A stretch of DNA of 64,000 bases, from the IMG/VR virus record IMGVR_UViG_3300049830_000172. One strand, given 5' to 3'. The notes under the pieces are model-generated. The model was not told where the DNA came from. It was given only the letters and a program-made list of their open reading frames with translations, and did no database searches. This stretch comes from an uncultured virus (IMG/VR IMGVR_UViG_3300049830_000172). Lineage: Duplodnaviria; Heunggongvirae; Uroviricota; Caudoviricetes. Of the stretch, positions 1 to 64,000 are shown piece by piece; within the stretch, counting starts at the first letter, position 1, and every line of letters begins with the position of its first letter. Both the position numbers and the translations under genes were made by a program.

Positions 1-27
1 TATTAATATATAGTTCATTTATACCGA

Positions 28-55
28 AAACGGCACAGAATACTCTGTGCCGTTT
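28..55 (-). terminator. Intrinsic terminator downstream of nrdJ
   Basis: 12-bp stem aaacggcacaga/tctgtgccgttt with a 4-nt loop and a short T run on the minus strand, just past the nrdJ stop. Confidence 0.75.
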
Positions 56-73
56 AGATAATGAGTGATAAAT

Positions 74-3000
74 TTAACTACATTTACCTTCGCCGCAGTT
101 GGGACATATGGTGCATCCACTTTCAAATCTCAACTTATCACCACAATTTTGGCACTTTTCACTTCCGGTGGCTCCGTCAGTCACGTATTGTTTAAGCACA
201 CGTGCCATAACTCGCGAGAACGAATGAAAATCAGATTCCAAGTCCCTGCTTAGCTGTTCAGTTACAAATTGAACAGGAACTCCATGACGCAATGACATGG
301 AAATCATTCGAGTTTGGGCTGCATAATTTCCGTTGTCAAAAGAAATAGCAACATCTTTAATCTTCCACTCATCTTCGCCTTCACCAACTATCAAGTCATA
401 GCAAGCTGTTCTTCCCTTGGTGTTCATTTTTTCACACTTGCGCTTGTTTATGCGCCCGTGTTTGATTTTTCGAGGAATATCAACCTGCTCTTTAGCACCA
501 CCAAATACTTCGTAGGGTGCGCCATTTAGCAAACCAACAAGTGCAATCCAGTCCGTACCGTCAACTTTAACATGGTGAATGTCGCACGCAAGCTCCTTTG
601 GTCTTTTCGGGCAAAGCGCCTCAACAATCTCTGTTGCTGGGTCTTTCGTGTCGCCTATATTAACCAAAACGCCAGAACGCGAACCGTCAACATAGATGGT
701 AACGCCCTTGAGACCGTGCTTCCATGCCAACATATAAAGTTCCTGACCCTGTTCAACAGTGGTTCCTTTTGGCATGTTAATAGTTGACGAAATACCATGG
801 TCAATCCATTTCTGAATATGTCCCTGAATTTCGACTCTTCGCTTTGCGTCAATTTCCGGTGCAGTAACAAACCAATCCGGGAGAATTTTTAGAAATTCCT
901 CAGCCCAAAGCTTCGCGGGGAGCGTTTCTTCAATAATCTTCCACATTTCCATTTTATTGGTGGCAATTAAATACTGCTGTACATTGTGGTGAAACACTGG
1001 ATACTCTTGCCATTTATCACCGTTTTGGTCTGTGAAATCGACACGAGCACCAACATCAGAAGGATTAATCTTTCTTCGGCGGAGGTAAAAGTTTGAAAAT
1101 ACTGGCTCAAGCCCTGAACTAGTTTGTGAAACGATAGAAACACTTCCTGTTGGAGCGATTGTTAGCAAACTAATGTTGCGACGACCATGCTTCGCCATTT
1201 TGTCTTGAAGCCATTGTGGTAATCGTTTGATAAAGTCACAATTCTTTTCCGTTTCCCAATCGAAAGCTGGAAAAGCGCCTCTTTCAATCGCCAAATCTAC
1301 AGACGCATCATAAGCTGACACGCAGAATGCTTCAGAAATCTTATCGACAATTTCGATTGCCTCATCAGAATCATATCTGATATTCAAACAAGCTAGCGCA
1401 TCAGCCAATCCATGCATACCAAGTCCAGTTCGTCTACCTCTTTGTGCTGCACTTCGCAATTTACCCCAAAGAACTTTTTCTTCTGGTTCATCGCATGAAT
1501 CAATAATCTTGGTTAGATAGTCAATTTCTAAATCAACGATGTCATCCATGATTCGCATGCCCAATCGCGCCATTTCCTTGAAAGTTTCAAAATCGAAAGT
1601 GGCTTCTTTGGTATATGGGTTTAGAACATAGCCCTTGAGATTAAGGCTCGTGAGTCGGCAACTATCGTATGGAGATAATCCGATTTCGGCGCAATTGTGA
1701 ACCATTAATCCATTGGCATCAAATGCTGAAATTTCAGGAACAGTACAGTCATATACTGTTTCTTTACCTATGGGATTAATTTCACAAACTACTGAACATC
1801 CATTGTCTTTATTCAACGTGCGCTTGTATTGTTTCAACGCATTAGACAATTTATTCATTTTATCTGATTCGCTGAAACCAACTCTTTCAGCAAAAATTTG
1901 AATATTTTCGTTAGCTATTACCAATTCATGTCGGGCTTGACAATAATATTCTTGCTGTCCGCCATTACCGTCTGGCATCATTTGATAACCTTCTGGATGT
2001 CGATTCATATAAACGCTTGATAAAACACCAAGTCGAGCCAACATTCTTTGAGCGCCATATAAACCGTCCAAAGAAGTAGATGTAAGTCGTATACTCAAGC
2101 CCTTTTTGTGGTTACCCTGAACCGAGCCATCCGCATCAAACCAACCTTTTAGGAAACCAGCGTGAAAAGACGAAGATGAATCTTCAATCATTTCATTTAA
2201 CATTTTGTTACCATGTGTCATTCCAAATTTATTAGCCAATGAAGTTAACTTTACGGATGACACTCTTGAACGATTGTATTTTTCCTGATTTTGCCCAGTC
2301 ATGTCGGAACGACCACCAACGGATTCAAGAATAGTTTCAATAGCCATCGAGAGCATACTATTACGGTTTGCACCCCAAAAATCTAAATTAGACACACCAC
2401 TTTTTTCAATATTGCCGTCTCCCAACAAATTACCCAAAAGCCAACCCTCGTCTTTAGTTCCCAAACCACTCCATTGTATGTCTTTATGACGATTAAGAAC
2501 GATTCGGTCGCCTATTTGTAAATCCCCAACATCCTTCCATTCTCGTGATGCTTTTGCTCTTCCATTCTTAGTTTCAACCAACACGGGATGGTTTTCTGTT
2601 GCCTTAAGAGAGTAGCCTCGATTGGTTTTTATTTCGAAGACAGTCTTAACTCCCGTTTCATAAAATCCCCTGTCTGTAGACGCATATGATTTTCCATCGA
2701 CAATTGCATTAAATGGAATTCCAATTAAGTTTTTAACTTGTTTTGCTCCATTATCAGTCATTACCCATGTATCATCAGTAACGCAAGGATTCACGCAGAC
2801 AAGCTTAAATTCTTCATAAGCATGTGCGGGAAGGTTGCGACCGTAATTGTCCCAGAAAAGCAATCCTGGCTCTGCACACATGACTGCACTTTCATTGATT
2901 AAGTGCCATAATTCAGATGCGTTATAAGAAACAAGAACAGTTTTTTCTCCAGTCTTGCCGTGAATCCATTTTTTGCATCCGAGAGGGCGATTTAATGCTG

Positions 3001-3862
3001 GGTTTGCATCATACCACTCCCAACAACCATCTTTTGCCAAAATCTCTTCAACATTTGCTTCCAGCGGCCATCTACAAATCCATTCTTCATTGTTTTCAAC
3101 TGCTTGCATAAATTCGTCTGTAAGCATGATACTTACATTGGCACCAGTTACACGAGAAGTGTCTCGTTTCATGATAGTAAATTGAGGAATATCAGGGTGA
3201 AGAACATTCATGGTAATCATCAAAGCACCACGACGCCCGTTTTGACCAATCATTCGACATACTTCTGAAAAATAATTTGAAAAAGACCAAGCACCCGTTG
3301 ATGTACCAGCAGAGTTTGACACTGTGGCTCCATCGGGGCGCAAACTGTCAAGTGATAAACCGACACCGCATCGCCTCTTAAACAAATTAGCTAAATCTTT
3401 TCCAGTTTCCATGATTCCGCTCATGTTATCTTTTGGATAGTCAACAACTACGCAGTTGGAAATAGACACCTTCACGAACGGATTGCCGATTCCGTACATA
3501 GGACTTCCTTGCGGAACGATGTACTTAAATTGGTCTAGCGCCTTACGGAAGACTTCAAATGAAGTTGGATTGGGATACATTGAATCCTTAACTGCAAATT
3601 CATATGCGAGTCGGTTATGCATATCTGCTGGCGTGGATTCGACAAATTGTTTAGGCTCGTCTCCGCTTTTTGATGAAACAATAGCATTGTTTCGCAAAGC
3701 GTACTTCGAGGCAAAAACTGTTGATGCCAAGTGGTCATTGTTGAAATATTCAGACGATGCTTTTTCAACGTCTTGCATCGAAAAGCGAGGGGTTTGGTTG
3801 GGTTTTGTTGGTAAATCTGAATTCATTTTTTCTTTATTTTCTATGGCGCTAAAGGCACTCAC
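74..3862 (-). CDS. nrdJ: Class II (adenosylcobalamin-dependent) ribonucleotide reductase, intein-containing
   Basis: Motifs SNCVV, GVG, RRGA, NP[intein]CAEI, RRTGLG, TIAPTGS, ISSTIN, KGVTIY; C-terminal TSCPD-like region and Zn ribbon (CQNC...CPNC). Confidence 0.92.
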   Translation of the reverse strand: MSAFSAIENKEKMNSDLPTKPNQTPRFSMQDVEKASSEYFNNDHLASTVFASKYALRNNAIVSSKSGDEPKQFVESTPADMHNRLAYEFAVKDSMYPNPTSFEVFRKALDQFKYIVPQGSPMYGIGNPFVKVSISNCVVVDYPKDNMSGIMETGKDLANLFKRRCGVGLSLDSLRPDGATVSNSAGTSTGAWSFSNYFSEVCRMIGQNGRRGALMITMNVLHPDIPQFTIMKRDTSRVTGANVSIMLTDEFMQAVENNEEWICRWPLEANVEEILAKDGCWEWYDANPALNRPLGCKKWIHGKTGEKTVLVSYNASELWHLINESAVMCAEPGLLFWDNYGRNLPAHAYEEFKLVCVNPCVTDDTWVMTDNGAKQVKNLIGIPFNAIVDGKSYASTDRGFYETGVKTVFEIKTNRGYSLKATENHPVLVETKNGRAKASREWKDVGDLQIGDRIVLNRHKDIQWSGLGTKDEGWLLGNLLGDGNIEKSGVSNLDFWGANRNSMLSMAIETILESVGGRSDMTGQNQEKYNRSRVSSVKLTSLANKFGMTHGNKMLNEMIEDSSSSFHAGFLKGWFDADGSVQGNHKKGLSIRLTSTSLDGLYGAQRMLARLGVLSSVYMNRHPEGYQMMPDGNGGQQEYYCQARHELVIANENIQIFAERVGFSESDKMNKLSNALKQYKRTLNKDNGCSVVCEINPIGKETVYDCTVPEISAFDANGLMVHNCAEIGLSPYDSCRLTSLNLKGYVLNPYTKEATFDFETFKEMARLGMRIMDDIVDLEIDYLTKIIDSCDEPEEKVLWGKLRSAAQRGRRTGLGMHGLADALACLNIRYDSDEAIEIVDKISEAFCVSAYDASVDLAIERGAFPAFDWETEKNCDFIKRLPQWLQDKMAKHGRRNISLLTIAPTGSVSIVSQTSSGLEPVFSNFYLRRRKINPSDVGARVDFTDQNGDKWQEYPVFHHNVQQYLIATNKMEMWKIIEETLPAKLWAEEFLKILPDWFVTAPEIDAKRRVEIQGHIQKWIDHGISSTINMPKGTTVEQGQELYMLAWKHGLKGVTIYVDGSRSGVLVNIGDTKDPATEIVEALCPKRPKELACDIHHVKVDGTDWIALVGLLNGAPYEVFGGAKEQVDIPRKIKHGRINKRKCEKMNTKGRTACYDLIVGEGEDEWKIKDVAISFDNGNYAAQTRMISMSLRHGVPVQFVTEQLSRDLESDFHSFSRVMARVLKQYVTDGATGSEKCQNCGDKLRFESGCTICPNCGEGKCS
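1694..2785 (-). mobile_element. Intein with LAGLIDADG homing endonuclease (364 aa) in NrdJ
   Basis: Begins CVTDDTWV after NP, block B TENHPV, LAGLIDADG motifs LLGNLLGDG and FLKGWFDADG, ends GLMVHN followed by the +1 Cys of CAEI. Confidence 0.93.
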
Positions 3863-3990
3863 GGTAATACTCCTTAAAATCTATGCTTACTGCATTCATA
3901 TGTTTCATTTAGTATTTTTCAGTGGGTTTTGACACACTAAAAATACAAAAACAATCATTAAATTTCAACTCGTGCAAATTCAATGATTGT

Positions 3991-4584
3991 TCATTTTGTC
4001 CTTTTTACAGGAACTCCATCGTTGGAATAACCACAATGCTGACAATTCGTCCACAATGGAAAATTCTCCCCGCCACATTCATCACAATCTGTGAACAGAC
4101 TGGAATCCATGTTGTGAAAAAACTTAACCGCAGATAAAATGTTTTTTTGGACAGCGGTATTACGAGAATACTCTTCTAGTAATTTAACCGATATTTCATC
4201 TTTTGACAAGGCAGTTTCCATCTGTATTTCTTCCAATTTTTTACTGTAAGCTACATTAAGCAACGCATTATCAAATGGGTTCTTAATGGAACTGTTTTCA
4301 GCTTTAACTGGAACAACAGAACTACTGTCAGCCTGTCTTACGATATCTGTCCAAGACGTTATGGTGTTGATATTTATATTCTTCTCGTCATCAGTGACGC
4401 CCTTTAAATCTTCATCTTTTTTAAAGGGATTTTTGCCAGAAATTATGGCATCAATGTATTTTTGTTTCCCATCTTTTGTGGATAAATTTACATTGTTTAA
4501 AAAGCCGGGTAATGCACCCGAAAACACATCAGTCATGATTTTAAGTTTATCTTCATCACTGATGTGTTTTAGTCCTAATCTCAT
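3991..4584 (-). CDS. Hypothetical protein with C-terminal Zn ribbon
   Basis: 197-aa ORF in the operon; CDEC...CQHC. Confidence 0.7.
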   Translation of the reverse strand: MRLGLKHISDEDKLKIMTDVFSGALPGFLNNVNLSTKDGKQKYIDAIISGKNPFKKDEDLKGVTDDEKNININTITSWTDIVRQADSSSVVPVKAENSSIKNPFDNALLNVAYSKKLEEIQMETALSKDEISVKLLEEYSRNTAVQKNILSAVKFFHNMDSSLFTDCDECGGENFPLWTNCQHCGYSNDGVPVKRTK

Positions 4585-4591
4585 GGCAACC

Positions 4592-5029
4592 TTACAAAGC
4601 GTATTGTATTGGAATTACGAATATTCGCGTACAAACACCTTTTGCCCTTTTGTTCCCTACCTCAGCCGTATATTCAGTTTGCCTACAGACTAATACAACT
4701 CCTTGCGTTCTGGATTCCACTTCTTGTGCGGCAATTCTAAACGATGTCATAACTTGCTGCAAAGATACTGAACCAACACTAAGAACTCGGACGTAATTAT
4801 GGGCGGATAATACATGTAAGATGCTTCTAGATAGTCCCACAGGGTCTGTAGGACGTTTTGATGGGTCTGGGTCGTCAAATGCCCCACCCCTTGCCCTTAA
4901 AGTACAGGGGTCGCCCTTTTTAGGATTTGTGATTTTCTGGACAGCAGGGACATTACCATCCCCGGCACTTTCCAGATTCTCAGAAAGCACTCTGTTTAAT
5001 TCTTCACTAGCGTTCAATTTGTCGTTCAT
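4592..5029 (-). CDS. spoVS: SpoVS-like (Alba-fold) protein
   Basis: DPVGLSRSILHVL..VRVLSVGSVSLQQVMTSFRIA...GVVLVC follows the SpoVS pattern; ATG at 5029 overlaps the upstream stop (ATGA). Confidence 0.6.
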   Translation of the reverse strand: MNDKLNASEELNRVLSENLESAGDGNVPAVQKITNPKKGDPCTLRARGGAFDDPDPSKRPTDPVGLSRSILHVLSAHNYVRVLSVGSVSLQQVMTSFRIAAQEVESRTQGVVLVCRQTEYTAEVGNKRAKGVCTRIFVIPIQYAL

Positions 5030-6012
5030 CCTTCTATTCCACACAGAATCATGGCGTTTTTAAGACCTTCATATTCCTTTTGGAACTCCTGCTGAGTACA
5101 TTTATACAACGAAGCATCGTATTTTACGGTACTCGCACCATTAAGAACCTTTGAAATCATTTTTTGTTGGATTCCTGATAACTCTAATGACAATAAATTG
5201 TTAAAATTATCATTAGATTCCACAACATCATATAAACTTGATTCTTCATTTTCATCATCATGAAAATGAATACTCATGGGCTTAGAAGATAAAGTTGAAT
5301 GCGTTGGATACATGTCATGAAATCTTTCAAACAGATAATTAGAATGCTTTGACATTAAATGTTTTTTAATGTTTTCAACATTTGCTGTTTGCCAACAATC
5401 TTCGCATGGTTGAGAAGAGTGTGAGCATGCGATATTCTTTGGAGATTTATATGATTTACAGAATGGGCACGTAATCATATCCTCTACACTTTTACCGCAT
5501 AATTCAAGATGCTCCCACAGCAAATGTGCATGATGTTCTCTCAAGTGTGTAGATAGTGTATTACACCATTGTTCACAAATAGGGCATCGCGTAGCTACAT
5601 TTCTTTTATTGCTTGATAAGCTTTTCACCATGTTGGTAAAATGATGTGATAAAGACCCGTAGAAAAAGTTTTGAAAATATCCCTTTCCGCCATATCTAGA
5701 TTCCCCTCGAACTTCTCTGGGTCTCCATTCATTTAATACACGACAGAAAATTCGCATATATTCTTGGTCGAAATCATCTCTTTCTTCGTATAAGTGTCCG
5801 TATTTACGCCACCAATAATTGGCATAATTTGATGGTTCATAAATTTCACAAATCTTCTTGAAGAAATCATTTACATCAAAGCGGTTATCGTCTTGCATCG
5901 CTTTTTGATATTTAGTGATATAAATTTCCAAATCACTTTGCTGTTTGTCGTTCGATGAACGACGTTGTTTTTGAACTTTAGTTGTTTCACTTTTGGCTAA
6001 ATCTTTTTTCAT
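5026..6012 (-). CDS. SigH-like sigma-70 family factor with zinc-finger insertion
   Basis: Region 2-like DDFDQEYMRIF..F..F; region 3.2-like SKPMSI..DEESSLYDVV; degenerate region 4 (LSGIQQKMI..LNG); Cys/His fingers in between; SD GGAGAGG before ATG 6012. Confidence 0.6.
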   Translation of the reverse strand: MKKDLAKSETTKVQKQRRSSNDKQQSDLEIYITKYQKAMQDDNRFDVNDFFKKICEIYEPSNYANYWWRKYGHLYEERDDFDQEYMRIFCRVLNEWRPREVRGESRYGGKGYFQNFFYGSLSHHFTNMVKSLSSNKRNVATRCPICEQWCNTLSTHLREHHAHLLWEHLELCGKSVEDMITCPFCKSYKSPKNIACSHSSQPCEDCWQTANVENIKKHLMSKHSNYLFERFHDMYPTHSTLSSKPMSIHFHDDENEESSLYDVVESNDNFNNLLSLELSGIQQKMISKVLNGASTVKYDASLYKCTQQEFQKEYEGLKNAMILCGIEG

Positions 6013-6064
6013 TTTGTCCTCTCCGAGAGGGCAAACAATCAACCAAACTAGAGCAGATAATTGC

Positions 6065-6086
6065 AAAAAAACCCCATTACAGGGGC
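6065..6086 (-). terminator. Intrinsic terminator between recJ and the sigma-like gene
   Basis: Minus strand GCCCC-TGTAAT-GGGGT followed by a T tract. Confidence 0.65.
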
Positions 6087-6187
6087 GAAGAGCATTTGAT
6101 TTTATCTGGTTGAACGCGCCTACGTCTTTCTAGTGTTGAAGAAAATTCTTCACTAGCTTAGATATAGACGCATTCAAAATTATTAAA

Positions 6188-7951
6188 TTACAGATTTGAT
6201 GAAGAAATTTTTAAATCTTCTATTGTTAAGCTCAATGAAACTCTTCCTTGCCATTCGTTTTTGGACAATTTGAATACAACATCAACAATGGCATCTTCAC
6301 AATAGATATCTTTTTCGCTTCCTTTTCGCCAAGCAACAGCACCAATCCAGGGGTCTGAGTCTTTATTTCCTCGTAAACGCAATTTTAGATGCTTACCATC
6401 TTGTCCAACTGTGCTAGTTTGAATAATTTTCATATTTTTCACCATAAATATGGGCTCTGGATTGTCATTACCAAATGGAGCAAGTTTTAACAATGATTGA
6501 TACAACGTTTCATTAATTTCTCCAGGTTGAATTTTAGAATCAATATGAATAGTTCTAACACCGCGTATTCCCTTACCATTGGTTTTCTTTTTTGCGAAAG
6601 CATTTAACTGTTCTCGTAAAATATCTAGATTTTTGGCTGGAAAATCAAATCCAGCAGCAAAGGGGTGCCCGCCAGCTTTGGTGAACAACTCGTTGCACTC
6701 CGGTGACTTGATAGCCTCGATAATATTAAAACCTTCCACGGAGCGAGCGCTCCCCCTGCATGTACCATCGTCTTTAATGGTGCAAATCAAAGTTGGTTTG
6801 CCAAATTGTTCTGCGATTTTACCAGCTACCAATCCAACCAAGCCTGGGTGCCATCCTTTAGCAGCTATGAGAAGAATAGAATGCTCCTCAAGATTATCTG
6901 GAACAAGTTCCATCGCTTCCTGTGTTGCTTGTTCCTGTTGATGCTGACGACGACTGTTAGCGGAATTCAATTGTTCTGCTAAGAATTTTGCTCTTCTTTC
7001 GCTTGTTTCTAACATTAATTCCAGCGCCGTGTAAGAATCTGCCAATCGACCAACTGCGTTAATTCGCGGCCCAAGACTGAAACCAATACTCATGGTGTCC
7101 ACTTCTTTAACACCAGCGACTCTTAGAAGTTCTCGGACGCCCGCTTTTTTAGAATCTGTCAGGTATTTGCAGCCTAATGCAACCAAACTTCTATTTTCAT
7201 CAATCATCGGAGCAACGTCAGCGACAGTGCCTAATGCAACATATTCTAGTAAATCAGATGACAAAGCCTTTACATCATGATTCATCTTATTAGCTAAAGC
7301 CATCATTACTTTAAAAGCAATACCAACACCAGCTAAACCCGGAAATGGATAAGTGGAATCCAACCTGTTCGGATTAACAACGCCGATGCAGTCGGGAACC
7401 GAGCCATCTTGATTCGGAGTGTGGTGGTCTGTAATAATTAAATCAATATTTTTTGTCTTAGCATATTCAGCAGTCTCGAAAGCGAGAATGCCACAGTCAA
7501 CCGAAATAAACAAAGTGGCACTTGCTGCCAATGCACGGTCAATGCTAGATGGTTTGATGTCATAGCCATCATAAATGCGGTGAGGAACATGAAAATTGAT
7601 ATCTGCACCCAATTGTCGCAGAGCTGTCACAACTACGGCTGTTGCAGTAACTCCGTCCACGTCGTAGTCTCCATGTACAAAGATTTTCTCTTTATCATTA
7701 ATTGCTTTAACCAATCTATCCACTACTGGGATGATATCAGGCAGAAGCCAAGGATTATGCAATTTTTTCATCTCTAAGAGACAAAAATCTTCTACAGCCT
7801 CGGGTGTAGACAATCCACGAGCCACACATACACCAGCAATTGGAAGCGGCATTTCTAGTTCGTAAGCCAAATCCCTAGCAGCTTCTGTGTCATATTGACG
7901 CATTCGCCATTCAATAGGCGCTTTCTTTTCATCAGTTTGTGTTACTTTCAC
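6188..7951 (-). CDS. recJ: ssDNA 5'-3' exonuclease RecJ
   Basis: GDYDVDG, VDCG, TDHH, GTVADVAP, GSARS, GGHPFAAG, APFGNDN. Confidence 0.95.
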   Translation of the reverse strand: MKVTQTDEKKAPIEWRMRQYDTEAARDLAYELEMPLPIAGVCVARGLSTPEAVEDFCLLEMKKLHNPWLLPDIIPVVDRLVKAINDKEKIFVHGDYDVDGVTATAVVVTALRQLGADINFHVPHRIYDGYDIKPSSIDRALAASATLFISVDCGILAFETAEYAKTKNIDLIITDHHTPNQDGSVPDCIGVVNPNRLDSTYPFPGLAGVGIAFKVMMALANKMNHDVKALSSDLLEYVALGTVADVAPMIDENRSLVALGCKYLTDSKKAGVRELLRVAGVKEVDTMSIGFSLGPRINAVGRLADSYTALELMLETSERRAKFLAEQLNSANSRRQHQQEQATQEAMELVPDNLEEHSILLIAAKGWHPGLVGLVAGKIAEQFGKPTLICTIKDDGTCRGSARSVEGFNIIEAIKSPECNELFTKAGGHPFAAGFDFPAKNLDILREQLNAFAKKKTNGKGIRGVRTIHIDSKIQPGEINETLYQSLLKLAPFGNDNPEPIFMVKNMKIIQTSTVGQDGKHLKLRLRGNKDSDPWIGAVAWRKGSEKDIYCEDAIVDVVFKLSKNEWQGRVSLSLTIEDLKISSSNL

Positions 7952-8747
7952 GTATTTTAATCCTCAATTCGGTTCTATCATTGGCAATCATATTTTCGAT
8001 TCCATTTCTTAAAACGCGACCGCCATGTTTTAAGATAAATTCGTCAGGGTCTAATTTGTTGGGCAAAAAGACAGCGTGATGTTTTAATCCACCAGCCTCA
8101 GCCGTTGCAATCATTTTTTCCAAAGCTCTTTCACCAGCATCATCGGGGTCAAGCAAGAATACTACATGCTCGCAATATCTTTTAATAGTGGCAACGTGAT
8201 GGTCTGTTAGCGCAAGACCACAAACGCCGACTGTGTTCTCCAATCCATTTGCTACTGAAACTAATACATCAAAATAACCCTCGACAGCAAGCAAATAATT
8301 GCGCTCCCGAGCGTATTGTTTGGCATGGTCTAAATTGTATAAATGTCTGCTTTTGCTGAATCCAATCTCATTTAACCATTTTCCACGAAGCCATTTTTCA
8401 AAGCGTTTTTGAGCTTTTGCTGGGTCACGTCCATAAGAGTCCCAAAAAGCTCTCTCAGTGATGTCTTTCATGGGTTCAAACTGCCTACCAGCAAAAGCAA
8501 CTATGTCACCATGTACATCTCTAATAGGAACTGTAATTCTTCCACGTATTAAATCAAACCAATGGTCATAATACGGTGGGCAAAACCCGACAAGGCCTTG
8601 TTTTACAAAGTCTTCTGAAATACCACGCTCTTTCAAATAAGCAAGAGCTGGAGCATTTTGAAGCAGATTCCTGGAAAATAATCCAGCAACCTTTTCTAAA
8701 TCCTCCTGCGTGCGTAGCGCACGCTCTTGCTTAATGAGTTGTGCCAT
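7932..8747 (-). CDS. dnaG: DnaG primase catalytic (TOPRIM) core, lacking the zinc-binding domain
   Basis: YLKERGI, GRITVPI..G.IVAFAGR, VEGYFDV, DPDDAG, KLDPDEF; no CHC2 finger. Confidence 0.85.
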   Translation of the reverse strand: MAQLIKQERALRTQEDLEKVAGLFSRNLLQNAPALAYLKERGISEDFVKQGLVGFCPPYYDHWFDLIRGRITVPIRDVHGDIVAFAGRQFEPMKDITERAFWDSYGRDPAKAQKRFEKWLRGKWLNEIGFSKSRHLYNLDHAKQYARERNYLLAVEGYFDVLVSVANGLENTVGVCGLALTDHHVATIKRYCEHVVFLLDPDDAGERALEKMIATAEAGGLKHHAVFLPNKLDPDEFILKHGGRVLRNGIENMIANDRTELRIKIRESNTN

Positions 8748-8748
8748 G

Positions 8749-9336
8749 TTATACGTCTAAAGCTTTAACAACGTCAAGTAGGAAAGTGTTATCATAACCA
8801 TTAGTCAAATGTTCATCATAGGCTTTCTTAATCAAATTTCTACCCTCGCGAACATTGATGGTTTTGCCACCTTCGTCAATCATTATCTTATTACTGGTGG
8901 CTCCAACCAAAAACTCGTATGCACAGCCATTGCTATAATACCAATTATTGACAAACCTGATAGTGTTGACATATCCAAGTAATACCTCTCGCCAAAAAGT
9001 CAGATAATCATTTTGCTCCCATCCCTTCATGGAGAATTGTGTTGGGTCAATAACATATGCATGTGGGTACATCCATTTAGTCATTGCTGCTACCGTTTTT
9101 GCGTGTTGACAATTTTGCTCGAATAGTTGTTGTTTTGCTTGTTCAGATAAGCCAGTATTCCTTTCCTCTGGCGTCATTTTTGCAAGAGAATCCATATAAA
9201 GCAAACCACTTGTCATAGGTGTGCTAACATAAATAGCATTTTTACCAGAAATCAATGTAGCATATGGCTGAAGCATTTGTCCAATGAGTTCATCATATGG
9301 ACTTGTTGGAGGAAAATCGTATTTCATATTATTCAT
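8749..9336 (-). CDS. DUF4406-like (nucleoside deoxyribosyltransferase-like fold) protein
   Basis: IYVSTPMTSG...IDP...W..NDY...W..S.GCAYE. Confidence 0.5.
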   Translation of the reverse strand: MNNMKYDFPPTSPYDELIGQMLQPYATLISGKNAIYVSTPMTSGLLYMDSLAKMTPEERNTGLSEQAKQQLFEQNCQHAKTVAAMTKWMYPHAYVIDPTQFSMKGWEQNDYLTFWREVLLGYVNTIRFVNNWYYSNGCAYEFLVGATSNKIMIDEGGKTINVREGRNLIKKAYDEHLTNGYDNTFLLDVVKALDV

Positions 9337-9413
9337 AATCGTCTATTTAATAGCAAATTGGGCATTTTTTGAATCAAAAAACTCAAAAATGCCCAAAAAA
9401 CCACTATTTACGA

Positions 9414-10601
9414 CTACTCTTCTTCGTTTGTAGCGCTAACGATATTCTCTTCCGCCAATTTCTTAGCAGCCAATCCGTCCGTTAATGCCTGTAGTTTATT
9501 TCCGTCGATTTTAAGTCTCTTACAAGCATATTCAAATGCAGTCGTTGACTTGTCTTTTGCTGGTCTCTTTTCTGGTGGTTTTTCAACCATCAGCTTTTCG
9601 ATAAACTCAACTTCATCTTTCGTCTGAATCAAGACCTCTCCTGTTTCAGTGTCGATATAGCGATACACTTTTCGAACACATGTAATGGAGTCTTTCAAAT
9701 CATTTGACTTAACAGCTCGATACAAGAATTCACCAACATGGTCTGACTCTGCTTGCATGAAATAAATAGGAATGGTCGCCTCTTGATTTGGCTTTCCATA
9801 ACGATTTTTCATCACAGATACTAGCGATTTACCGCCAATAATATTCTTTTCAGAGTCAACAATTTGTCCGTCAGCACCATTAATCTTTCGATAAGACAAA
9901 ATAGTGTGTGCGTAATATTGCAATGATTCTCCACCGCCCATCTTCTTAATAAAGGTGTTCGGTCGTGCGCCGCTACCATATCGGAACTGGTTAATCAAAA
10001 TCACAATTGTCCCACTCTCTTCACATAACGGCAAAAGGCTTTGAACAAATCGTCCGATAAACCGAGCGTGTGCGCCAACCATTGGTGTTTCATCAAGCGG
10101 TCTGTCATAGTCTGCCTGCGGTATAAGTGCCGTAACACTGTCTACTACAATTACTCCATACATAGCTGATTCTACAAGTCCCTTGACGAGTTCGCCATTT
10201 TTCTCCGCACTTCCAACTGAGTCAAATAAGTCAAATGTCTCAGCGTTGTAAAGGTCTACGCCAATCTCTTGTGCTCGCGGTGGGTAAAAGGTATTTTCAA
10301 TGTTAAAAAACGCCGAAGCCTTGCCTTTATCTTGTTGAGCTTTGATAGCTTTTAGAGCACTGTATGTTTTACCAGAACCCGAATCACCAACCAAAACAAC
10401 AAGAGAGCCATCGGCAAAACCACCATTGTCACCCAAAACTTCATCAATTTCCAAAATACCGCAAGATGTGAAATTGGGGTTCACGATTTTATCGCCAGTT
10501 TTCCAGCTTGATGGCTTCACGCCAACAGCTTTCATCAATTCACGAATTTTCTTTTGCTTATCATCTAATCTTTTTTCAGATTCTTTATCTTTGTCGCTCA
10601 T
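9414..10601 (-). CDS. recA: RecA/UvsX-like recombinase
   Basis: TSCGILEIDEVLG, Walker A GDSGSGKT, VVDSVTAL, INQFR, GGGESLQYY, KNRYG. Confidence 0.88.
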   Translation of the reverse strand: MSDKDKESEKRLDDKQKKIRELMKAVGVKPSSWKTGDKIVNPNFTSCGILEIDEVLGDNGGFADGSLVVLVGDSGSGKTYSALKAIKAQQDKGKASAFFNIENTFYPPRAQEIGVDLYNAETFDLFDSVGSAEKNGELVKGLVESAMYGVIVVDSVTALIPQADYDRPLDETPMVGAHARFIGRFVQSLLPLCEESGTIVILINQFRYGSGARPNTFIKKMGGGESLQYYAHTILSYRKINGADGQIVDSEKNIIGGKSLVSVMKNRYGKPNQEATIPIYFMQAESDHVGEFLYRAVKSNDLKDSITCVRKVYRYIDTETGEVLIQTKDEVEFIEKLMVEKPPEKRPAKDKSTTAFEYACKRLKIDGNKLQALTDGLAAKKLAEENIVSATNEEE

Positions 10602-10620
10602 TTTAATCCTCATAGAGAAC

Positions 10621-10656
10621 AAAAAGGCGCACTCATATCATAGAGTGCGCCTTTTT
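10621..10656. terminator. Bidirectional intrinsic terminator between ssb and recA
   Basis: aaaaaggcgcactc-N8-gagtgcgccttttt perfect stem with A/T tails. Confidence 0.8.
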
Positions 10657-10663
10657 GGGTGGC

Positions 10664-11695
10664 TTACCAGTCTGGGTCGCCGTCAGCTTCTTCTGCTACT
10701 GCCACAGAACTGTCGCTATCTTCGTCAAACGGGTTAGCTAACTCTGCTGGTGCAGCTTTTGGTGTCTTTGCTGCTTTAGCAGCCTTGGGCGCAGCGGCAA
10801 CTGGCTCTGGGGCTTCATCAATCACAAGTTCATCACTGTGAGTTGACTCTGCCTTTGCTGCTGGTGCCGCAGTAGCGCTACCGTCACCTGTCTTAATCGG
10901 TGTTGGCTTGAAAATATTGGCGATGTTGTATCCGTAAAGGTACCAATCGTCCCACTCAGGAAGCTGCGTGTCTTCCTTTCGGTCTTTCTCGTAAGTTGCT
11001 CGCTCGTTGGCGATTTCCTCGTCAGTTGGGCATCCCAATGCCTTAAGCATAGCGATTTCCTCATCAGTTACCTGAGTCTTCTTGGGATTAACAGAGATGA
11101 CATAATCAACTCCACCCATTGCGTTATTTGGATTTGCCTTTGCCTTGATTTTAATATCATGGGCAACAGCTCCACCGAGCATGACGCACTGTGGTTCGTC
11201 ATTTGGATTTTCGTCATTGGTTTCCCGGTTGGTGGTTTCATATTCCATCAACTTGTTGAAAATCATAGCGCCTTTTTCGAGAATCTTAACTACGCTAGTT
11301 CCATCAGCTTGTCGCTCAAGTACGTTTACAGCGTATCTCCAGCTACCGATGTAACCAAGCTTCTGCCAAGGGCATTCGCCGTATGAGGCATCTCCCTCGG
11401 TACCAATACGAGTGTACTTAGAGTTGAGATGGGCGTCAGGGAAAGCGACTTTCTTGGTTGCTCCCTTTTCTCCAGCGTTTCGTCTGTCCCAGTCAGGTTT
11501 CTTGTCTGTGAACTGTCGAAATTGGATTGGACATCCAATGATTCGAAGATACCTTACGGTTTCTCCAGTTGCTACGTCTGGCTTGAGGTCTACGAACTCA
11601 GCCTTGGCGAAGCCGTTGCCTTGGGACTGAGGTTTGTTTGCTTGAGCTGTTTTTTCTTCAAGCATCTTTTGCGATGAGTACATGCGTTGTGCCAT
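10664..11695 (-). CDS. Probable single-stranded DNA-binding protein (gp32-like)
   Basis: Adjacent to recA; RYAVNV..VKILE core, low-complexity linker, acidic C-terminus ending DPDW. Confidence 0.6.
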   Translation of the reverse strand: MAQRMYSSQKMLEEKTAQANKPQSQGNGFAKAEFVDLKPDVATGETVRYLRIIGCPIQFRQFTDKKPDWDRRNAGEKGATKKVAFPDAHLNSKYTRIGTEGDASYGECPWQKLGYIGSWRYAVNVLERQADGTSVVKILEKGAMIFNKLMEYETTNRETNDENPNDEPQCVMLGGAVAHDIKIKAKANPNNAMGGVDYVISVNPKKTQVTDEEIAMLKALGCPTDEEIANERATYEKDRKEDTQLPEWDDWYLYGYNIANIFKPTPIKTGDGSATAAPAAKAESTHSDELVIDEAPEPVAAAPKAAKAAKTPKAAPAELANPFDEDSDSSVAVAEEADGDPDW

Positions 11696-11901
11696 ATGTT
11701 TTTCCTGCGAGTCGGAAGCCTTAGTGCATCTGTGATGCGAGTGCTTCTATTACTCTTTATAGTTTCTTTTCGGGGCAATCAGCACAAACTTTTTACATTT
11801 TGTGCGTCATACTTTATTTCTACAATAAATCATCGAAATCCTTTGATTTATTTGTCTATTTTTATAATAGTTTGATATGTCTTGAAAATGCACACATGTG
11901 T

Positions 11902-12621
11902 TTACAATTCTTCAAAACCATCAGAATCTTTTTGACGAGGGTGACGAATGTGACTAGTAGTTTCGGAATTCCACTTGGCGTGTTGCCCCTCTCTATCGTA
12001 AGATGAATTGATTTTCGTCAATGCTTCCTTCTCACGCAACATTCTACTTAGTTGAAAAGCTGAAAATTCAATACTCTCTATTTTTTCAACAATCTGGTCT
12101 AGCATTTCCTTAGCTTGAGATACAAGACGCAAGAAGGGGGCGACTACGTGAGCTGAGTCAGCTTTTTTATCATCAAGTAACCCGCCAGCTTTACTAAATA
12201 ATTTAAACGCCTGTTTATCCAGTGATTTATATGCTTGATTGTAGATTTCATGATGCGCATTCACGATGCTTTTCATTGTTGTTAATCGGTCTCTATAAGC
12301 GACCTGCGTGCTGTACAGAATTGCCAATTTTTCAAAAGAAAAATTATTATCTGATTGAAATTCCATTTTCATGCTAGCAATTTCTGTTTTATATGATTCC
12401 CTATTATAAACAGGCAGTAACTTAAAACCCTCACTCCATGCTTGAACTTCATCTGCGAAAGATTCTTTTGTGACACCATTGATTCGCCTTTTTGTTTCTG
12501 CAACAAAATCATAATGCGCAGTTTCTGCCCATACATTGCCTATAACCAGTGTTGCCACTGGTTGCGAGTTCTCCAATGGTAGCATCTCTGGCTCTTCTTC
12601 AATAAATCCAATATTATCCAT
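11902..12621 (-). CDS. Hypothetical helical protein (possible recombination mediator)
   Basis: 239-aa ORF between dnaE and ssb; function guessed from context only. Confidence 0.55.
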   Translation of the reverse strand: MDNIGFIEEEPEMLPLENSQPVATLVIGNVWAETAHYDFVAETKRRINGVTKESFADEVQAWSEGFKLLPVYNRESYKTEIASMKMEFQSDNNFSFEKLAILYSTQVAYRDRLTTMKSIVNAHHEIYNQAYKSLDKQAFKLFSKAGGLLDDKKADSAHVVAPFLRLVSQAKEMLDQIVEKIESIEFSAFQLSRMLREKEALTKINSSYDREGQHAKWNSETTSHIRHPRQKDSDGFEEL

Positions 12622-12628
12622 TTATCAC

Positions 12629-15600
12629 CTAAAAGATATCATTTGGGAAAAGTGACCGTGTATTTAACACCTTGGGTTTGTTCACTTCTCGTTTTGGTCT
12701 AGCTGCTCGTTCCACAGGTATAGGGCGCTCTCCTTCATTGACAGACATTGGAGAAAGAACCTTATATTTCATTTTCTCTTCTCGCTTTTTGCGTTTTTCA
12801 TCCTGATTTCTTTCATCCACTAGTGAATCATAGTAAGTCATCAGTTCATCGGTATTTCGACTTGCATCCGTAAAGCAATCCAAAGCGCCACCTTCAGCGA
12901 GGTGTTCTACCATTCCTCTATTCGGGCGAGCACGCCAAACCATGTCTTTTAAATTCTCGAATGGCTGATGTTCCACAATAGTTTGCGCCATTGCACCGAC
13001 ACCTTTGATTGACGTTAGCGGAAGTGCAATGTGCCCTTCTACGGTGACAGTGGTTTCTAAGCTAGAGTCATTAACATTCGGCTTAATAACCGTTAGACCA
13101 TTGCGCTTACACTCTTGTTGATAGATTGCCATTTTTGCTGCATCGTCCCGGTCGATTTGCATAACCGCCGCCATCCATTCCGCAGGATAATAAGCCCTCA
13201 GATAAGCCGTGCAATAAGATAACAAAGCATAAGCACAGGCATGACTTCTATTAAAAGCATAGCCAGCAAATTTACCCATTAGGTTTAAAGTAGCATCCAC
13301 GGCTTGTTTAGGCACACCTTTTTCCGCTGCTTTTGTTTCAAATACTTTACAAATCTTGCCAAAAGCTTCTGGGTCTTTTTTAGACACAGCTTTTCTCAAT
13401 TTATCAACTTCGTCCCAGTCTAAACTTGCCATTTCACGAGCCAAGAACATAGCCTGTTCTTGGTACACCATGATTCCAAATGTGACCTCAAGGTGCTTTT
13501 TAATAATGGGGTGGGCATATTTGATTTTGCTAGGATTCTTTTTACCATCGGCGTAATCTGGAATAAATGCCATTGGGCCTGGCCGGTACAAAGCAGCAAC
13601 AGCAATTAAGTCTTCAACACATGATGCCTGGACTTGGCGCAAAGCATCTTGCATTCCGGGGCTAGCAAATTGAAAAATTGTAGAAGTTGTTCCAGTTTTA
13701 TATAGATTGAAAATCTTAGGGTCATCCATATTAATTTTGGAAAAATCAACTGGTTCTCCATGGCGTTTTTCTATCATTTTTTGAGCCAAAGCAATCATTT
13801 GGAAACAAGCCAATCCAAGGTAATCGTATTTAACCAATCCCACGCGCTCGACACTCTTCATGTCATACGCGGATGCAAGCACTCCTTTGGAGTTTTCGAT
13901 TGGTGAGTGGTCACGAATGGGTTCGCTCGAAACCAAAACGCCACCAGCGTGGATGCCAAGATTAGAAATTCTATCTATCAAACCTTCAGATAGTTTCATA
14001 TCCTCGGGGAATTGCTTCACCCAATTGGCGAACTCGGGCGATTCTGCCGCTGCATCTTTAATCGGGTCTTTTGATTTACCAGCCGCCTGTGGTCTGAATG
14101 GAATGGATTTGGAAACAACTTGAGCCATTCTATGCGTATTGTCACCATATATCTGATTAAATCTAGGACTTACTTTCAGCGTATTTGTAACCGCTGCTTT
14201 GGTTTGATATGTCCCCCACGTGCCAATCATACATACGTGGTCGTGCCCAAAGCGATTTCTAGCCCATTCAATAACTTCCCCTCTTCGACTATCATCAATA
14301 TCAGTATCAACGTCGGGGAGGCTTGCAACTTTTTTAACTTTAAGGCTTTTAGTTGGTTTTTCATCAGTGACACCCAGGAAATACGCCGTCCAAAGTTGAG
14401 CATCATTGTGAGGTGTGTTAAATCCCTTGTCGGCTAGATAACAAACATATGTCGCTAGATTAGCCATTTCCAATACCCAAATTTCTTTAGCTATTTCTGG
14501 TTCATATTTAGCTAGAGTAGAATCTAATGCAATTTTATCTTTAACAAGTTTTTTCAACCTTACAACTGCTTCATCTTGATTTTGTTTACCAGTTTCTTCC
14601 AACCAAGTTTTCGATGGTTCGTCTTTATATGAAATTTCGTATTGATTTCCTCGACCCGGATTAAGGAATCGCTCAAACATCAATTTCCAGCGAATTGGGT
14701 CAACGTTACAGACTTCTAAACAGTGATTAACCAAAGAACCAACACCCGAACCACGAATACCGTACAAAATACCGCGCCCTTTCATGAAATCAACCATTTC
14801 AGATTGAATCAAGAAGTAGTCGGTTACACCCATGTACCAAATTTGTTCAAGTTCGCTCTTTAATCTAACCTTGTATTCAGGATTGCTACCAAAACCCAAT
14901 TTCTTCAAACCATCCATTGACAAAAACGCCAAATAAGCATCATTGGGTTTATGATATGGTAAGAACTTAGACTTGAATGTATTAAATCGTTCATTATCAG
15001 TTGGTATATTGACATGTGGCAAAAGATGTGGGACATCCAATTTGAGAAAATCCTCAACTTTATCCGCTAACTCCATCGTGTTAGAAATTGCTTCTGGTTT
15101 AGAGCCAAATATGCGCATCATGTCTTCTTCACTCTTTAGGAAGAATTGATGTGAGCCATATGCTTCTTTCTTGCCTTTGTTGATTCTATCGCTTGAAATA
15201 TCACGCATACTGATTAAAAGCTCGTGTATGCGCCAATCTTCTGGCTTTAAATAGTGAACATCATTACTGGCGATGACAGGTAAATCAAGATTGCTGGCAA
15301 TTTTAACCAACTTTGGCAAATTAGCTTTTTGCTCTGGAATTCCGTGATATTGCAGTTCAATATAATATCTGTCTTTGAAAGTTTCAGCAAATTTCCCAGC
15401 AATATCTTCAGCAACATCATCTTCGCCTCTCAATAGAGCTTGGTTAACCTCACTTGCAAGACAACCCGATAGGGCAATAATTCCTTCATTAAACCTTTCA
15501 AGAATCTCCCAGTCAACCGTGGGTTCATAATAATACCCCTCTTCTGCCCCAATAGCTTGAATACGCAATAAATTACGATACCCCACTTCATTCATAGCCA

Positions 15601-15919
15601 ACAATGTAAGATGATTGTGCTTCGGTCTTCCTTTAGAGCCGTCAGCTCGAATGACTGATTCTTTTACATGTCGGTCAAAATAGGTATAAACTTCACAACC
15701 AATAATTGGCTTAATTGGTGCCAAATCTTTATAAGGATTTCTGCATGCTTCAACGAATTCGATAACACCACCCATTCTGCCATGGTCTGTGATAGCGGTT
15801 GCCGAAAAGCCCATTTCTCGCGCATGTTGAGCATATTCCTTTGGAGTCGGCAAAGCATCTTGAACAGAATAATGAGTGTGAGCGTGCAGATGCACAAAGT
15901 TTTGTTTAGATTGACACAT
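12629..15919 (-). CDS. dnaE: DNA polymerase III alpha subunit (C-family)
   Basis: PHP HLHAHTHYS, TDHG, RGSG.GSLV, FERFLNP, PDVDTD, HAGG, KYDYLGL, YRPGP, YQEQ, FNRSHA; no obvious C-terminal OB domain. Confidence 0.95.
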   Translation of the reverse strand: MCQSKQNFVHLHAHTHYSVQDALPTPKEYAQHAREMGFSATAITDHGRMGGVIEFVEACRNPYKDLAPIKPIIGCEVYTYFDRHVKESVIRADGSKGRPKHNHLTLLAMNEVGYRNLLRIQAIGAEEGYYYEPTVDWEILERFNEGIIALSGCLASEVNQALLRGEDDVAEDIAGKFAETFKDRYYIELQYHGIPEQKANLPKLVKIASNLDLPVIASNDVHYLKPEDWRIHELLISMRDISSDRINKGKKEAYGSHQFFLKSEEDMMRIFGSKPEAISNTMELADKVEDFLKLDVPHLLPHVNIPTDNERFNTFKSKFLPYHKPNDAYLAFLSMDGLKKLGFGSNPEYKVRLKSELEQIWYMGVTDYFLIQSEMVDFMKGRGILYGIRGSGVGSLVNHCLEVCNVDPIRWKLMFERFLNPGRGNQYEISYKDEPSKTWLEETGKQNQDEAVVRLKKLVKDKIALDSTLAKYEPEIAKEIWVLEMANLATYVCYLADKGFNTPHNDAQLWTAYFLGVTDEKPTKSLKVKKVASLPDVDTDIDDSRRGEVIEWARNRFGHDHVCMIGTWGTYQTKAAVTNTLKVSPRFNQIYGDNTHRMAQVVSKSIPFRPQAAGKSKDPIKDAAAESPEFANWVKQFPEDMKLSEGLIDRISNLGIHAGGVLVSSEPIRDHSPIENSKGVLASAYDMKSVERVGLVKYDYLGLACFQMIALAQKMIEKRHGEPVDFSKINMDDPKIFNLYKTGTTSTIFQFASPGMQDALRQVQASCVEDLIAVAALYRPGPMAFIPDYADGKKNPSKIKYAHPIIKKHLEVTFGIMVYQEQAMFLAREMASLDWDEVDKLRKAVSKKDPEAFGKICKVFETKAAEKGVPKQAVDATLNLMGKFAGYAFNRSHACAYALLSYCTAYLRAYYPAEWMAAVMQIDRDDAAKMAIYQQECKRNGLTVIKPNVNDSSLETTVTVEGHIALPLTSIKGVGAMAQTIVEHQPFENLKDMVWRARPNRGMVEHLAEGGALDCFTDASRNTDELMTYYDSLVDERNQDEKRKKREEKMKYKVLSPMSVNEGERPIPVERAARPKREVNKPKVLNTRSLFPNDIF

Positions 15920-16916
15920 TGTTTATATTCCTATTATCGTCCATTTTTCTGTTTTTCGACACACCCTTTCTCGCTTGATTCCATTTTCCAGCTATGGAGC
16001 GATTTTCTTTTGGTTTCTTCGTCGTCTTTTTATTCTTGCTGTCCCACATTGTTGCCAGCCCACCGGGAAGCATTACCACACCAGAATATTGTGCGTGTTC
16101 GTGAGTAACTGGCTTTTTACTCATTTTCTTATAATACCTTTTTTTAACCAAACCAGCCATGTTTTCAGCATCTTTTGCCTTCAATTCTTTTGGTCTTTTT
16201 CGCAAAGGCAGTCGCCCTGGCGAACATAATGTGTATGTATTCGGCAATTGACGACAGACCACGTATTTGTTTAGATGTTGTTGCACCTTGTATGCTGCGG
16301 GAATATCTTTCGAGAGCTTGGCGCAAGCCATTCTCGCCTCATGCTCACTTGAATGTTCTGAAATGGTTTGAAAGCCACCAATAGAATTCACATCAACACA
16401 TTCTTTCACAGCACGTTTAACAGTGCTTTCGGACTGTCCAGTCATTAATGCGATGGATTGTACCGATATTGGTCTTTCGTCTATATATCGCGCTGCCACA
16501 ACAGAAATAAGTAAATTTTTCAATTCATGAATGTCTTCAGATTCTAAATTTTTGACTGTAAATGTAAAAGGTTCGCTGCGCGTTGATGTGGGGTTCAGGC
16601 GTTCGATAACTGCGGCTCTCCCGATAAGGCAAGTAACCTTTATGCCCCTTGCGTCTCTTCCGGGTTTGTTCCAGTATTTACCTATTCCTTGGCGGAATTT
16701 ATCATAGGCTCTACTTTGTTCTACGCCAAAAACAGTTCTTACAAAGTCAATCAAATCAGATACAGCAATTTTCCCACTTCCTTTAGCAGATTTATCCATA
16801 CCCTTCAATATGCTCCACAGAGCATATAATTCGCCTTCTTTTTGTTTTAGTGATGCTGCTACAAGCTCTGGATATAAAATAACTTGGGTATCAGCAATCG
16901 GAATCTCAGTTTGCAT
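15906..16916 (-). CDS. Hypothetical basic DNA-binding protein with HTH-like segment
   Basis: SVQSIALMTGQSESTVKRAV; located in the replication operon. Confidence 0.5.
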   Translation of the reverse strand: MQTEIPIADTQVILYPELVAASLKQKEGELYALWSILKGMDKSAKGSGKIAVSDLIDFVRTVFGVEQSRAYDKFRQGIGKYWNKPGRDARGIKVTCLIGRAAVIERLNPTSTRSEPFTFTVKNLESEDIHELKNLLISVVAARYIDERPISVQSIALMTGQSESTVKRAVKECVDVNSIGGFQTISEHSSEHEARMACAKLSKDIPAAYKVQQHLNKYVVCRQLPNTYTLCSPGRLPLRKRPKELKAKDAENMAGLVKKRYYKKMSKKPVTHEHAQYSGVVMLPGGLATMWDSKNKKTTKKPKENRSIAGKWNQARKGVSKNRKMDDNRNINNVSI

Positions 16917-17196
16917 TTTGTTTAATCGCTCTCAAGATAGCATCTCTTTTACCCAATTCAAACTCAGCTCCCATTCGGAGTAAATAAGCAGCAGCTTCGT
17001 CTTCTGTTAACCCCAATGATAATTCAAGAGTTTTACTTACAAACGCAAAAATAGTAGCCGAGGCTCCGTTGAGGGTAATGGTGCGAGTAATTGTTTCTGG
17101 TGGCGTTTCAAAAACTGACTTTAATTGTTCTGCTGATGGGCCTACGTTTTTTGCTATTTCATTCCAAATATCATTTAAATCTTTTTGTTCACTCAT
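16906..17196 (-). CDS. Hypothetical protein
   Basis: 96-aa ORF overlapping both neighbours. Confidence 0.65.
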   Translation of the reverse strand: MSEQKDLNDIWNEIAKNVGPSAEQLKSVFETPPETITRTITLNGASATIFAFVSKTLELSLGLTEDEAAAYLLRMGAEFELGKRDAILRAIKQNAN

Positions 17197-17878
17197 TTTC
17201 CGCTCGCTGCTGATACCTTGCGTATCGCTCTTTCAATTCTCTGGTCAGGGTAGACCAAATATCACTCATACCCTTTTGGTCTTCTTTGGCATCTTTGGCA
17301 TCTACATCTTTGTAAATACCATCAATCCACTGAAGCTCAGTTTCATCAAAATTAACCTTTATTTCATATGCTCTCAACCTATCAGCTAAGACTCTCATAT
17401 ATTCAATCGGGCTTAAACCCGCTGGTAATTTTGATTCATTTTGTCCGTTTAAAAACGCTTTAACAGTGGCTTCAATATCTCGAAGGGTTCTATAAGCAGA
17501 CAAACTATTGTTTGTCGCATCAACCCCGGATAAAACTGCCAATTTTGCTACTGCATCATTGAATGGAATTCCGTCCACCTTTCGAACAAAGTGTAAGAGA
17601 TTTCCCTTCTCTTGACAACCAAAACATTTGAAAACTTTTAATTCTGGATTTACCCCAAAACTTGGAGTGGAATCTCTATGACCCGGTAATGGACAATTTG
17701 TGTGCCACCAGCCTTTTGGGGTTGGCTCTTCAAATACAAGGTCGTATTCCTCTTCCATAATCTGAAGGATATCTAGGGCGTCTAAGATTTCTTCTATGAG
17801 AGAGGAACTGTATTTATTGGTCGTTTTTTGTTCAGGTTCCTGTTCAAAAAACGACGTTTTATTTAACTTTCTTATCAT
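17189..17878 (-). CDS. Stand-alone primase CHC2 zinc-binding domain protein
   Basis: CPLPGHRDSTPSF...FKCFGC...GN...FV...DG..F.DAV..LA; ATGA overlap with the helicase stop. Confidence 0.85.
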   Translation of the reverse strand: MIRKLNKTSFFEQEPEQKTTNKYSSSLIEEILDALDILQIMEEEYDLVFEEPTPKGWWHTNCPLPGHRDSTPSFGVNPELKVFKCFGCQEKGNLLHFVRKVDGIPFNDAVAKLAVLSGVDATNNSLSAYRTLRDIEATVKAFLNGQNESKLPAGLSPIEYMRVLADRLRAYEIKVNFDETELQWIDGIYKDVDAKDAKEDQKGMSDIWSTLTRELKERYARYQQRAENE

Positions 17879-19428
17879 TCCATATCCCAATCAGACGGGT
17901 CTAGGGTCAACTCACTGGCGTCCACCACTTCGACGCCACCCTGCCATGAAATTTCCTGATTTCCGTTTTCAAGTTCGCGAACTGTGGTGCCTTGTTGAAC
18001 TCCCACACCGTCGTCTGGCATAGTGCCATTTAATCGTGCAATCCGCATCCAATTTGCATGCTCCTCGGGAGTTAAATCATATACACCATTGTGTTCAGCA
18101 TCCCATTTTGCGCCAGTGGGAACGAACCATGCGTCTCTCATCTTAACGGGATGATATGTTACCATGGATTCTTCTTTATGAGGCTCCAATCCAATAACAA
18201 AGTGAGCTAAGTGCATTAAGCGCTGGTCGCCGCTGGCAGCATCTTGCCAATATTGAGTCGCTTTTTTATCTTCCTTTCGTTTACGATTTTCACGAATAGA
18301 CTCTCTGTTGATTTGCTGGGCGGTCAAAAATGGAAGCTGATATCGTTTTGCCAACACATGTAGCTTTTGAAAAGCATCGCCCTGTTGTTCCCATGGTTTT
18401 GCTTCTCGCCTTCCATCGCGAGTTTTCATATTACCCATATAATCAATAACAACCAAATCCGGTTTACCTTTTGTTTGGATTAATTCCCTAATTCGCGAAT
18501 CAACATATTCAGGTGTGGGGTCTTCCAAAGATACGTCATATTCAAAATACGCACCGCCTTTTGAAAGACTTAATCGAGTGACCAAATCTTCTACTTCCTG
18601 TGGTGCTAAACTCATTCCCTTTAGAGCGCTGTAAGGCACTTGATATGCTAAGCTAAGATGCCTCAATAGACATTGCCATAAATCCATTTCAAAGCTAAAA
18701 TACAACACGTTTTTCTGTTGTTCTTTATGAGCGTGATGCGCCCAATTTAAAAGCTGAACTGATTTTCCACCCGACGATGGTGCAAGAAGAACAACAAGTT
18801 GTCCACCCATCCAGCCAAATGTTTTTTCATCAATGTTTTCAATGCCGCATCGCACGCCTTGATAAGAAGCCGGGTCATTTAAACGCCGATTGTACTCTTC
18901 CTTTACAAAATCAGAAGCCATTGAAACGTCAATCCTTTGTTTCTCGCTTCCAAAATCAGCAAGTTCTTCGTGAATTTGGTCAATAACCGCCTGTGAAGCC
19001 GCTATACCCGCTTCTAAACTTTCGTTTACTGCTGCTTCATGTCCAACCTGATGCATGTCATTCCATAAGCCCCAGCATCGTTTTTCCTTTAACTCTTCGA
19101 TTAAGAATGGTAATTCATTATCATCACAATCTTCAAGCTCAATTTGCTCCCAAATTTCAAGATATTTCATCTTTTCTTTAGCATCAACTTTAGACGATTT
19201 AGCAAGTCGTGTTTCGAGAATATTTTTGGTAGTCAATGTTCCATTTTGCTCGTAATAAACTTGGATTAATTTAAACAAACTGTTTGTGTAGCTTCTAGTG
19301 TGTTGCTCTGGAATAAAACCAAAATGAGAATCCGTGATTCGTTGTTCTAATATTTTATTAATGGCGAGAGGGTTGGTAATCATATGTTTGAGAACCCTCA
19401 ACTCAATTTGTTCATTGTCGAATTTCAT
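17875..19428 (-). CDS. dnaB: DnaB-like replicative helicase
   Basis: APSSGGKS, YFSFEM, VVIDYM, TAQQINRE, KMRD; start MKFDNEQ after SD GGGAG. Confidence 0.88.
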   Translation of the reverse strand: MKFDNEQIELRVLKHMITNPLAINKILEQRITDSHFGFIPEQHTRSYTNSLFKLIQVYYEQNGTLTTKNILETRLAKSSKVDAKEKMKYLEIWEQIELEDCDDNELPFLIEELKEKRCWGLWNDMHQVGHEAAVNESLEAGIAASQAVIDQIHEELADFGSEKQRIDVSMASDFVKEEYNRRLNDPASYQGVRCGIENIDEKTFGWMGGQLVVLLAPSSGGKSVQLLNWAHHAHKEQQKNVLYFSFEMDLWQCLLRHLSLAYQVPYSALKGMSLAPQEVEDLVTRLSLSKGGAYFEYDVSLEDPTPEYVDSRIRELIQTKGKPDLVVIDYMGNMKTRDGRREAKPWEQQGDAFQKLHVLAKRYQLPFLTAQQINRESIRENRKRKEDKKATQYWQDAASGDQRLMHLAHFVIGLEPHKEESMVTYHPVKMRDAWFVPTGAKWDAEHNGVYDLTPEEHANWMRIARLNGTMPDDGVGVQQGTTVRELENGNQEISWQGGVEVVDASELTLDPSDWDME

Positions 19429-19429
19429 T

Positions 19430-20311
19430 TTATTCTCCCTCGTTAGTTGTCGCCAATCTATCTGATGATTTTCTAAATCTTCCACTTGGTAAATTATTTG
19501 ATGGAGCACTTAGAGTGATGTTATTTTTAGATACAGGCGGGGGTAAGTGAATCTTTTTAGCACTACCGATTAAACTTGTCCAATTGTGCTTTCCTCGAAT
19601 GTCTACATAGTTCTCGAAAGCAGTGATAATAGTAGGGCTTCCTTTATTAATTCTGGCACTGGCAATACGCTCTAAGCCACTCATAAAGTAAGCATTTTGA
19701 ATTCCCAGATTTTCAACGCCATCAATGATGACGACATCTGCCGCTTTACATTCTTCAACAATGCGATTTTGCTCCTCTCTGGCGTCAAAATCAGCAAAAA
19801 CTGGCTCCAACTCTACCCAATCAATAAAAACAGTAGATAAGCCACGTGAAACAGCTTCTTGGGCAATAATAGCACCAAGCAACGTTTTCCCGCTCGATGA
19901 TTCTCCAACTATTAAAAGATTTTGAACTGTATCGCCATTTGGAAATCTCAAGGTCAAACCCGCGCACAAACGTGTTAAATTCTGTGTATATTGCGCGATT
20001 GCTCGTTTGATTTTGGTTTTCTTTGTGAAATCAGCCACCGCATCGTTTCCATTTGCGTCGTTTTTAACATGCCAATCATCTTCAAGAGTCATTCCAATAT
20101 ATTTTTGTGGAATGTTTGCTGCGCGACATTTGCGTTCAATAGTTTGCTTGTTCCAGCAAGTGCAATGCTTGACTTTCCCATCTTCCATTGTAAAGGTTCG
20201 ATAATTGCATTTTGGGCAGCCCACGCCGTTTCTGGCTTGTTGTTCTTGAAATAGTTCGTTTCCCTTTTCCAATCTACTCAAAAGGTCGTCATTTTGATTT
20301 TTGATACTCAC
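19430..20311 (-). CDS. DnaC/IstB-like helicase loader
   Basis: N-terminal CPKC..CTC, ANIP..Y, Walker A GESSSGKT, Walker B VVIID; next to dnaB. Confidence 0.75.
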   Translation of the reverse strand: MSIKNQNDDLLSRLEKGNELFQEQQARNGVGCPKCNYRTFTMEDGKVKHCTCWNKQTIERKCRAANIPQKYIGMTLEDDWHVKNDANGNDAVADFTKKTKIKRAIAQYTQNLTRLCAGLTLRFPNGDTVQNLLIVGESSSGKTLLGAIIAQEAVSRGLSTVFIDWVELEPVFADFDAREEQNRIVEECKAADVVIIDGVENLGIQNAYFMSGLERIASARINKGSPTIITAFENYVDIRGKHNWTSLIGSAKKIHLPPPVSKNNITLSAPSNNLPSGRFRKSSDRLATTNEGE

Positions 20312-22005
20312 AATTGTTCATCCTCTTCTATAGCTTGCTCGTGTGCGGCTACAGTGTTTCTTGGCGCTTGCTTGATTCTGGCTATTTCAGACTGAATCGT
20401 GGTGCTTTTACGGGGAACTGAAGCGTGTCGCGCTCTTGAACGAGCCCATACACGCAAAGCATCTACTTGTTCTTTCATTTGTACAGAAAGTGGTACCGTT
20501 TCCCGCAACGATGTGACAATATCTTGAGTATTAATTTGGCGCTTTCCCTCGTCAAACCCAACATACATTGCATCCACAATTGCAGCCTCAATTTCAGCGC
20601 CCGTAAATCCATCAGAACTTTGAACAAGACTATCCATATCAAACATTGTGACATCTCTTTCACGCAATTCCAGATGAATTGTGAATATTTCTGCTCTTTC
20701 TTCAGGAAGAGGTAAATCTACAAAGAAAATTTCATCAAAGCGACCTTTTCTGATAAGCTCTGGTGGCAATGATGAAATGTCATTTGCGGTGGCAAAAAGA
20801 ATAACTGGTTTTGTTTTCATCTGCATCCATGTAAGAAATGTAGCAAATACGCGACTGGAAGTTCCACCATCAGTGTAGTTACTACTGCCAGAGCCACTAA
20901 AACCCTTTTCAAGTTCATCACACCACAAAATACATGGCGCAATTGATTCGGCAACTTTAATAGCCATTCGAATATTTTCTTCAGTGCTTCCAAGTGTTCC
21001 AGAAAATAAAGAGCCAACATCCAATCGAAGCAAGGGAAGCTTGTAATAATCGGCTAAAGCCTCTGCTAAGCGACTTTTACCACAACCCTGGACACCAACA
21101 GCCAGAACTCCTTTAATTGATTCGGGAAGTCCATATTCTTTGGCATCATTTCCAAATGCATTTTTTCGTTTTTTAAGCCATTTTTTAAATTCAGACATTC
21201 CACCAACGCTATCAATGTCAACTGTTGAATCACGCCAATCCAACAAACCTGATTCTCTAATAATTTCGCGCTTTCTTGAAGCCATGAAAACAGGGCTTAA
21301 TTTATCCCTGGTTAATACGATATAGCTATTAAGCAGCTCTATTTCCGTGAGTGTCAAACCCTGTAATGAGCTTACAATTTCATCTTGTTCATCGGCGGTA
21401 TATTGCGTTTGAAATTCACTCAATTCTGGGCGTTTTTTAATCGTTTCCAGCATCTTATCGACTTCCTCGGAAATGTGTTCTTTTTCTGGTAACGGCCAGT
21501 CGATAATGGTTGCCATCTTTTGCAATTCTGGTGGTAAATTTAAAGAAATGCCCATCACAATAATACACTTGTGTTTGTATTTGTATTTTTGACACATATT
21601 GCGAATTTGGCGCACAACTTGTTTTTCGATTTGGTCGGATATTTGACCATGCTCAAAGAACTTTTGATAATCTTTCAAAACTAAAATCGTATAGTTGTCA
21701 TCAGCACTATCATCTAATCCATCGCTCAATCCATCAAACCAAGATAACACACTTAATTGGTCTGCTGCTTCTCCATTTTGCGGAAGGCTGGCTTTAGGAT
21801 TATTGCAAACAAGTTGTCCAGTAATATCCCATCCATACATCGTCCACTGACCACCCTTAGCCTTGCGGTCACAGATACGTTCGAGAGCCGCCCACACTCT
21901 TTCTTCTTCGTGAGTGCAAATGTAAAGTAAAGGTCGATTGGAGCGGATTTGCCAATCGACCTCTCTCATACATAATCGGTGTTGAGATGTTGTATCCTGA
22001 GACAT
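20308..22005 (-). CDS. Ycf46-like AAA+ ATPase
   Basis: THEEER, VGGM..FK.W, GVQGCGKS, WCDELEKG, TANDI..LPPE..RKGRFDEIFFVDLP. Confidence 0.85.
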   Translation of the reverse strand: MSQDTTSQHRLCMREVDWQIRSNRPLLYICTHEEERVWAALERICDRKAKGGQWTMYGWDITGQLVCNNPKASLPQNGEAADQLSVLSWFDGLSDGLDDSADDNYTILVLKDYQKFFEHGQISDQIEKQVVRQIRNMCQKYKYKHKCIIVMGISLNLPPELQKMATIIDWPLPEKEHISEEVDKMLETIKKRPELSEFQTQYTADEQDEIVSSLQGLTLTEIELLNSYIVLTRDKLSPVFMASRKREIIRESGLLDWRDSTVDIDSVGGMSEFKKWLKKRKNAFGNDAKEYGLPESIKGVLAVGVQGCGKSRLAEALADYYKLPLLRLDVGSLFSGTLGSTEENIRMAIKVAESIAPCILWCDELEKGFSGSGSSNYTDGGTSSRVFATFLTWMQMKTKPVILFATANDISSLPPELIRKGRFDEIFFVDLPLPEERAEIFTIHLELRERDVTMFDMDSLVQSSDGFTGAEIEAAIVDAMYVGFDEGKRQINTQDIVTSLRETVPLSVQMKEQVDALRVWARSRARHASVPRKSTTIQSEIARIKQAPRNTVAAHEQAIEEDEQL

Positions 22006-22022
22006 AATTCGATTATAGTTCC

Positions 22023-22892
22023 TTAAGAGCTTTTTTGAGCAACGATTTCCCTGTATTTTGCCAGTGGTTTACCCTTATAGTCATTTTCTCGCCACCAACT
22101 TTCAAGTTCAAAACTTTTAACGATGTCAGAGTACATATCTCGCCAATCTAAAAACTCATAATCTGGTCTATATGGAGAATTAATGATAGATTTGTGGAAA
22201 ATTTTCTTTGCCTCATTTCTGTCACTTTGAATTAATATAACAAGACGTTTTCTAATTGCTTCGACTAAACGCACACTATCTACATTACGCACATGAATCA
22301 TATATGTAGCTGTGATAGGAATGCCATATTTTACGAAAACTTCAATATCACCACCTGTTGCAAATGCCTCAGTTAATTCATCTAACAATGAAATCTCCTC
22401 AACTGTTCTTTGTATCTTTTCTCCCTCAATTAATGGCAAAATTTCATCTTGATAAAAGTAGTTAATGGTGTTTAAAATCGTATGCGGGTTGAAATACCCA
22501 AACTTTCTTTGAATCAAATCACGACGGGAAAATGCCCAGTCAATGAATTTTTTAGTCCACTCGCTTTTATCTAATCCATTAGATGCGAAGAAATGCAACA
22601 TGGCTTGAAAAGCTGTCCCGTCCGCTCGATAAACACGTCTATAATTTCCGTTTGTAACTTCTTGGAATTTTTTAGCAAAGTAATCAACAAAATCTTTGGC
22701 ATTCCAATCAGCAACATTATTTTTCTCTTTGATATCAATATCTCCAAGAGTTATTTGTCCCTCTTTTTTATCGCGCTTTTTGGATTGAATAGGGTGCATT
22801 AATTGCCCCTCTTCGGGCACTGGTGAGGTAAGAATACGATTAATGATATCCTTTACATTGTCATCCACTTTTGTTTTACGCATAGTCTTCAT
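22023..22892 (-). CDS. Hypothetical protein
   Basis: 289-aa ORF in the operon. Confidence 0.7.
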   Translation of the reverse strand: MKTMRKTKVDDNVKDIINRILTSPVPEEGQLMHPIQSKKRDKKEGQITLGDIDIKEKNNVADWNAKDFVDYFAKKFQEVTNGNYRRVYRADGTAFQAMLHFFASNGLDKSEWTKKFIDWAFSRRDLIQRKFGYFNPHTILNTINYFYQDEILPLIEGEKIQRTVEEISLLDELTEAFATGGDIEVFVKYGIPITATYMIHVRNVDSVRLVEAIRKRLVILIQSDRNEAKKIFHKSIINSPYRPDYEFLDWRDMYSDIVKSFELESWWRENDYKGKPLAKYREIVAQKSS

Positions 22893-23613
22893 CTCCTTCC
22901 ATTAGGGCATCCATTTCAATCCTTAAAACTTTCAATTCTTCATAATCAATTTCTCGCACAGTTGAGTGCCCCAAATCATTACTAACATAGAATATTTTGT
23001 TCGATATTTTACCAAAAATATCACCCATGTGAGTCGCAAAAATAATCTGTCTACCAGTTAACTCATGAATGGCTTTCATCCATCTTGCCACCATGTGAAT
23101 TTTCATATCTTTAGACATAGATTTAAATGTTTCATCAAACAATACGGGGCCGTCGTATTGGTGCCAATCAAGAGCACCTAAGCGCAAGGAAGTGGCGGAC
23201 ACTTCAATGCATCCACCGCCTCTGCTACCAAACAATTTAGTAACCAATGGTTTGCCACCTTTTCCATAATCTGAAGACATTTGAATTTCCATCTTGAAAT
23301 TATTTGTTCCAGCTTTTCTCACGTCTTCAAAATCACAAAAATTAATGCCATATCCATTTCCATAAATCATTTTTAGAGCAGAAGAACCAATGTTTTCAAT
23401 CGCGCTAATCGCTTGCTTTCTTCTATTTGTAATTTCGGATAAAAGAAAGAGATTAGCTTTTTCAGACCTCTGTTTAACAGCTTGTGATTCGACCAATACA
23501 ACCGTCTCTTCTTGCTTACTTTTTAACAACTGATTTCGAACTCCACGTTTTTCATGAAGCTCCTCGCGAAGTTTATCCAGTTGTTGTTTAGTGCTTTCCC
23601 AACGCAGTGTCAT
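22876..23613 (-). CDS. SbcC/Rad50 C-terminal half
   Basis: Coiled coil, signature-like SRGGG, Walker B VLFDE, H-loop IIFATH. Confidence 0.8.
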   Translation of the reverse strand: MTLRWESTKQQLDKLREELHEKRGVRNQLLKSKQEETVVLVESQAVKQRSEKANLFLLSEITNRRKQAISAIENIGSSALKMIYGNGYGINFCDFEDVRKAGTNNFKMEIQMSSDYGKGGKPLVTKLFGSRGGGCIEVSATSLRLGALDWHQYDGPVLFDETFKSMSKDMKIHMVARWMKAIHELTGRQIIFATHMGDIFGKISNKIFYVSNDLGHSTVREIDYEELKVLRIEMDALMEGDEDYA

Positions 23614-23864
23614 TAAGTCACCTGTTTAGCCTTAGCAAGCTCTTGTTCAAGCTCATTAATTAACTTTTCACCCTTCTCTTCTTGAGTGATGATAAATTCA
23701 TTTATTTTTTGAGCTGGCACACCAAAATTATCATTACTAAATGTTTCATATTCCTGTCGCTTCGGGCGCAATTCATCAAGCTGGGTTTTTCGCAATCCAG
23801 CGACAATCTCAGCTTGTTTTATAGATTCTAGCAATTCCCTGTATCGTTCTTCAAGTGTTTTCAT
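23613..23864 (-). CDS. Small coiled-coil protein
   Basis: 83 aa with heptad pattern; translationally coupled to both neighbours. Confidence 0.65.
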   Translation of the reverse strand: MKTLEERYRELLESIKQAEIVAGLRKTQLDELRPKRQEYETFSNDNFGVPAQKINEFIITQEEKGEKLINELEQELAKAKQVT

Positions 23865-24844
23865 GTTGATTTTTTCTTCATTTTTTCGTCGTTGACAACT
23901 TTAACAGCATCAACCGCTAATTCAATGATTTCTCCGTCGATTTGTTTTATTTTACCTGCTGCGCGAAGACTATCATATTTATCCTCGATGTCGTCCCATG
24001 TGGCAATTTGTGTAACACGTTTTACGTATTCTTTTTTGTCTAAAGATGCTTGTTTTTTCTCTTTGATTTGCTCAACTCTAAATATTTCATCTTGATGCGC
24101 GGATTTCATCAAAGTTATATATTTTTGGCGATATTTAGAGCAATCATCATTATGTTCCAACAGCAAAACTTGAGGCACACGCGACATATTTTCCTGTGTC
24201 GCTCTTTCTCTTCCAACATTGCCAGGATTAATGAATATTTTGCCGTCTTTTCGACTGCTTTCCATTGGGAAATGAATATGTCCAGCAATGACAAATTTAG
24301 TCTTTTCAGCAAGTGGCATTTCGTCAAATATTACATAGTCTCCATAGTACGGTGCCAAAACGATACTGGTGTGAACAACCACAATAGGCATCTCTGTTTT
24401 TTGCAGAATTCCGCTTTTAATTTCATTCACCAAAGAGTTCCTGAAATGACCAAAATATATTCCCAATTCTGGAGCTTCTTCCACCATTTCCAAACTACCA
24501 TCTTCTAGCAAAGTTCCAAGAGTCGATTTCTTTAAATTTTGCATATTATGGTCGATATCATGATTACCAACACAAACCAATTTTCTAAATGGCCAGGGGT
24601 CTCCATTTGAGTCTGAGCGCAAGATATTTATAACAGCATTTCGACATAAAGCACTAACTTCAATTCTGTGGAAAACATCACCTAAAAATATCACAGATTC
24701 GCAATTGTATTTCTTCGCAATATCAAGAGATTCTTGAAGTTCCGTTAAACAGGCTTCCATATAATTGTCACACCGACTTGATGGCGTAATATTGTCAATA
24801 TGATTATCACCAATAAACAATTTTCTATGCATTACTTCACTCAT
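23861..24844 (-). CDS. sbcD: SbcD/Mre11-like metallophosphoesterase nuclease
   Basis: GDNH, LGDVFH, VGNHD, GHIH, NPG; ATGA overlap at 24844. Confidence 0.85.
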   Translation of the reverse strand: MSEVMHRKLFIGDNHIDNITPSSRCDNYMEACLTELQESLDIAKKYNCESVIFLGDVFHRIEVSALCRNAVINILRSDSNGDPWPFRKLVCVGNHDIDHNMQNLKKSTLGTLLEDGSLEMVEEAPELGIYFGHFRNSLVNEIKSGILQKTEMPIVVVHTSIVLAPYYGDYVIFDEMPLAEKTKFVIAGHIHFPMESSRKDGKIFINPGNVGRERATQENMSRVPQVLLLEHNDDCSKYRQKYITLMKSAHQDEIFRVEQIKEKKQASLDKKEYVKRVTQIATWDDIEDKYDSLRAAGKIKQIDGEIIELAVDAVKVVNDEKMKKKST

Positions 24845-26007
24845 TCGCACACATCCATAGATTTCGGTCGTTGACAAATATTGCACCACAATCCGGTGTC
24901 TCGCATCTCAACAATAGCCTTATTATATTCCTCTTGATATGTCGCTAAGGTTTCTGTTTCTTTGATGTATTCTTTGTTGAGTTTTTTTCCAAGTTCAATT
25001 AAATCATCGTATAGCTTTTTAAAATCCCTTGCCTGAGAAATAGTCAATAAAATATCATCAATTTTTGCAGTTATTTTTTGAGGTTTTGCTCCAAGAATAA
25101 TGTCGCATTCTTTTAGCACTTTTATTGCCTCATTCTCACGAATAGATAATGTTTCATAATCTTTTGACAATTTCTGAGCAGCCGATAACGTCTTTAAAGT
25201 TGATTGAATTTCAGGCAAATAAGTTGATAGAACAGATATCTTTGTGGCCTCTTTTAATGCGGTGTTAGCAACGCGCCCCATTTCCATCAAATCGTCATAG
25301 TTTTGTTTCAAATTTCTTGCATTTGTTACTACGTCAGAAATCTCGTCTATTTGTTCAGATAAATGCTCCATTTTATCCATATGATTTAATTGTGCATCCA
25401 GTGAATCATATGTCTTTAGTTGTTCGTTGTAATTTTCAATTCGCTTTGTGCTATCTTTGATTTGACGATTGGCTGTGTTGGCTTTTTTGTTTAGTAATTC
25501 TGCCGCTTCCTCAAAATCATCAATGCCAGTAAGCCGCGAAATAGTTCTCGGAAGCTCAGATGATGAAAGTGTGACTAAAAACAATGGCTGATGTTGGTCT
25601 GCGTATGCTATTGGCCCGCTCTCTTCGTCAATCGGAGGGTTGCCAAGAACTGCAAGCACTTCAGGGGGTAAAGTTGCCCCTATGCGCTCATACCCTTCCT
25701 CGAAACCATCTTTATCTTTAATCAGCACGGCATTTCTATGCTCGCCCTTAATACGACACAGATAACACCCGTCATTCCACCAAATATGAACTCGCGCTTC
25801 GTCACAACCTTGGCGAATGAAATCATTTCCTCGCGGTTGATTGTGATATGCCAAATTAATAGCTCTGAGTACAGCAGATTTCCCAGCATCGCTAGAGCCA
25901 ACAAGTAGATTAATGCCAGGACTTAACTCAAACTCCGTGTCTTCATGAGATTGAAAATTTTCAATTCTCACCTTGACAATATATCTTGGCTGATTCAAGG
26001 TTTTCAT
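24841..26007 (-). CDS. SbcC/Rad50 N-terminal half ending at the zinc hook
   Basis: IENFQSH, GSSDAGKS, Q-loop, coiled coil, terminal CNICQR. Confidence 0.85.
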   Translation of the reverse strand: MKTLNQPRYIVKVRIENFQSHEDTEFELSPGINLLVGSSDAGKSAVLRAINLAYHNQPRGNDFIRQGCDEARVHIWWNDGCYLCRIKGEHRNAVLIKDKDGFEEGYERIGATLPPEVLAVLGNPPIDEESGPIAYADQHQPLFLVTLSSSELPRTISRLTGIDDFEEAAELLNKKANTANRQIKDSTKRIENYNEQLKTYDSLDAQLNHMDKMEHLSEQIDEISDVVTNARNLKQNYDDLMEMGRVANTALKEATKISVLSTYLPEIQSTLKTLSAAQKLSKDYETLSIRENEAIKVLKECDIILGAKPQKITAKIDDILLTISQARDFKKLYDDLIELGKKLNKEYIKETETLATYQEEYNKAIVEMRDTGLWCNICQRPKSMDVCE

Positions 26008-26008
26008 A

Positions 26009-26539
26009 TTAAAATTCCTCGTTATCCGTGTTAATCATAGCAATAATCCCACCAAAGTACAATTTCAATAATGCAGCACGAGAATCAAGCATAGTTACAT
26101 CTTCGTTCATTCCATCGTGAATTGACACACCAGTTAGTTGGATTTTTGGTATTTGTATAGCAGGCGCATGTTCAATACAATCACACGCCACCGAGCCCAC
26201 GGCGAAAACACGCTCACACCCAATGCATTGGATTACTTTGGTATCATACCTCGGAATTGCATATAAACAGTCAGCAGAGGGCAAAGAATCCCTGCTAACG
26301 TCCAATTTAAAGAACGCAACGAGAAAACCATCAAGCTTATTATATTGCTTGCTGTGAAAAGCGCCAATGATTTTACCGTCATAGTAAACTGGCGCAGAGG
26401 AAGAAAGTGTGGCAAGTGAAAGTGTTTCGCGATTGCAAAAAATCTTATCGCACCCAATGGTGTCGGCACGCATTAGCCAAATCATGCCGTGGTCGTTTTC
26501 TAAGTGTACGTCACCTAAGTTATGGTAATTTTGATTCAC
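26009..26539 (-). CDS. Hypothetical Cys-containing protein (weak resemblance to prohead protease)
   Basis: 176-aa ORF; CIGC...CDC. Confidence 0.5.
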   Translation of the reverse strand: MNQNYHNLGDVHLENDHGMIWLMRADTIGCDKIFCNRETLSLATLSSSAPVYYDGKIIGAFHSKQYNKLDGFLVAFFKLDVSRDSLPSADCLYAIPRYDTKVIQCIGCERVFAVGSVACDCIEHAPAIQIPKIQLTGVSIHDGMNEDVTMLDSRAALLKLYFGGIIAMINTDNEEF

Positions 26540-26597
26540 AGATGTATCCTTTGTACAAGGTGCCGAGCGCTGAATTCACAAATTGGAATATTAGGCC

Positions 26598-26786
26598 ATG
26601 GAAGTGTACGTTAAAGTTGATAAACAGTTTCTAGTAGAGGAACTTTACAGATTGAAGAAGCATTTACCTGCTGAAGAATCTACCGCCCGCGATGTATTAC
26701 AAGAAATTTTGCTATATGTTAATTCAGCAACGTTGCTTGAAGATTCCAAAAATAAGCTTCCGAGAATGCGCGGAATGAAGAGTTAA
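26598..26786 (+). CDS. Hypothetical protein
   Basis: First gene of a 3-gene plus-strand unit. Confidence 0.6.
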   Translation: MEVYVKVDKQFLVEELYRLKKHLPAEESTARDVLQEILLYVNSATLLEDSKNKLPRMRGMKS

Positions 26787-26787
26787 A

Positions 26788-27228
26788 ATGAATATAGTGC
26801 AAGATTCCTATACGAAAACAATTGATGCAAAAATACAACAGTATGTGCATGAATTGTTGAAATCAATAGATAATGCTGAGTCAAATGGATTTTTAAAAGA
26901 AGCAGATGACGCACATAAATCGTTCATTAAAATTGCGCAGGCACCAGGGAATGCATATTCAACATTCGACCCATCAACTATTCCGCCTGCTATTTCAGCT
27001 ATTTTGGCAAATTTGAACTACAAAGTAACAGAATTAACAACTAAGCAACAGCAAATGTCTCAACAACTGGGCGGGGCGCAGCAACAACAAAAACCTGCGC
27101 AGCAACAACAAAATGTGAGCACGATGCAAAATCAAAATCCAATTAATCCAGATGTTGTTAACTATATTCAAACACCTGGCTCAAATCCCGCACCTATTGA
27201 TATGGATGGCGGCGAAATCAATGTATAA
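26788..27228 (+). CDS. Hypothetical Q-rich protein
   Basis: 146 aa with GFLKEAD..KIAQ and poly-Q. Confidence 0.7.
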   Translation: MNIVQDSYTKTIDAKIQQYVHELLKSIDNAESNGFLKEADDAHKSFIKIAQAPGNAYSTFDPSTIPPAISAILANLNYKVTELTTKQQQMSQQLGGAQQQQKPAQQQQNVSTMQNQNPINPDVVNYIQTPGSNPAPIDMDGGEINV

Positions 27229-27233
27229 TCATT

Positions 27234-27530
27234 GTGGAGATTATTTTGGATTACAAACGACTGCAAGAAATACAAGCATTACCAACACCAACTACAAAGG
27301 ATGTTGTTGAGATTACATCTGAGAATTTTTTAAGTGCAAGCAAGCATAGCAAAGACATTAAAGCCATGCTCGTTGAAATACTCGAAGGTGTCAATGATTT
27401 GAGCAGCAGGATTGCCGTGCTCGAAGCAAGACAATCCAGTATATTTCAGATTGAAGAAGGCGAAGATGTAGATGAAGAATTTGACGATGAGATGAGTCTC
27501 GAAGAAGAAATTGCTTTATCAGAAGATTAA
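27234..27530 (+). CDS. Hypothetical acidic protein
   Basis: 98-aa ORF. Confidence 0.6.
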   Translation: MEIILDYKRLQEIQALPTPTTKDVVEITSENFLSASKHSKDIKAMLVEILEGVNDLSSRIAVLEARQSSIFQIEEGEDVDEEFDDEMSLEEEIALSED

Positions 27531-28312
27531 TTTACGTCGCCAAGATTGTGTCTAAATTCAAATTCTTTGTCACAGTCAAAACAGCCGAACATATTTTCAC
27601 CCATTGGATAAATTTTCTCACTCTCACAAGCTGGACACATAATGACTAAAAATCCATCATTGTCGATTCGCCAATTTTTCTTATCTTGGTGAACAAGGTT
27701 ATCCGCCGCAGTTAACACGATACCACTGACCGAATTTTTAGTGGTATCGAAATCGGCTTCAATTAACCCAATAGCCCGCATACCCTCGACACTTAACTCA
27801 CCCTCGGCAGCAGCATCGCCAAGCATATCAATAACTTCAGCGTCGAAATTATGCACTTCGCCATCTTCATCTTCAATAAGAAATGTTGTAACACCGTGTC
27901 TTGTGTGACTGACTTCTTTGATGGTGTTTGCCAATTCCTTCGTTGTGTCATCGTGCTCTTTATCGCCAGAGTCAATGTAGCCCTCTTTGCTCGTTCCTCG
28001 GTTTTTAATAACGTCTTGGTCAGTTAATCGAAATGCTGGTGCCGATGCCGCTCCAGTGTTTTCGTATAAATCAATTGCAAGAGCAATTCGAGCATTAAGA
28101 TTATCAACTGGTGTCACGGCAGCTTTCAAACATGCGGCTGCTATTCGCTTAGCTGCATAAAGACCGTTCATGGGCATAATGCCAACTCTGTCCCAAAAAT
28201 ACGTCTGTAGCTCTTTTAGACATGCTGCTGCATCTACATCAAGCGATTTGATATCAGCGTCAAGAGTTGTTTTAAATGTTGTTTGTCCACGGAGAATGTT
28301 TGCGTCACTCAT
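27527..28312 (-). CDS. Hypothetical protein with C-terminal Zn ribbon
   Basis: CPAC...CFDC; TATAAC 7 nt before ATG. Confidence 0.7.
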   Translation of the reverse strand: MSDANILRGQTTFKTTLDADIKSLDVDAAACLKELQTYFWDRVGIMPMNGLYAAKRIAAACLKAAVTPVDNLNARIALAIDLYENTGAASAPAFRLTDQDVIKNRGTSKEGYIDSGDKEHDDTTKELANTIKEVSHTRHGVTTFLIEDEDGEVHNFDAEVIDMLGDAAAEGELSVEGMRAIGLIEADFDTTKNSVSGIVLTAADNLVHQDKKNWRIDNDGFLVIMCPACESEKIYPMGENMFGCFDCDKEFEFRHNLGDVN

Positions 28313-28327
28313 GCAAGATGTTATACA

Positions 28328-29155
28328 CTAATGTATGGAAAAATGCATTTCTACTGGATAGGAATATCCACCAGGCAATATTGTCTCAAATATAAACGAC
28401 TCTCCGGGGTTTATTGTTTGTTTGTAAATAATGAGCGTGTGCTTTGTCGGTACGACTGGCGTTAGTTTAACTAATCCATTTTGAATAAAACACATAGAAG
28501 CTCTACCGCCTCTTGGTGATATAGAAATTTCAATAACTGATGCTTTAATCATCACAGGTTTGATTACAAATTTAAACGTAGTTCCGTAATCTCCATCTAC
28601 AAAATTATTGCGATGAGTTCCCAATCTAATCACATCTGACTTTATAACAGATGGAAATAGTTCAATCTGTTCAGTGACGTTGTTGGATTCAGAGACTTTA
28701 TTGGGAAAAATATGCTTATTGTTGCCAAAAAATGATTCAATTGTAGTATTGGCTTCAGTAAAACCATCGCATATTCCAGAAATAGTTTCCCCTGATTCCA
28801 GCATTGTCGAAAAACATACGCCACCTATTTTATCAACGGGCTTACAATCAAAAAAATGTTTCACTCCGCCAACACCCGCACAACCAGGTTCGCTGGAGAT
28901 ACCATAGCCAAATCTGTAATTTTTTATACCATGGTTGAAATGAATCACAAATTGCTGTTTTTTGTGAGTTTTATTGACGAAATGAAAAAAAACTCGTGTC
29001 TTTTGTTCCTTATCCGGGGTGACAATACTACCAAGAAGTCCACTTTTAAGAATAGATTCTGGAGAATTAAGGTAATACAATTTCTCGGAAGGCACCGATA
29101 TTGTGGTATTCTGAAAATACGCAACAGTTCCAAACAAAAAAGCACCGAGCCACAT
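28328..29155 (-). CDS. Hypothetical exported beta-rich protein
   Basis: Hydrophobic N-terminus; NSPE, GDYG and SPRGG motifs. Confidence 0.6.
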   Translation of the reverse strand: MWLGAFLFGTVAYFQNTTISVPSEKLYYLNSPESILKSGLLGSIVTPDKEQKTRVFFHFVNKTHKKQQFVIHFNHGIKNYRFGYGISSEPGCAGVGGVKHFFDCKPVDKIGGVCFSTMLESGETISGICDGFTEANTTIESFFGNNKHIFPNKVSESNNVTEQIELFPSVIKSDVIRLGTHRNNFVDGDYGTTFKFVIKPVMIKASVIEISISPRGGRASMCFIQNGLVKLTPVVPTKHTLIIYKQTINPGESFIFETILPGGYSYPVEMHFSIH

Positions 29156-29285
29156 CGCCCATTACCATAATTGCATAGCAATTAATGTTTCATTAGGCGA
29201 TTTTGTTTTATCACCTGTATTGCAGACCAAGTAAATTTACGTATTTGCAAAAATGGTCAAAAATAGTGTATAATCGAGATTCAAC

Positions 29286-29891
29286 ATGAGTAACACCACC
29301 GCCCCGCGCTGCCCAGAATATAATGCGGCATTAGTTAAATTAGAGACAGATTGTTTAGATAGTGCAATGATGTATGGTTTTGACGGAAAACCTTTTACTG
29401 AAGTGCAGAAATCAGCAAAAGCAATCATAGCAGACATGTTATCAATTTTTGAAGCAAAAGATACAGATTACGCAGCAAATGGTAAACCCATGGGTAATTT
29501 GAGGTCTTCGGAAGAGCTTGGTATTCCCGCTTATAAGGGAACGCTGTTGCGAATGGGTGATAAGAAACAACGCATTATGTCTTACGCTTCTCGTGGGCAT
29601 TATCAAGTAAAAGATGAGCAAATTGCAGATACGCTAAAAGATTTAGCTAACTATGCTTGTTTGGCTTCTGTGTTATTCGGGGAAGTTTATCCAAAAACAA
29701 CATTTGGTCGCGGTGGAAAAGCCGAAGAGATTATGCGTCACTTTCATATGTTGGCGCTGAGAGCTATTCATTGCAAGGCATTGGCTGAATCTGAGGTGAA
29801 ATATCCCAAGGTAACTTCATGGCAGGAGCAGCCACTTCGAGATTTGATTTCACATTTTGACGCGATTGCCACATTTGCACGCGAGAACTAA
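29286..29891 (+). CDS. Nucleotide modification-associated domain 1 (DUF1599-like) protein
   Basis: K..DYA...N......G..LRM.DK..R...KDE...DTL.DLANY. Confidence 0.7.
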   Translation: MSNTTAPRCPEYNAALVKLETDCLDSAMMYGFDGKPFTEVQKSAKAIIADMLSIFEAKDTDYAANGKPMGNLRSSEELGIPAYKGTLLRMGDKKQRIMSYASRGHYQVKDEQIADTLKDLANYACLASVLFGEVYPKTTFGRGGKAEEIMRHFHMLALRAIHCKALAESEVKYPKVTSWQEQPLRDLISHFDAIATFAREN

Positions 29892-29951
29892 CGTTCATTA
29901 ACAGGTTGATACAGCCCCAATCTTGTAAAAGAGATTAGGGCTTTTCTGTTT

Positions 29952-32462
29952 ATGAGTTTCAACCTTTATCGCTTTACGAAAGAAGCTGGTGCGAAAGATT
30001 TACCGGGTTTGGGTTATTCCCCTGCACCCGCGCAGCCTTACGACTGGAACAACCCACAATATAACACGCAGGAATCGCGCAAAAAGAGTGTAGAACAGCA
30101 AATAGCCGATATACTTCAAACATCGGAAGCGCCTCTTGCTGATTCATACGGGGCAGTACAAAAAAGACCTTTTCAAGAGGGTTATGGTTCATCTCAACAC
30201 ATGATGCCTATACACAATTTGTATAGGCAACTGGAAGCATATGCGGATTCTTTACAGCCCGAAGAGAAAAAACAGTTTCTTGATTTATGGGGCGGCGATT
30301 TAAGAAATGCTATTGCATATGGATTGGAAAGTAACGGACATAAATATAATCCAAAAATGTTTGATGCCTTTTCGCAAAGAATGACACCGGGAAAATTGGA
30401 CTCTTTATTTGCGCAAGAACCAAGCGATATTCAAGCGGTTGCCACAAATCACAGAAGGGCGTGGATTCGAACACTTCAGAGCGAGGTGATGCATGTTTAC
30501 AACGATTTGTCAACAAGATATGATATCACGCCTGGGGAATTTACACATCTGTGTTATCTTGGTGAAGTCAACCCGAATAAACCACCGACTAATTTACAAT
30601 TTGCTGGAGATGGGCCGAGAGGATATTTGACAGAAAAAATGGGTGGTATTGGTGAAGTTAGTAAAACGGCTAATATGCTAAATTGGATTCTATACGAACA
30701 CCCTAGACAATTGCAAGCCAATGAAGATAAAACAAGAAGAATTAATCACTTGTTTAGTGGATATCACGAACAGCCTGGAGACCGAGAAATATATCCAAAT
30801 CCAGAGCCGATTAATAAAGATGAAATTCTTGCCCCGCTTGGATTTACCATGTCTACCTACCCGCCCAATAAGCCAAGCTGGGAAATACAAAAAAGTAAAA
30901 TTCCATATGATAAAGTTGGCGTAAAAAATCTCACAGAAGAACAAAAAGAAGAGCGAGATGCCGCCCTTGGTCAACAAAGACTTGCGCCGACTAATTTGGA
31001 TGTTTTACGCCGATATATCCTAGATGGTGGATTCGAATATGGTGGGCTTGGCGCATTGCTAACTATTGCACAAAAGGATATCGCGCATGGTGAAGATTTT
31101 GATACAGACGCAGACCCGGATAATGATATGGTTATCGGTGAAAGAAGATATCCAGCGCGAGTCATTAAGTATATTTTTGACCAATTGTGTCAAAGGAATA
31201 AAAAGAGCTTTAAAGAAATGCTTGACGGCGCTGGACTTGGTTATTTAAATGAAGATTTAGAGCAAACATCTTATCCAGACCCAGCTTTTGCTAATTTTAA
31301 CTTAGTGTTTAGGAGCCAAGCAGAACAAGATGTGGTCAATAAATTGAGAAAATTTGGATTAATGGCAGTTCCTATGCCTATCTCAATTCCGTCTCCATCT
31401 GATTGCGTTGTTAATCCGCGCTCATTTGATATCGACTTCACTATTCCATGCGACATCATTAAAACGTGGGTGATGAAATATGGTCAAGCTCATCCAGAGG
31501 TGCAACAAACGGTGGTATTTGTTGGTGAATATTTTGGATTTGACCGAAAACAAATGATAACTATTCCAAGCGGTCAGGAATGGAAAAATCCAGACGGAAG
31601 CATAGCACAATTTACTGGTTCTGATGGAAAAGCAATTGAGGCTCGCGGCGGAAACGAAGTGGAACGAGGCTTTAAATACAAAGTGTCTACTCAGTGGAAA
31701 AAAGTATGCGAAACATATGTATCACATATGATGGGTAACTCCACTATTTTCATTGAAAAGGATTCCAAAGACAGAGATATTATGTCACAGTTGGACAATA
31801 ATAATATCATTTACAATGCTAATGAATGCGCACCGGGAGATGTAACCTGTTGTATATCCGTTCATCAAATGGAACAACATTTACAACAAGGTTGTAACGA
31901 CCCAGAATGTGCTGCAAGAAGATATGTTTCTGAAAGTGGTGGGCAATATAAATTCCAACCAAGAGAATACACACGGGCTGAGGCATATATCATTTCGTGC
32001 ATGGAAGATTTAAAGGTTAAATATGGATTCTCTCCAACAGCTAAACAAAATAAGAGTTTGTACGATGGACAAGAAATGTTCAAGTATTACAAGGAATATC
32101 AGCATAAAATCAGCGGTATGAATATTCTTTGGAGAAAATACGAAGAGGCAATGAAAAACAAAGATAGCAATAGTGCTCAAGCCATTTTGTTACAATACAA
32201 TACGCTTAGAGATGGTATTAACAGTTTACAAGAACGATATATGTCTTCATTTAAAGAATCATATAACCAACAACTCAACAACCCAATGTATAAAGTAAGA
32301 GAAATGGGATTAAGAACACTATTAGATATATATAAACAATCCAATCACTCAATACCAGATAGAGTTATTGCACAAGCTTGTGCTGAATACATGAGCGCAA
32401 ATCCTCCCGCGCAACTACCAGGCTATGTGCTTCAGTCAGGCCAGGTACAAAACACTATTTAA
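29952..32462 (+). CDS. Large hypothetical protein with PD-(D/E)XK-like segment
   Basis: 836 aa; FRSQAE...DIDF...VGEYFG. Confidence 0.6.
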   Translation: MSFNLYRFTKEAGAKDLPGLGYSPAPAQPYDWNNPQYNTQESRKKSVEQQIADILQTSEAPLADSYGAVQKRPFQEGYGSSQHMMPIHNLYRQLEAYADSLQPEEKKQFLDLWGGDLRNAIAYGLESNGHKYNPKMFDAFSQRMTPGKLDSLFAQEPSDIQAVATNHRRAWIRTLQSEVMHVYNDLSTRYDITPGEFTHLCYLGEVNPNKPPTNLQFAGDGPRGYLTEKMGGIGEVSKTANMLNWILYEHPRQLQANEDKTRRINHLFSGYHEQPGDREIYPNPEPINKDEILAPLGFTMSTYPPNKPSWEIQKSKIPYDKVGVKNLTEEQKEERDAALGQQRLAPTNLDVLRRYILDGGFEYGGLGALLTIAQKDIAHGEDFDTDADPDNDMVIGERRYPARVIKYIFDQLCQRNKKSFKEMLDGAGLGYLNEDLEQTSYPDPAFANFNLVFRSQAEQDVVNKLRKFGLMAVPMPISIPSPSDCVVNPRSFDIDFTIPCDIIKTWVMKYGQAHPEVQQTVVFVGEYFGFDRKQMITIPSGQEWKNPDGSIAQFTGSDGKAIEARGGNEVERGFKYKVSTQWKKVCETYVSHMMGNSTIFIEKDSKDRDIMSQLDNNNIIYNANECAPGDVTCCISVHQMEQHLQQGCNDPECAARRYVSESGGQYKFQPREYTRAEAYIISCMEDLKVKYGFSPTAKQNKSLYDGQEMFKYYKEYQHKISGMNILWRKYEEAMKNKDSNSAQAILLQYNTLRDGINSLQERYMSSFKESYNQQLNNPMYKVREMGLRTLLDIYKQSNHSIPDRVIAQACAEYMSANPPAQLPGYVLQSGQVQNTI

Positions 32463-32477
32463 TGGAAACGAATAATA

Positions 32478-33356
32478 ATGCCAATCCTTGAACCAAAATA
32501 TATTGCTAACTGGTATTACCTCGTTCCAACCGCGAGTCAAAATCAAGCGCCGCGTCTACTAAAAGACTGGACTGAGACACAAGACCAAACCCTTGAACCG
32601 CAAGAATTGCTTCAGGGTGATATCGGATTGCATGTCATGAGCATTAAGGGCATGAAATGGAATAATCAAATTGAAGCGCCCGTCGTTATTATTGATTATG
32701 TAAATCAAGGCGATATCGTAACAAGTATTTTTGACGCTATTGTCGCTGATTATAATGTGCAAAGGGCACCAGTTTTCGCAAGTGGATTAACATATCTGTT
32801 GAAAACAGCAGATATCGTGGTTAATGCCGAGAGTGGAGTAACATGTTCAGCTACTTATATTTCTGGGGTACCAGGTATATTTACACCAGTTTTTGGCCCA
32901 ACACCATTTGATTTTATTGGAAGAACGGCACAGTGGTATGATACCACATTTTTCCTCGGTGATGTTGATGCTGCTATTAATGACCCAAATGGATATAGGG
33001 TTTTAAATGGCAAAATCAACATAGAATTTAATATTAAAGAGAATTATTTCGAGGGTACTGGGCAGGAACCAACATTCAGTGTGCAGGGATACAATGTTAC
33101 TGGAGAAATCGAAATTGTTTTAGCACCAGATGAATGGGATAGATTAATAATTACCGAACAAGTATGTGGAAATTTTACATATAGTTTGTCAGACAGTTAT
33201 TTAAGAATTGGCGGATGCGTTGAATCAAATACACCCGGTGTTCAATTAAACCTGGGTAGCGCAAGATTGCATGGTAGTGTTTCTAGAAAAATGGTAGCTG
33301 GTCAACCAACTACTGTTAAAATAACATTCCATGCTTTTGCTAGATACACTGGATAA
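32478..33356 (+). CDS. Possible tail tube-like structural protein
   Basis: 292 aa, beta-rich and acidic; GKINIEFNI...VTGEIEI pattern; weak. Confidence 0.35.
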   Translation: MPILEPKYIANWYYLVPTASQNQAPRLLKDWTETQDQTLEPQELLQGDIGLHVMSIKGMKWNNQIEAPVVIIDYVNQGDIVTSIFDAIVADYNVQRAPVFASGLTYLLKTADIVVNAESGVTCSATYISGVPGIFTPVFGPTPFDFIGRTAQWYDTTFFLGDVDAAINDPNGYRVLNGKINIEFNIKENYFEGTGQEPTFSVQGYNVTGEIEIVLAPDEWDRLIITEQVCGNFTYSLSDSYLRIGGCVESNTPGVQLNLGSARLHGSVSRKMVAGQPTTVKITFHAFARYTG

Positions 33357-33375
33357 TTTGTATAAATAAATCATC

Positions 33376-33987
33376 ATGGCATGGAAACGACGAGCTAAAA
33401 CAGCTACCGCTAAAACTAAAGCACCAAAACCCAAGGCAGTTGCTAAAGATTTTGTGTTTCACACAACGACTCACGAAGAATCATTGCTTGACAACACCAC
33501 GTTGTTAAAATTTACCATACCAGGTAGACCAGCTACCAAAAAAACTCACCAACAAGTTATTTATGTAGCAGGTAGTCCAAGGGTTATTCCAAGTGCTCAA
33601 TACAATAAATATGAAAAATTGTGCAAAGATTTCTGTGCTGCTGCTTGGAGCGATAAAGGTAAACCACCGATGGACTTTGGCGTTTTAATAGAAATGAGAA
33701 TCTATCTGGATACATGGTCAATTGGCGACCATGTTGGATATATGCAAGCTATTGGCGATATCTTGGAAAAACATAAAGTAATAGCAAATGACAAATTTAT
33801 TCATTGGGGAGATGATGGTATTCACTGGTTTGGCGGAGTTGATAAAGATAACCCCAGATGCGAAATCGTTATTAAGAGATTTCGACATCCATACGAAGTT
33901 TATCGTAAAGATAAAGAAGAAGCAGAAGTAAAGAAAGCTGAGAGAAAAAAGGTGAAATTAGATGACATGCAGGCTAAGAGCAGTTGA
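33376..33987 (+). CDS. rusA: RusA-like Holliday junction resolvase
   Basis: FTIPGRPATKK, D..GY.QAI.DIL...VI.ND, DKDNPR.EI.I. Confidence 0.7.
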   Translation: MAWKRRAKTATAKTKAPKPKAVAKDFVFHTTTHEESLLDNTTLLKFTIPGRPATKKTHQQVIYVAGSPRVIPSAQYNKYEKLCKDFCAAAWSDKGKPPMDFGVLIEMRIYLDTWSIGDHVGYMQAIGDILEKHKVIANDKFIHWGDDGIHWFGGVDKDNPRCEIVIKRFRHPYEVYRKDKEEAEVKKAERKKVKLDDMQAKSS

Positions 33988-34291
33988 AGTAATTAAAGTT
34001 AATTCTGAGTGTACTCCGAGTGAATTCCAGGATTTTATTCAGAAATGGAACGTTGACAATCCAGAAAAAGCAAATGACGAAAGCTTTATGCCGCTTTTTT
34101 CTCCATTTATTGACAGATGTGCCCTGGAGAAGAATGAAACGTCTGACGAGCTTACAGTAGTTATGTTAATCTCCACAGACCAATGGCCTAGCAGACAAGA
34201 AGTTGCTGATATTACTTTTTTTGTTAATTCGCTCAAGGATAATTACGAAGCACTAGAAGTAAAAATGATGTTTGAAGTGGTGTGGGCATGA
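33962..34291 (+). CDS. Hypothetical protein
   Basis: ORF in the operon. Confidence 0.6.
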   Translation: MTCRLRAVEVIKVNSECTPSEFQDFIQKWNVDNPEKANDESFMPLFSPFIDRCALEKNETSDELTVVMLISTDQWPSRQEVADITFFVNSLKDNYEALEVKMMFEVVWA

Positions 34292-34656
34292 ACTTGAGTC
34301 TTCAAAAGATTATTGAATCAGTGAAGGTAATTGATGCTTCACAATGGGCACAAAATGAAACCGATAAAAAAATTAAAGCTCTTACGAAATCAAAAAAAGA
34401 TGGAGAACTATATCTCATCACCACATTGCCGATTGTGTCTGCAATAGAAACATTTCCAGAGGGACAAGTTCTGACTATAACAATTTCAGATACATCCAAT
34501 CTACCGAAACATGATATTGAAAATCTATTGACATCACTTGGTCAACTCAGGGATTACTACCCCGATTTAACAGTGAAAGTAGTTGACCTTACGGAAACCA
34601 TTAGTGCGAATGATTTGCCACCAGATACGATAGTAAAAAAAAATCAGGAGCCATAG
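34282..34656 (+). CDS. Hypothetical protein
   Basis: ORF in the operon. Confidence 0.6.
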   Translation: MGMNLSLQKIIESVKVIDASQWAQNETDKKIKALTKSKKDGELYLITTLPIVSAIETFPEGQVLTITISDTSNLPKHDIENLLTSLGQLRDYYPDLTVKVVDLTETISANDLPPDTIVKKNQEP

Positions 34657-34682
34657 ACTCCTGATTTTCCATCGAATATTTG

Positions 34683-35048
34683 TTAAGCTTTTGGAGCTTC
34701 AATAATGGTGATGTAATGCGGCTCAGTGTCTGCAATCGCAATTTGACCAGTAATGCCGTGAGGTGTGAAGATAAAATCTTCAAAACACTTTTGCATTTCT
34801 TCGGTTTTGTTCACTAGCTCGGCTCTTGCTTTTTCAAGCTCAGTTTCAACACGAGTTACTTCTTGTTTCACTGAATCAAGATATTCGCGTAAATCAAAGC
34901 CGCCTTGCTTTAAGTCTCGAATGCGGGCGTTGATATCAGCCATGAATACATATTGTTCATTGCTCAGTGCTGGCTGTGGGTTGGTTTCAACGCTGTCTGG
35001 AGCGTCTTTTTCGAATTCCGGGGTAATGTCTTTGTCAGAAAGTCTCAT
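34683..35048 (-). CDS. Hypothetical coiled-coil protein
   Basis: Likely start MRLSDK at 35048. Confidence 0.65.
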   Translation of the reverse strand: MRLSDKDITPEFEKDAPDSVETNPQPALSNEQYVFMADINARIRDLKQGGFDLREYLDSVKQEVTRVETELEKARAELVNKTEEMQKCFEDFIFTPHGITGQIAIADTEPHYITIIEAPKA

Positions 35049-35130
35049 AATTGTTTCTCGCGAGTTTTTATACACGTGTACTGCGTGTGTAAATATTATA
35101 CACATTTTTGAATGAGGTATACTTTTTTTT

Positions 35131-35709
35131 ATGAAAACATTGGCTTTCACGGGGCATCGCCCAAAAGACCTTGGCGGATATGATGAAGATAATCCAACTG
35201 CGCTAAAAGTTCAACGTCAATTAAGAACGATGATTATTCAGGCTTATGAATCGGGATATCGTACTTTCATAACAGGCATGGCAATGGGCGTTGACCAATG
35301 GGCGGGACATTGTGTGGCTGATTTAAAGCCAGAGCATCCTGATATTAAGTTGATAGCAGCGATTCCATTTGTAAGTCAACCAACTGTTTGGACACTGGGA
35401 AGCAGAGCCTCTTGGCAAGTTATATTATCAAATTGTGATGAGATTTATGTTGTGGATACTAACCCTAATGAAATTATTTCAATGAAAGATGTTCTAAGAG
35501 ATTCAAAAGTGCCGTCTGAAGACCCGAAATATTTGATTTCCAAGAAGTTGAACGATAGAAATAAATGGATGGTTGATAGAGCGGATTGTATGTTGGCGGT
35601 TTGGAGACATACTAAGGGTGGAACTGGAAATTGTGTCGAATATGCTATTTCAAAGGGCAAAACTGTCATTGCTTACAATCCAGACGATGATAGTGTTGTA
35701 AAATTATAA
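35131..35709 (+). CDS. SLOG superfamily YspA-like (DUF1273) protein
   Basis: AFTGHRP, FITGMA.GVD.W, RNKWMVD, GGT.NCV.YA. Confidence 0.85.
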   Translation: MKTLAFTGHRPKDLGGYDEDNPTALKVQRQLRTMIIQAYESGYRTFITGMAMGVDQWAGHCVADLKPEHPDIKLIAAIPFVSQPTVWTLGSRASWQVILSNCDEIYVVDTNPNEIISMKDVLRDSKVPSEDPKYLISKKLNDRNKWMVDRADCMLAVWRHTKGGTGNCVEYAISKGKTVIAYNPDDDSVVKL

Positions 35710-35717
35710 GGAACACC

Positions 35718-36020
35718 ATGAGTTATAACATGAAAGAAGAGGCATATGATGCCCGAATGCAACCACTCGTTGAACAACTAGCAAGCTTAGCCAAAGAATA
35801 TGATATTTCACTCATTATAGCAGCAGATTGTGGGCGAGATGACTTTGACCGCCCCATAGTGGCGTCTACAGTGCTACTGTTCGAAGATTGCCATGAAGCC
35901 ATTATAGATGCAAAACATTTGTTGTTTGACGGATATCGTCTTGTTCCACCGCCAGAAGAAGAAGATATTCCTAGTGAATTGATATTAAGTGAGGGTATAC
36001 TTCCTAATCATGAGCTTTGA
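35718..36020 (+). CDS. Hypothetical protein
   Basis: 100-aa ORF with SD. Confidence 0.65.
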   Translation: MSYNMKEEAYDARMQPLVEQLASLAKEYDISLIIAADCGRDDFDRPIVASTVLLFEDCHEAIIDAKHLLFDGYRLVPPPEEEDIPSELILSEGILPNHEL

Positions 36021-36651
36021 TGTAGCCGAATTTATAAGTGAGTCGAACTTAATCGACAGACAACCAAATTACTTAGAAACACACTGGATTCCAGGCGCTA
36101 AGCCAGGAGACCTAATGTTCGACAATCAAATGAACGCTTACAATTTGGCGTTAGATAAAGTAAAGGAACACAATCTCACCGGAAGCGATGTTTTAGATAT
36201 TCACCGAGAACTTAGTCGTGGAGTTGATTTCTTCGAATTGCGCAACATGTCTGGTGTGTATCGTCGTGTAGACGTATATCTTAATTCTCCGCGTGGGAGA
36301 ATTACATTTGCACCAGTTGGACAACTTAAATGGTTGATGGATAATATTTGGACTGGATTTTACGCAGACTGTATTAAGGAAGCTGAAACTGCCGATAATG
36401 AAACCAAGGAAAGACTAGCTTATGAGATTCATGATTTGTTTGAATGTATTCATCCTTTCATTGATGGAAATGGAAGAACTGGTCGTATATTATTGAACGC
36501 CGCACGAGTGCAAATGGGCTTAATTCCTGTCACAATCTTGTATAATACAAGAGAGAAGTATTACAATCATATCAATGCCTTTCGCAACGCAAAGTATGAC
36601 ATAACAGTGTCTAAATATGGCACGCCAAATGATACAAAAGAGGCCGAATAA
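36010..36651 (+). CDS. Fic-domain protein
   Basis: Canonical HPFIDGNGRTGR; ESN.I near the N-terminus. Confidence 0.9.
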   Translation: MSFDVAEFISESNLIDRQPNYLETHWIPGAKPGDLMFDNQMNAYNLALDKVKEHNLTGSDVLDIHRELSRGVDFFELRNMSGVYRRVDVYLNSPRGRITFAPVGQLKWLMDNIWTGFYADCIKEAETADNETKERLAYEIHDLFECIHPFIDGNGRTGRILLNAARVQMGLIPVTILYNTREKYYNHINAFRNAKYDITVSKYGTPNDTKEAE

Positions 36652-37367
36652 TGAAAACATATTACGTAACACCGTCAGACATCACATTCCTTTGGAGTGA
36701 CTGTCCATGCTGCTTTTACCGCAAAGTAGCCCAAGGTATCCACCGACCATCTGGGATTTTCCCAAAAATCTTTAATCGTATCGACAGGGCAATGAAAAAT
36801 TGCTATGTTGACAAAAACCTAAGAGATTTCAGCCCGGACTTCCCTGATGCAGTTTATAAATATCCAGACCAATGGGTGCAAAGTAAGCCACTCGTCGTGA
36901 CTGGAAAAGATATTCAAATCGTATTCCGTGGCAAAATCGACGGATTGCTTGAATACTCCGAAAAAGGAGCTGACGGAAAGCCAATTATGGGCGTCCCAGA
37001 CCTTAAGACGACAGAAGTAGATGATAATGTAACACCAATGTATGGATTGGCACTTCACACATATCTCTACTGTCTGGAAAATGCAGCAGATGGCGAGTTT
37101 AGCGCACATAATGTGGAACGACTCGGCTTGGTTGTTTTTGAGCCTAGTGAATACGAGCATATGGCTGGAGAAGAACCAAAACTCAATGGCATTCACTACT
37201 GGATAGAATTTGAAAAAGATATGGAGTCATTTAAAGAATGGATGAAGACACTTGCCAGAGTTCTGAGCGCAGATGCTCCACCAGAGCCAACAAAAGGATG
37301 CGGTTACTGCAATCTCTTAGAGAATCAAATCAGAAAGCAGGAATCCGCAGAAACAAAAAGCGCGTGA
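36651..37367 (+). CDS. PD-(D/E)XK nuclease (RecB/Cas4-like)
   Basis: CPCCFY, GKIDGL, DLKT, terminal CGYC. Confidence 0.75.
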   Translation: MKTYYVTPSDITFLWSDCPCCFYRKVAQGIHRPSGIFPKIFNRIDRAMKNCYVDKNLRDFSPDFPDAVYKYPDQWVQSKPLVVTGKDIQIVFRGKIDGLLEYSEKGADGKPIMGVPDLKTTEVDDNVTPMYGLALHTYLYCLENAADGEFSAHNVERLGLVVFEPSEYEHMAGEEPKLNGIHYWIEFEKDMESFKEWMKTLARVLSADAPPEPTKGCGYCNLLENQIRKQESAETKSA

Positions 37368-37843
37368 AAACAAGACAAACATATCAAGGGAAGAAAATCA
37401 ATCTACTTGTACTAAGTAGAGCGCATGTAAGTCTAGAGGAACACACTCCCCTTGAACCTCATATATTAATCTCCATCACCGACCCGCACTTTGGTGAACC
37501 AAGAGTTGATTGTGGAGAAGCTATACTTTCAACCTCAGAGCAACGCAAAGATGTTCTGAGGCTTAGTTTTTTTGATATCAGTGAAACTATTGGTAATACA
37601 ACGCCTATATCCACTTCGCAAGCTGAAGAAATATTTCAATTTGTATCAAAGTGGAAAGATGAGGTGGGTTTAATTGTAGTCCATTGCGAAGCTGGCATCT
37701 CTCGCTCGGCGGGAGTCGCGGCAGCTTTATCAAAATGGCTAAATGGCGATGATATGTTTTTCTTCGAAACATATTGCCCAAATAATTTGGTTTATACTCG
37801 CGTTCTACATGCGATTTACGGAGACCCGTGGGCGCAAAAATGA
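37364..37843 (+). CDS. Protein tyrosine/dual-specificity phosphatase-like protein
   Basis: ISITDP, F.DI, VHCEAGISRSAG (CX5R), PN..V; GTGA overlap. Confidence 0.85.
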   Translation: MKTRQTYQGKKINLLVLSRAHVSLEEHTPLEPHILISITDPHFGEPRVDCGEAILSTSEQRKDVLRLSFFDISETIGNTTPISTSQAEEIFQFVSKWKDEVGLIVVHCEAGISRSAGVAAALSKWLNGDDMFFFETYCPNNLVYTRVLHAIYGDPWAQK

Positions 37844-37935
37844 TTTGCGAAGCGCCCTTAATTTCTTTTATCAAGACACACATCATTTCTTCTTAACACG
37901 AAAGCGAGATAAGATTATGGAGTATACTAGCTGAT

Positions 37936-38454
37936 ATGCAAAGAAAACTCTTGATGCTCGACATTGATGGCGTTCTTAACGACCATAGAACATTGGCAAA
38001 TGGCTACTCGCAAATGAAGCACAAATGTGTTCTGGAGCTTTGTAGAATCTTAGATGAATGTCCAGATGTTAATATCATCATGTCTTCAGCATGGAGATAT
38101 ATGATGTTCGGAGAGATACCAGCCATCACAGAGAAAGGCATGGAACATATAATGTGCCTATTTGGTGCCCCGTATTTCTCCATACACGGACGAATCATTG
38201 GCAGAACGATATCTGACGAAGCAATGTGTGTTCAGCTCGGGATATCGGAGCCTGACGTTGAATTGGACTATTTGTGGTTGAAAGACAACGGGTGCTTATT
38301 GAGAAGAGAGCAGATTTTACTTTCGGCGCAGAATCATCAGTTTGTTGTACTTGATGACCTTGACATAGAAATGCCAGAGTTAGTAAGAACTGACGGCAAT
38401 GTCGGTTTAACTAAAGCTCTGGCGAATCAAGTGATTAAGCTTTTTCAGAATTAG
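37936..38454 (+). CDS. HAD-family phosphatase (Swiss-army-knife RNA repair type)
   Basis: LDIDGVLN, SSAWR, VVLDD. Confidence 0.75.
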   Translation: MQRKLLMLDIDGVLNDHRTLANGYSQMKHKCVLELCRILDECPDVNIIMSSAWRYMMFGEIPAITEKGMEHIMCLFGAPYFSIHGRIIGRTISDEAMCVQLGISEPDVELDYLWLKDNGCLLRREQILLSAQNHQFVVLDDLDIEMPELVRTDGNVGLTKALANQVIKLFQN

Positions 38455-38668
38455 CATTGCGAGCAACACGCTCGTTATGTGCTAATCTTTTTTGTTCACT
38501 TTGCTCATCATACCAATTTTTCAAAGCTTCATTCTTGCGCTCAATAATGTATATGGCGTTTGAGTGAATTGTATTTGTGGCATCGCCGCCTTTTTGAGCC
38601 ATGGCAGTAACTAACTTGCCGTATAGTTTTTCATCTCGTGGATTTAATTTAAGTGTTGACATTGACAT
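38435..38668 (-). CDS. Hypothetical protein
   Basis: 77-aa ORF. Confidence 0.55.
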   Translation of the reverse strand: MSMSTLKLNPRDEKLYGKLVTAMAQKGGDATNTIHSNAIYIIERKNEALKNWYDEQSEQKRLAHNERVARNANSEKA

Positions 38669-38936
38669 TCATTTCACCGTACATATTTGCGAACGCTGGA
38701 GTACCCTCTCCCACCCATGCACCCAAGCAATTAAAATGAAGATATTCTTCTGCTTCTTCGGCATCTTCACAACCACCAGCAATTAAAATGCTAATGCATT
38801 TTTGCCAATCGTATAGAAAAACAGGGTTCATCCCAAATCTTTCTACAATGCCCATGACAGCTTCTTCAAAGCCGTCCATATTCAGTGCTTCGCCATTGAC
38901 TTCTTCCATCAATTCGCGAATATCTTGTGCGTTCAC
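38649..38936 (-). CDS. Conserved phage hypothetical protein
   Basis: DGF.EA..G..ER...YD...EA.EY..FN..GAWVGE.TP pattern common in phages. Confidence 0.7.
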   Translation of the reverse strand: MNAQDIRELMEEVNGEALNMDGFEEAVMGIVERFGMNPVFLYDWQKCISILIAGGCEDAEEAEEYLHFNCLGAWVGEGTPAFANMYGEMNVNVNT

Positions 38937-38977
38937 ATTATATATGTAGTCGATTTTTCATGAAAAAAGCACACTTA

Positions 38978-39859
38978 TTAGCCAATTTCTAAATCAATCA
39001 TTACTACTTCTTCTCCAGAAGTGCTTTGACTCATTTTGATAATGTCTCCATTTTTATCCACGATGCTTGTTCTTCCGTCGAAAAACATCCCAGGTTCCAT
39101 CCAACCGCATTGATATGGTCGTACAATATGCAAACCAGTTTCTTTAGCCCGCTCTCGCTGCGGCATGTCTTTCACTTCATCAAAGGGATATCCGGGATAT
39201 GGACGCCAACCGCCAGAAGGAGCACAGATAAATTCTGCACCTTTATCTTTCAATGTTTGTGTTACGTCTGGAAAGCTTAAGTCATAACAAATACAAACAC
39301 CAATACAACCAGCAGATGTTTGAACTGGCGCGATATCCGCAGCAGCCTTAAATCCCCAACTTTCTTCAATTGGCATCAAATATTTTTTACCAGGAGTGCC
39401 AACTAACTTACCATCATTTTCAAATACCATACTAATGTTTTGCATACCTGAAATGTTTTGAGTATAAAGACTACCTGCTACAATCACAACATTCAATTCT
39501 TGAGCTATTGATGAGAACGTGCGCTCCATAATACGTTGAAATTTCAATTGAGCCATCCATTCGCCCATTTTCTTTAATTTTACAACCTTAAAAAACCAGT
39601 CAGTTAATTTTTCCACCCAAGAGCGCATTCCAAAAGCGGAAACATCATCTGGCATTTGTCCGCTATAAAAGGCCTTAACACTTTTGCTTTCTTTACACCA
39701 AGATAGCCACATACTTAAGCCCTCGGGAAATACGATTACTTTGGCTCCATTTTGTTTAGCCGTGTAGCTTAATCGACGCATTTTATTATAAAATTCATCT
39801 TCGGAGTGACAAGATTGAGCATTTGGCTGCACTGCGGCAATGGTGATTAAACGTTTCAT
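38978..39859 (-). CDS. Carbon-nitrogen hydrolase (nitrilase family)
   Basis: AAVQ, VFPE, K, CICYD.FP (E-K-C triad). Confidence 0.85.
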   Translation of the reverse strand: MKRLITIAAVQPNAQSCHSEDEFYNKMRRLSYTAKQNGAKVIVFPEGLSMWLSWCKESKSVKAFYSGQMPDDVSAFGMRSWVEKLTDWFFKVVKLKKMGEWMAQLKFQRIMERTFSSIAQELNVVIVAGSLYTQNISGMQNISMVFENDGKLVGTPGKKYLMPIEESWGFKAAADIAPVQTSAGCIGVCICYDLSFPDVTQTLKDKGAEFICAPSGGWRPYPGYPFDEVKDMPQRERAKETGLHIVRPYQCGWMEPGMFFDGRTSIVDKNGDIIKMSQSTSGEEVVMIDLEIG

Positions 39860-39953
39860 AACTATACTCCGTGTATGAATTCAATTTATCTACACCAGTG
39901 AATACACCTGCTTTAAAAGGTTGACCCATGGCAATGAACAGAAGGAATTATTG

Positions 39954-41249
39954 ATGAAAGTTTGCGTAATCGGATGTGGCTATATCGGGTTGATAACTGC
40001 AACTTGTCTAGCTGAGCTTGGGCATGAAGTAGTTTGCTGTGACGTAGACGAGCATAGAATAGGATTGTTGCGCAAAGGTATTGTGCCAATACATGAACCA
40101 GGCCTTGCAGAACTTGTCAAAAAACACACTACACAAGATAAAGAATTGCTATTTTTCTCACATCATACTAGTGAAGCAATCACATATGCTGAGATAATTT
40201 TTATCTGCGTTAATACACCGCCCACTTTAGATGGCTCTCTTAATATGGATAATATTTGGAATGTTGCAAAACAAATCGGCAACAATATGAACGACTATAA
40301 GGTGATTGTTCAGAAATCCACCGTCCCAATGGGAACTGCGCGAAAGATAACTCAAATCATACGAGACAATAGAATCGCACCAGTAGATTTCGATGTTGTA
40401 GCTAATCCAGAATTTTTAAGAGAAGGTAATGCGGTGTTGGATTTCTTAAATGGCGATAGAGTTGTAATCGGCTGCGAATCATGGCGTGGAAGCGAAAAGC
40501 TTATCGAGCTATATGCTACTTTACCATCACGGGCTATTCTTACGACATTAGAATCCGCTGAAATGATTAAATATGCCTCAAACGCCTTCTTAGCAATGAA
40601 AATATCCTATATTAACTCCATTGCCCGTATTTGTGAGAAAACTGGCGCAGATGTTAAAGAAGTGGCTATAGGAATGGGTTCTGACCACAGGATAGGTGAA
40701 GAATTCCTTAATGCTGGACTTGGATATGGTGGAAGCTGCTTTCGAAAGGATAACAGGGCGCTTATTCACCTGTCTAATCAATTCGGTGTCGATTTTGATA
40801 TACTCAAAGCCGTCGAAGCAGTGAACGAACAGCAAACGATTTTGTTTGTTGAAAAAATTAAAACTACACTTGGTAACTTAGCTAAAAAGAAAATTGGAAT
40901 TTTAGGATTGTCATTCAAACCCAACACAGATGATATTCGCGACTCACGCTCTATTAAAATTATTCACCTTCTTAAACAAGAGGGTGCTATTATTCAAGCA
41001 TATGACCCGAAGGCTATGAGAAATATGGCTGGAACACACTATGACATCTTGTATTGCGGAAGTCCAATCGAGGCAGCTAAAGATGCCGACGCAATTGTGC
41101 TAGTAACTGAATGGAGTCAATTTTTAGAGATTGACTTTCATGCAATGAAAGCTGTAATGAAGACGCCAATTATGTTTGACGGTCGAAACCTTTATGACCC
41201 AATGGAAATGAAATCACAAGGCTTCGACTATCACGGTATTGGACGCTAA
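39954..41249 (+). CDS. ugd: UDP-glucose 6-dehydrogenase
   Basis: GCGYIG, KSTVP, NPEFLREG, KYASNAFLA, GYGGSCF.KD, FKPNTDD.R. Confidence 0.93.
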   Translation: MKVCVIGCGYIGLITATCLAELGHEVVCCDVDEHRIGLLRKGIVPIHEPGLAELVKKHTTQDKELLFFSHHTSEAITYAEIIFICVNTPPTLDGSLNMDNIWNVAKQIGNNMNDYKVIVQKSTVPMGTARKITQIIRDNRIAPVDFDVVANPEFLREGNAVLDFLNGDRVVIGCESWRGSEKLIELYATLPSRAILTTLESAEMIKYASNAFLAMKISYINSIARICEKTGADVKEVAIGMGSDHRIGEEFLNAGLGYGGSCFRKDNRALIHLSNQFGVDFDILKAVEAVNEQQTILFVEKIKTTLGNLAKKKIGILGLSFKPNTDDIRDSRSIKIIHLLKQEGAIIQAYDPKAMRNMAGTHYDILYCGSPIEAAKDADAIVLVTEWSQFLEIDFHAMKAVMKTPIMFDGRNLYDPMEMKSQGFDYHGIGR

Positions 41250-41638
41250 GGAGTTGAGGGTTGGTTTGAACCAAGTGGCTGTACCTGTGGCTGATTTGAG
41301 TATTGACCGACCGTAGTGCCGCCAAGCTGGTTAATCAATTGCTGACGTTCGGTATACAAGCTATTTAACTGATTTTGCATATCATAATAGTGGTTTTGTT
41401 CGTTTGAACCCCAGCTAGAAATCGAACCGGGCATTCGATTGTAAAAATCCGTCATTTGCTGACGCATGGATAATATGGAATCAAATTGAGCATCCAGCAA
41501 TTGCTTTCTTGGGTCTTGATTGGCAACGACCTGTGTCACATTGGGATTTGAAGATGTCGTTGTCTCCCCAGTGCAACCAATCGAAATCAACGCAAGAATA
41601 CTAACTATAAAATTGTTAAAGAGTCTATTTGTTTTCAT
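41246..41638 (-). CDS. Lipoprotein, paralogue 1
   Basis: Signal peptide with lipobox-like SIGC; coiled-coil body. Confidence 0.65.
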   Translation of the reverse strand: MKTNRLFNNFIVSILALISIGCTGETTTSSNPNVTQVVANQDPRKQLLDAQFDSILSMRQQMTDFYNRMPGSISSWGSNEQNHYYDMQNQLNSLYTERQQLINQLGGTTVGQYSNQPQVQPLGSNQPSTP

Positions 41639-41985
41639 CTTTGTGCTCCAGGAAGTCCACTCAACGTATCACCAGATAAGCGTCTCACCAACTGCTCCCT
41701 TTCTTGATAACGAGATGTTAATTCATCTTGCCACTTTTTGTAAAGAGCAATTGTGTTGGCGTTCCAACGCCCCATGTCAGCACCGCATCCATCACGAATC
41801 TTTGTGATTTCATTTTCTATAGATGTGATATTTTGATATTGAGCGGCAAGTAATTCTTTTCGAATTTCCGTCTGATTGATATTTGCTGTTTGAATTGGGT
41901 CAGCCGTAGCTGGCCCGCAGCCAGCTATCTGACAGAAGAAAATGATTGCAGTTATTACAAACATTAGAGATAAGAATGTTTTCAT
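41635..41985 (-). CDS. Lipoprotein, paralogue 2
   Basis: Lipobox IAGC; shares RK.LL.AQ..W..Y..Q..L.S.Y.ER.QL with its neighbour. Confidence 0.65.
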   Translation of the reverse strand: MKTFLSLMFVITAIIFFCQIAGCGPATADPIQTANINQTEIRKELLAAQYQNITSIENEITKIRDGCGADMGRWNANTIALYKKWQDELTSRYQEREQLVRRLSGDTLSGLPGAQR

Positions 41986-42650
41986 GATTTTTCGTTTATT
42001 TTTTCTAGTCTTGCTAAGAAACGGTCAAGCCCAATGGCAAAGCCGACGCCCTCAGCGTATGTTCCGCCGCCAACGACTTGTCGTTGAGCGCCCATGTCTG
42101 GAATCTCAATCTCAAATCCATCGCCAACATAATATGACAATCCGCGTTGTGCGCTTTTGTTTACCACCAAAATGTCCATTGGAACAAAAGCAGTAAGCAT
42201 TTCAGTTGCCATATCAATAAGCTCGTCTATGCAATTTCCACGAGGATTCAATACCTCGACGCCAAATTGCGAAAACTCGCGATATCTTCCAGATTGTGGC
42301 TGTTCGTAACGCCAACATCTTGTTTCGTAAAACAACTTGATGTCTTTGTCGTACTTGTATTTTTGAGCAATTAACTGACATGTAGCCGTTCCTTCTGGGC
42401 GTAAACAAATCTTACGACCCTTTTTATCTTCGAAACGATACATTTGACGCTCAACAAGCTCTTCGCCAACTTTGTCAGTGTAAATCTCTTCTTTTTCAAT
42501 GGACGGCAGGGTGATTTCCTGATATCCACGAGCAAGAGCAATGTCCGCCCATGTATTAATGAGTTTACGGCGAGTAGCAGCAAGGTCGCCACATAAGATG
42601 CGTGTTCCCTTAACTTGCTTATCCTCTAACTTAATTTCACCGTTAATCAT
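41982..42650 (-). CDS. Minimal histidyl-tRNA synthetase-like catalytic domain
   Basis: KGTR, LRPEGTA, WRYEQPQSGRYREFSQFGVE, RGLSYY, GGG.Y, GFAIGLDR; no anticodon-binding domain; ~222 aa. Confidence 0.8.
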   Translation of the reverse strand: MINGEIKLEDKQVKGTRILCGDLAATRRKLINTWADIALARGYQEITLPSIEKEEIYTDKVGEELVERQMYRFEDKKGRKICLRPEGTATCQLIAQKYKYDKDIKLFYETRCWRYEQPQSGRYREFSQFGVEVLNPRGNCIDELIDMATEMLTAFVPMDILVVNKSAQRGLSYYVGDGFEIEIPDMGAQRQVVGGGTYAEGVGFAIGLDRFLARLEKINEKS

Positions 42651-43197
42651 CAATTTCTTCCACAGGTTTGATAGTACCGAACGTTCCAGTCTCAGAGCCA
42701 ACTCGTGTTGCCACTCCATTATCGAAAGTATGCTCGATATGTCCAAGCGCGGGAATATTAATCGTGTATTGAGCTGTCGTTGTGTCAACAGACAATATAA
42801 AGCCGTCATATTCCACACCTCTTACTTTTACAAGTACGGCATCGCCTATGTTCTTTTGAGGAATTATCTGATTGTCAACCACCCAAAGCTTGACAGCTTC
42901 ACGATGAGCCCTGTCGATAAAAATAGTATATGAATCCAAAATGTCAACCAATTCTGAATCTGGCTCCCACATTGAATATTCAAGGCTTCGAGCAAGTTGA
43001 TATCCGTCTTTCGTATAACTATTGTGACCAATGCATTTTTTAAGTTCTGCTCGAACACCTTCGCGCTCTTCATTTGGATAATTAGCTTGTCCCGAGGATG
43101 CTGTTACCCAGTCCCATACTGATGGCATTAACAAGTCAATAGCTTGTTCGAAAATTGCGTCGTCGCTTTCTCTAGGACGCGATGGTTTTACGTTCAT
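42643..43197 (-). CDS. Hypothetical protein
   Basis: ORF in the operon; DGYQLA..LE...W.PD. Confidence 0.65.
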   Translation of the reverse strand: MNVKPSRPRESDDAIFEQAIDLLMPSVWDWVTASSGQANYPNEEREGVRAELKKCIGHNSYTKDGYQLARSLEYSMWEPDSELVDILDSYTIFIDRAHREAVKLWVVDNQIIPQKNIGDAVLVKVRGVEYDGFILSVDTTTAQYTINIPALGHIEHTFDNGVATRVGSETGTFGTIKPVEEIDD

Positions 43198-43999
43198 TAA
43201 ATATCTCCTTTGCATGTAGTAATGAGTCTAGCTCAAAAGATGCGTCCAAATATTCAGTTGCTGCATTTACAATCAAGCTGTCATCAGTGTCTCGCAAACC
43301 ACCCTCTGCATCCCAAAACAGAAATGGATATTTTGCCATAACTGGTATTAGATTGTTGATAGTTTCGCATTTTAAACCCCCAGCAACGCCAAGCTGATAA
43401 TCCTCTTGGTCAAAATGAGGGGCTAGCATTTTGATAGTCGTTTGAGCATCAAAAGCCTTGCCGCGACCACCGGATGGGTCAATTAACAAATAATCAATAA
43501 CTCCAGCAACTTGATATTCTTTCACTACTGTATGAAGCAACTTCGGAACGCTGCTTTCAATTTCATTTTCGAATCTGCGCATTGCTCCACCACTACATTG
43601 GATAACAAACTTGTGATTCGGGAGTTCTTTCTTCACTTCTTTAAGCATGTCAATATCCGGCCAAACAATATTTAGCTGAAATCCATGACAATTTTCTCCA
43701 CCGATTTCAGCCGCGTCTAGCAACTGCTTTACTAGCTTTGTTTTGTCGTCTGTGACATAGTGAATCATATTCAAACATCGAGAATCATTTGTGAAAATAT
43801 CCTTAATGCTGTTGTAATGTGGATATCGAACTGGATATTTATTTGTCCCACCATTAATAGTTTTCGATGACAATAAAACACCCACCATAAATAGGCGCTC
43901 GATTTCAGCGGGAATCGCAGATAGACATGTTAATACGTCAGCATTGCGAGTAAAGCCAGTTATTCCGATGTAAGGTTTATTTTTGTTCACAAATGTCAC
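43172..43999 (-). CDS. TIM-barrel protein, TrpF/PRAI-like
   Basis: GFQLN, LLIDPSGGRG, GVAGGL, WDAEGGLR. Confidence 0.55.
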   Translation of the reverse strand: MTFVNKNKPYIGITGFTRNADVLTCLSAIPAEIERLFMVGVLLSSKTINGGTNKYPVRYPHYNSIKDIFTNDSRCLNMIHYVTDDKTKLVKQLLDAAEIGGENCHGFQLNIVWPDIDMLKEVKKELPNHKFVIQCSGGAMRRFENEIESSVPKLLHTVVKEYQVAGVIDYLLIDPSGGRGKAFDAQTTIKMLAPHFDQEDYQLGVAGGLKCETINNLIPVMAKYPFLFWDAEGGLRDTDDSLIVNAATEYLDASFELDSLLHAKEIFNERKTIAS

Positions 44000-44003
44000 C
44001 AGT

Positions 44004-44660
44004 TTAATATTCTACCCTAAAAACATCCCCTGAATCTACAAGGGAATTGTCTGGTATTCGAACATTATTGCAATACAACAATTCTTGAAGAGTTTTCATA
44101 GCAACGGCACAACGCAATTCATCACCGCGTGCTTCATGGTCTACGATTTCTCGAACCAAATCTACAATCTGGTCGCCAATGTCACTACTTGGATTATCCG
44201 CATCACGCATCCCCATTTTTGTCATTTTTAGATTGTCGAAAGATATGTCTTCAAGCGTGACGACGTGTGTTGTGGAAACACGAGGCTGGCGACATAAGGT
44301 TATTTCTCCTACGCCTTTCTTACCTTCTGTGATGCCAATAGACCAACCACTACCCATGTGCTTTTCACGATAGTCGTATAAAGCCTGCAAACCATATCGC
44401 GTGAAAGCGAAGTCAGCGTACAAGCCAGTGCCCTTTGCACGCAAACCATAAACATAACCAAAGAATGGCCAGGTGAAAATTTGGTGTTCTAACATCATCG
44501 GAATATAATCCTTGAAACTTGCCGCCCACATAATCAACTGATGACTGTGAATCTGCCCGAATTTATCTGGATACACTCCAGCCTCACATACGTGAATGTC
44601 TTCCCATGTTGTAACAATGGGCGCTAAAAGATTTGCTGGCGGTAATGGAATTAGATTCAT
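44004..44660 (-). CDS. Hypothetical protein
   Basis: 218-aa ORF. Confidence 0.65.
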   Translation of the reverse strand: MNLIPLPPANLLAPIVTTWEDIHVCEAGVYPDKFGQIHSHQLIMWAASFKDYIPMMLEHQIFTWPFFGYVYGLRAKGTGLYADFAFTRYGLQALYDYREKHMGSGWSIGITEGKKGVGEITLCRQPRVSTTHVVTLEDISFDNLKMTKMGMRDADNPSSDIGDQIVDLVREIVDHEARGDELRCAVAMKTLQELLYCNNVRIPDNSLVDSGDVFRVEY

Positions 44661-44989
44661 GATATTTTCAAGTGATTTAATGGCGCATCTTTATCGTGAG
44701 ATAGCAAATGAAGATATGAAAGATTTTCATTTTTAGCTATTTTAATAGCATCGGCTTTTCGCATTTCTATCAAAGTGAGCTTAAATTTATCTGAACCTTG
44801 CCAACTTTCTCCGTCTGCCTTGGAAAGAAAACAGCCAATACCTAAACCATATCGTTCATATGTGAGCTTTGCCCATTTTCCATCAAAACATTTTGCAACA
44901 TAGATGGTTTCCGGGAATGATTTAATATGCTCGACAACATTTAGATGCCGAGCATAGATTCGTGAAGTAATTTCTTTTTCTCTGTCCAT
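44657..44989 (-). CDS. Hypothetical protein
   Basis: Start MDREKE after SD AAGGA. Confidence 0.6.
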   Translation of the reverse strand: MDREKEITSRIYARHLNVVEHIKSFPETIYVAKCFDGKWAKLTYERYGLGIGCFLSKADGESWQGSDKFKLTLIEMRKADAIKIAKNENLSYLHLLSHDKDAPLNHLKIS

Positions 44990-44997
44990 AGTATTCC

Positions 44998-46236
44998 TTA
45001 GATTAATTTTGCAAATCGTCTTTTTCCAACTTTCAAGTATTTTCCGCGCCAAGCACCAATATTAGCAAAACTATCAACATTGTCAATTTTATTGCCATCA
45101 AATTCAACTGCTCCGCTTTCGATTAAACGCTTGGCTTCACTGTTTGAAAGAGCAAACCCTAGCTCAACCAACAAGAGATAAACTTTCAGTGTTTCACTGT
45201 CTGCGAGAGAAAGTATCATTTCTGGCGCTGTTTCTTGCCAATTGCGATTAGTAAATGTTTTGTTAAACTGCTCCATGGCAAATAATGCACTGTATTCATT
45301 ATGACACATTTCGACAATGTTGAAAGCGAGTTTTAGTTTCAAATCTTTTGGATTTACACCCGATTCCATGTCTTTTTTTGCATTCAGAAAGCCATCAAAC
45401 ATCAAAAGCTCCCACCAGTTGAGAATCAATTCATCTGGAATCGACATTACCTTACCAAACATATCTGTTGGTTCGTCGCGGATTGAGATGAAGTTCCCAA
45501 GTGATTGAGACATTTTGCGAGTGCCAAACCAACCAGTCAACAAGGGTGTTAAAATCACTGCTTGCGGATTCACACCAGCTTTCATCATGACATCTCTGCC
45601 AAATAAACAATTCAACCGCTGGTCGGCACCGCCAAGCTCAACGTCGCATTGTAAGTAAAGCGAATCATTACCTTGAATGACCGGGTATAGGATTTCATGC
45701 AAACCAATCGAATTGTTTGATTTTAATCTGGAATCAAAATCTTTTCGCTCCAAAATCTGCGCAACAGTCACTGATGAACACATTTCTAAGAACTCTTGAG
45801 TGCTTGTTTTTTCCCATAGAGCGGAATTCCAAAATACATGTAGCTTATCGGAACTCATGTCCAAAACGTTTTCAAATTGACCAATTAAAGCAAGAGAATT
45901 CAAACGAATATCTTCTTTGTCAAGTTGCTTGCGAGACACAGATTTGCCACTTGGGTCGCCAATTTGAGCAGTGAAATCACCCATAACAATAGTGACTTTG
46001 TGTCCCAAGTCCTGAAGCTTGCGCAAACGAATCAATGACACCATCCAGCCAAGATGCAATTCGGTCGCAGTTGGGTCAACACCGAACTTGATTATCAAAG
46101 CGTCTTTTGATAAGAAACGCTGCACTAAATCGGATGACGCATTCGTTTCGCTGGTAATGACCTCACAACCATCAAAGACTTTTAAAAAATCATCTACCTT
46201 TGCAGCCACGCTCATTGCTCTACTAATGGAACTCAT
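44998..46236 (-). CDS. tyrS: Tyrosyl-tRNA synthetase
   Basis: G.DPTA..LHLGW, GDFTA.IGDPSG, YP..QG.D, ELGG.DQ, KMSQSLGN, C-terminal S4 domain. Confidence 0.92.
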   Translation of the reverse strand: MSSISRAMSVAAKVDDFLKVFDGCEVITSETNASSDLVQRFLSKDALIIKFGVDPTATELHLGWMVSLIRLRKLQDLGHKVTIVMGDFTAQIGDPSGKSVSRKQLDKEDIRLNSLALIGQFENVLDMSSDKLHVFWNSALWEKTSTQEFLEMCSSVTVAQILERKDFDSRLKSNNSIGLHEILYPVIQGNDSLYLQCDVELGGADQRLNCLFGRDVMMKAGVNPQAVILTPLLTGWFGTRKMSQSLGNFISIRDEPTDMFGKVMSIPDELILNWWELLMFDGFLNAKKDMESGVNPKDLKLKLAFNIVEMCHNEYSALFAMEQFNKTFTNRNWQETAPEMILSLADSETLKVYLLLVELGFALSNSEAKRLIESGAVEFDGNKIDNVDSFANIGAWRGKYLKVGKRRFAKLI

Positions 46237-46280
46237 AGAACCATTATATCCTCATAAAGACGTTTTGAGGAAAAATGAAC

Positions 46281-46844
46281 CTAAATAATGGACTTCCAGA
46301 CAACATTTCGAAATTCTGATGGCTTTTCTATGTATTCATAATCAGCATAATCACGAATATTTTTAGCATTGTGTTTCATTTCATCACAAACTTGACTAAT
46401 CTTCAATACTTTGCCTTGAGTTAATTTTCCCTGATTGTAAACATTCAACATTCGAGAGTTCTTAGCAGCCTGCAAAACGTACTCTCGATAATCAAGTAAG
46501 GGAAAAACATAAAGCATTCCACTCTGAGGAATGAATGTCATCCAATAATCAGCTTCCGAAAACATAAAACAACCCGGTGTATTCTTTTCAACATTACAAG
46601 TATATTCGTAAAAGAAATTGCCAGTCTTATTAGCGGTTGGCTCAGTCTTAAGTTCATAAGCCAATTTATCATTCTCGTGAGTTGTGATAATGAAATCAAT
46701 GTCTTTTACGCGATATTCAGCAACACCAGATACATTCTCTACATTCGATATCGCTGGAATGGTTTTCATGTACTCTTCAATAAGACGCTCACCATCACCG
46801 CCAACTTGTAAACTTTTATTAAATGCGTGAATTAATTTAGTCAT
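46281..46844 (-). CDS. PD-(D/E)XK nuclease-like protein
   Basis: DIDF, YELKTE, TGNFFYE, SEADYW. Confidence 0.65.
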   Translation of the reverse strand: MTKLIHAFNKSLQVGGDGERLIEEYMKTIPAISNVENVSGVAEYRVKDIDFIITTHENDKLAYELKTEPTANKTGNFFYEYTCNVEKNTPGCFMFSEADYWMTFIPQSGMLYVFPLLDYREYVLQAAKNSRMLNVYNQGKLTQGKVLKISQVCDEMKHNAKNIRDYADYEYIEKPSEFRNVVWKSII

Positions 46845-47433
46845 ATAAATATCCTGATTCGACAAAGCGACGACGAACTTCAGCGCGGTATAGAAATTCT
46901 TGAATTATCTCTTGAAGATTTGGCTCTGACAAAGAATCGCTAAATATTTTGTCTACTTTTGACATGCTTGTAAAACTTTCAGAACGGGAATATGAAGCAC
47001 CGGGATATATCCCATCTATATTCCACGCATGTGTTGAATTTGATTCTGTCGGAGCGCTTTTTCCATTGTGATGGCTTTTCCACAAACACTTCTCACATAA
47101 GGAAAACATATCGAGAGTAACACCATGAAGACTCCAACCAAAAATAAAATACGTTGCACTATGATTGTTTTGACCGTTGTCGTATTTATATGGTGACACC
47201 TCAATATTCAGCTCATCAGCAAAAGCGCAAGTGAGAGCAACGAACTTTTCCCAACATTCCTGAGAAAGTTTCAATTTTTCTTTTCGCTCTTGCTCCCATA
47301 ACACAAACAATTTAGCTTGATTGGCAAACCAGTGTGGCTCGTTTTTTTCCAGAGCAAAAGTAGTGCTTACAATCGCATCGCCGTAAATACTCCGCGACGT
47401 TTCATTTTCCTTTTGACGCTTGAATATCTTCAT
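46837..47433 (-). CDS. Hypothetical protein
   Basis: 198-aa ORF. Confidence 0.6.
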   Translation of the reverse strand: MKIFKRQKENETSRSIYGDAIVSTTFALEKNEPHWFANQAKLFVLWEQERKEKLKLSQECWEKFVALTCAFADELNIEVSPYKYDNGQNNHSATYFIFGWSLHGVTLDMFSLCEKCLWKSHHNGKSAPTESNSTHAWNIDGIYPGASYSRSESFTSMSKVDKIFSDSLSEPNLQEIIQEFLYRAEVRRRFVESGYLYD

Positions 47434-48071
47434 ATAGAGCTTTCTTCAAACTCCACTTTGTATCCAGTCTTGTTGAAATCATCGCGCACAGTTGAATTTA
47501 TGGCAGCAGTGTCGCGACACTTAATTTTCAATACACCATCGTTAAAACTAATAGACTTGATTCCATTCTTGCCTAAATACTTCTTACCTAAATCAGAAGT
47601 AGCTTTGGCAGCCTCTTTATTGTTAATATGCTCACTTCTTTCAACCAAGTGTAAAGCACTTGTGGCAAAATCACCAGTCTTGTAGTATCGCGCAACTCGG
47701 TAATATTCGTCAGATGGGACGAAACCAGCTTCCGTCAAGGCACGCTGATGATGGATGAAATGAAGCATGGACAGAACTCCGTGTAAATCATTTGGCTGTC
47801 TGCCAAGTAATACAATCAAAGATGCAATGTCGTCTTCTGGGTTTAGCGATGGAGAAAAGACTTGACTGTGGTATGGAGTGGGATGATAAACTAAAAACCC
47901 CTGACTGTTGAAAGTCTCAAAAAATGGATAAACTCCAACTTGTAACTTATGCGCCTCGAAATCATAACGCAACGAATCATCGAGCTTTTTCCAACCCATT
48001 ACCTCAATGGCAATGCGCGTATCAAAGGCTATCTGCTCTGATGTTATTGTCAAGTTAGCTGATTTTAACAT
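47430..48071 (-). CDS. Hypothetical protein (possible phage ABA-sandwich domain)
   Basis: D..IA..VMGW...FSPS. Confidence 0.5.
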   Translation of the reverse strand: MLKSANLTITSEQIAFDTRIAIEVMGWKKLDDSLRYDFEAHKLQVGVYPFFETFNSQGFLVYHPTPYHSQVFSPSLNPEDDIASLIVLLGRQPNDLHGVLSMLHFIHHQRALTEAGFVPSDEYYRVARYYKTGDFATSALHLVERSEHINNKEAAKATSDLGKKYLGKNGIKSISFNDGVLKIKCRDTAAINSTVRDDFNKTGYKVEFEESSI

Positions 48072-48078
48072 ATATCAC

Positions 48079-48744
48079 TTATACACTCTCGGTGTCCCTC
48101 TTTAGAATATACCACGCTCCAGCGCCATGGAGATTAAGTAATTCGTGTGTATCTTTCCAAAAATTGCCCTTAGCTGAACAAACTACATGAATCTCTTGAT
48201 AAATCCTAGATGCCCAATCCATTCCTTCGATTGGCACACTTCGCTCGCGAATGCCATCATAAAGCACAATATGGTCTGTGTGATTGTGCTTCCCATCAGA
48301 AGTTAGCGGCCCACTCCCAGCACTATTAATCGAAGTGTATATCACGCCACCGTTTTTTAACTCGTTCTTTAATTCTTCCCAGTAGTCTAAGTATTGACCA
48401 TGTGACCTGTTCCAAGCATAGTTGAAATGAGGACGGCTGAAATCTGGAGCTACGAAATGATGCTTGTATTGAAAACCAGATAATCCTAAAAGCTCAATGG
48501 CGTTATCAAAAACTCTTGGGTAAATGCCCCAAGAATTACCTAACCAAAAGTCATCCTCGTTGTCTTTCTTTAACCAAAATGACTTTTCTACTTCTTCAAA
48601 AGTTAAATTCTTTTCTGGATACAGCCACCTTAAAGCAGCCGCCAAAGCACATGAAAAGCAATCGCCACCCTTATTTTTCTCTGGATAGGGCTGAGGAAAA
48701 TTTTCTACCTGATGACTAAATTCACCAGTCACCTTTCCTTCCAT
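48079..48744 (-). CDS. Papain-like/C39 cysteine peptidase-like protein
   Basis: FPQ...GGDCFSCAL and DHIVLYDG. Confidence 0.5.
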   Translation of the reverse strand: MEGKVTGEFSHQVENFPQPYPEKNKGGDCFSCALAAALRWLYPEKNLTFEEVEKSFWLKKDNEDDFWLGNSWGIYPRVFDNAIELLGLSGFQYKHHFVAPDFSRPHFNYAWNRSHGQYLDYWEELKNELKNGGVIYTSINSAGSGPLTSDGKHNHTDHIVLYDGIRERSVPIEGMDWASRIYQEIHVVCSAKGNFWKDTHELLNLHGAGAWYILKRDTESV

Positions 48745-49544
48745 TAGTCCCTGTCGGCTCCAAATGCCTTTAGCAACTCGTCATCTATTGGAATAAACTG
48801 ACTTTCTTCTGCTAACTTATCTTCTCTGGCTTTTATAGCATCCGGGTGATTATAGGGAATAAAAGTAACTCCATGCTCCCTACATAAAGCTTCATCTTCG
48901 ATATCGCAACCAGCGGGATTCTTGCCGATTGCCCTCTCACGAGAGGCAATCCACTTCGAAGCCGCGCTTGTGCGACCCCAACGCTCTTTAGTTTTCCATA
49001 CCAGTTTTCGCACCAAACGACTCGCACGCTTTGTAATGCTGCCCTTATAATCGTAACTGTCCCAATCGCCTTTCACAGATAAATCACTCCAGCCAAAGAA
49101 ATAAGCAGTGCGCAATTTATTCACGGGCTGAAAACCGTAGTTCTGACACATCAAATGAACGACTATCTTATGAAGTTCCTGATAACTCAATCTCGGGTTA
49201 TCCATGTACTTCGCATCCTGCATATCGTGGTGATACCAATACTCGTCACCCTTTAATCGGCGCTCCATGGCACTTTCAAGCTCATATACTTGGCGAGACT
49301 TTACACCAACATACCAAGAACGCTCTAAAGCATCTTCGCCTTCTTTAGCCTCAAAATCGTGGCATGCGCCCCAATTTTTCTCCCAATGATAAATGTGTAA
49401 ATCGCGCTCCATGCGAGCAGCTTCAACCGTGCAAGCAACCACCATCGTTTCAAAACGACGTTGAGAAAACTTGCGTCTATGACTTACTTGAGCAGCTTCG
49501 CTCTCTTCGCAAGTCCCATATCCAAATTCGTAAATGTAAGCCAT
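48744..49544 (-). CDS. Hypothetical protein
   Basis: 266-aa ORF. Confidence 0.65.
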   Translation of the reverse strand: MAYIYEFGYGTCEESEAAQVSHRRKFSQRRFETMVVACTVEAARMERDLHIYHWEKNWGACHDFEAKEGEDALERSWYVGVKSRQVYELESAMERRLKGDEYWYHHDMQDAKYMDNPRLSYQELHKIVVHLMCQNYGFQPVNKLRTAYFFGWSDLSVKGDWDSYDYKGSITKRASRLVRKLVWKTKERWGRTSAASKWIASRERAIGKNPAGCDIEDEALCREHGVTFIPYNHPDAIKAREDKLAEESQFIPIDDELLKAFGADRD

Positions 49545-49849
49545 TATGGTGTTTTTCCTTTCTTAGTCTTTGCTCGCGTTTTCTTCTTATCAATGTTTGC
49601 ATAAAAATCAGCAATCGTAATGTTACAAGAATTAATATACATGCCGATTAGATTTGGGTCACGACAGTTCACGAGTGATAGCAAATTATAACGAACGTCA
49701 GAAAGAACTTTATGCATTTCATGTAATGTTTTAGAATCTTCGACAACACGAATCGCAGTAGCAACGTCTTTGTGAGAAGGGGCATCTTTCAATTTGTCAA
49801 GCAATGCTGCCTTCTCAGCAAGTGTACTCTGAAATAACGTTTTACCCAT
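49544..49849 (-). CDS. ST-module family protein 1
   Basis: QSTLAEKAALLDKLKDAP..KDV..AIRVVED; TATACT 8 nt before ATG. Confidence 0.65.
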   Translation of the reverse strand: MGKTLFQSTLAEKAALLDKLKDAPSHKDVATAIRVVEDSKTLHEMHKVLSDVRYNLLSLVNCRDPNLIGMYINSCNITIADFYANIDKKKTRAKTKKGKTP

Positions 49850-49870
49850 TGCTAAACAGTATACCACCCA

Positions 49871-51322
49871 TTAGTTGTTATCTATCGTGGCATCGACAAT
49901 TATGTCACCAAGCTTTTTAATGACTTTGACACCCTTGGACAATATTGATATTTTCTTCGGAGGAGCTGATAAATTCATTTCTGGAGCCGATGAGGAAATA
50001 GTGGGCGCGGAAGCAGAAGAAGGTGGATTTAGAAAATTTGATGGGTTGGCACCCTGAGATAAACTATCCGCAAGGCTTTGACTCACTGTGGCATTCGCTT
50101 GTACATGAGCAGAAAGATTATCTATGAAAACACAATGATTACACTTTGTTGGTGACTTATCTGGAGTGAATTGGTTTTTGCAATCACTACATGTTTTAAT
50201 TACACCCATGGCTTGACAGCCAGAACACTTGCCAATACGAACGTTCGCGGCAGTGAGTAACGCACCACAAACACTACAGTCTTTTATAGTCCCGGTAGGC
50301 AGAGTTCCTGTTTTTGCCTGACAACCAAAACAAATGCCAATGGCTTCATTTGCACCACGAAGAGGTTTACTACAATTTTTGCAAAGTTTACGTGGTGGGG
50401 GCGTTGGCTTAGTTTTAGAATGACATTGATTGCAAATATCTTGTAACTTGTCAAAAGGTGAAAGTGTACAGTTACAAACTTTGCAAGATGGAATCACTTG
50501 AGATATTTTTGTTTGTTGTGGTGATTTGCCAATACCAGGAACACCAAAAGCATTAATTGATTGACTACACCAATCACAGGTGTCTGGCAATTGTCGTCCA
50601 GGCTTTAACACACCACCGCATTGAACACAACAAGCAGCGTGGCTATTCCATAATGCATCATGACAAGTATTGCAAATATCAGGTTGTTTAGCACTTAATG
50701 TCAATGCACTGCCACAAGTGTTGCAGTTCTTAAACACTGGTGAAGTGAGAAGAGCACATTGTGGGCATAAGTCTCCTCCATTTAATAAAACAAGTCCACA
50801 TTGCTTACAATGGTCTGGCACTGGATATTGACGCTGTGTTCTGCCAGATTTCTGATAAGTTTGCACAGTCGCCATAGGGGGATACGTTTTTACAACACCC
50901 AAATTCTTCTTTAGTGTGCCAGAACTTTGTTGTTGAGAATTCGTAACTACTCCTTTTCCTCGAACGACAGCAGCATTTCCTTGGGAGAAACTATATACAT
51001 TATCATCAGTTTCTTTTCTATCACGTTGAACATCTGGGTGATTTCGAAACACCTCTGACAATGTATTAAAGGCATAAACAAAGTCCTGACGTTTCTTATC
51101 TACATCTATATTTTTGCCTTGTTGTCGATAACGAATATCTAAACATTCATTGAAATAAATATTTTCGCATATTTTGTGTAACCTCAAGAACTCAGCCTCG
51201 ATGTTGTCCAAGTCGATGATTGCATTGAGAGTTGCCTCAATGTCAGAATTCTTAGTATGCTTGAGCGCTTCTCGTAAACGAGCCGCTATAGCCATCCTTT
51301 CTACTTTGGTGGACTTCATCAT
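49871..51322 (-). CDS. ST-module family protein 2 with seven CxxC...CxxC repeats
   Basis: MKSTKVERMAIAARLREAL; 14 CxxC motifs. Confidence 0.75.
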   Translation of the reverse strand: MMKSTKVERMAIAARLREALKHTKNSDIEATLNAIIDLDNIEAEFLRLHKICENIYFNECLDIRYRQQGKNIDVDKKRQDFVYAFNTLSEVFRNHPDVQRDRKETDDNVYSFSQGNAAVVRGKGVVTNSQQQSSGTLKKNLGVVKTYPPMATVQTYQKSGRTQRQYPVPDHCKQCGLVLLNGGDLCPQCALLTSPVFKNCNTCGSALTLSAKQPDICNTCHDALWNSHAACCVQCGGVLKPGRQLPDTCDWCSQSINAFGVPGIGKSPQQTKISQVIPSCKVCNCTLSPFDKLQDICNQCHSKTKPTPPPRKLCKNCSKPLRGANEAIGICFGCQAKTGTLPTGTIKDCSVCGALLTAANVRIGKCSGCQAMGVIKTCSDCKNQFTPDKSPTKCNHCVFIDNLSAHVQANATVSQSLADSLSQGANPSNFLNPPSSASAPTISSSAPEMNLSAPPKKISILSKGVKVIKKLGDIIVDATIDNN

Positions 51323-51326
51323 GATA

Positions 51327-51605
51327 TTAGTATAAATTTCTGTTAGTCATTGAATTAAAGACTTCTGAAAGCATCATACACCATTCAGATTCTTCATCTT
51401 CAAGATTGGTGTGGTAATGTTGCATTTCATGTATTCCACATTTAGATACTACATTACGAAAAAAAAGAAAACAAGCTTGGGCGTCTTCGAGAACGTCAAG
51501 AACATCACGAAGAGCTTTTTCATCTTCTTTTTCAAAATGGTGAGACGATAAATAAGAAGAAATCTTATCTATAGCTTCTTGTCTTGTTCTTGGGGTGGAG
51601 TTCAC
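51327..51605 (-). CDS. ST-module family protein 3
   Basis: MNSTPRTRQEAIDKI...DVLDVLED. Confidence 0.6.
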   Translation of the reverse strand: MNSTPRTRQEAIDKISSYLSSHHFEKEDEKALRDVLDVLEDAQACFLFFRNVVSKCGIHEMQHYHTNLEDEESEWCMMLSEVFNSMTNRNLY

Positions 51606-52375
51606 ACTAATAAACTCCCTACGAATAGCGCAATCTTATCGAGGTCGGTTTCAACAAGAACTTTAAGCTTCTTCCTTTTATCGTCTTTAATTGTGACTGT
51701 GCTAGCGACGTAGTTATGAATCAAATAAATCTTGCCGCGAGAACTAGATAGTTCGAAATCTCCATTAGTCTTATGAACGACGTTGATGGTGCTACCTTTA
51801 CTATTTGTAGCCTTGCGAATAATCTCCCTTAACTGAATCATGTATGTGGTCGGTGGAGGAGTTTTCTTAGATGCGATAATCGGTGAAGATGGAGGATTCC
51901 AGATGCTACCAAAACCACCCGGCCCCTGGCTGATGACATAAGGTGAATGATGATTAACAATTTGTGGATTAGAATGACTGCCCGTGAATCCCATATTATT
52001 GGAAGTAGCAGCAGTTTTAAGCTTCTCCATTTGAACAGCAATCCAGTGTTTAGAATTCTTCCAAACGCCGCCGTGGACTCCGATACCTAAAAATAAATCA
52101 AAACGATGAATCAAGTATTCATACATCTTTTTCATGTTGTAGCCATCATGAGTTTGACCATAGTCATCATCATCGTCATCGTCATAATAAGAATTTGAAG
52201 AAGAAAGATTCTTGTGGTAGAAATATTCAGCAGCTAAGGCACTAACTTCCAATAGCTCGTTCAAATCATCGACAATGGTCATTGCCTCTGTTAATTCATC
52301 AGAGTCCGGTACGACTGCTAATGCTTCTGTTAATCGTTCTTTAAAACGAAGTCTTGTTTCTTCTGTTGATTTCAT
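51602..52375 (-). CDS. ST-module family protein 4
   Basis: MKSTEETRLRFKERLTEAL...PDSDELTEAMTIVDD. Confidence 0.7.
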   Translation of the reverse strand: MKSTEETRLRFKERLTEALAVVPDSDELTEAMTIVDDLNELLEVSALAAEYFYHKNLSSSNSYYDDDDDDDYGQTHDGYNMKKMYEYLIHRFDLFLGIGVHGGVWKNSKHWIAVQMEKLKTAATSNNMGFTGSHSNPQIVNHHSPYVISQGPGGFGSIWNPPSSPIIASKKTPPPTTYMIQLREIIRKATNSKGSTINVVHKTNGDFELSSSRGKIYLIHNYVASTVTIKDDKRKKLKVLVETDLDKIALFVGSLLV

Positions 52376-52653
52376 GTAATAAAACCTTCTATTATTATAC
52401 CTAAGTCTTCAGTGCTGCCGTCCCATTCAAAACTGCCATGAGAGTCCATGTTTACAGGGTCGAATAGGAATATCTCTTCGCCGTCGCTTACAATGTAAAG
52501 AGACTGTTTGTCATTTATTTTTTTATGATAACGTAACATGTCGTCTACAATATCTAAAGCCTCTTGTAACTCTTGAGACTTAGGATTGTCTCTGAGAGCA
52601 ATAATTAAACGTTGCCTTAAAGATTGACGTGTTGCAAGGGTGGATTTCATCAT
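52372..52653 (-). CDS. ST-module family protein 5
   Basis: MKSTLATRQSLRQRL...PKSQELQEALDIVDD. Confidence 0.7.
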   Translation of the reverse strand: MMKSTLATRQSLRQRLIIALRDNPKSQELQEALDIVDDMLRYHKKINDKQSLYIVSDGEEIFLFDPVNMDSHGSFEWDGSTEDLGIIIEGFIT

Positions 52654-53060
52654 AAAATTAAAAAACCTTCCTTATCATATTGTTCCAATTTCTTACTTTT
52701 GCTGAAAGTGTATTTCTTGGGTGAGGAAATATTCTTTGGCTTTGTGTAAGTGATTCCATTTTCTTCTGCATCAAGATAGAATTGCTTAAAACGCTGTAAA
52801 CGAATATTGACGAAGAGTTCGTTTATAGCCGCGCAAAATGGCTTCATTTCGTGGTACACGTGTGCAGACGCGACAATCCTTTCTAACGTTTCCGGTGCAT
52901 CGTAAGCTTCAAACATTCTTTCTACTAAAGAACAGATTTCGGCAAAATCATTTGCCTCTTGCACAACACGAATAGCCAGTTTAATCTCTGGTGATTCTGG
53001 TGCATCAGAGAGACGCTGTAAAAGCTCTCCCCGCTCTTCTTCAGTAGAAAAGATTCTCAT
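52650..53060 (-). CDS. ST-module family protein 6
   Basis: FSTEEERGELLQRLSDAPESPEIKLAIRVVQE. Confidence 0.7.
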   Translation of the reverse strand: MRIFSTEEERGELLQRLSDAPESPEIKLAIRVVQEANDFAEICSLVERMFEAYDAPETLERIVASAHVYHEMKPFCAAINELFVNIRLQRFKQFYLDAEENGITYTKPKNISSPKKYTFSKSKKLEQYDKEGFLIL

Positions 53061-53569
53061 GAACTTAATTCATCCCACTCCACTTGACTAATCGTCATAT
53101 CATCCGATTGCCATTTTTGGACAGCCTTATATCTGTCTCGTCGCTTTCTGAATGTTTCAAAAGAATTGTGTAAGACTATCACACTTGAAGCTTTGAATTC
53201 GTATACACGCTCATCGCGTCCATTAATGAAAATTTCATATCTAAAATGAGCTGGAATACTGAAATATCCAAATAGATTGGTGATGTCTTCGACATCTGCC
53301 AGCATCTTGTTCACAAACGTTATTTCTAACTCGGTGAGAATATCAGAATATGAATTGTTCCATCTATCCTTAATGTTGAGCTTCCATCGCTTGGGATTAA
53401 ACTTAGAATACTGATTCAACTCAATATCACGTGCTTCCATTGCAGTAACAGTTTTATGATGACGATAAAGCACATTCTTTAATGCATTTCTAAGAGGTTC
53501 TTGGCTTTTATCAAGTCCAAGCCTCGATTGTTTAAGACAATCTGTTTTTGTCGTTTTAAAATCAGGCAT
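53057..53569 (-). CDS. Hypothetical protein
   Basis: 170-aa ORF. Confidence 0.6.
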   Translation of the reverse strand: MPDFKTTKTDCLKQSRLGLDKSQEPLRNALKNVLYRHHKTVTAMEARDIELNQYSKFNPKRWKLNIKDRWNNSYSDILTELEITFVNKMLADVEDITNLFGYFSIPAHFRYEIFINGRDERVYEFKASSVIVLHNSFETFRKRRDRYKAVQKWQSDDMTISQVEWDELSS

Positions 53570-54572
53570 TTACTTTTACTCCTACTTCAAGTGATTGGGC
53601 GGTGACGCTATTCAATTCTGAACGAGCAGATTGGTAAGAGTCAAGAGTGTTCTTTACTTCTCCCAATGCGCTGTAGGCAACATCGGAATAGTGAGCAAGC
53701 ATTGAGATGGCAGCCACGCGCTCGTCGTTGCGCTGTTCGATAACTCCAAGAAAAGCTGTTGCCTCGCGAATAGTCTTAATGTCTTCTGCGCATTCTAGGT
53801 AAGCACGTAAGTCTTTTGCCATTGCATTGATTGGTGCAATGATTTCGTTTGCCTTTGTGCGCTGCTCTTTCAAATCTTTTAGAATCTCTTGATACTTATT
53901 GCGAATCGCAATGACATCTTCACCATGTTTTACATAAAGCTGCTGAACAACTGGGTGCATGTTAGTGTTTTGCTTTGTTAACACTTTAATCATGGATATC
54001 CAATTGTTTCGAATAAAGTCTCTGCAAACATCAGTAAGCTCTTCTTCCGTTTTTTGATGACAGCTATTGAACAAAAATTCTTTAGTGTTGTTAATGACTG
54101 TGATATGCAAATCTTGCATGAGCAAAGATGTGTTTTCGCAATACGTTTCCAATGTGCGACGTAAGATTTCTTTGGAATAACAATTGCGTCCATTGTCATT
54201 TACACCAACATTATGTTCGAAACGACATCTGATGCTTTTTGTCATCAACGCCAAAATCTCTTCCACTTGCTTGTTTGTCGGACTTGGGTCAATTTTCAAA
54301 GCAATCTCATTCAATTTAACAATAAATGCTTTTGTTTTTTCGATGTCTGAATCAATAGTGCCAGTGATACGAGTCGCCTCAGCCACTGGACGACGAACTA
54401 AATGTTCAGCAATCGTTTCGACAACTTCTGTCTCAGATAAATCAAGAGAACGAATGCGCATTTTTGCCATTTCCTTGAGACGACGCCAACCTGTGGCGTC
54501 TCCGAGCTTTGCTTCCTGCGCGAGTTGCATCAGGGCTGGTTCTGATAATGGTACGATATCACCGATTTTCAT
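53562..54572 (-). CDS. Hypothetical helical protein
   Basis: 336 aa; preceded by TCCTCA-N18-TATACT-N7-ATG. Confidence 0.7.
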   Translation of the reverse strand: MKIGDIVPLSEPALMQLAQEAKLGDATGWRRLKEMAKMRIRSLDLSETEVVETIAEHLVRRPVAEATRITGTIDSDIEKTKAFIVKLNEIALKIDPSPTNKQVEEILALMTKSIRCRFEHNVGVNDNGRNCYSKEILRRTLETYCENTSLLMQDLHITVINNTKEFLFNSCHQKTEEELTDVCRDFIRNNWISMIKVLTKQNTNMHPVVQQLYVKHGEDVIAIRNKYQEILKDLKEQRTKANEIIAPINAMAKDLRAYLECAEDIKTIREATAFLGVIEQRNDERVAAISMLAHYSDVAYSALGEVKNTLDSYQSARSELNSVTAQSLEVGVKVNA

Positions 54573-54613
54573 TAAGTACAGTATACTAGAAACAAATCAG
54601 TTTTGAGGAAAAT

Positions 54614-54823
54614 CTATTCAGGGAAGATGACTGCGCTATCGCGAGTCACTTCAAACTTGCCATTGGCGAGCTGAATATCTAATGTTCGCGCAGACATAGT
54701 GCTGCCATCTTTGAAAATAACTGAACGAGAACTAACACTCTCAACTATGCGAGTTAATACTGGACATGCCACGTATAGAAGAATGTCACCATTTAATAAA
54801 TCACTGCACGTGAATTGTTTCAT
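54614..54823 (-). CDS. Hypothetical protein
   Basis: 69-aa ORF. Confidence 0.5.
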   Translation of the reverse strand: MKQFTCSDLLNGDILLYVACPVLTRIVESVSSRSVIFKDGSTMSARTLDIQLANGKFEVTRDSAVIFPE

Positions 54824-55202
54824 CTGTTATTTCAGTTGCATGTTTTTCAATGTCTTCAAATTTAATAAATCTGTGCGGCTCGCTAGCTGTCCATAAAGCT
54901 AAAGCAGTTGGTGTAAGTCTACCTAACTTTGTCGGCACCAATACATTCCACTTTTTAACAAATAGCATGGCTTGTTCAATGCTGCCAAATTCAAACAATC
55001 CAAGCCCCCATTCTTTTACAGTGGAGTTAAGCTGTTCTTCTGTGAAATGCTGCTGACGACTGATTTCCAATTGCTCCTGCGCAAAATGCCTGTCTGTGCA
55101 AAAACATACGCCAACACGAGTGCCGTCAAAGGCATAGTAAAAAGGTGACGTGATGCTGTCACTTGGAGTGTCGCCGTGCATCATTAAAGGTAAGTAGTGC
55201 AT
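54801..55202 (-). CDS. Hypothetical protein
   Basis: 133 aa, SD AAGGA. Confidence 0.6.
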   Translation of the reverse strand: MHYLPLMMHGDTPSDSITSPFYYAFDGTRVGVCFCTDRHFAQEQLEISRQQHFTEEQLNSTVKEWGLGLFEFGSIEQAMLFVKKWNVLVPTKLGRLTPTALALWTASEPHRFIKFEDIEKHATEITDETIHVQ

Positions 55203-55203
55203 G

Positions 55204-55392
55204 TTATTCCTTTGTACATGTTTTCTTCATGATGGCAACAGCCCAAGCAAAAGAAAACATCATTCCGAATCCTGATGCGAAAATCCACACCCAACTCGCA
55301 TTAAGCAACGCGGAAAATATCAACACGAAGAAAAGAATACTTCCTAGTCCCCAACAAATACCAGAGAGTAATTGACAAAGTTTTGTACTCAT
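55204..55392 (-). CDS. Small two-TM membrane protein
   Basis: Start MSTKLC; two hydrophobic stretches. Confidence 0.55.
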   Translation of the reverse strand: MSTKLCQLLSGICWGLGSILFFVLIFSALLNASWVWIFASGFGMMFSFAWAVAIMKKTCTKE

Positions 55393-55442
55393 AAGGAAAT
55401 CCTGTGTCCTGTGTCCATCCGTAGACACAGGACGAACATATC

Positions 55443-55961
55443 TTACTTGAAAATGCTCTTGACAGGGAAGGAGACAGTCACGCCGACAGTCCACTTTGGA
55501 AGATTTTCACTGCCATATGGAGGGCACTTGCCACAATAGTTGGGCTGACCTGTTCCGTTTTGGCTAAACAAATAACCAGCGTTAGCACTTACTGCATACG
55601 AGTTTGTTCGCCAAAGACCTGCGCGAACTCCAACTTCACCCTGGAAATTGGTGTTGAAGAATGTAGTCTCCTTAACGTAGGCGGAAAAAGTCTTGTCAAC
55701 CTTGTAGCCGACACTCAATGCGCCAAGAAAGGAATTGTCGTTCCAGAAGTTCTCGACTCCCTGAACATAAGCGACATTACCACTCAATGACCATTTGCCG
55801 TTTGACAAAAATGGAGTTGAGAAGCCAGTCTCAACCTTCGAGGTTCCTGAAAGGTTGCTCTTGTACTTCGTATAAAAGCTACCGTCGTTTGGCGAATATG
55901 TTTTAGTCTGTGCCATTGCCAAGACAGGCAAAAGCGCAAACATTGTAAGAAATGTTCTCAT
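55443..55961 (-). CDS. Secreted outer-membrane beta-barrel-like protein
   Basis: Signal peptide MRTFLTMFALLPVLAMA|Q, amphipathic aromatic-ended strands, WTVGVTVSF near the C-terminus; TCCTCA-N17-TATAAT-N7-ATG. Confidence 0.6.
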   Translation of the reverse strand: MRTFLTMFALLPVLAMAQTKTYSPNDGSFYTKYKSNLSGTSKVETGFSTPFLSNGKWSLSGNVAYVQGVENFWNDNSFLGALSVGYKVDKTFSAYVKETTFFNTNFQGEVGVRAGLWRTNSYAVSANAGYLFSQNGTGQPNYCGKCPPYGSENLPKWTVGVTVSFPVKSIFK

Positions 55962-56103
55962 CAGAGCGATTATACCAGAACAAAACAATTATGAGGAAAA
56001 ATTACATGTATAACACGATAGACAACGCGCAAATTGGTAAATTCAGCCCGATTTAAGCATAAAGAGGAAGCATATCACTTCCAGACTTAAAGCGATATAA
56101 CTG

Positions 56104-57039
56104 ATGAGAGGAGAGCGTATCGTCAGGACAGTCATGAGTAAAAACATACCAATGTTCGCTACAAGCGAGCCTTACATTCCTATCGGCAAACACCTTCTTT
56201 TAACAGACACACTCGAAGTAGGTGAAACCTACGCGAAATATAGCCGAGATATTGCAGTAAAAGCATATGTGCTGTGCAGAGAAGAGGAAATTTACCCATC
56301 TATCATTGACCCAGAGGAATTATTAATTCCAGGATTAGGCATTGGAGTGAAGCCAGTCATTCCGCGCAAGAACGTACCTGTGCATTCCTACAACCTTAAA
56401 GACCGCGCAAAAGTGAGGTCACTCAACACGTTGGAAAGATTAGAAGACACAGAGGTGTTTAAACTTATTAACGCAGCATGTCCATCTGACCAAATGCTGA
56501 CAGTTGAGGATGAGTTTTTGCCAAAATACATTACGCGATGTTTTGCAATGCTCGAAGGTCATGAATTAACCCCAGGTGCAATCGTTATGCATCCAGTCAG
56601 ATTTGCCGAAATGAGAGAATGGAATCACCCTAAATTTAAAGAATGGGCGAAAACACCAGACTTTGTACATCGAGCTGAATTTTATGATGTGAAAGTATTT
56701 ACATCAACCATGTGCCCAAAGAACGCCATTTATGTGGTGGCTAACCCACAATACATTGGAGTCGTCGTTGAATATGAACCAATCACAGAAAAAGAATATG
56801 CAGAAGACGATAAGAATAGAGATGGAATCGTTTTTCGAAAAAGATTGGGATTCGGTATTATAAACGATTACGCATGCACAAGAATTTTGTTGCAATGTCC
56901 AAGTTCATTCAAAACAGACTTAGATAGAAAACAAGAAGCAGAGCGCAAAGAAAAAGAAACTCCTAAAGCATCAGCAGAAGTTCCATTCATTCCAGCGCAA
57001 CAAGACACCGGGAAGAAGAAAAAAGGTTGGCTTGGCTGA
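56104..57039 (+). CDS. Major capsid protein-like paralogue (HK97 fold)
   Basis: LL.TDTL..G....Y.RDI.V.A, P...I...P, YN..DRA......ED..VF..I.AA, S..CP...IYVVA.P..IG, G.....LG.GI.N pattern seen in large-phage capsid proteins. Confidence 0.6.
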   Translation: MRGERIVRTVMSKNIPMFATSEPYIPIGKHLLLTDTLEVGETYAKYSRDIAVKAYVLCREEEIYPSIIDPEELLIPGLGIGVKPVIPRKNVPVHSYNLKDRAKVRSLNTLERLEDTEVFKLINAACPSDQMLTVEDEFLPKYITRCFAMLEGHELTPGAIVMHPVRFAEMREWNHPKFKEWAKTPDFVHRAEFYDVKVFTSTMCPKNAIYVVANPQYIGVVVEYEPITEKEYAEDDKNRDGIVFRKRLGFGIINDYACTRILLQCPSSFKTDLDRKQEAERKEKETPKASAEVPFIPAQQDTGKKKKGWLG

Positions 57040-57330
57040 ACGTAAATTATACGTCAATAACTGCGCGAAATTTGGGAAAGGGGTACTAAAACTTAGATAC
57101 CATACCCCCTCCCCCTATGCGATTTTTGAGATTTATTTAGCTTCAAAAAATTTATAAAATTAAATTTTTAGAAATCGAGAGGCAAAAAGGGAATTCGATA
57201 TTTTTTAATACCCACCCCTATCCGTGTGTAGCTAATTGTCGAATGGGACTCCGAAAAAATTGGCGGGTGGTGGAACACCCTTCCTTATGGAACCTAAATT
57301 GTGAGTGTACCGGGGGGGTAGTTGGCCGTG
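57040..57330. other. Non-coding convergence zone with G/C runs; possible genome terminus/packaging region
   Basis: No ORF; ataccccctccccct, AT-rich core, gggactcc, ccgggggggtag; lies at the border of the promoter-cassette region. Confidence 0.35.
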
Positions 57331-57465
57331 TGGCCTATGCTGCCTATAGTGCTTATGCTATGGTGCCGCCTTGGTACACATACACATAGACGGGTGGCTT
57401 GCCAGTCGTAGGCAAGCTCCTGTCATAGACTGGACTTAATCGCCAGTCAGTGGGTTGCTACCACT
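57330..57465 (-). ncRNA. Candidate small RNA A (three tandem hairpins)
   Basis: TCCTCA-N16-CGATAT motif with +1 about 57465; only a 5-codon ORF; stems AGTGG/CCACT, GACTGG/CCAGTC, GCTTGCC/GGCAAGC; 3' end uncertain. Confidence 0.4.
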
Positions 57466-57483
57466 ATCTATATATCGCCGTTG

Positions 57484-57636
57484 CTAAACGTATTGAGGAA
57501 TTTTTGTACGTGTTCCCCAGCCGAGCTGAATGTCGTAGGGAACGTGGAAAGCCTTGGGTTGCGTGAAGCCGAGTCGTGGGTTTCGCCCCGTAATCTTGTA
57601 CGGCTTGCTGATTATACCATTTCTGCATGTGAACAT
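57484..57636 (-). other. Promoter-driven transcript: 50-aa leaderless ORF or structured RNA
   Basis: ATG at +1 of a GCGTAT-type motif (MFTCRNG...PQYV); several nested stems are also possible. Confidence 0.4.
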
Positions 57637-57671
57637 AGTAATATACGCTCACATGAATTAAGTTTGAGGAA

Positions 57672-57833
57672 TTAAAAGTGGAAGCCGAGATAATGGCAGA
57701 CGACGTAAAGCCAGCCAAAGAGGGTATGGAGCGCAGTCCAACCGATATCGTGGGTGATATCCCAAGTGACGATGCCAGCCCACACCATGCCGATGAGCGA
57801 GAATAAACCAATGCCAGAAGATTTTGATTCCAT
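57672..57833 (-). CDS. Small membrane protein
   Basis: MESKSSGIGLFSLIG...W...H..FGWLYV; variant promoter motif upstream. Confidence 0.65.
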   Translation of the reverse strand: MESKSSGIGLFSLIGMVWAGIVTWDITHDIGWTALHTLFGWLYVVCHYLGFHF

Positions 57834-57870
57834 ATTATCTATATATGGAATCAAAATCTGTTTTTGAGGA

Positions 57871-58200
57871 TTATTCGTCGTCGTCATCGTCGTCGTCGTG
57901 AAGGAATTGAATCCCTCGCGCTAAACTTGCGCCAAAGTCGCGTCCACATTCCTTGAGGATATCCGGGCCGCTGACGTGGAGTCCTTGAATATCATTTAGA
58001 TAGGTGTCGCCCAAGTCCGAACCGCCGTGGGTGTGTGGTGAGGAAACTTCACAAAAAGCTATGGCATAATGGTTTTTTGCCGCTAGTTCTGGCCGTTGGT
58101 TGAGTTTGAGAATGTTCCAAGTCCAGCCGTTTGTTGATTTATAGACTGCGTAAGGGTCGCCTTGCTTTCTTGTTTTTCCGTATGGGTTTGATGAAGCCAT
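57871..58200 (-). CDS. Hypothetical early protein (leaderless)
   Basis: ATG at +1 of the motif; acidic tail. Confidence 0.75.
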   Translation of the reverse strand: MASSNPYGKTRKQGDPYAVYKSTNGWTWNILKLNQRPELAAKNHYAIAFCEVSSPHTHGGSDLGDTYLNDIQGLHVSGPDILKECGRDFGASLARGIQFLHDDDDDDDE

Positions 58201-58243
58201 GAATATATACTCAGGTGGGCGAAAACTTTGAGGAAAATTGGGA

Positions 58244-58489
58244 ACGGCGAGTTTTTCTTAACTCGCCGTTTTGTGCCCGTCCATTTGTCGTTTTGGATTC
58301 ACCATTGAATCCATACTCATGAGTCATTGGGAATTTGCCAATATTTCCTTATTGTCTGAACGTGTCGCGATTCACGTTTCTGGCATGGCGAACATTAAAA
58401 GTTTTTGACCGTGTTGGTTGTTGACGTTTTATTACTTCATGATGCTCACTCCCTTATCTAGTTGCTAGGCGCTTCCAATATTGGGCGTT
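58244..58489 (-). ncRNA. Candidate structured RNA B (~245 nt)
   Basis: ACGTAT-type motif; no long ORF; hairpins AACGTG/CACGTT, TGGATTCA/TGAATCCA, ATTGG/CCAAT; terminal hairpin AACGGCGAGTT/AACTCGCCGTT. Confidence 0.5.
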
Positions 58490-58605
58490 GAGTATATACG
58501 TCGTTCGTTGCTTGGTTTGAGGAATTTAGCTTTTGGGCGCGTGCCGCCTTATTTCGCCAAGTCTTATTCCCGGATGTTCTAGTCCGGGAATTTTCCTCAA
58601 AAGTC

Positions 58606-59085
58606 CTAGTGGACTTCGAGGATATTTTCGACGCTGATTCCGACGAACGGTACTTGTCCCTTGTCGGCTAGTTCTTCCTTGTCCTGTGGCTTGGACTTTT
58701 CAGAGGCTTGGAGGTACATTTCTACGTCTGCCTTGTCGCAAGGTTCGCCGTCCAAGTACCATTGTACTTTTGGTTTGGCTCCACTTAGGGGCATAGGCAA
58801 GTACACCTTGTCAGTGTTACCACGCCAAAACTTGACGTTGCCAACCATGAATGACTCCTTAATATGGCTTGGAAGCTCAGGGGCGGCTCGTTCTCCGTCT
58901 GCGACTGCATTTTTGACTGCGGCTCGTGCTGAGTAGTCACAAAGTTGTCCAGTCATAGTTGATTCCTTATCAACTACCAGGTTCTTAAAAGCGGCTAAGA
59001 GCTTGGCTGGTCGTTTCATTTTGATTGAGAAGAAGGCTCCTGTTTTTCGTCCTTCGAGTGCTTTAGAGATGCTTACTGCGTCCAT
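58606..59085 (-). CDS. Hypothetical early protein (leaderless)
   Basis: True start MDAVSISK at +1 of the motif. Confidence 0.75.
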   Translation of the reverse strand: MDAVSISKALEGRKTGAFFSIKMKRPAKLLAAFKNLVVDKESTMTGQLCDYSARAAVKNAVADGERAAPELPSHIKESFMVGNVKFWRGNTDKVYLPMPLSGAKPKVQWYLDGEPCDKADVEMYLQASEKSKPQDKEELADKGQVPFVGISVENILEVH

Positions 59086-59193
59086 GTATATATACTCAGG
59101 TGAGAGAAAATCTTGAGGAAAAAATAAGACTTGGCGAAATAAGGCGCGTGTAAAATTTTTGGATATTGAGGAATTTTGATATATTGACACAAC

Positions 59194-59308
59194 AAAAAGC
59201 CCAAGCTATTGCCTGGGCTTATTTGCGTAAGTTCTCGTTTCCTGTGCCTGTTTCGGGGAGCTGTATTTCAAGCTTCTTCATGTTTCTTGTTTACTTGTTT
59301 CTGCTTAC
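59194..59308 (-). ncRNA. Candidate small RNA C (~115 nt, A-rich, GAAAC repeats)
   Basis: ACGTAT-type motif, terminator AAGCCCAGG/CTTGGGCTT with T run; only a 20-codon ORF without SD. Confidence 0.4.
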
Positions 59309-59351
59309 ATTTATATACGTTGTTCTTTTTAAGTCTTGAGGAAATTTGGTC

Positions 59352-59524
59352 ACAACCCACTGAAGACTACTGACTCTATTTTATTTTCCGCTTTTTTGCG
59401 CGGGTTTTATTTTTGTCGTCTCCACCCATGCTCTACAGTCCTACGCATATCTTTTGGTATAAGCGATATCATGTTCCTAGACATGAGCCCTTTCGGGTGA
59501 ACACCTCATCTTCAGCAGGTTGTT
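59352..59524 (-). ncRNA. Candidate structured RNA D (~173 nt)
   Basis: GCGTAT-type motif; 15-bp closing stem ACAACCTGCTGAAGA/TCTTCAGTGGGTTGT with G-U pairs; internal CCC-GAAA-GGG and CATGT/ACATG hairpins. Confidence 0.6.
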
Positions 59525-59536
59525 AATTTTATACGC

Positions 59537-59755
59537 TTATGCGACTTCTTCTTGAGGAAATTCTTCTTGCATCGCTGGAAACTCATTGGCTGGGATTACA
59601 TAGCGTGGCATTGTTTTAGGAGGTGTTACACCTGCGACTCCTTCAATGTGAACGCTTCGCCCGCATTGACATTGCACCATTAAGACGTATCTTTGCCCTC
59701 TGGGGCGGTTTTTAACCGCCTTTTGGACTACTGCGCCACATTTAGGACATTTCAT
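59537..59755 (-). CDS. Small Zn-ribbon protein
   Basis: MKCPKC...CQCG; ATGA overlap. Confidence 0.65.
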   Translation of the reverse strand: MKCPKCGAVVQKAVKNRPRGQRYVLMVQCQCGRSVHIEGVAGVTPPKTMPRYVIPANEFPAMQEEFPQEEVA

Positions 59756-59922
59756 AGATAGAACTCCGAATCTGCGCCGTTTTGGATTTCGCCTAAGATT
59801 TTGGCTTCTACGCAACCCTGAGCGTCTGAGGTTGTCATTCCTTCGAGCCCGTCCATCTCTAGGACTTCAACAGCTTTCTTGTATTTGTCCCAGTTCATTC
59901 GAGAGTAGTCAATATGTACCAC
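59752..59922 (-). CDS. Small hypothetical protein (leaderless GTG)
   Basis: GTG at +1; EGMTTSDAQG. Confidence 0.65.
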   Translation of the reverse strand: MVHIDYSRMNWDKYKKAVEVLEMDGLEGMTTSDAQGCVEAKILGEIQNGADSEFYL

Positions 59923-59955
59923 TCTTATATACTGAGATGGATATAAAATTTGAGG

Positions 59956-60073
59956 AAAAATGAGAATGCCCAAGTCATTACTGCTTGGGCTCCTTCTCCA
60001 TATACTGGTCAGCATGGTGTCGTATCAAGAGATTATGGTTTAGGCTCCTTACGTTTCCTTCTCTATTGCTGCC
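59956..60073 (-). ncRNA. Candidate small RNA E (~118 nt, AAGGA-rich)
   Basis: GCGTAT-type motif; hairpin GCCCAAG/CTTGGGC then T run; four GGA motifs. Confidence 0.45.
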
Positions 60074-60112
60074 ATCTATATACGCGCTTGAGTCCGTTGG
60101 TTGAGGATTTTT

Positions 60113-60403
60113 TTAAGCACAGGCAATTTCTTCTTCAAACTTTTGTGCTTCTTCGCAGGCTTTTTCAGCTTCACGGATGTTATCCTCGGTTGGTTGGCGT
60201 CCGTCCACCATGAACAATTCGTAGATATCCAATTTCTTTGCAGATGGTACACCAGAGAGAAACAATTTGTATGCTTCTGATTGTCCGTCTCTTCGCTTCC
60301 AAAGATAACCGCCTTCCTCGTAGTGTGCAGGAAATGCCGTGTCTTTTGAGTCGTATCCCTTTGGTCTCGTTGGTGCTAATATTTCGAGGGCGATTGTTGC
60401 CAT
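60113..60403 (-). CDS. Hypothetical early protein (leaderless)
   Basis: ATG at +1. Confidence 0.7.
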   Translation of the reverse strand: MATIALEILAPTRPKGYDSKDTAFPAHYEEGGYLWKRRDGQSEAYKLFLSGVPSAKKLDIYELFMVDGRQPTEDNIREAEKACEEAQKFEEEIACA

Positions 60404-60480
60404 GATTATCTACTCATATGAATAGATAAGTATGAGGAATAAATATTCCTCATACCAGTGAAATGTTTCAGTATATAGAC

Positions 60481-60681
60481 ATGACAGACAAACAAATAGT
60501 TTTAGGATTTATAATCGGAGTTTGCTTGATTATCCTAAACATCTTGAATGAGAAAAATAAGCAGAGGCAAAGAGAAATAGAGGTGAATTCCTCTTTTCGA
60601 AGGATTCTTGATAGACTCGTTGATGCTGGAGAAATAACAAAAGAGAACGCAGACAATATGTATGTGAAAAGTTTGAAATAA
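60481..60681 (+). CDS. Small membrane protein (leaderless, divergent)
   Basis: Plus-strand motif TCCTCA-N16-CAGTAT-N6-ATG; N-terminal TM. Confidence 0.7.
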   Translation: MTDKQIVLGFIIGVCLIILNILNEKNKQRQREIEVNSSFRRILDRLVDAGEITKENADNMYVKSLK

Positions 60682-60770
60682 GCCTACGGGCTTGTTTCAA
60701 TTTGCCGTTAGGGTCGCGGGCGTGCCGCCTTATTTGTCCAAGCCTTAAATTTCTTTAAGGCTTGGAGTTT

Positions 60771-60992
60771 TTAGTCCCCGTCGTAAGTACCTGGCCCATT
60801 TTCTTCTTCATATTGGGCGCGGGTTCCCATTGGCATTGTTTCTCCGCAACCGTCGCGGAAGCCACTAACAGCGCATGGTACACACATTACGCCAGCGTAG
60901 ACACCAAAGCTATATCGCTCGTCTATGTCTTTTCGCTTCTTGTCACATCGAGGGCATACGCCGCTTGCTAATACGTCACTGAGATAACTCAT
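60771..60992 (-). CDS. Small Zn-binding protein (leaderless)
   Basis: CPRC...CVPC; ATG at +1. Confidence 0.7.
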   Translation of the reverse strand: MSYLSDVLASGVCPRCDKKRKDIDERYSFGVYAGVMCVPCAVSGFRDGCGETMPMGTRAQYEEENGPGTYDGD

Positions 60993-61007
60993 GATTTTAT
61001 ACTCTGC

Positions 61008-61157
61008 TCAGTAAGTTTTTTGAGGAATTTGGATTGAATGACTTCCTGGGCAAAATGTTTCCATGGTGCCATTATCCTTTATTCTTTTTGGGGAATGTGG
61101 ATAGATTGCATTATCAATATCAGTGCGGCATTTTTTACCGCACTGTGGACAAATCAC
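61008..61157 (-). CDS. 49-aa Zn-binding microprotein (not in the ORF track)
   Basis: GTG start 1 nt after the upstream stop: MICPQCGK...PH...CPGS. Confidence 0.55.
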   Translation of the reverse strand: MICPQCGKKCRTDIDNAIYPHSPKRIKDNGTMETFCPGSHSIQIPQKTY

Positions 61158-61158
61158 C

Positions 61159-61386
61159 TTAGAGTCCATATTTCGCCCTGAGTTCCATCACAATATCAGG
61201 TCGCTCGTTTAAGAGTTGAAGCAATCCCGTATTGTTGAAAATGAAGTGATGCTCAATACCGTGAACTTTCAGGTATTCACCCGTGAGAGTAGTTTGGCGA
61301 GGAGCGTCACAAGGTTCGTTCATATCTTCGAGAACAGCTCGCATTTTGTCTGCTACTGTCATGTTGTCGAAATCTGTGTTTGACAT
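61159..61386 (-). CDS. Hypothetical early protein (leaderless)
   Basis: ATG at +1. Confidence 0.7.
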   Translation of the reverse strand: MSNTDFDNMTVADKMRAVLEDMNEPCDAPRQTTLTGEYLKVHGIEHHFIFNNTGLLQLLNERPDIVMELRAKYGL

Positions 61387-61421
61387 GATTATATACTCTT
61401 CTCAGTAATTTTTTGAGGATT

Positions 61422-61739
61422 TTAGAGTTCTATCTCTTCGTACTTCGTGACTTTGTGATGCACCGTCAAGCTTGCGAGGTTTACGGTATATTCTTTTCTG
61501 AGAAACACTTTCAACGTTTCAACACATGCAGCTTTCACAATTACGCCATCAATTTGTCCAAACTCTTCTTCATCAAAGTTAACAACATACTCTTTGACGC
61601 GATGGATGTTTCGCATATAAACTTTCATTTCATCTTGTGAAAATGATGTCTTATTTGCTAAAAGAGTGAGCAACCAATCATTTCCCGCGTCTACGGCTTT
61701 GAGTTCTGCTTCGCTCCAGAGTCTTACTGTGATGGACAT
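61422..61739 (-). CDS. Hypothetical early protein (leaderless)
   Basis: True start MSITVR at +1. Confidence 0.7.
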   Translation of the reverse strand: MSITVRLWSEAELKAVDAGNDWLLTLLANKTSFSQDEMKVYMRNIHRVKEYVVNFDEEEFGQIDGVIVKAACVETLKVFLRKEYTVNLASLTVHHKVTKYEEIEL

Positions 61740-61872
61740 GATTATATACTCATATGAGTTAATAAGTTGAGGAATAAGTTCGGCGCGTGCCGCCTTATTT
61801 GTCCAAGCACTAAAAATTTCAGACACAAAAAAGCTCACCTTTCGATGAGCCTTTTCATTTTGGGGATTTTGG

Positions 61873-62202
61873 TTAGTAGGCGGTTGGATATTTACCGTTT
61901 ATGATTTGAAGCGTTTGTCGGTCAAGTTTGGATTGATTGCTTTTTCTTGCTTTTTGTTTTTTGGGGATAAAGCTCCAAAGTGCCATGCAAGCCAAGCCAA
62001 GAACCACAAGTCCAGCCAAACCTTCAACTGCGTAGATTCCATAGACGAACAATCGACCGATGATTGTTGGGGTTCCAGATGAGTCGTTGGATAGGAACGG
62101 GTCTACCCATTTGATGGTCGATGCAACGATAGCCGTGAGGATTGTTGCGAGTCCGATGATTGCGAGGCTTCCAACTGTTCTGTTGATTGCTTGATTGTTC
62201 AC
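61873..62202 (-). CDS. Two-TM membrane protein (leaderless GTG)
   Basis: GTG at +1; terminator-like hairpin near 61827-61857. Confidence 0.7.
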   Translation of the reverse strand: MNNQAINRTVGSLAIIGLATILTAIVASTIKWVDPFLSNDSSGTPTIIGRLFVYGIYAVEGLAGLVVLGLACMALWSFIPKKQKARKSNQSKLDRQTLQIINGKYPTAY

Positions 62203-62239
62203 TCTTATATACTCCTATGGGTGAAAATGTTGAGGAATT

Positions 62240-62509
62240 TTATGAGAAGTAAGCGTATTCTACGCGGGCGGTGGTTACAGTGTGCCAGCCCATAGTAATG
62301 AAAATTGGGTAATCGTATCCAATGACTTCCTCATTGATTTTACCATCATGTCCGCAGTACATACCATCGAGGGCAGTGGCAACGTACTTACTTATTTTAG
62401 CAGCTTCATCTAACCATTGTTGCAACGGGACATTAGTTCCGATTGCGTTTAATTGTTTGTTCAGACTGTTGAGCAGACTTTTCTTTGTCTGTTTTTTCGG
62501 TGCGTCCAT
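62240..62509 (-). CDS. Hypothetical early protein (leaderless)
   Basis: True start MDAPKK at +1. Confidence 0.7.
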   Translation of the reverse strand: MDAPKKQTKKSLLNSLNKQLNAIGTNVPLQQWLDEAAKISKYVATALDGMYCGHDGKINEEVIGYDYPIFITMGWHTVTTARVEYAYFS

Positions 62510-62519
62510 GATTATATAC

Positions 62520-63008
62520 TCAGAAGAACACATTATTTGAGGAAATTCTCTTGGTGAAGTCAAAGTCTTTATGAGAATGAACTAATTCAATTTCAGATGT
62601 CAGTAAAGGGCAAACTTTGTGACAACCATATATTGCTTTATATTCTCCATCTATTGCAAGTACAAAAAGCGAAGCATAATTTTCCTCGTTTTTGTAATAG
62701 AATCCATTGGCAAGTAGGAATTCTCCGTAGGTTTTATCTTTTGTCCAAGTTTTATCTTTTGCGGAATTGTTAAACTCTTCCAAGTCAATGAATGGAGGAT
62801 TGTGATGATTTATGAAATCTGATTCAAAGATTTCTCTGAGATTTTTTCTCCATCCAGCGGTTAAATTGTCGCTTGGTGAAATGTTAAATGCTTTGAGTCT
62901 TTCAACCATTTCCGAAGTATTGTCTTCGCCAATACTATTCATGATGGATGTAATTTCTTGAGAATCTGTGATTAAGGCAAACTCATCACTCAATTCATTA
63001 ACTTGCAT
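62520..63008 (-). CDS. Hypothetical early protein (leaderless)
   Basis: ATG at +1. Confidence 0.7.
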   Translation of the reverse strand: MQVNELSDEFALITDSQEITSIMNSIGEDNTSEMVERLKAFNISPSDNLTAGWRKNLREIFESDFINHHNPPFIDLEEFNNSAKDKTWTKDKTYGEFLLANGFYYKNEENYASLFVLAIDGEYKAIYGCHKVCPLLTSEIELVHSHKDFDFTKRISSNNVFF

Positions 63009-63088
63009 GATTATATACTCACATGAATAAAGAAGTTGAGGAATTTCCTGGCGCGTGCCCCCTTATTTCACCAAGCACTAAAAAAATT

Positions 63089-63163
63089 TGGTCGGGGATA
63101 GAAGATTCGAACTTCTGATTTCTTGCTCCCAAAGCAAGCGCCATACCGCTTGGCTAATCCCCG
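63089..63163 (-). tRNA. tRNA-Pro(TGG)
   Basis: CGGGGAT/ATCCCCG acceptor stem, anticodon arm CTTGC-TTTGGGA-GCAAG, TTCGAAT T-loop, encoded CCA. Confidence 0.93.
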
Positions 63164-63288
63164 GTAAGAACTTTTCCATTTCAACCCTGGGCTCTATCAG
63201 GAGCTTAGTCTTGCTACTTTGCTGATACTTTCACTGCATCGGTCACTCCAGGGCATCCCTGACAACTTTTGCACTGGATTCGTTCTAT
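63164..63288 (-). ncRNA. Candidate structured RNA F, co-transcribed upstream of tRNA-Pro
   Basis: GCGTAT-type motif; GCCCTGG/CCAGGGT, TGTCAGGG/TCCTGATA and GATGC/GTATC pairings. Confidence 0.45.
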
Positions 63289-63325
63289 GAATATATACGC
63301 GATTGGGAATTTGCTTTGAGGATTT

Positions 63326-63703
63326 TTAGCTGGGCATTTCTGGGATTGTAAGTTTGTAACTTTTTGCGAAGACGCGCAAGCATCCTTCCCATTCTTCGGG
63401 GTCTTCAGAATCATGGATTTCTTGAAGTTCTTCGGCAAATTCTGAATCCAATTGAAGTCTTTCAAGAATTGGTCTCAGAGTTGTACCACCGACGCGCTCG
63501 CCTTCCATTTCCGGGCTATATTCTTCGTCAGTGATTAATGCGCCAATTGCGCATTTTGTGCCGTCTGGTGCGCGATACAGGCAACCTTCATTTTTATGAC
63601 CAGCGCGAGGTGGGCTAACTTCTCCCCAGGCTCTTTTCTTCTGAGTGAGAAGATGGACGTAAACGATATTAAAGGCATTTTGTTCTGGAGTTGGTTCGCT
63701 CAT
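63326..63703 (-). CDS. Conserved phage hypothetical protein, paralogue 1
   Basis: CLYR..DG.KCAIGALI.DE.Y.PEMEG...LQ.IHD. Confidence 0.75.
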   Translation of the reverse strand: MSEPTPEQNAFNIVYVHLLTQKKRAWGEVSPPRAGHKNEGCLYRAPDGTKCAIGALITDEEYSPEMEGERVGGTTLRPILERLQLDSEFAEELQEIHDSEDPEEWEGCLRVFAKSYKLTIPEMPS

Positions 63704-63705
63704 GA

Positions 63706-64000
63706 TTATCTCTTTGCTGGCATTTCTGGAATTTCAAGCTGATATTTTTGTGCGAATTCAGCTAATTCTCTTTTCCATCCAAGAGGGTGAGTGTTGTCAT
63801 GAATTGCTTGCAGTAAAATCATAAAAGATGCGCCGACTCCAAGTTTGGTTAGAACATTTGCAAAAATGTCTCGCTCTGCGTATTGACCTTCCATTTCTGG
63901 TAAATAATCTTCGTCGGGGATAACAGCACCAAAAGCGCACTTTGTGCCATTTTGTCCACGATAAGCGCAAACATTGATTTTCTTATCGTAGGTGACGCCG
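63706..64000 (-). CDS. Conserved phage hypothetical protein, paralogue 2 (5'-truncated by the window edge)
   Basis: CAYRGQNGTKCAFGAVIPDEDYLPEMEG...LQAIHD. Confidence 0.75.
   Translation of the reverse strand, partial: GVTYDKKINVCAYRGQNGTKCAFGAVIPDEDYLPEMEGQYAERDIFANVLTKLGVGASFMILLQAIHDNTHPLGWKRELAEFAQKYQLEIPEMPAKR

Follow-up and report, generated by a model that had tools for sequence, protein, structure and literature searches.

The region at 57.1-64 kb of the window, i.e., of the whole 64,000-nt stretch of DNA analyzed, is probably an early cassette array resembling the promoter-early stem-loop (PeSL) cassettes of T4-type phages, the cargo being a leaderless gene in some cassettes and a small RNA in others. 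The source would be a novel uncultured freshwater (lake) tailed phage, and the region would be early, hyperplastic and running past the end of the window. Each self-contained cassette would carry one copy of a common two-block promoter, consisting of TTCCTCAA, a 16-nt spacer and N(A/C)GTAT, followed by six A/T-rich bases and a purine start. In the 11 cassettes with gene cargo, the predicted transcript would start on the start codon. Non-gene cargo would be served by this promoter too, in this window invariably in the form with C as the second base of the hexamer, and may comprise a tRNA-Pro precursor, the folded RNAs B4 and B2, and the terminator-closed units B3, B6 and possibly B0. The small RNAs may be made together with the early proteins and may act in trans.

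A motif scan, as suggested in a preliminary description of this DNA, returned 18 matches of TCCTCA-N15-17-NNGTAK in the 64 kb, whereas 100 shuffles gave 0.51 on average and never more than 4. Seventeen of these sites make up the array at 57.6-63.3 kb, of which only the one at 60447 is on the plus strand and the other 16 are on the minus strand; the 18th lies outside at 54583-54609. Of these array sites, 15 have a 16-nt spacer, as has an additional CGATAT site; the exceptions were 15 nt at 61419 and 17 nt at 60438. A generic sigma-70 scan yielded 12 sites with 12.8 expected; the array promoter is unlike TTGACA/TATAAT, and a search of the window for genes of a sigma factor or an RNA polymerase gave none. 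As described before, all 11 NAGTAK sites in the array region (A-variant) are followed by ATG or GTG at a distance of exactly 6 nt from the hexamer (0.01 expected), and the ORFs that begin there span 56-162 aa. In these 11 cassettes, transcription is predicted to begin on the first base of the start codon (A or G), so the message would be leaderless. Codon scores were positive in 14 of 15 early ORFs examined, with 0.08-0.39 per codon. The sites thus form a genuine array that is promoter-like and far from random, its A-variant members having leaderless geometry; their function as promoters and the ends of the transcripts are what we infer. The predicted A-variant cassettes and one copy of an accompanying repeat, D4, are as follows.

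57871..58234, minus strand: promoter and leaderless gene, 109 aa, ORF at +1
58536..58570: D4 repeat copy, 35 nt, GGCGCGTGCCGCCTTATTT..CCAAG, just upstream of a minus-strand -35 box
58606..59119, minus strand: promoter and leaderless gene, 159 aa, kept in relatives
59752..59956, minus strand: promoter CAGTAT and leaderless GTG gene, 56 aa
60113..60438, minus strand: promoter GAGTAG and leaderless gene, 96 aa, with a homologue in the related contig L002
60447..60681, plus strand: promoter CAGTAT and leaderless gene, 66 aa
60771..61026, minus strand: promoter and leaderless gene, 73 aa
61159..61419, minus strand: promoter and leaderless gene, 75 aa
61422..61773, minus strand: promoter and leaderless gene, 105 aa
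61873..62236, minus strand: promoter and leaderless GTG gene, 109 aa, with an L002 homologue
62240..62543, minus strand: promoter and leaderless gene, 89 aa
62520..63042, minus strand: promoter and leaderless gene, 162 aa

The cassette at 60447..60681, the only plus-strand copy, stands back to back with the promoter at 60438. Further D4 copies were located at 60717-60751, 61782-61816 and 63050-63084, and an inverted copy (I1) at 59123-59146. Only two metagenome contigs, L001 and L002, which are close to each other, were found as relatives. The product of the 159-aa gene shares 56% amino-acid identity with two L002 genes.

PeSL cassettes, as described by Arbiol et al. (2010, PMC2839356), combine a repeated strong early promoter and terminator stem-loops with small non-essential genes, and gain, loss and swapping of genes at cassette boundaries is common to them and to this array. 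Here, L002 is without B3 and L001 without B4, and many cassettes show the order terminator, D4 repeat, promoter; cassettes may have been gained and lost between the relatives at promoter/repeat boundaries, as in T4-type PeSL. An ArdC-like anti-restriction gene inside the array of the relative fits an early region. Unlike in PeSL, the promoter is not of sigma-70 consensus, an extra 35-nt D4 repeat lies upstream, about one third of the cassettes in this window have non-coding cargo, and the promoter is fused to the start codon, so that there is neither a 5' UTR nor a ribosome-binding site. Leaderless transcription is known for the Thermus phage P23-45. Phage transcripts 'are often leaderless', in the wording of PMC5312081. 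A -10-like element 6-7 nt ahead of the start codon is common to such transcription and to this array; by contrast, a conserved -35-like TCCTCA at a fixed 16-nt spacing is present here, and the promoter appears to be reused for RNAs.

Besides the A-variant sites, the array contains six NCGTAT sites (C-variant; 0.06 expected), all on the minus strand, with -35 boxes beginning at 57670, 58523, 59342, 59558, 60107 and 63322. Together with the CGATAT site, they make up the seven copies described before, six of which were correctly said to have no start codon at +1: a start codon was present at one of the six NCGTAT sites only (57670, where ATG opens a 50-aa ORF). The predicted promoters and the units behind them (B0-B4, B6 and B7) are listed below.

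57472..57499, minus strand: promoter-like site B0, TCCTCA-N16-CGATAT, outside the NNGTAK pattern, predicted +1 at 57465
57255..57465, minus strand: unit B0, 211 nt, without ORF, ending in a hairpin and T-run at 57280-57265
57643..57670, minus strand: C-variant promoter B1, GCGTAT, predicted +1 at 57636
57484..57636, minus strand: 50-aa ORF of B1 beginning at the predicted +1, a leaderless-gene candidate
58496..58523, minus strand: C-variant promoter B2, ACGTAT, predicted +1 at 58489
58235..58489, minus strand: candidate RNA B2, about 255 nt, 3' end an 11-bp hairpin then CCCAAUUUU
58432..58453, minus strand: Shine-Dalgarno GGGAG and mini-ORF ATG AAG TAA inside B2
59315..59342, minus strand: C-variant promoter B3, ACGTAT, predicted +1 at 59308
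59190..59308, minus strand: unit B3, about 119 nt, a 20-aa ORF then a strong intrinsic terminator at 59220-59197
59531..59558, minus strand: C-variant promoter B4, GCGTAT, predicted +1 at 59524
59347..59524, minus strand: candidate RNA B4, about 178 nt, with conservation and covariation relative to L002
60080..60107, minus strand: C-variant promoter B6, GCGTAT, predicted +1 at 60073
59957..60073, minus strand: unit B6, 117 nt, no ORF of note, 3' hairpin GCCCAAG...CTTGGGC with a weak T-run
63295..63322, minus strand: C-variant promoter B7, GCGTAT, predicted +1 at 63288
63089..63288, minus strand: tRNA-Pro precursor, 125-nt leader (63288-63164) and tRNA-Pro(UGG) (63163-63089)

In this genome, the distinction between A and C as second base of the hexamer is real: of the 12 A sites in the window, 11 have a start codon at +1, versus 1 of 6 C sites (Fisher two-sided p = 0.0039). 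The sole A-site without a start codon at +1 is TAGTAT at 54609, with its ATG 10 nt past the hexamer; this site lies beyond the range covered by the preliminary description. There, the C variant had been taken for a promoter subclass specialized for stable RNAs. A distinct promoter class with different kinetics or a different sigma factor, whose six to seven products form an RNA-based takeover or anti-defence system, is an unlikely reading. The clean split in the window speaks for it, as do the tRNA behind one C site and the identical A-to-C change at all six sites with the remaining promoter at consensus, which looks selected rather than decayed. The split was, however, limited to this window. 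A related 21.4-kb contig contains 42 CCTCA-N16-hexamer sites, 29 fused to ATG and 13 not, and C was the first hexamer letter at 2 of the 29 versus 2 of the 13 (Fisher p = 0.58). Since the hexamers of the two phages are offset by one base, 'same column' comparisons are uncertain, both for the C found in the L002 orthologue of the B4 promoter (CCTCA-N16-CATATA), which favors a separate class, and for the exchanges that oppose it, namely G in L002 and C in L001 at the aligned base of the B2-family promoter and C in L001 and G in L002 for an orthologous leaderless gene. In the relative, the counterparts of the RNAs follow different hexamer variants, and leaderless ORFs are found behind C-variant promoters. 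The ORF at +1 behind the C site of B1 likewise argues against the class. The layout itself recurs in the 21.4-kb relative: according to a reading of the sequences, 8 of its 13 non-ATG sites are followed by units of about 140-340 nt that lack a convincing ORF and are mostly terminator-ended. The labels 'early', 'host takeover' and 'anti-defence' were derived from the layout only and name possible roles.

With C at the -11-equivalent position, a standard sigma-70 promoter would be severely impaired; the C sites might therefore be weak, or transcripts might start elsewhere. It is very improbable, though, that the B units are decayed cassettes or spacers, with drifting junk behind promoters killed by A-to-C changes. 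Besides the disabling effect expected of C at this key -10 position, the absence of B3 and B4 each from one relative and the B7 leader, with ATA in the start-codon place followed by 23 open codons, are in line with decay. Conversely, the change is identical at all six sites with -35 boxes and spacing intact, the tRNA gene must have a promoter, for which the C site is the sole upstream candidate, and the helices of both B4 and B2 were kept, B4 being the best-conserved DNA stretch of the region.

B4 is 73.5% identical to L002 2676-2885 (nhmmer 4e-17) and contains an invariant core of 20 nt (59444-59425). A predicted 16-bp helix pairs its 5' end with its 3' end, then GACCA follows; inner hairpins are present. 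All 35 predicted pairs were kept in both sequences, with 5 compensatory and 4 one-sided (G-U) changes, while slid-partner controls gave 30-43% paired and no compensatory change. For B2 (fold z = -2.9), three hairpins are common to L002 7195-7062 and L001 586-719; 9 of the 21 pairs in the three sequences showed compensatory changes and 95% of cells were paired, as opposed to 30-46% in slid-partner controls. B2 similarity outside the chosen block was weak (nhmmer E = 0.037; the pair was not in the top 12 of the pairwise test). The covariation represents two lineages for B4 and, because L001 and L002 are close, effectively two for B2, and the sequences compared also served to predict the structures. 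Within this scope, the homologue alignment supports B4 and B2 as candidate folded RNAs kept in a related phage.

Alternatively, the helices might serve at the level of DNA, as protein binding sites, origin structures or the terminal inverted repeats of a small mobile element, but this has hardly any probability. Inverted repeats of 15-16 nt do flank B4, which L001 lacks, the D4 repeat shifts relative to the promoters and inverted copies flank one gene (I1), and in B0 the plus strand gives the better fold and short GCATAG repeats occur. Against this, four B4 pairs alternate G-U with G-C or C-G, which is tolerated in the minus-strand RNA only; on the opposite strand these pairs become A-C mismatches, and in DNA they are mismatched as well. 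Moreover, the minus strand of B4 folds better by 11 kcal/mol (-53.7 vs. -42.8 kcal/mol), and the inner hairpins of B4 and B2 covary too.

The fold z-scores of the B units ranged from -4.8 to +0.7, compared with -1.4 to +0.8 in 10 coding controls (Mann-Whitney p = 0.003). The C-variant sites precede protein-free units that are better folded than the coding controls, in agreement with their description as hairpin-rich units without substantial ORF. Terminator-like closure held for B3 (59220-59197) and B0 (57280-57265), both detected by a consensus scan, but in B2 and B6 strong hairpins were followed by weaker T-runs. B3 (z = -3.2), B6 (z = -2.5) and B0 are plausible as RNA units. B3 is absent from the matching place in L002; its 20-aa ORF (59281-59219) has no Shine-Dalgarno and a codon score of +0.21 over 18 codons. 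Both an sRNA and the mRNA of a small peptide are possible identities of B3. At the place of B6, after a homologous gene, L002 has a non-coding unit (3435-3191) without sequence similarity. The 3' part of B0 (57370-57223) matches L002 569-434 (nhmmer E = 5.9e-12); with z = -2.85 on the minus strand and -94 kcal/mol and z = -4.95 on the plus strand, B0 is ambiguous as an RNA gene. The GCATAG repeats were seen within B0 itself. B1 had been said to fold as well, yet it showed no excess structure (z = +0.68) and is probably a leaderless gene; its codon score is 0.001 per codon, and no homologue was found in the relatives. The B1 ORF at +1 behind a C site, the better plus-strand fold of B0 and the positive B3 codon score run counter to the reading of these cassettes as RNA-bearing.

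The tRNA-Pro(UGG) behind B7, 125 nt downstream of the promoter at 63322 and part of a C-variant unit as reported, was called by ARAGORN and by Rfam (68.3 bits), with an encoded CCA and then AAUUUUUUU. Its leader has a fold z-score of -1.6. Rfam searches, also suggested earlier, recovered this tRNA and gave no match to a known family for any other B unit. The proposal of uncharacterized small RNAs is partly supported: B4 and B2 are conserved with compensatory changes while their small ORFs are not, and one unit is a tRNA-Pro precursor; B1 looks more like a leaderless gene.

It is improbable that the B units represent conventional short mRNAs that have 5' leaders, encode very small proteins or regulatory mini-ORFs, and owe their folds to UTR structure. 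Candidate ORFs are those of B1 (50 aa, exactly at +1), B3 (20 aa, with its positive codon score and the terminator directly after) and B2 (2-4 codons). Lambda bar minigenes are comparable to the B2 family, in which a strong Shine-Dalgarno precedes an ORF of 2-4 codons. A strong Shine-Dalgarno and ATG AAG ... stop are kept in B2 and relatives (ATG AAG TAA in B2, GGAGGGTGAAC(C) ATG AAG ATG ACG TAG at the matching place in the relatives), but the mini-ORF of the B2 family sits inside a folded RNA of 255-320 nt. The ORFs of B1, B2 and B4 scored about zero or negative, and in L002 the ATG of the 25-aa B4 ORF is gone and an in-frame TAA interrupts the 38-aa B2 ORF. In tblastn searches of the relatives, the small B-unit ORFs gave no match, while 4 of 17 early proteins did. 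Furthermore, compensatory changes are spread across the units, beyond leaders, and B7 is a tRNA. The small-RNA reading of the non-gene cargo has parallels in other phages.

T4 RNAC and RNAD have tRNA-like ends. An NACCA after the 5'-3' closing helix in B4 and in a second RNA of the relative hints at tRNA-like ends here as well. In PMC9697503, RNAC and RNAD are placed beside tRNA genes as 'RNAs of yet unknown functions' and classed as late; predicted small stable RNAs encoded alongside phage tRNA genes are common to both systems, those described here lying, in contrast, in an early-type array. Rfam and covariance-model searches revealed no sequence relation to RNAC or RNAD. Candidate ncRNAs of Pseudomonas phages, according to PMC10914365, were obtained by ONT-cappable-seq and Grad-seq, are mostly derived from 5' UTRs and were proposed as regulators. 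They share with the B units the short structured form bounded by promoter and terminator; those candidates come from RNA data, whereas the units here stand alone with their own promoter copy and are known from sequence comparison only.

Several weaker sites are absent from the preliminary description: a CCATAT-type site at 57870 with a 52-aa ORF behind it, two sites related to the promoter motif (55997 and 46271), and, at 59172, an orphan -35 box.

The pattern TCCTCA-N15-17-NNGTAK, i.e., a -35-like box and a -10-like hexamer separated by a short spacer, was found 18 times in the window, with 0.51 matches expected, and 17 of the matches lay within 57.6-63.3 kb. In this array, all 11 sites with A at the second hexamer base (A sites) carried ATG or GTG exactly 6 nt past the hexamer (0.01 expected), opening ORFs of 56-162 aa. 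NCGTAT hexamers (C sites) occurred six times, with 0.06 expected, and a seventh site read CGATAT. Among the C sites, a start codon at +1 was present only at 57670. One extra A site, at 54609, had the hexamer TAGTAT and an ATG 10 nt past it. With this site counted, starts at +1 were present and absent at 11 and 1 A sites and at 1 and 5 C sites, respectively (Fisher p=0.0039). Thus, the sites and their start codons had been reported correctly in the preliminary description, which had overlooked weaker sites at 57870, 59172, 55997 and 46271 as well as a 35-nt repeat, named D4, before several -35 boxes.

The distance between TCCTCA and hexamer was 16 nt at 15 of 17 array sites and at 42 of 42 sites of a related contig, as found in bacterial sigma-70-type promoters with two blocks at a fixed spacing of about 17 bp. 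A generic sigma-70 scan remained at background level (12 found, 12.8 expected). GAGTAT, the A variant, keeps A(-11) and T(-7), the C variant is without A(-11), and the -35 box does not resemble TTGACA. Within the 64-kb window, neither a sigma factor nor an RNA polymerase gene was seen. Codon scores from a model trained on the long genes of the phage were positive for 14 of 15 early ORFs tested. The A-site genes are predicted to be leaderless, with the start codon at the first base of the predicted transcript. At their 5' ends these messages would have only AUG(G) in common, which offers no shared target to an antisense small RNA. A possible origin of the GAG in A-variant hexamers from a Shine-Dalgarno sequence serving read-through transcripts was considered and not adopted; by eye, only about one quarter of the inspected ATG-fused sites of the relative gave a decent match, and two A sites of the window read CAG.

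Three further arrangements were observed around the promoters. At 60429-60456, the sole plus-strand cassette (60447) stands back to back with a minus-strand promoter at 60438, and their -35 boxes together make up a palindromic hairpin of 12 bp. At 57819-57859, a perfect inverted repeat of 17 bp around a 7-nt loop, followed by a T-run on the plus strand, overlaps the weak promoter-like site 57870 as well as the start of a hydrophobic ORF of 52 aa (57830-57672). Upstream of 27527-28312, 35131-35709, 37936-38454 and 47430-48071, motifs of the (G/A)GTGTATAA or GAGTATAC type lie 6-7 nt before ATG without a TCCTCA box; these motifs outside the early array may represent a second promoter class, lacking a -35 box and also leaderless.

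Only one search for relatives succeeded: the D4 pattern in metagenome contigs led to L001 (2.2 kb) and to a 21.4-kb contig that includes L002. Viral contigs returned nothing for the promoter pattern, the D4 pattern, the core of unit B4 (see below), the relative-type promoter or an alignment of a conserved 159-aa protein; the promoter pattern also found nothing in metagenome contigs, nor did the D4 pattern and the protein alignment in genome contigs. The architecture of the 21.4-kb relative is that of the window, with 42 CCTCA-N16-hexamer sites, 29 of them fused to ATG and heading ORFs of 51-466 aa. Its promoter consensus, GATATATAATCATG, is one base shorter than GAGTATATAATCATG of the window, and it holds homologues of only 4 of 17 early proteins of the window (42-56% identity). 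At L002 9300-10211 (minus strand), a leaderless 303-aa ArdC-like protein of the anti-restriction type is encoded (ArdC N-terminal domain and zincin peptidase). Divergent promoters at L002 12834 (minus) and 12874 (plus) stand back to back, both heading non-coding units of about 270-340 nt with strong terminators.

The preliminary description had proposed two -10 flavours, one for leaderless proteins and one for structured non-coding RNAs. Decay of the C sites is argued against by the identical change at all six, with the rest of the promoter intact. While the split within the window speaks for two flavours, no association was seen in the 21.4-kb relative, where C was the first hexamer letter at 2 of the 29 sites fused to ATG and at 2 of the 13 others (p=0.58). 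In addition, orthologous promoters swap C and G at the variable hexamer base: in the B2 family the base is G in L002 but C in L001, and in front of the orthologous 159-aa gene it is C in L001 but G in L002. Thus, the A/C split is significant within the window and is not a conserved rule. Since the hexamers of the two phages are offset by one base, the variable column of the relative may be -12 and not -11, so that this comparison weakens the two-flavour idea short of overturning it.

The units behind the six C sites and the CGATAT site are as follows:

57465-57255, minus strand, B0, behind the CGATAT site
57636-57484, minus strand, B1
58489-58235, minus strand, B2
59308-59190, minus strand, B3
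59524-59347, minus strand, B4
60073-59957, minus strand, B6
63288-63089, minus strand, B7, tRNA-Pro precursor

Folding z-scores against dinucleotide shuffles were -2.85 for B0, +0.68 for B1, -2.90 for B2, -3.18 for B3, -4.80 for B4, -2.52 for B6 and -1.63 for the B7 leader. The first 180 nt of ten leaderless genes, taken as coding controls, ranged from -1.41 to +0.81 and differed from the B units (Mann-Whitney p=0.0034). B7 consists of a 125-nt leader and tRNA-Pro(UGG) at 63163-63089 with an encoded CCA and then a U-run; the tRNA was recognized by ARAGORN and by Rfam RF00005 (68.3 bits, gathering score 29). No tmRNA was found by ARAGORN. In the Rfam comparison proposed beforehand, carried to E 10, the tRNA was thus recovered and B0-B6 fell into no curated family: they gave nothing at the gathering score, the best non-tRNA matches had E>=0.29, below threshold, and the units of the relatives likewise gave no match at the gathering score. 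Consensus terminators close B3 and B0; strong end hairpins with poorer T-runs close B2 and B6.

Among all pairs of 15 non-coding units, local alignment gave a significant result only for B4 and its orthologue (z=49, with 4.1 as the next best value). Aligning B6, B0 and the L002 3435 unit with MAFFT revealed no convincing similarity, and four small ORFs from B units found no match in the relatives by tblastn. The 5' end of B0 is complementary to the 3' end of B4 over 17 nt; this was dropped because such a length is, by our estimate, about the chance level in 7 kb.

B4 is, repeats aside, the best-conserved DNA of the region: 59347-59558 matched L002 2676-2885 with 73.5% identity over 219 nt (nhmmer E=4e-17). 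RNAalifold gave 35 pairs, all formed in both sequences and none broken; five pairs had changed on both sides (compensatory) and four on one side via G-U. When partners were slid by 1-3 columns, 30-43% of cells paired, with 0 compensatory changes. The minus strand folds 11 kcal/mol better than the plus strand, which, together with the G-U pairs, points to an RNA of the strand faced by the promoter. The ATG of the 25-aa ORF in B4 is lost in L002. With compensatory helices and no kept frame in two sequences, B4 fits the generic description of a conserved structured non-coding RNA and is a candidate for one.

The long helix of B4 starts one base after the predicted +1, and its 3' flank is GACCA (AACCA in the L002 orthologue). 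An 11-bp helix of 5' and 3' ends followed by AACCA was also found in L002 unit 6441, which is unrelated to B4. The ACCA tail is suggestive of a tRNA-like terminus; however, CCAAAT is also present ahead of -35 boxes, at places where an RNA would not be expected to end. Neither a T-arm nor a cloverleaf was detected on B4 or the L002 units by ARAGORN or the Rfam tRNA and tmRNA models. Searching with a B4 covariance model recovered B4 and its orthologue alone, besides two weak end-only matches, i.e., the B2 3' hairpin (E=0.007) and L002 unit 6441 (6.1 bits, ends only).

B2 resembled the L002 7382 unit weakly overall (nhmmer E=0.037) and lay outside the top 12 of the pairwise test; three collinear blocks are common to it, L002 and L001. 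In a 130-nt aligned block, which was picked after the similarity had been seen and in which L001 and L002 are close to each other, three hairpins comprise 21 pairs, 9 of them compensatory, with 3 of 63 cells unpaired. Cells were paired at 95%, compared to 30-46% when slid, and the observed covariation was reached by 0 of 500 shuffles. A 38-aa ORF is interrupted by a stop in L002. Judged by the same generic features, compensatory helices and an interrupted frame in three sequences, B2 is likewise a candidate conserved structured non-coding RNA. In the window at 58453-58432, and at the corresponding place in L002 and L001, a strong Shine-Dalgarno precedes an ORF of 2-4 codons starting ATG AAG. 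This arrangement matches that of the lambda bar minigene, i.e., Shine-Dalgarno, AUG, one to three codons and stop.

The remaining units gave a mixed picture. In B1 an ORF opens at +1, structure is not in excess and the codon score is neutral; the unit is probably a small leaderless gene, and the absence of a conserved reading frame claimed for such units does not hold for it. B0 contains short GCATAG repeats and folds better on the plus strand, and its 3' half is conserved in L002 (E=5.9e-12), there behind a protein gene; possibly B0 is a boundary or terminator element and not a small RNA. At the boundary between early array and capsid gene (57100-57370), a GGGGGAGGGGG motif, a C7 run and three GCATAG-like repeats were seen, and boundary repeats and the G-rich motif recur in different order at L002 430-570; the boundary might serve as an origin, as a packaging site or as a terminator region. 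B3, absent from L002 between B4 and the next gene, holds a 20-aa ORF (59281-59219) with a positive codon score and no Shine-Dalgarno, directly followed by the best terminator of the region, and may be either a small RNA or a peptide mRNA. This ORF reads MKKLEIQLPETGTGNENLRK and includes LPETG, a sortase-type motif, quite possibly by chance. The positional counterpart of B6 in L002 is a non-coding unit after a homologous gene, unlike B6 in sequence. Taken together, the proposal that the C-type promoters serve structured non-coding RNAs is partly supported, by tRNA-Pro, B4, the covariation in B2 and the better folding of the units, but not by B1, a likely gene, or B0, with its plus-strand fold, nor is the C variant a conserved rule.

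The D4 repeat lies between terminators and -35 boxes, with copies at:

58536-58570, D4 repeat, 35 nt, GGCGCGTGCCGCCTTATTT..CCAAG as read on the plus strand
60717-60751, D4 repeat, 35 nt
61782-61816, D4 repeat, 35 nt
63050-63084, D4 repeat, 35 nt
59123-59146, inverted D4 copy

In the relative, about 17 of 42 promoters are preceded by the GCAC end of D4, mostly 6 nt before TCCTCA (by eye), the distance being fixed for many. D4 may act as an upstream element of the promoter, serve as a protein binding site or belong to the mobile cassette. From its placement in the sequences, D4 seems to shift position relative to promoters. The conserved 159-aa gene lies, together with its promoter, between perfect 24-nt inverted copies (58545-58568 and 59123-59146). 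Outside the inverted copy stands an orphan -35 box (59172); in L002 the order is repeat, then -35.

Promoter-early stem-loop (PeSL) cassettes of T4-type phages combine a strong early promoter with a terminator stem-loop and mediate modular shuffling (PMC2839356). PeSL is the closest described system to the window cassettes, which differ from it in being leaderless, in having an additional upstream repeat and in often carrying RNA cargo. PeSL-like features found here were repeat families (D1-D4), terminators before promoters and cargo differing at cassette borders; cassettes also vary in presence, L002 being without B3 and L001 without B4. Phage small RNAs with no known role have been described before, examples being RNAC and RNAD of T4 (PMC9697503) and candidates of phiKZ (PMC10914365).

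Early regions of virulent phages are usually viewed as lists of tiny orphan proteins. Here, about 1 in 3 cassettes of the window and roughly 1 in 5 of the relative are protein-free, and two protein-free units, B4 and B2, behave like selected folded RNAs without matching any curated family. The most useful outcome would be these two putative new phage RNA families, backed by sequence comparison, and a naturally occurring promoter contrast of one base that is open to direct testing. The lineage thereby offers a compact setting in which to study the role of early phage RNAs, with B4 and B2 as concrete molecules, and it broadens the concept of mobile PeSL promoter cassettes to include leaderless genes and RNA cargo. 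A far-reaching reading, which as a whole we consider improbable, is that the early cassettes launch translation-directed RNAs alongside the phage tRNA and aminoacyl-tRNA synthetase genes. Among them, RNAs about 180 nt long in which an extended helix ties the primary 5' end to a 3' NACCA tail would mimic the tRNA acceptor or act as decoys for host enzymes that target tRNAs; a folded RNA would carry a strong ribosome-binding site and a two-codon minigene; and the -10 change from A to C would mark RNA cargo for separate kinetic control.

The window is part of a 122,477-nt contig from freshwater metagenomes. It encodes a DnaE-type polymerase, a RecJ-like nuclease, a primase and a helicase, as well as an intein-bearing ribonucleotide reductase (74-3862; intein with LAGLIDADG domain), tyrosyl-tRNA synthetase (41982-42818), a HisRS-like class II synthetase fragment (core at 44998-46236), a Fic protein and a major head protein with distant similarity to its counterpart in Bacillus phage G. 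The product of 37936-38454 carries a HAD domain of 'Swiss army knife' RNA-repair proteins. No near relative was found among 50,697 phage records, and megablast of 57000-64000 against phage records returned nothing; the polymerase matched actinophage and other DnaE-type phage genes at only 32-36%. The capsid protein found nothing in viral contigs and only itself in a set of 5.8 billion proteins. Four DNA runs from three studies were identical over the window, with zero variant letters, so that population-level covariation could not be used. Loose ends in the run data pointed to a relative that shares the repeat and the -35 box. By our own arithmetic, D4 copies occur in the probable source contig 2.3-9.1 kb past position 64000; thus, the promoter array goes on beyond the window end. 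At this end, two tandem paralogous genes (63326-63703 and 63706-63999) share a 95-nt stretch of 72% identity (repeat family D5), with no promoter copy between them and the second gene cut by the window end.

Follow-up and report, generated by a model that had tools for sequence, protein, structure and literature searches.

Comparative sequence analysis points to a new family of structured RNA genes with a tRNA-like end, conserved in an uncultured large phage and two relatives

Comparison of three sequences indicates that an uncultured phage carries a real, conserved and structured RNA gene, which belongs to a new family and has a tRNA-style terminus; it lies on the minus strand of the 64,000-nt stretch of DNA analyzed here (the window):

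59347..59524, minus strand: proposed mature RNA of 178 nt, from a 5' A to a 3' ACCA; a conserved block with putative ends

An earlier note had proposed a structured non-coding RNA of unrecognized family at this locus, naming a search for homologues with compensatory changes and a cmscan run against Rfam as checks. Both have come out in its favor: two homologues exist in related phages, 9 of the 36 modeled pairs are changed on both sides, with standard pairing in 107 of 108 pair cells, and no Rfam family matches over the RNA. Specifically, Rfam 15 returned nothing over 59345-59527, either at E <= 10 (59100-59700 searched) or at gathering score, and nothing for the homologues; the sole match in the window at gathering score is a tRNA at 63092-63163.

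The ends of the RNA are joined on the minus strand by a helix between 59523..59509 (ACAACCUGCUGAAGA) and 59366..59352 (UCUUCAGUGGGUUGU), with the 15 pairs originally claimed, to which RNAfold adds a sixteenth (59508 U with 59367 G). Pairs 7 and 8 are U.G and G.U, the two wobble pairs from which the strand had been read; on the plus strand they become A.C mismatches. The minus-strand assignment is borne out over the whole fold, as 7 cells are G-U and the reverse strand pairs only 101 of 108, and the promoter lies on the minus strand in all three phages. The minus-strand stretch of 173 nt has a minimum free energy of -52.9 kcal/mol, against -34.9 +/- 3.5 in 200 dinucleotide shuffles (z -5.09, 0/200 as good).

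The homologues were reached through the downstream ORF, which encodes a 159-aa protein: the alignment of 28 protein relatives (46-99% identity) led to six metagenome loci, and blastn of the window locus against these gave homologues in two of the six, both on metagenome contigs of related phages:

L128:1017-1205: RNA homologue; blastn match at L128:1024-1186, 73.9% over 165 nt

L133:3737-3918: RNA homologue; blastn match at L133:3707-3916, 73.5% over 219 nt

Both copies have the same promoter type, are followed directly by a copy of the 159-aa gene and fold far better than their shuffles (z -5.21 in L128, -5.01 in L133). From start to ACCA, the window RNA is 70% identical to each homologue and these are 81% identical to each other, with identity beyond the RNA at 49-52% upstream (mostly in the promoter boxes) and 29-32% downstream. 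As the 159-aa gene reaches only 61.9-66.6% DNA identity among the copies that flank the RNA, the RNA is, by this measure, at least as constrained as its coding neighbor. The four sequencing runs that contain the locus are all DNA runs, and the three apart from the possible source run are identical wherever they cover the RNA, with 0 other letters.

A covariance model built from the three sequences scores them, by construction, at 195-213 bits; over 23 sources it found only these three members, the next best match reaching 12.7 bits. Run with filters off on 6 further loci it found none (short hairpin matches only, the best at 15.3 bits), and on three whole IMG/VR records (distant loci found by protein alignment, 39-43% identity) it gave 0 convincing matches and one 41-nt fragment at E 0.56; the distant phages lacking the RNA have other promoters and Shine-Dalgarno-led genes. 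Among 50,697 GenBank phage records there was no DNA match to the window locus or the L133 locus by blastn, nor a match to the 159-aa protein by tblastn. Two patterns derived from the RNA had 0 matches in IMG/VR, single-protein searches there with the 159-aa protein, a 72-aa protein and a capsid-like gene gave nothing useful, and promoter-pattern searches gave at least 117 and 9 single-copy matches, none with a second copy of the motif, which by our own estimate is about the number expected by chance. An A-rich pattern picked out 15 loci in a collection of genome contigs, all scored at 12.7 bits or less by the model and taken as chance. Within the available DNA, the family appears to comprise three known members and to be absent from more distant phages.

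The consensus structure was derived from the three sequences with RNAalifold; after slight pruning, it comprises six helices with 36 pairs, giving 108 pair cells. Its parts, all on the minus strand, are:

59508..59523, minus strand: 5' strand of the closing helix P1; 16 pairs, of which five are double-changed and three changed on one side, with 1/48 cells unpaired

59352..59367, minus strand: 3' strand of P1; mid-strand bulge of 1 nt in L128 and 2 nt in L133

59438..59502, minus strand: four-way-junction domain of the consensus

59502..59499 (GUUC) with 59441..59438 (GGAC), minus strand: P2, closing the junction; 4/4 pairs kept, two of them through wobble changes

59488..59497, minus strand: P3, hairpin CCC-GAAA-GGG with a GNRA tetraloop; GAAA invariant, one double change

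59469..59486, minus strand: P4, hairpin with a 6-bp stem and the loop CUAGGA (CUAGAA in the homologues); two double changes

59444..59465, minus strand: P5, variable hairpin of unrelated sequence in each of the three

59421..59437, minus strand: purine-rich linker UGUAGAGCAUGGGUGGA, conserved and unpaired in the consensus

59372..59420, minus strand: A-rich domain, with P6 enclosing AAUAAAACC, P7 and GGAAAAUAAAA

59420..59418 with 59374..59372, minus strand: P6; one double change, G-C to A-U

59403..59388, minus strand: P7, hairpin; stem CCGC/GCGG and both A-rich flanks invariant

The paired cells (99.1%) compare with 93.4 +/- 1.3 in shuffles, and the 9 double-changed pairs with 2.9 +/- 1.4 in column shuffles, neither value being reached in any of 500 (0/500 each). 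These counts come from three members, two of them much alike, and thus represent few independent events, relatedness being ignored by the shuffle control. Persuasive for covariation are the slid controls, in which a shift by 1-3 columns leaves 0-1 double-changed pairs and 28-45% pairing, and the clean series of hairpin stems in P4, which runs CAUGU/ACAUG, CACGU/ACGUG, CGCGU/ACGCG through the three sequences. The double change in P3 replaces C-G by U-A in L128.

Both small hairpins had been recognized in the window from the start: CCC-GAAA-GGG lies where it was described (59497..59488), and the CAUGU/ACAUG stem (59485..59470) extends by one pair to the 6 bp of P4. The proposal that TTCACCC (59501..59495) and GGGTGGA (59427..59421) form an alternative pairing or pseudoknot stands only as a complementarity within the window, since in the window's register 2 of the 7 positions are broken in both L128 and L133. 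Elsewhere, two partners compete for the strand GGUGUYC in the three sequences: pairing with GGAY yields the four-way junction of the RNAalifold consensus, and pairing with GGAGCC near the 3' end (59377..59372) is the minimum-free-energy choice for L128 and L133 taken singly and contains one C.A in the window. The first pairing is compatible with P6, whose double change alone bears on the choice. P5 keeps its place with folding energies of -2.5 (window), -8.0 (L128) and -6.5 kcal/mol (L133).

Several invariant elements could be read by a partner: the GAAA tetraloop; the conserved P4 loop CUAGRA, which contains the self-complementary CUAG; the linker block AGAGCAUGGG, identical in 3/3 and followed by a GGAGG-like run; and the two A-rich tracts. 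A role of this linker as a sponge titrating ribosomes through its GGAGG-like run was set aside, as the genes of this phage mostly lack Shine-Dalgarno sequences, which suggests that the host does not rely on them either. A hammerhead-like reading of GAUGAGG...GAAA was likewise dropped (no second core element, no Rfam match).

That the locus encodes a small protein is scarcely credible. The window does have short ATG-led frames of 10 and 17 codons, and an antisense frame stays open for 52-65 codons, but L133 has ACG in place of the first ATG, the length of the second frame varies from one sequence to the next (17, 29 and 7 codons), and the antisense frame changes register between homologues, which are separated by indels of 1 and 2 nt rather than multiples of three. 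Few antisense stops are expected by chance in any case, because the antisense strand is poor in A, and no reading frame is conserved on either strand among the three sequences. It is also very unlikely that the signal belongs to the DNA itself or to the other strand, as a plus-strand terminator, a replication or recombination site, or an antisense transcript. The plus strand folds better than its shuffles (z -3.20) and has a weak terminator-like site at 59387-59404, formed by the bases of P7, followed by TTTTATTTTT and invariant in the homologues, and the cumulative GC skew has a minimum near 54-56 kb; but the G-U pairs and the promoter favor the minus strand, the terminator-like stem has 4 pairs only, the 2 kb upstream contain no plus-strand gene or promoter, and a terminator would leave the covariation in P1, P3, P4 and P6 unexplained.

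Upstream of the RNA lie two sequence boxes that recur throughout this region:

59552..59559, minus strand: upstream promoter box TTCCTCAA of the RNA gene, an enriched motif

59525..59536, minus strand: downstream promoter box GCGTATAAAATT (GTATA box), 15 nt past the upstream box and aligning with the consensus GAGTATATAATC

The window has 20 copies of the upstream box, where 3.8 +/- 1.9 would be expected (0/100 shuffles); 18 of the 20 are on the minus strand, 14 of them between 57,500 and 63,043, among small minus-strand ORFs. A GTATA-type box follows after exactly 15 variable and 2-3 semi-conserved bases in 13/14 copies; of the 13 promoters that are complete in this way (57.5-63.1 kb), at least 6 have an ORF whose ATG stands directly after the GTATA box. 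This suggests a bipartite, early-type promoter that would start transcription at or near the ATG, giving mRNAs that are leaderless or nearly so. In genes elsewhere in the window, a GTATAnT-like box often stands 4-12 nt ahead of the ATG. For phiKZ, the best-studied jumbo phage, the account in PMC8244752 describes leaderless transcripts as not seen, and it therefore offers no model for this promoter grammar, whose coherence, with apparently leaderless genes, helps the annotation of such phages. At the RNA gene, the base directly after the GTATA box is the A at 59524, one base ahead of the closing helix; since ORF ATGs directly follow the GTATA boxes of the same promoter type, the RNA would start there, to within a few nucleotides. 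Promoter box and GTATA box keep an equal distance to the helix in the window, L128 and L133 (where the box reads TCCTCAA); in the window, the upstream box overlaps the last codons of the 72-aa ORF, which is zinc-ribbon-like and has its stop at 59537-59539. Directly past the helix, there is no intrinsic terminator on the minus strand, the next one (59220-59197) standing after a second promoter and a 20-codon ORF; the primary transcript may thus be longer than the RNA.

How such a transcript would obtain its 3' end is suggested by a feature absent from the earlier note:

59347..59350, minus strand: ACCA, separated from the closing helix by 1 nt (G in the window, A in the homologues) and followed in the window by AAUUU; invariant in 3/3

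The end sequences read G-ACCA-AAUUU in the window, A-ACCA-UUUUU in L128 and A-ACCA-UUUAU in L133; in all three the purine before ACCA stands opposite the 5' A, and the sequence further 3' diverges. The terminal helix, discriminator base and CCA of a tRNA are thus found in 3/3, the likeness being confined to the end. The tRNA-Pro gene of the window ends in CCCCG-ACCA (63092..63089), followed by AAUUUUUUU, so that the trailer start AAUUU is common to both in this comparison with a single tRNA gene; the leader of tRNA-Pro, considered as a sister RNA, was dropped at a z of only -1.5. There is no tRNA cloverleaf, ARAGORN calling only the tRNA-Pro in the window and nothing in L128 or L133, and no T-arm or D-arm; nor was a tmRNA called in any of the three, and there is no conserved frame for one. 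As described in PMC11143913, RNase P RNA pairs with the RCCA motif, and the natural substrates of RNase P include one that is not a tRNA, 4.5S RNA; as described in PMC2190699, RNase E cuts 1-3 nt past an encoded CCA and exonucleases trim the remainder. Because the helix followed by RCCA fits the RNase P pairing, and because an encoded CCA guides RNase E and exonucleases, the 3' end of the RNA is probably made by the tRNA-processing route. A 3' end protected in this way, together with a 5' triphosphate start buried at the helix, would make the RNA stable.

For the start site, the 3' processing, the stability, the action in trans and the partner we infer the following course, in which the RNA would be a stand-alone, trans-acting, protein-binding stable RNA of a new family, made early in infection; we give this reading about the same chance of being right as of being wrong. 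The early-type phage promoter would start transcription one base ahead of the 16-bp helix that joins the ends; the helix would enclose a four-way junction (with GAAA, CUAGRA and the variable hairpins), the invariant purine-rich strand, and an A-rich internal-loop domain with its hairpin. Host tRNA-finishing enzymes would cut and trim the 3' end at R-ACCA and the U-rich trailer, and RNase P would trim any read-through copies extended at the 5' end. This would yield an RNA of ~178 nt, resistant to nucleases, that builds up early in infection and acts in trans, by binding a host factor or else the protein encoded by the adjacent gene:

58606..59085, minus strand: 159-aa gene with its own leaderless-type promoter at 59120; follows the RNA in 3/3 phages

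This adjacency (L128 1286-1762, L133 4001-4477) is kept in a gene order that otherwise differs, and it lies at the root of the main rival, which we consider unlikely as it stands: that the element acts in cis within an early-gene cassette, as a leader, processing or insulating structure of the 159-aa gene. It could, for example, be an RNase III or RNase P cutting site by which transcripts are separated, or a structure that curbs read-through toward the next promoter, rather than an independent RNA with a job of its own; no terminator is present between the helix and that promoter. A 21-nt box is repeated 4 times near the RNA, and the region consists of repeated promoter-plus-hairpin modules, like the PeSL promoter-terminator cassettes described for T4-type phages (PMC2839356, PMC4122927); in L129, moreover, the same place is taken by another closed hairpin, which is shorter (85 nt, z -2.3). 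However, the 159-aa gene has a complete promoter of its own directly before the ATG in 3/3 and can thus do without a leader, the element is missing from other copies of the gene (L128 4001, L133 1607, L129-L132, L150, L151), and the invariant single-stranded AGAGCAUGGG, CUAGRA, GAAA and A-rich flanks exceed the needs of a cutting site or roadblock.

The same adjacency, together with the two invariant A-rich tracts, would also fit a phage ribonucleoprotein, in which the 159-aa protein sits on A-rich or purine-rich single strands of the RNA; we regard this as somewhat less likely still. The AF2 model of the protein is confident (pLDDT 91) and consists of a helix followed by five strands (residues 55-116), for which the best structural neighbors, all weak, are WYL domains (Z 4.1-4.8) and Hfq/Sm (Z 3.3-3.8). 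WYL and Hfq/Sm-like small barrels bind single-stranded nucleic acids, and the modeled likeness may serve as a lead to an RNA-protein pair, not as evidence for one: Z below 5 is a range that the structure-comparison tool itself calls a common arrangement, Foldseek found nothing in the PDB at E <= 0.001, and most copies of the 159-aa gene have no such RNA beside them. Pfam and PADLOC gave no match for the protein and the ESM Atlas nothing usable.

The phage itself is an uncultured large freshwater phage, probably jumbo. Its window DNA was found in four freshwater or freshwater-sediment DNA runs, identical where covered, and its distant IMG/VR relatives, at 52-112 kb, are rated 15-31% complete, which puts their genomes at roughly 350 kb. 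The window encodes a DnaE-type polymerase (GenBank phage polymerases nearest to it are <36% identical), a DnaB-like helicase and loader, a primase, a UvsX-like recombinase, a RecJ-like nuclease, a ribonucleotide reductase split by an intein with a LAGLIDADG domain and a capsid-like gene, as well as a tyrosyl-tRNA synthetase at 44998-46233, a truncated HisRS-like core at 41982-42815 and one tRNA-Pro; an RNA-repair-type HAD domain is encoded nearby. The synthetase and the HisRS-like core would be among the candidate enzymes for an improbable further reading, in which the RNA imitates the acceptor end of a tRNA in function, so that tRNA-handling enzymes engage it and perhaps charge or modify it. 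Such a mimic would be a decoy for host factors or defenses that attack tRNA 3' ends, or a new carrier of activated amino acids. In a related reading, the palindromic CUAG loop may let the RNA associate with itself into an RNA-only assembly.

Giant freshwater phages have hardly been studied, and the structure or role is known for very few phage non-coding RNAs. This compact RNA, with its clear promoter, well-supported fold, invariant loops and tRNA-style end, makes a clean candidate for a phage RNA of a new kind. Among the known RNAs that resemble it, 6S RNA is a rod with one central bubble; the window RNA shares its length (~180 nt) and an end-closing stem, and differs in being multi-branched and in having no Rfam match. 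A 6S-like decoy for RNA polymerase could serve a phage that redirects transcription. The pRNA of phi29 is of similar length, pairs its 5' end with its 3' end, has loops through which copies contact each other, and belongs to the packaging motor of small protein-primed phages. Paired ends and a self-complementary loop sequence (CUAG in P4) are found here as well, but in a large phage with a DnaE-type polymerase, and without an Rfam match at E <= 10. Retron msr-msd and type III toxin-antitoxin RNAs were also considered: no reverse transcriptase family was found among the neighbors or the other window ORFs scanned, there is no tandem repeat in 59347-59524 (the only one in 59100-59700 has a 7-nt unit, at 59277-59302), and PADLOC gave no match for the neighbors. 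The promoter and hairpin modules and the shuffled gene order around the RNA resemble PeSL cassettes as described in PMC2839356 and PMC4122927; the 178-nt RNA itself is single-copy in the window and far larger than the modules around it.

The closest likenesses are to RNAs of the tRNA-processing world, namely T4 RNAC/RNAD, tRNA-linked repeats and YrlA; the window RNA is a member of neither of the last two groups and appears distinct from the T4 RNAs. RtT RNA of E. coli (RF00391) is hairpin-rich, ~170 nt long, and released by tRNA processing with a tRNA-type 3' end. The window RNA is RtT-like in its length, hairpins and tRNA-type end; unlike RtT, it is neither tandem nor placed behind a tRNA gene, and its 3' strand is not a copy of the tRNA-Pro 3' end. 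With the YrlA Y RNAs it has in common a long stem formed from both ends, a multi-branched interior and tRNA mimicry, the YrlA of M. smegmatis being, as described in PMC4201824, cut by RNase P and provided with CCA by addition. The YrlA RNAs are characterized there by a GNCGAAN0-1G motif close to the 5' end, together with conserved stem-loops that resemble T and D arms; the motif is found as GGCGAAG in L128 and L133, in the middle of the RNA rather than near its 5' end, and reads GACGACA in the window, and the T- and D-like arms are not part of the consensus. No Ro60/TROVE protein was found among the 78 ORFs scanned in the 64-kb window (67 of >=100 aa with PHROGs, 48 of them also with Pfam, and 11 early-region frames, 9 further ORFs, with Pfam).

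T4 RNAC and RNAD, which end in CCA, are phage-encoded small RNAs linked to the tRNA-processing world, as the window RNA appears to be from its sequence. The account in PMC3014915 describes them as small stable RNAs of the T4 tRNA region whose roles are unknown. Compared by description, the window RNA differs from them in having its own promoter and in lying 3.6 kb from the window's only tRNA gene, and blastn of the GenBank phage records gave no similar DNA. If it is a stable RNA made by tRNA-finishing enzymes, it would be a second, independent case beside the small stable RNAs of T4, and a defined molecule with which to probe host takeover or conflicts over tRNAs.

The RNA is followed, in the window and in two metagenome loci of related phages (L128 and L133), by a gene for a 159-aa protein, whose family is multi-copy in these relatives (two copies inside 8 kb in L128, and likewise in L133):

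58606-59085, minus strand: 159-aa gene of the window
L128:1286-1762 and L128:4001-4477: copies in the first locus
L133:1607-2083 and L133:4001-4477: copies in the second locus

For the protein, metagenomes yielded 28 relatives and the GenBank phages searched yielded none; its predicted fold is confident (pLDDT 91), and comparison of the model with known structures returned no clear known fold. In the window, an extra small transcription unit, which is an insertion relative to L128 and L133, separates the RNA from this gene, with an ATG-TAA start-stop located at its inferred transcription start:

59197-59343, minus strand: inserted unit (promoter at 59343, ORF and terminator)
59281..59219, minus strand: 20-codon ORF of this unit
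59220-59197, minus strand: its strong terminator

In a third related locus, L129, where the copy of the 159-aa gene is 54% identical, the RNA's position is occupied by a shorter element of another kind (L129:3876-3960), an 85-nt fold with an 11-bp closing helix (fold z -2.3), preceded by a TTTCCTCAT/GTATACA promoter-like site; it was not matched in a search with R1, the covariance model built from the three members of the RNA (window, L128 and L133).

Transcription of the early region is marked by a family of bipartite promoters on the minus strand, consisting of TTCCTCAA, 15 nt and GAGTATATAATC, which extends over 57500-63043 and recurs at 54610 and 46272. Because an ATG directly follows the GAGTATATAATC box in at least six of these promoters, their sequences suggest that the early mRNAs are leaderless; Shine-Dalgarno sequences are also absent from most other genes of the window. 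Three further stretches have promoters:

58245-58490, minus strand: promoter-driven stretch without notable ORF
57255-57465, minus strand: promoter-driven stretch without notable ORF
63164-63294, minus strand: leader of tRNA-Pro (about 130 nt) behind its own promoter, which also belongs to this family

The first two, which are possible additional non-coding RNAs, each terminate in a hairpin and then a T-rich run, found by terminator scan at 57280-57265 and read by eye near 58245-58275; the R1 search gave no match to either (best 10.1 bits), and 58245-58490 carries a Shine-Dalgarno-like site with a mini-ORF of two codons. The tRNA-Pro leader showed no significant structure in a fold test (z -1.5), and CCA is encoded in the tRNA gene.

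Elsewhere in the window lie the following:

74-3862, minus strand: large subunit of ribonucleotide reductase, split by an intein that includes a LAGLIDADG homing-endonuclease domain
35131-38454, plus strand, and 41982-46236, minus strand: cluster of tRNA/RNA-related and host-modifying genes
57040-57250: AT-rich non-coding stretch between a capsid-like gene and the early region

The cluster encodes a YpsA SLOG domain, Fic/DOC, a PD-(D/E)XK nuclease, a dual-specificity phosphatase-like protein, a HAD domain of RNA-repair proteins, a truncated HisRS-like class II core (277 aa) and a tyrosyl-tRNA synthetase. The AT-rich stretch adjoins the region where cumulative GC skew is lowest (54-56 kb) and may be an origin or genome-end region.

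The early promoters are, in addition, associated with a repeated 21-nt box, GTGCCGCCTTATTTCNCCAAG, found four times in the window against zero expected:

58541-58561, 60722-60742, 61787-61807 and 63055-63075, plus strand: copies in the window
L128:1218-1240 and L133:3932-3955: forward copies, 3' of the RNA

The box contains a GC hairpin of 4 bp and a T-run, and looks like a small terminator; every window copy lies a short way upstream of an early promoter. Gene order is shuffled among the related phages, and the combination of box and early promoter resembles the promoter-terminator cassettes (PeSL, promoter plus stem-loop) described for T4-type phages.
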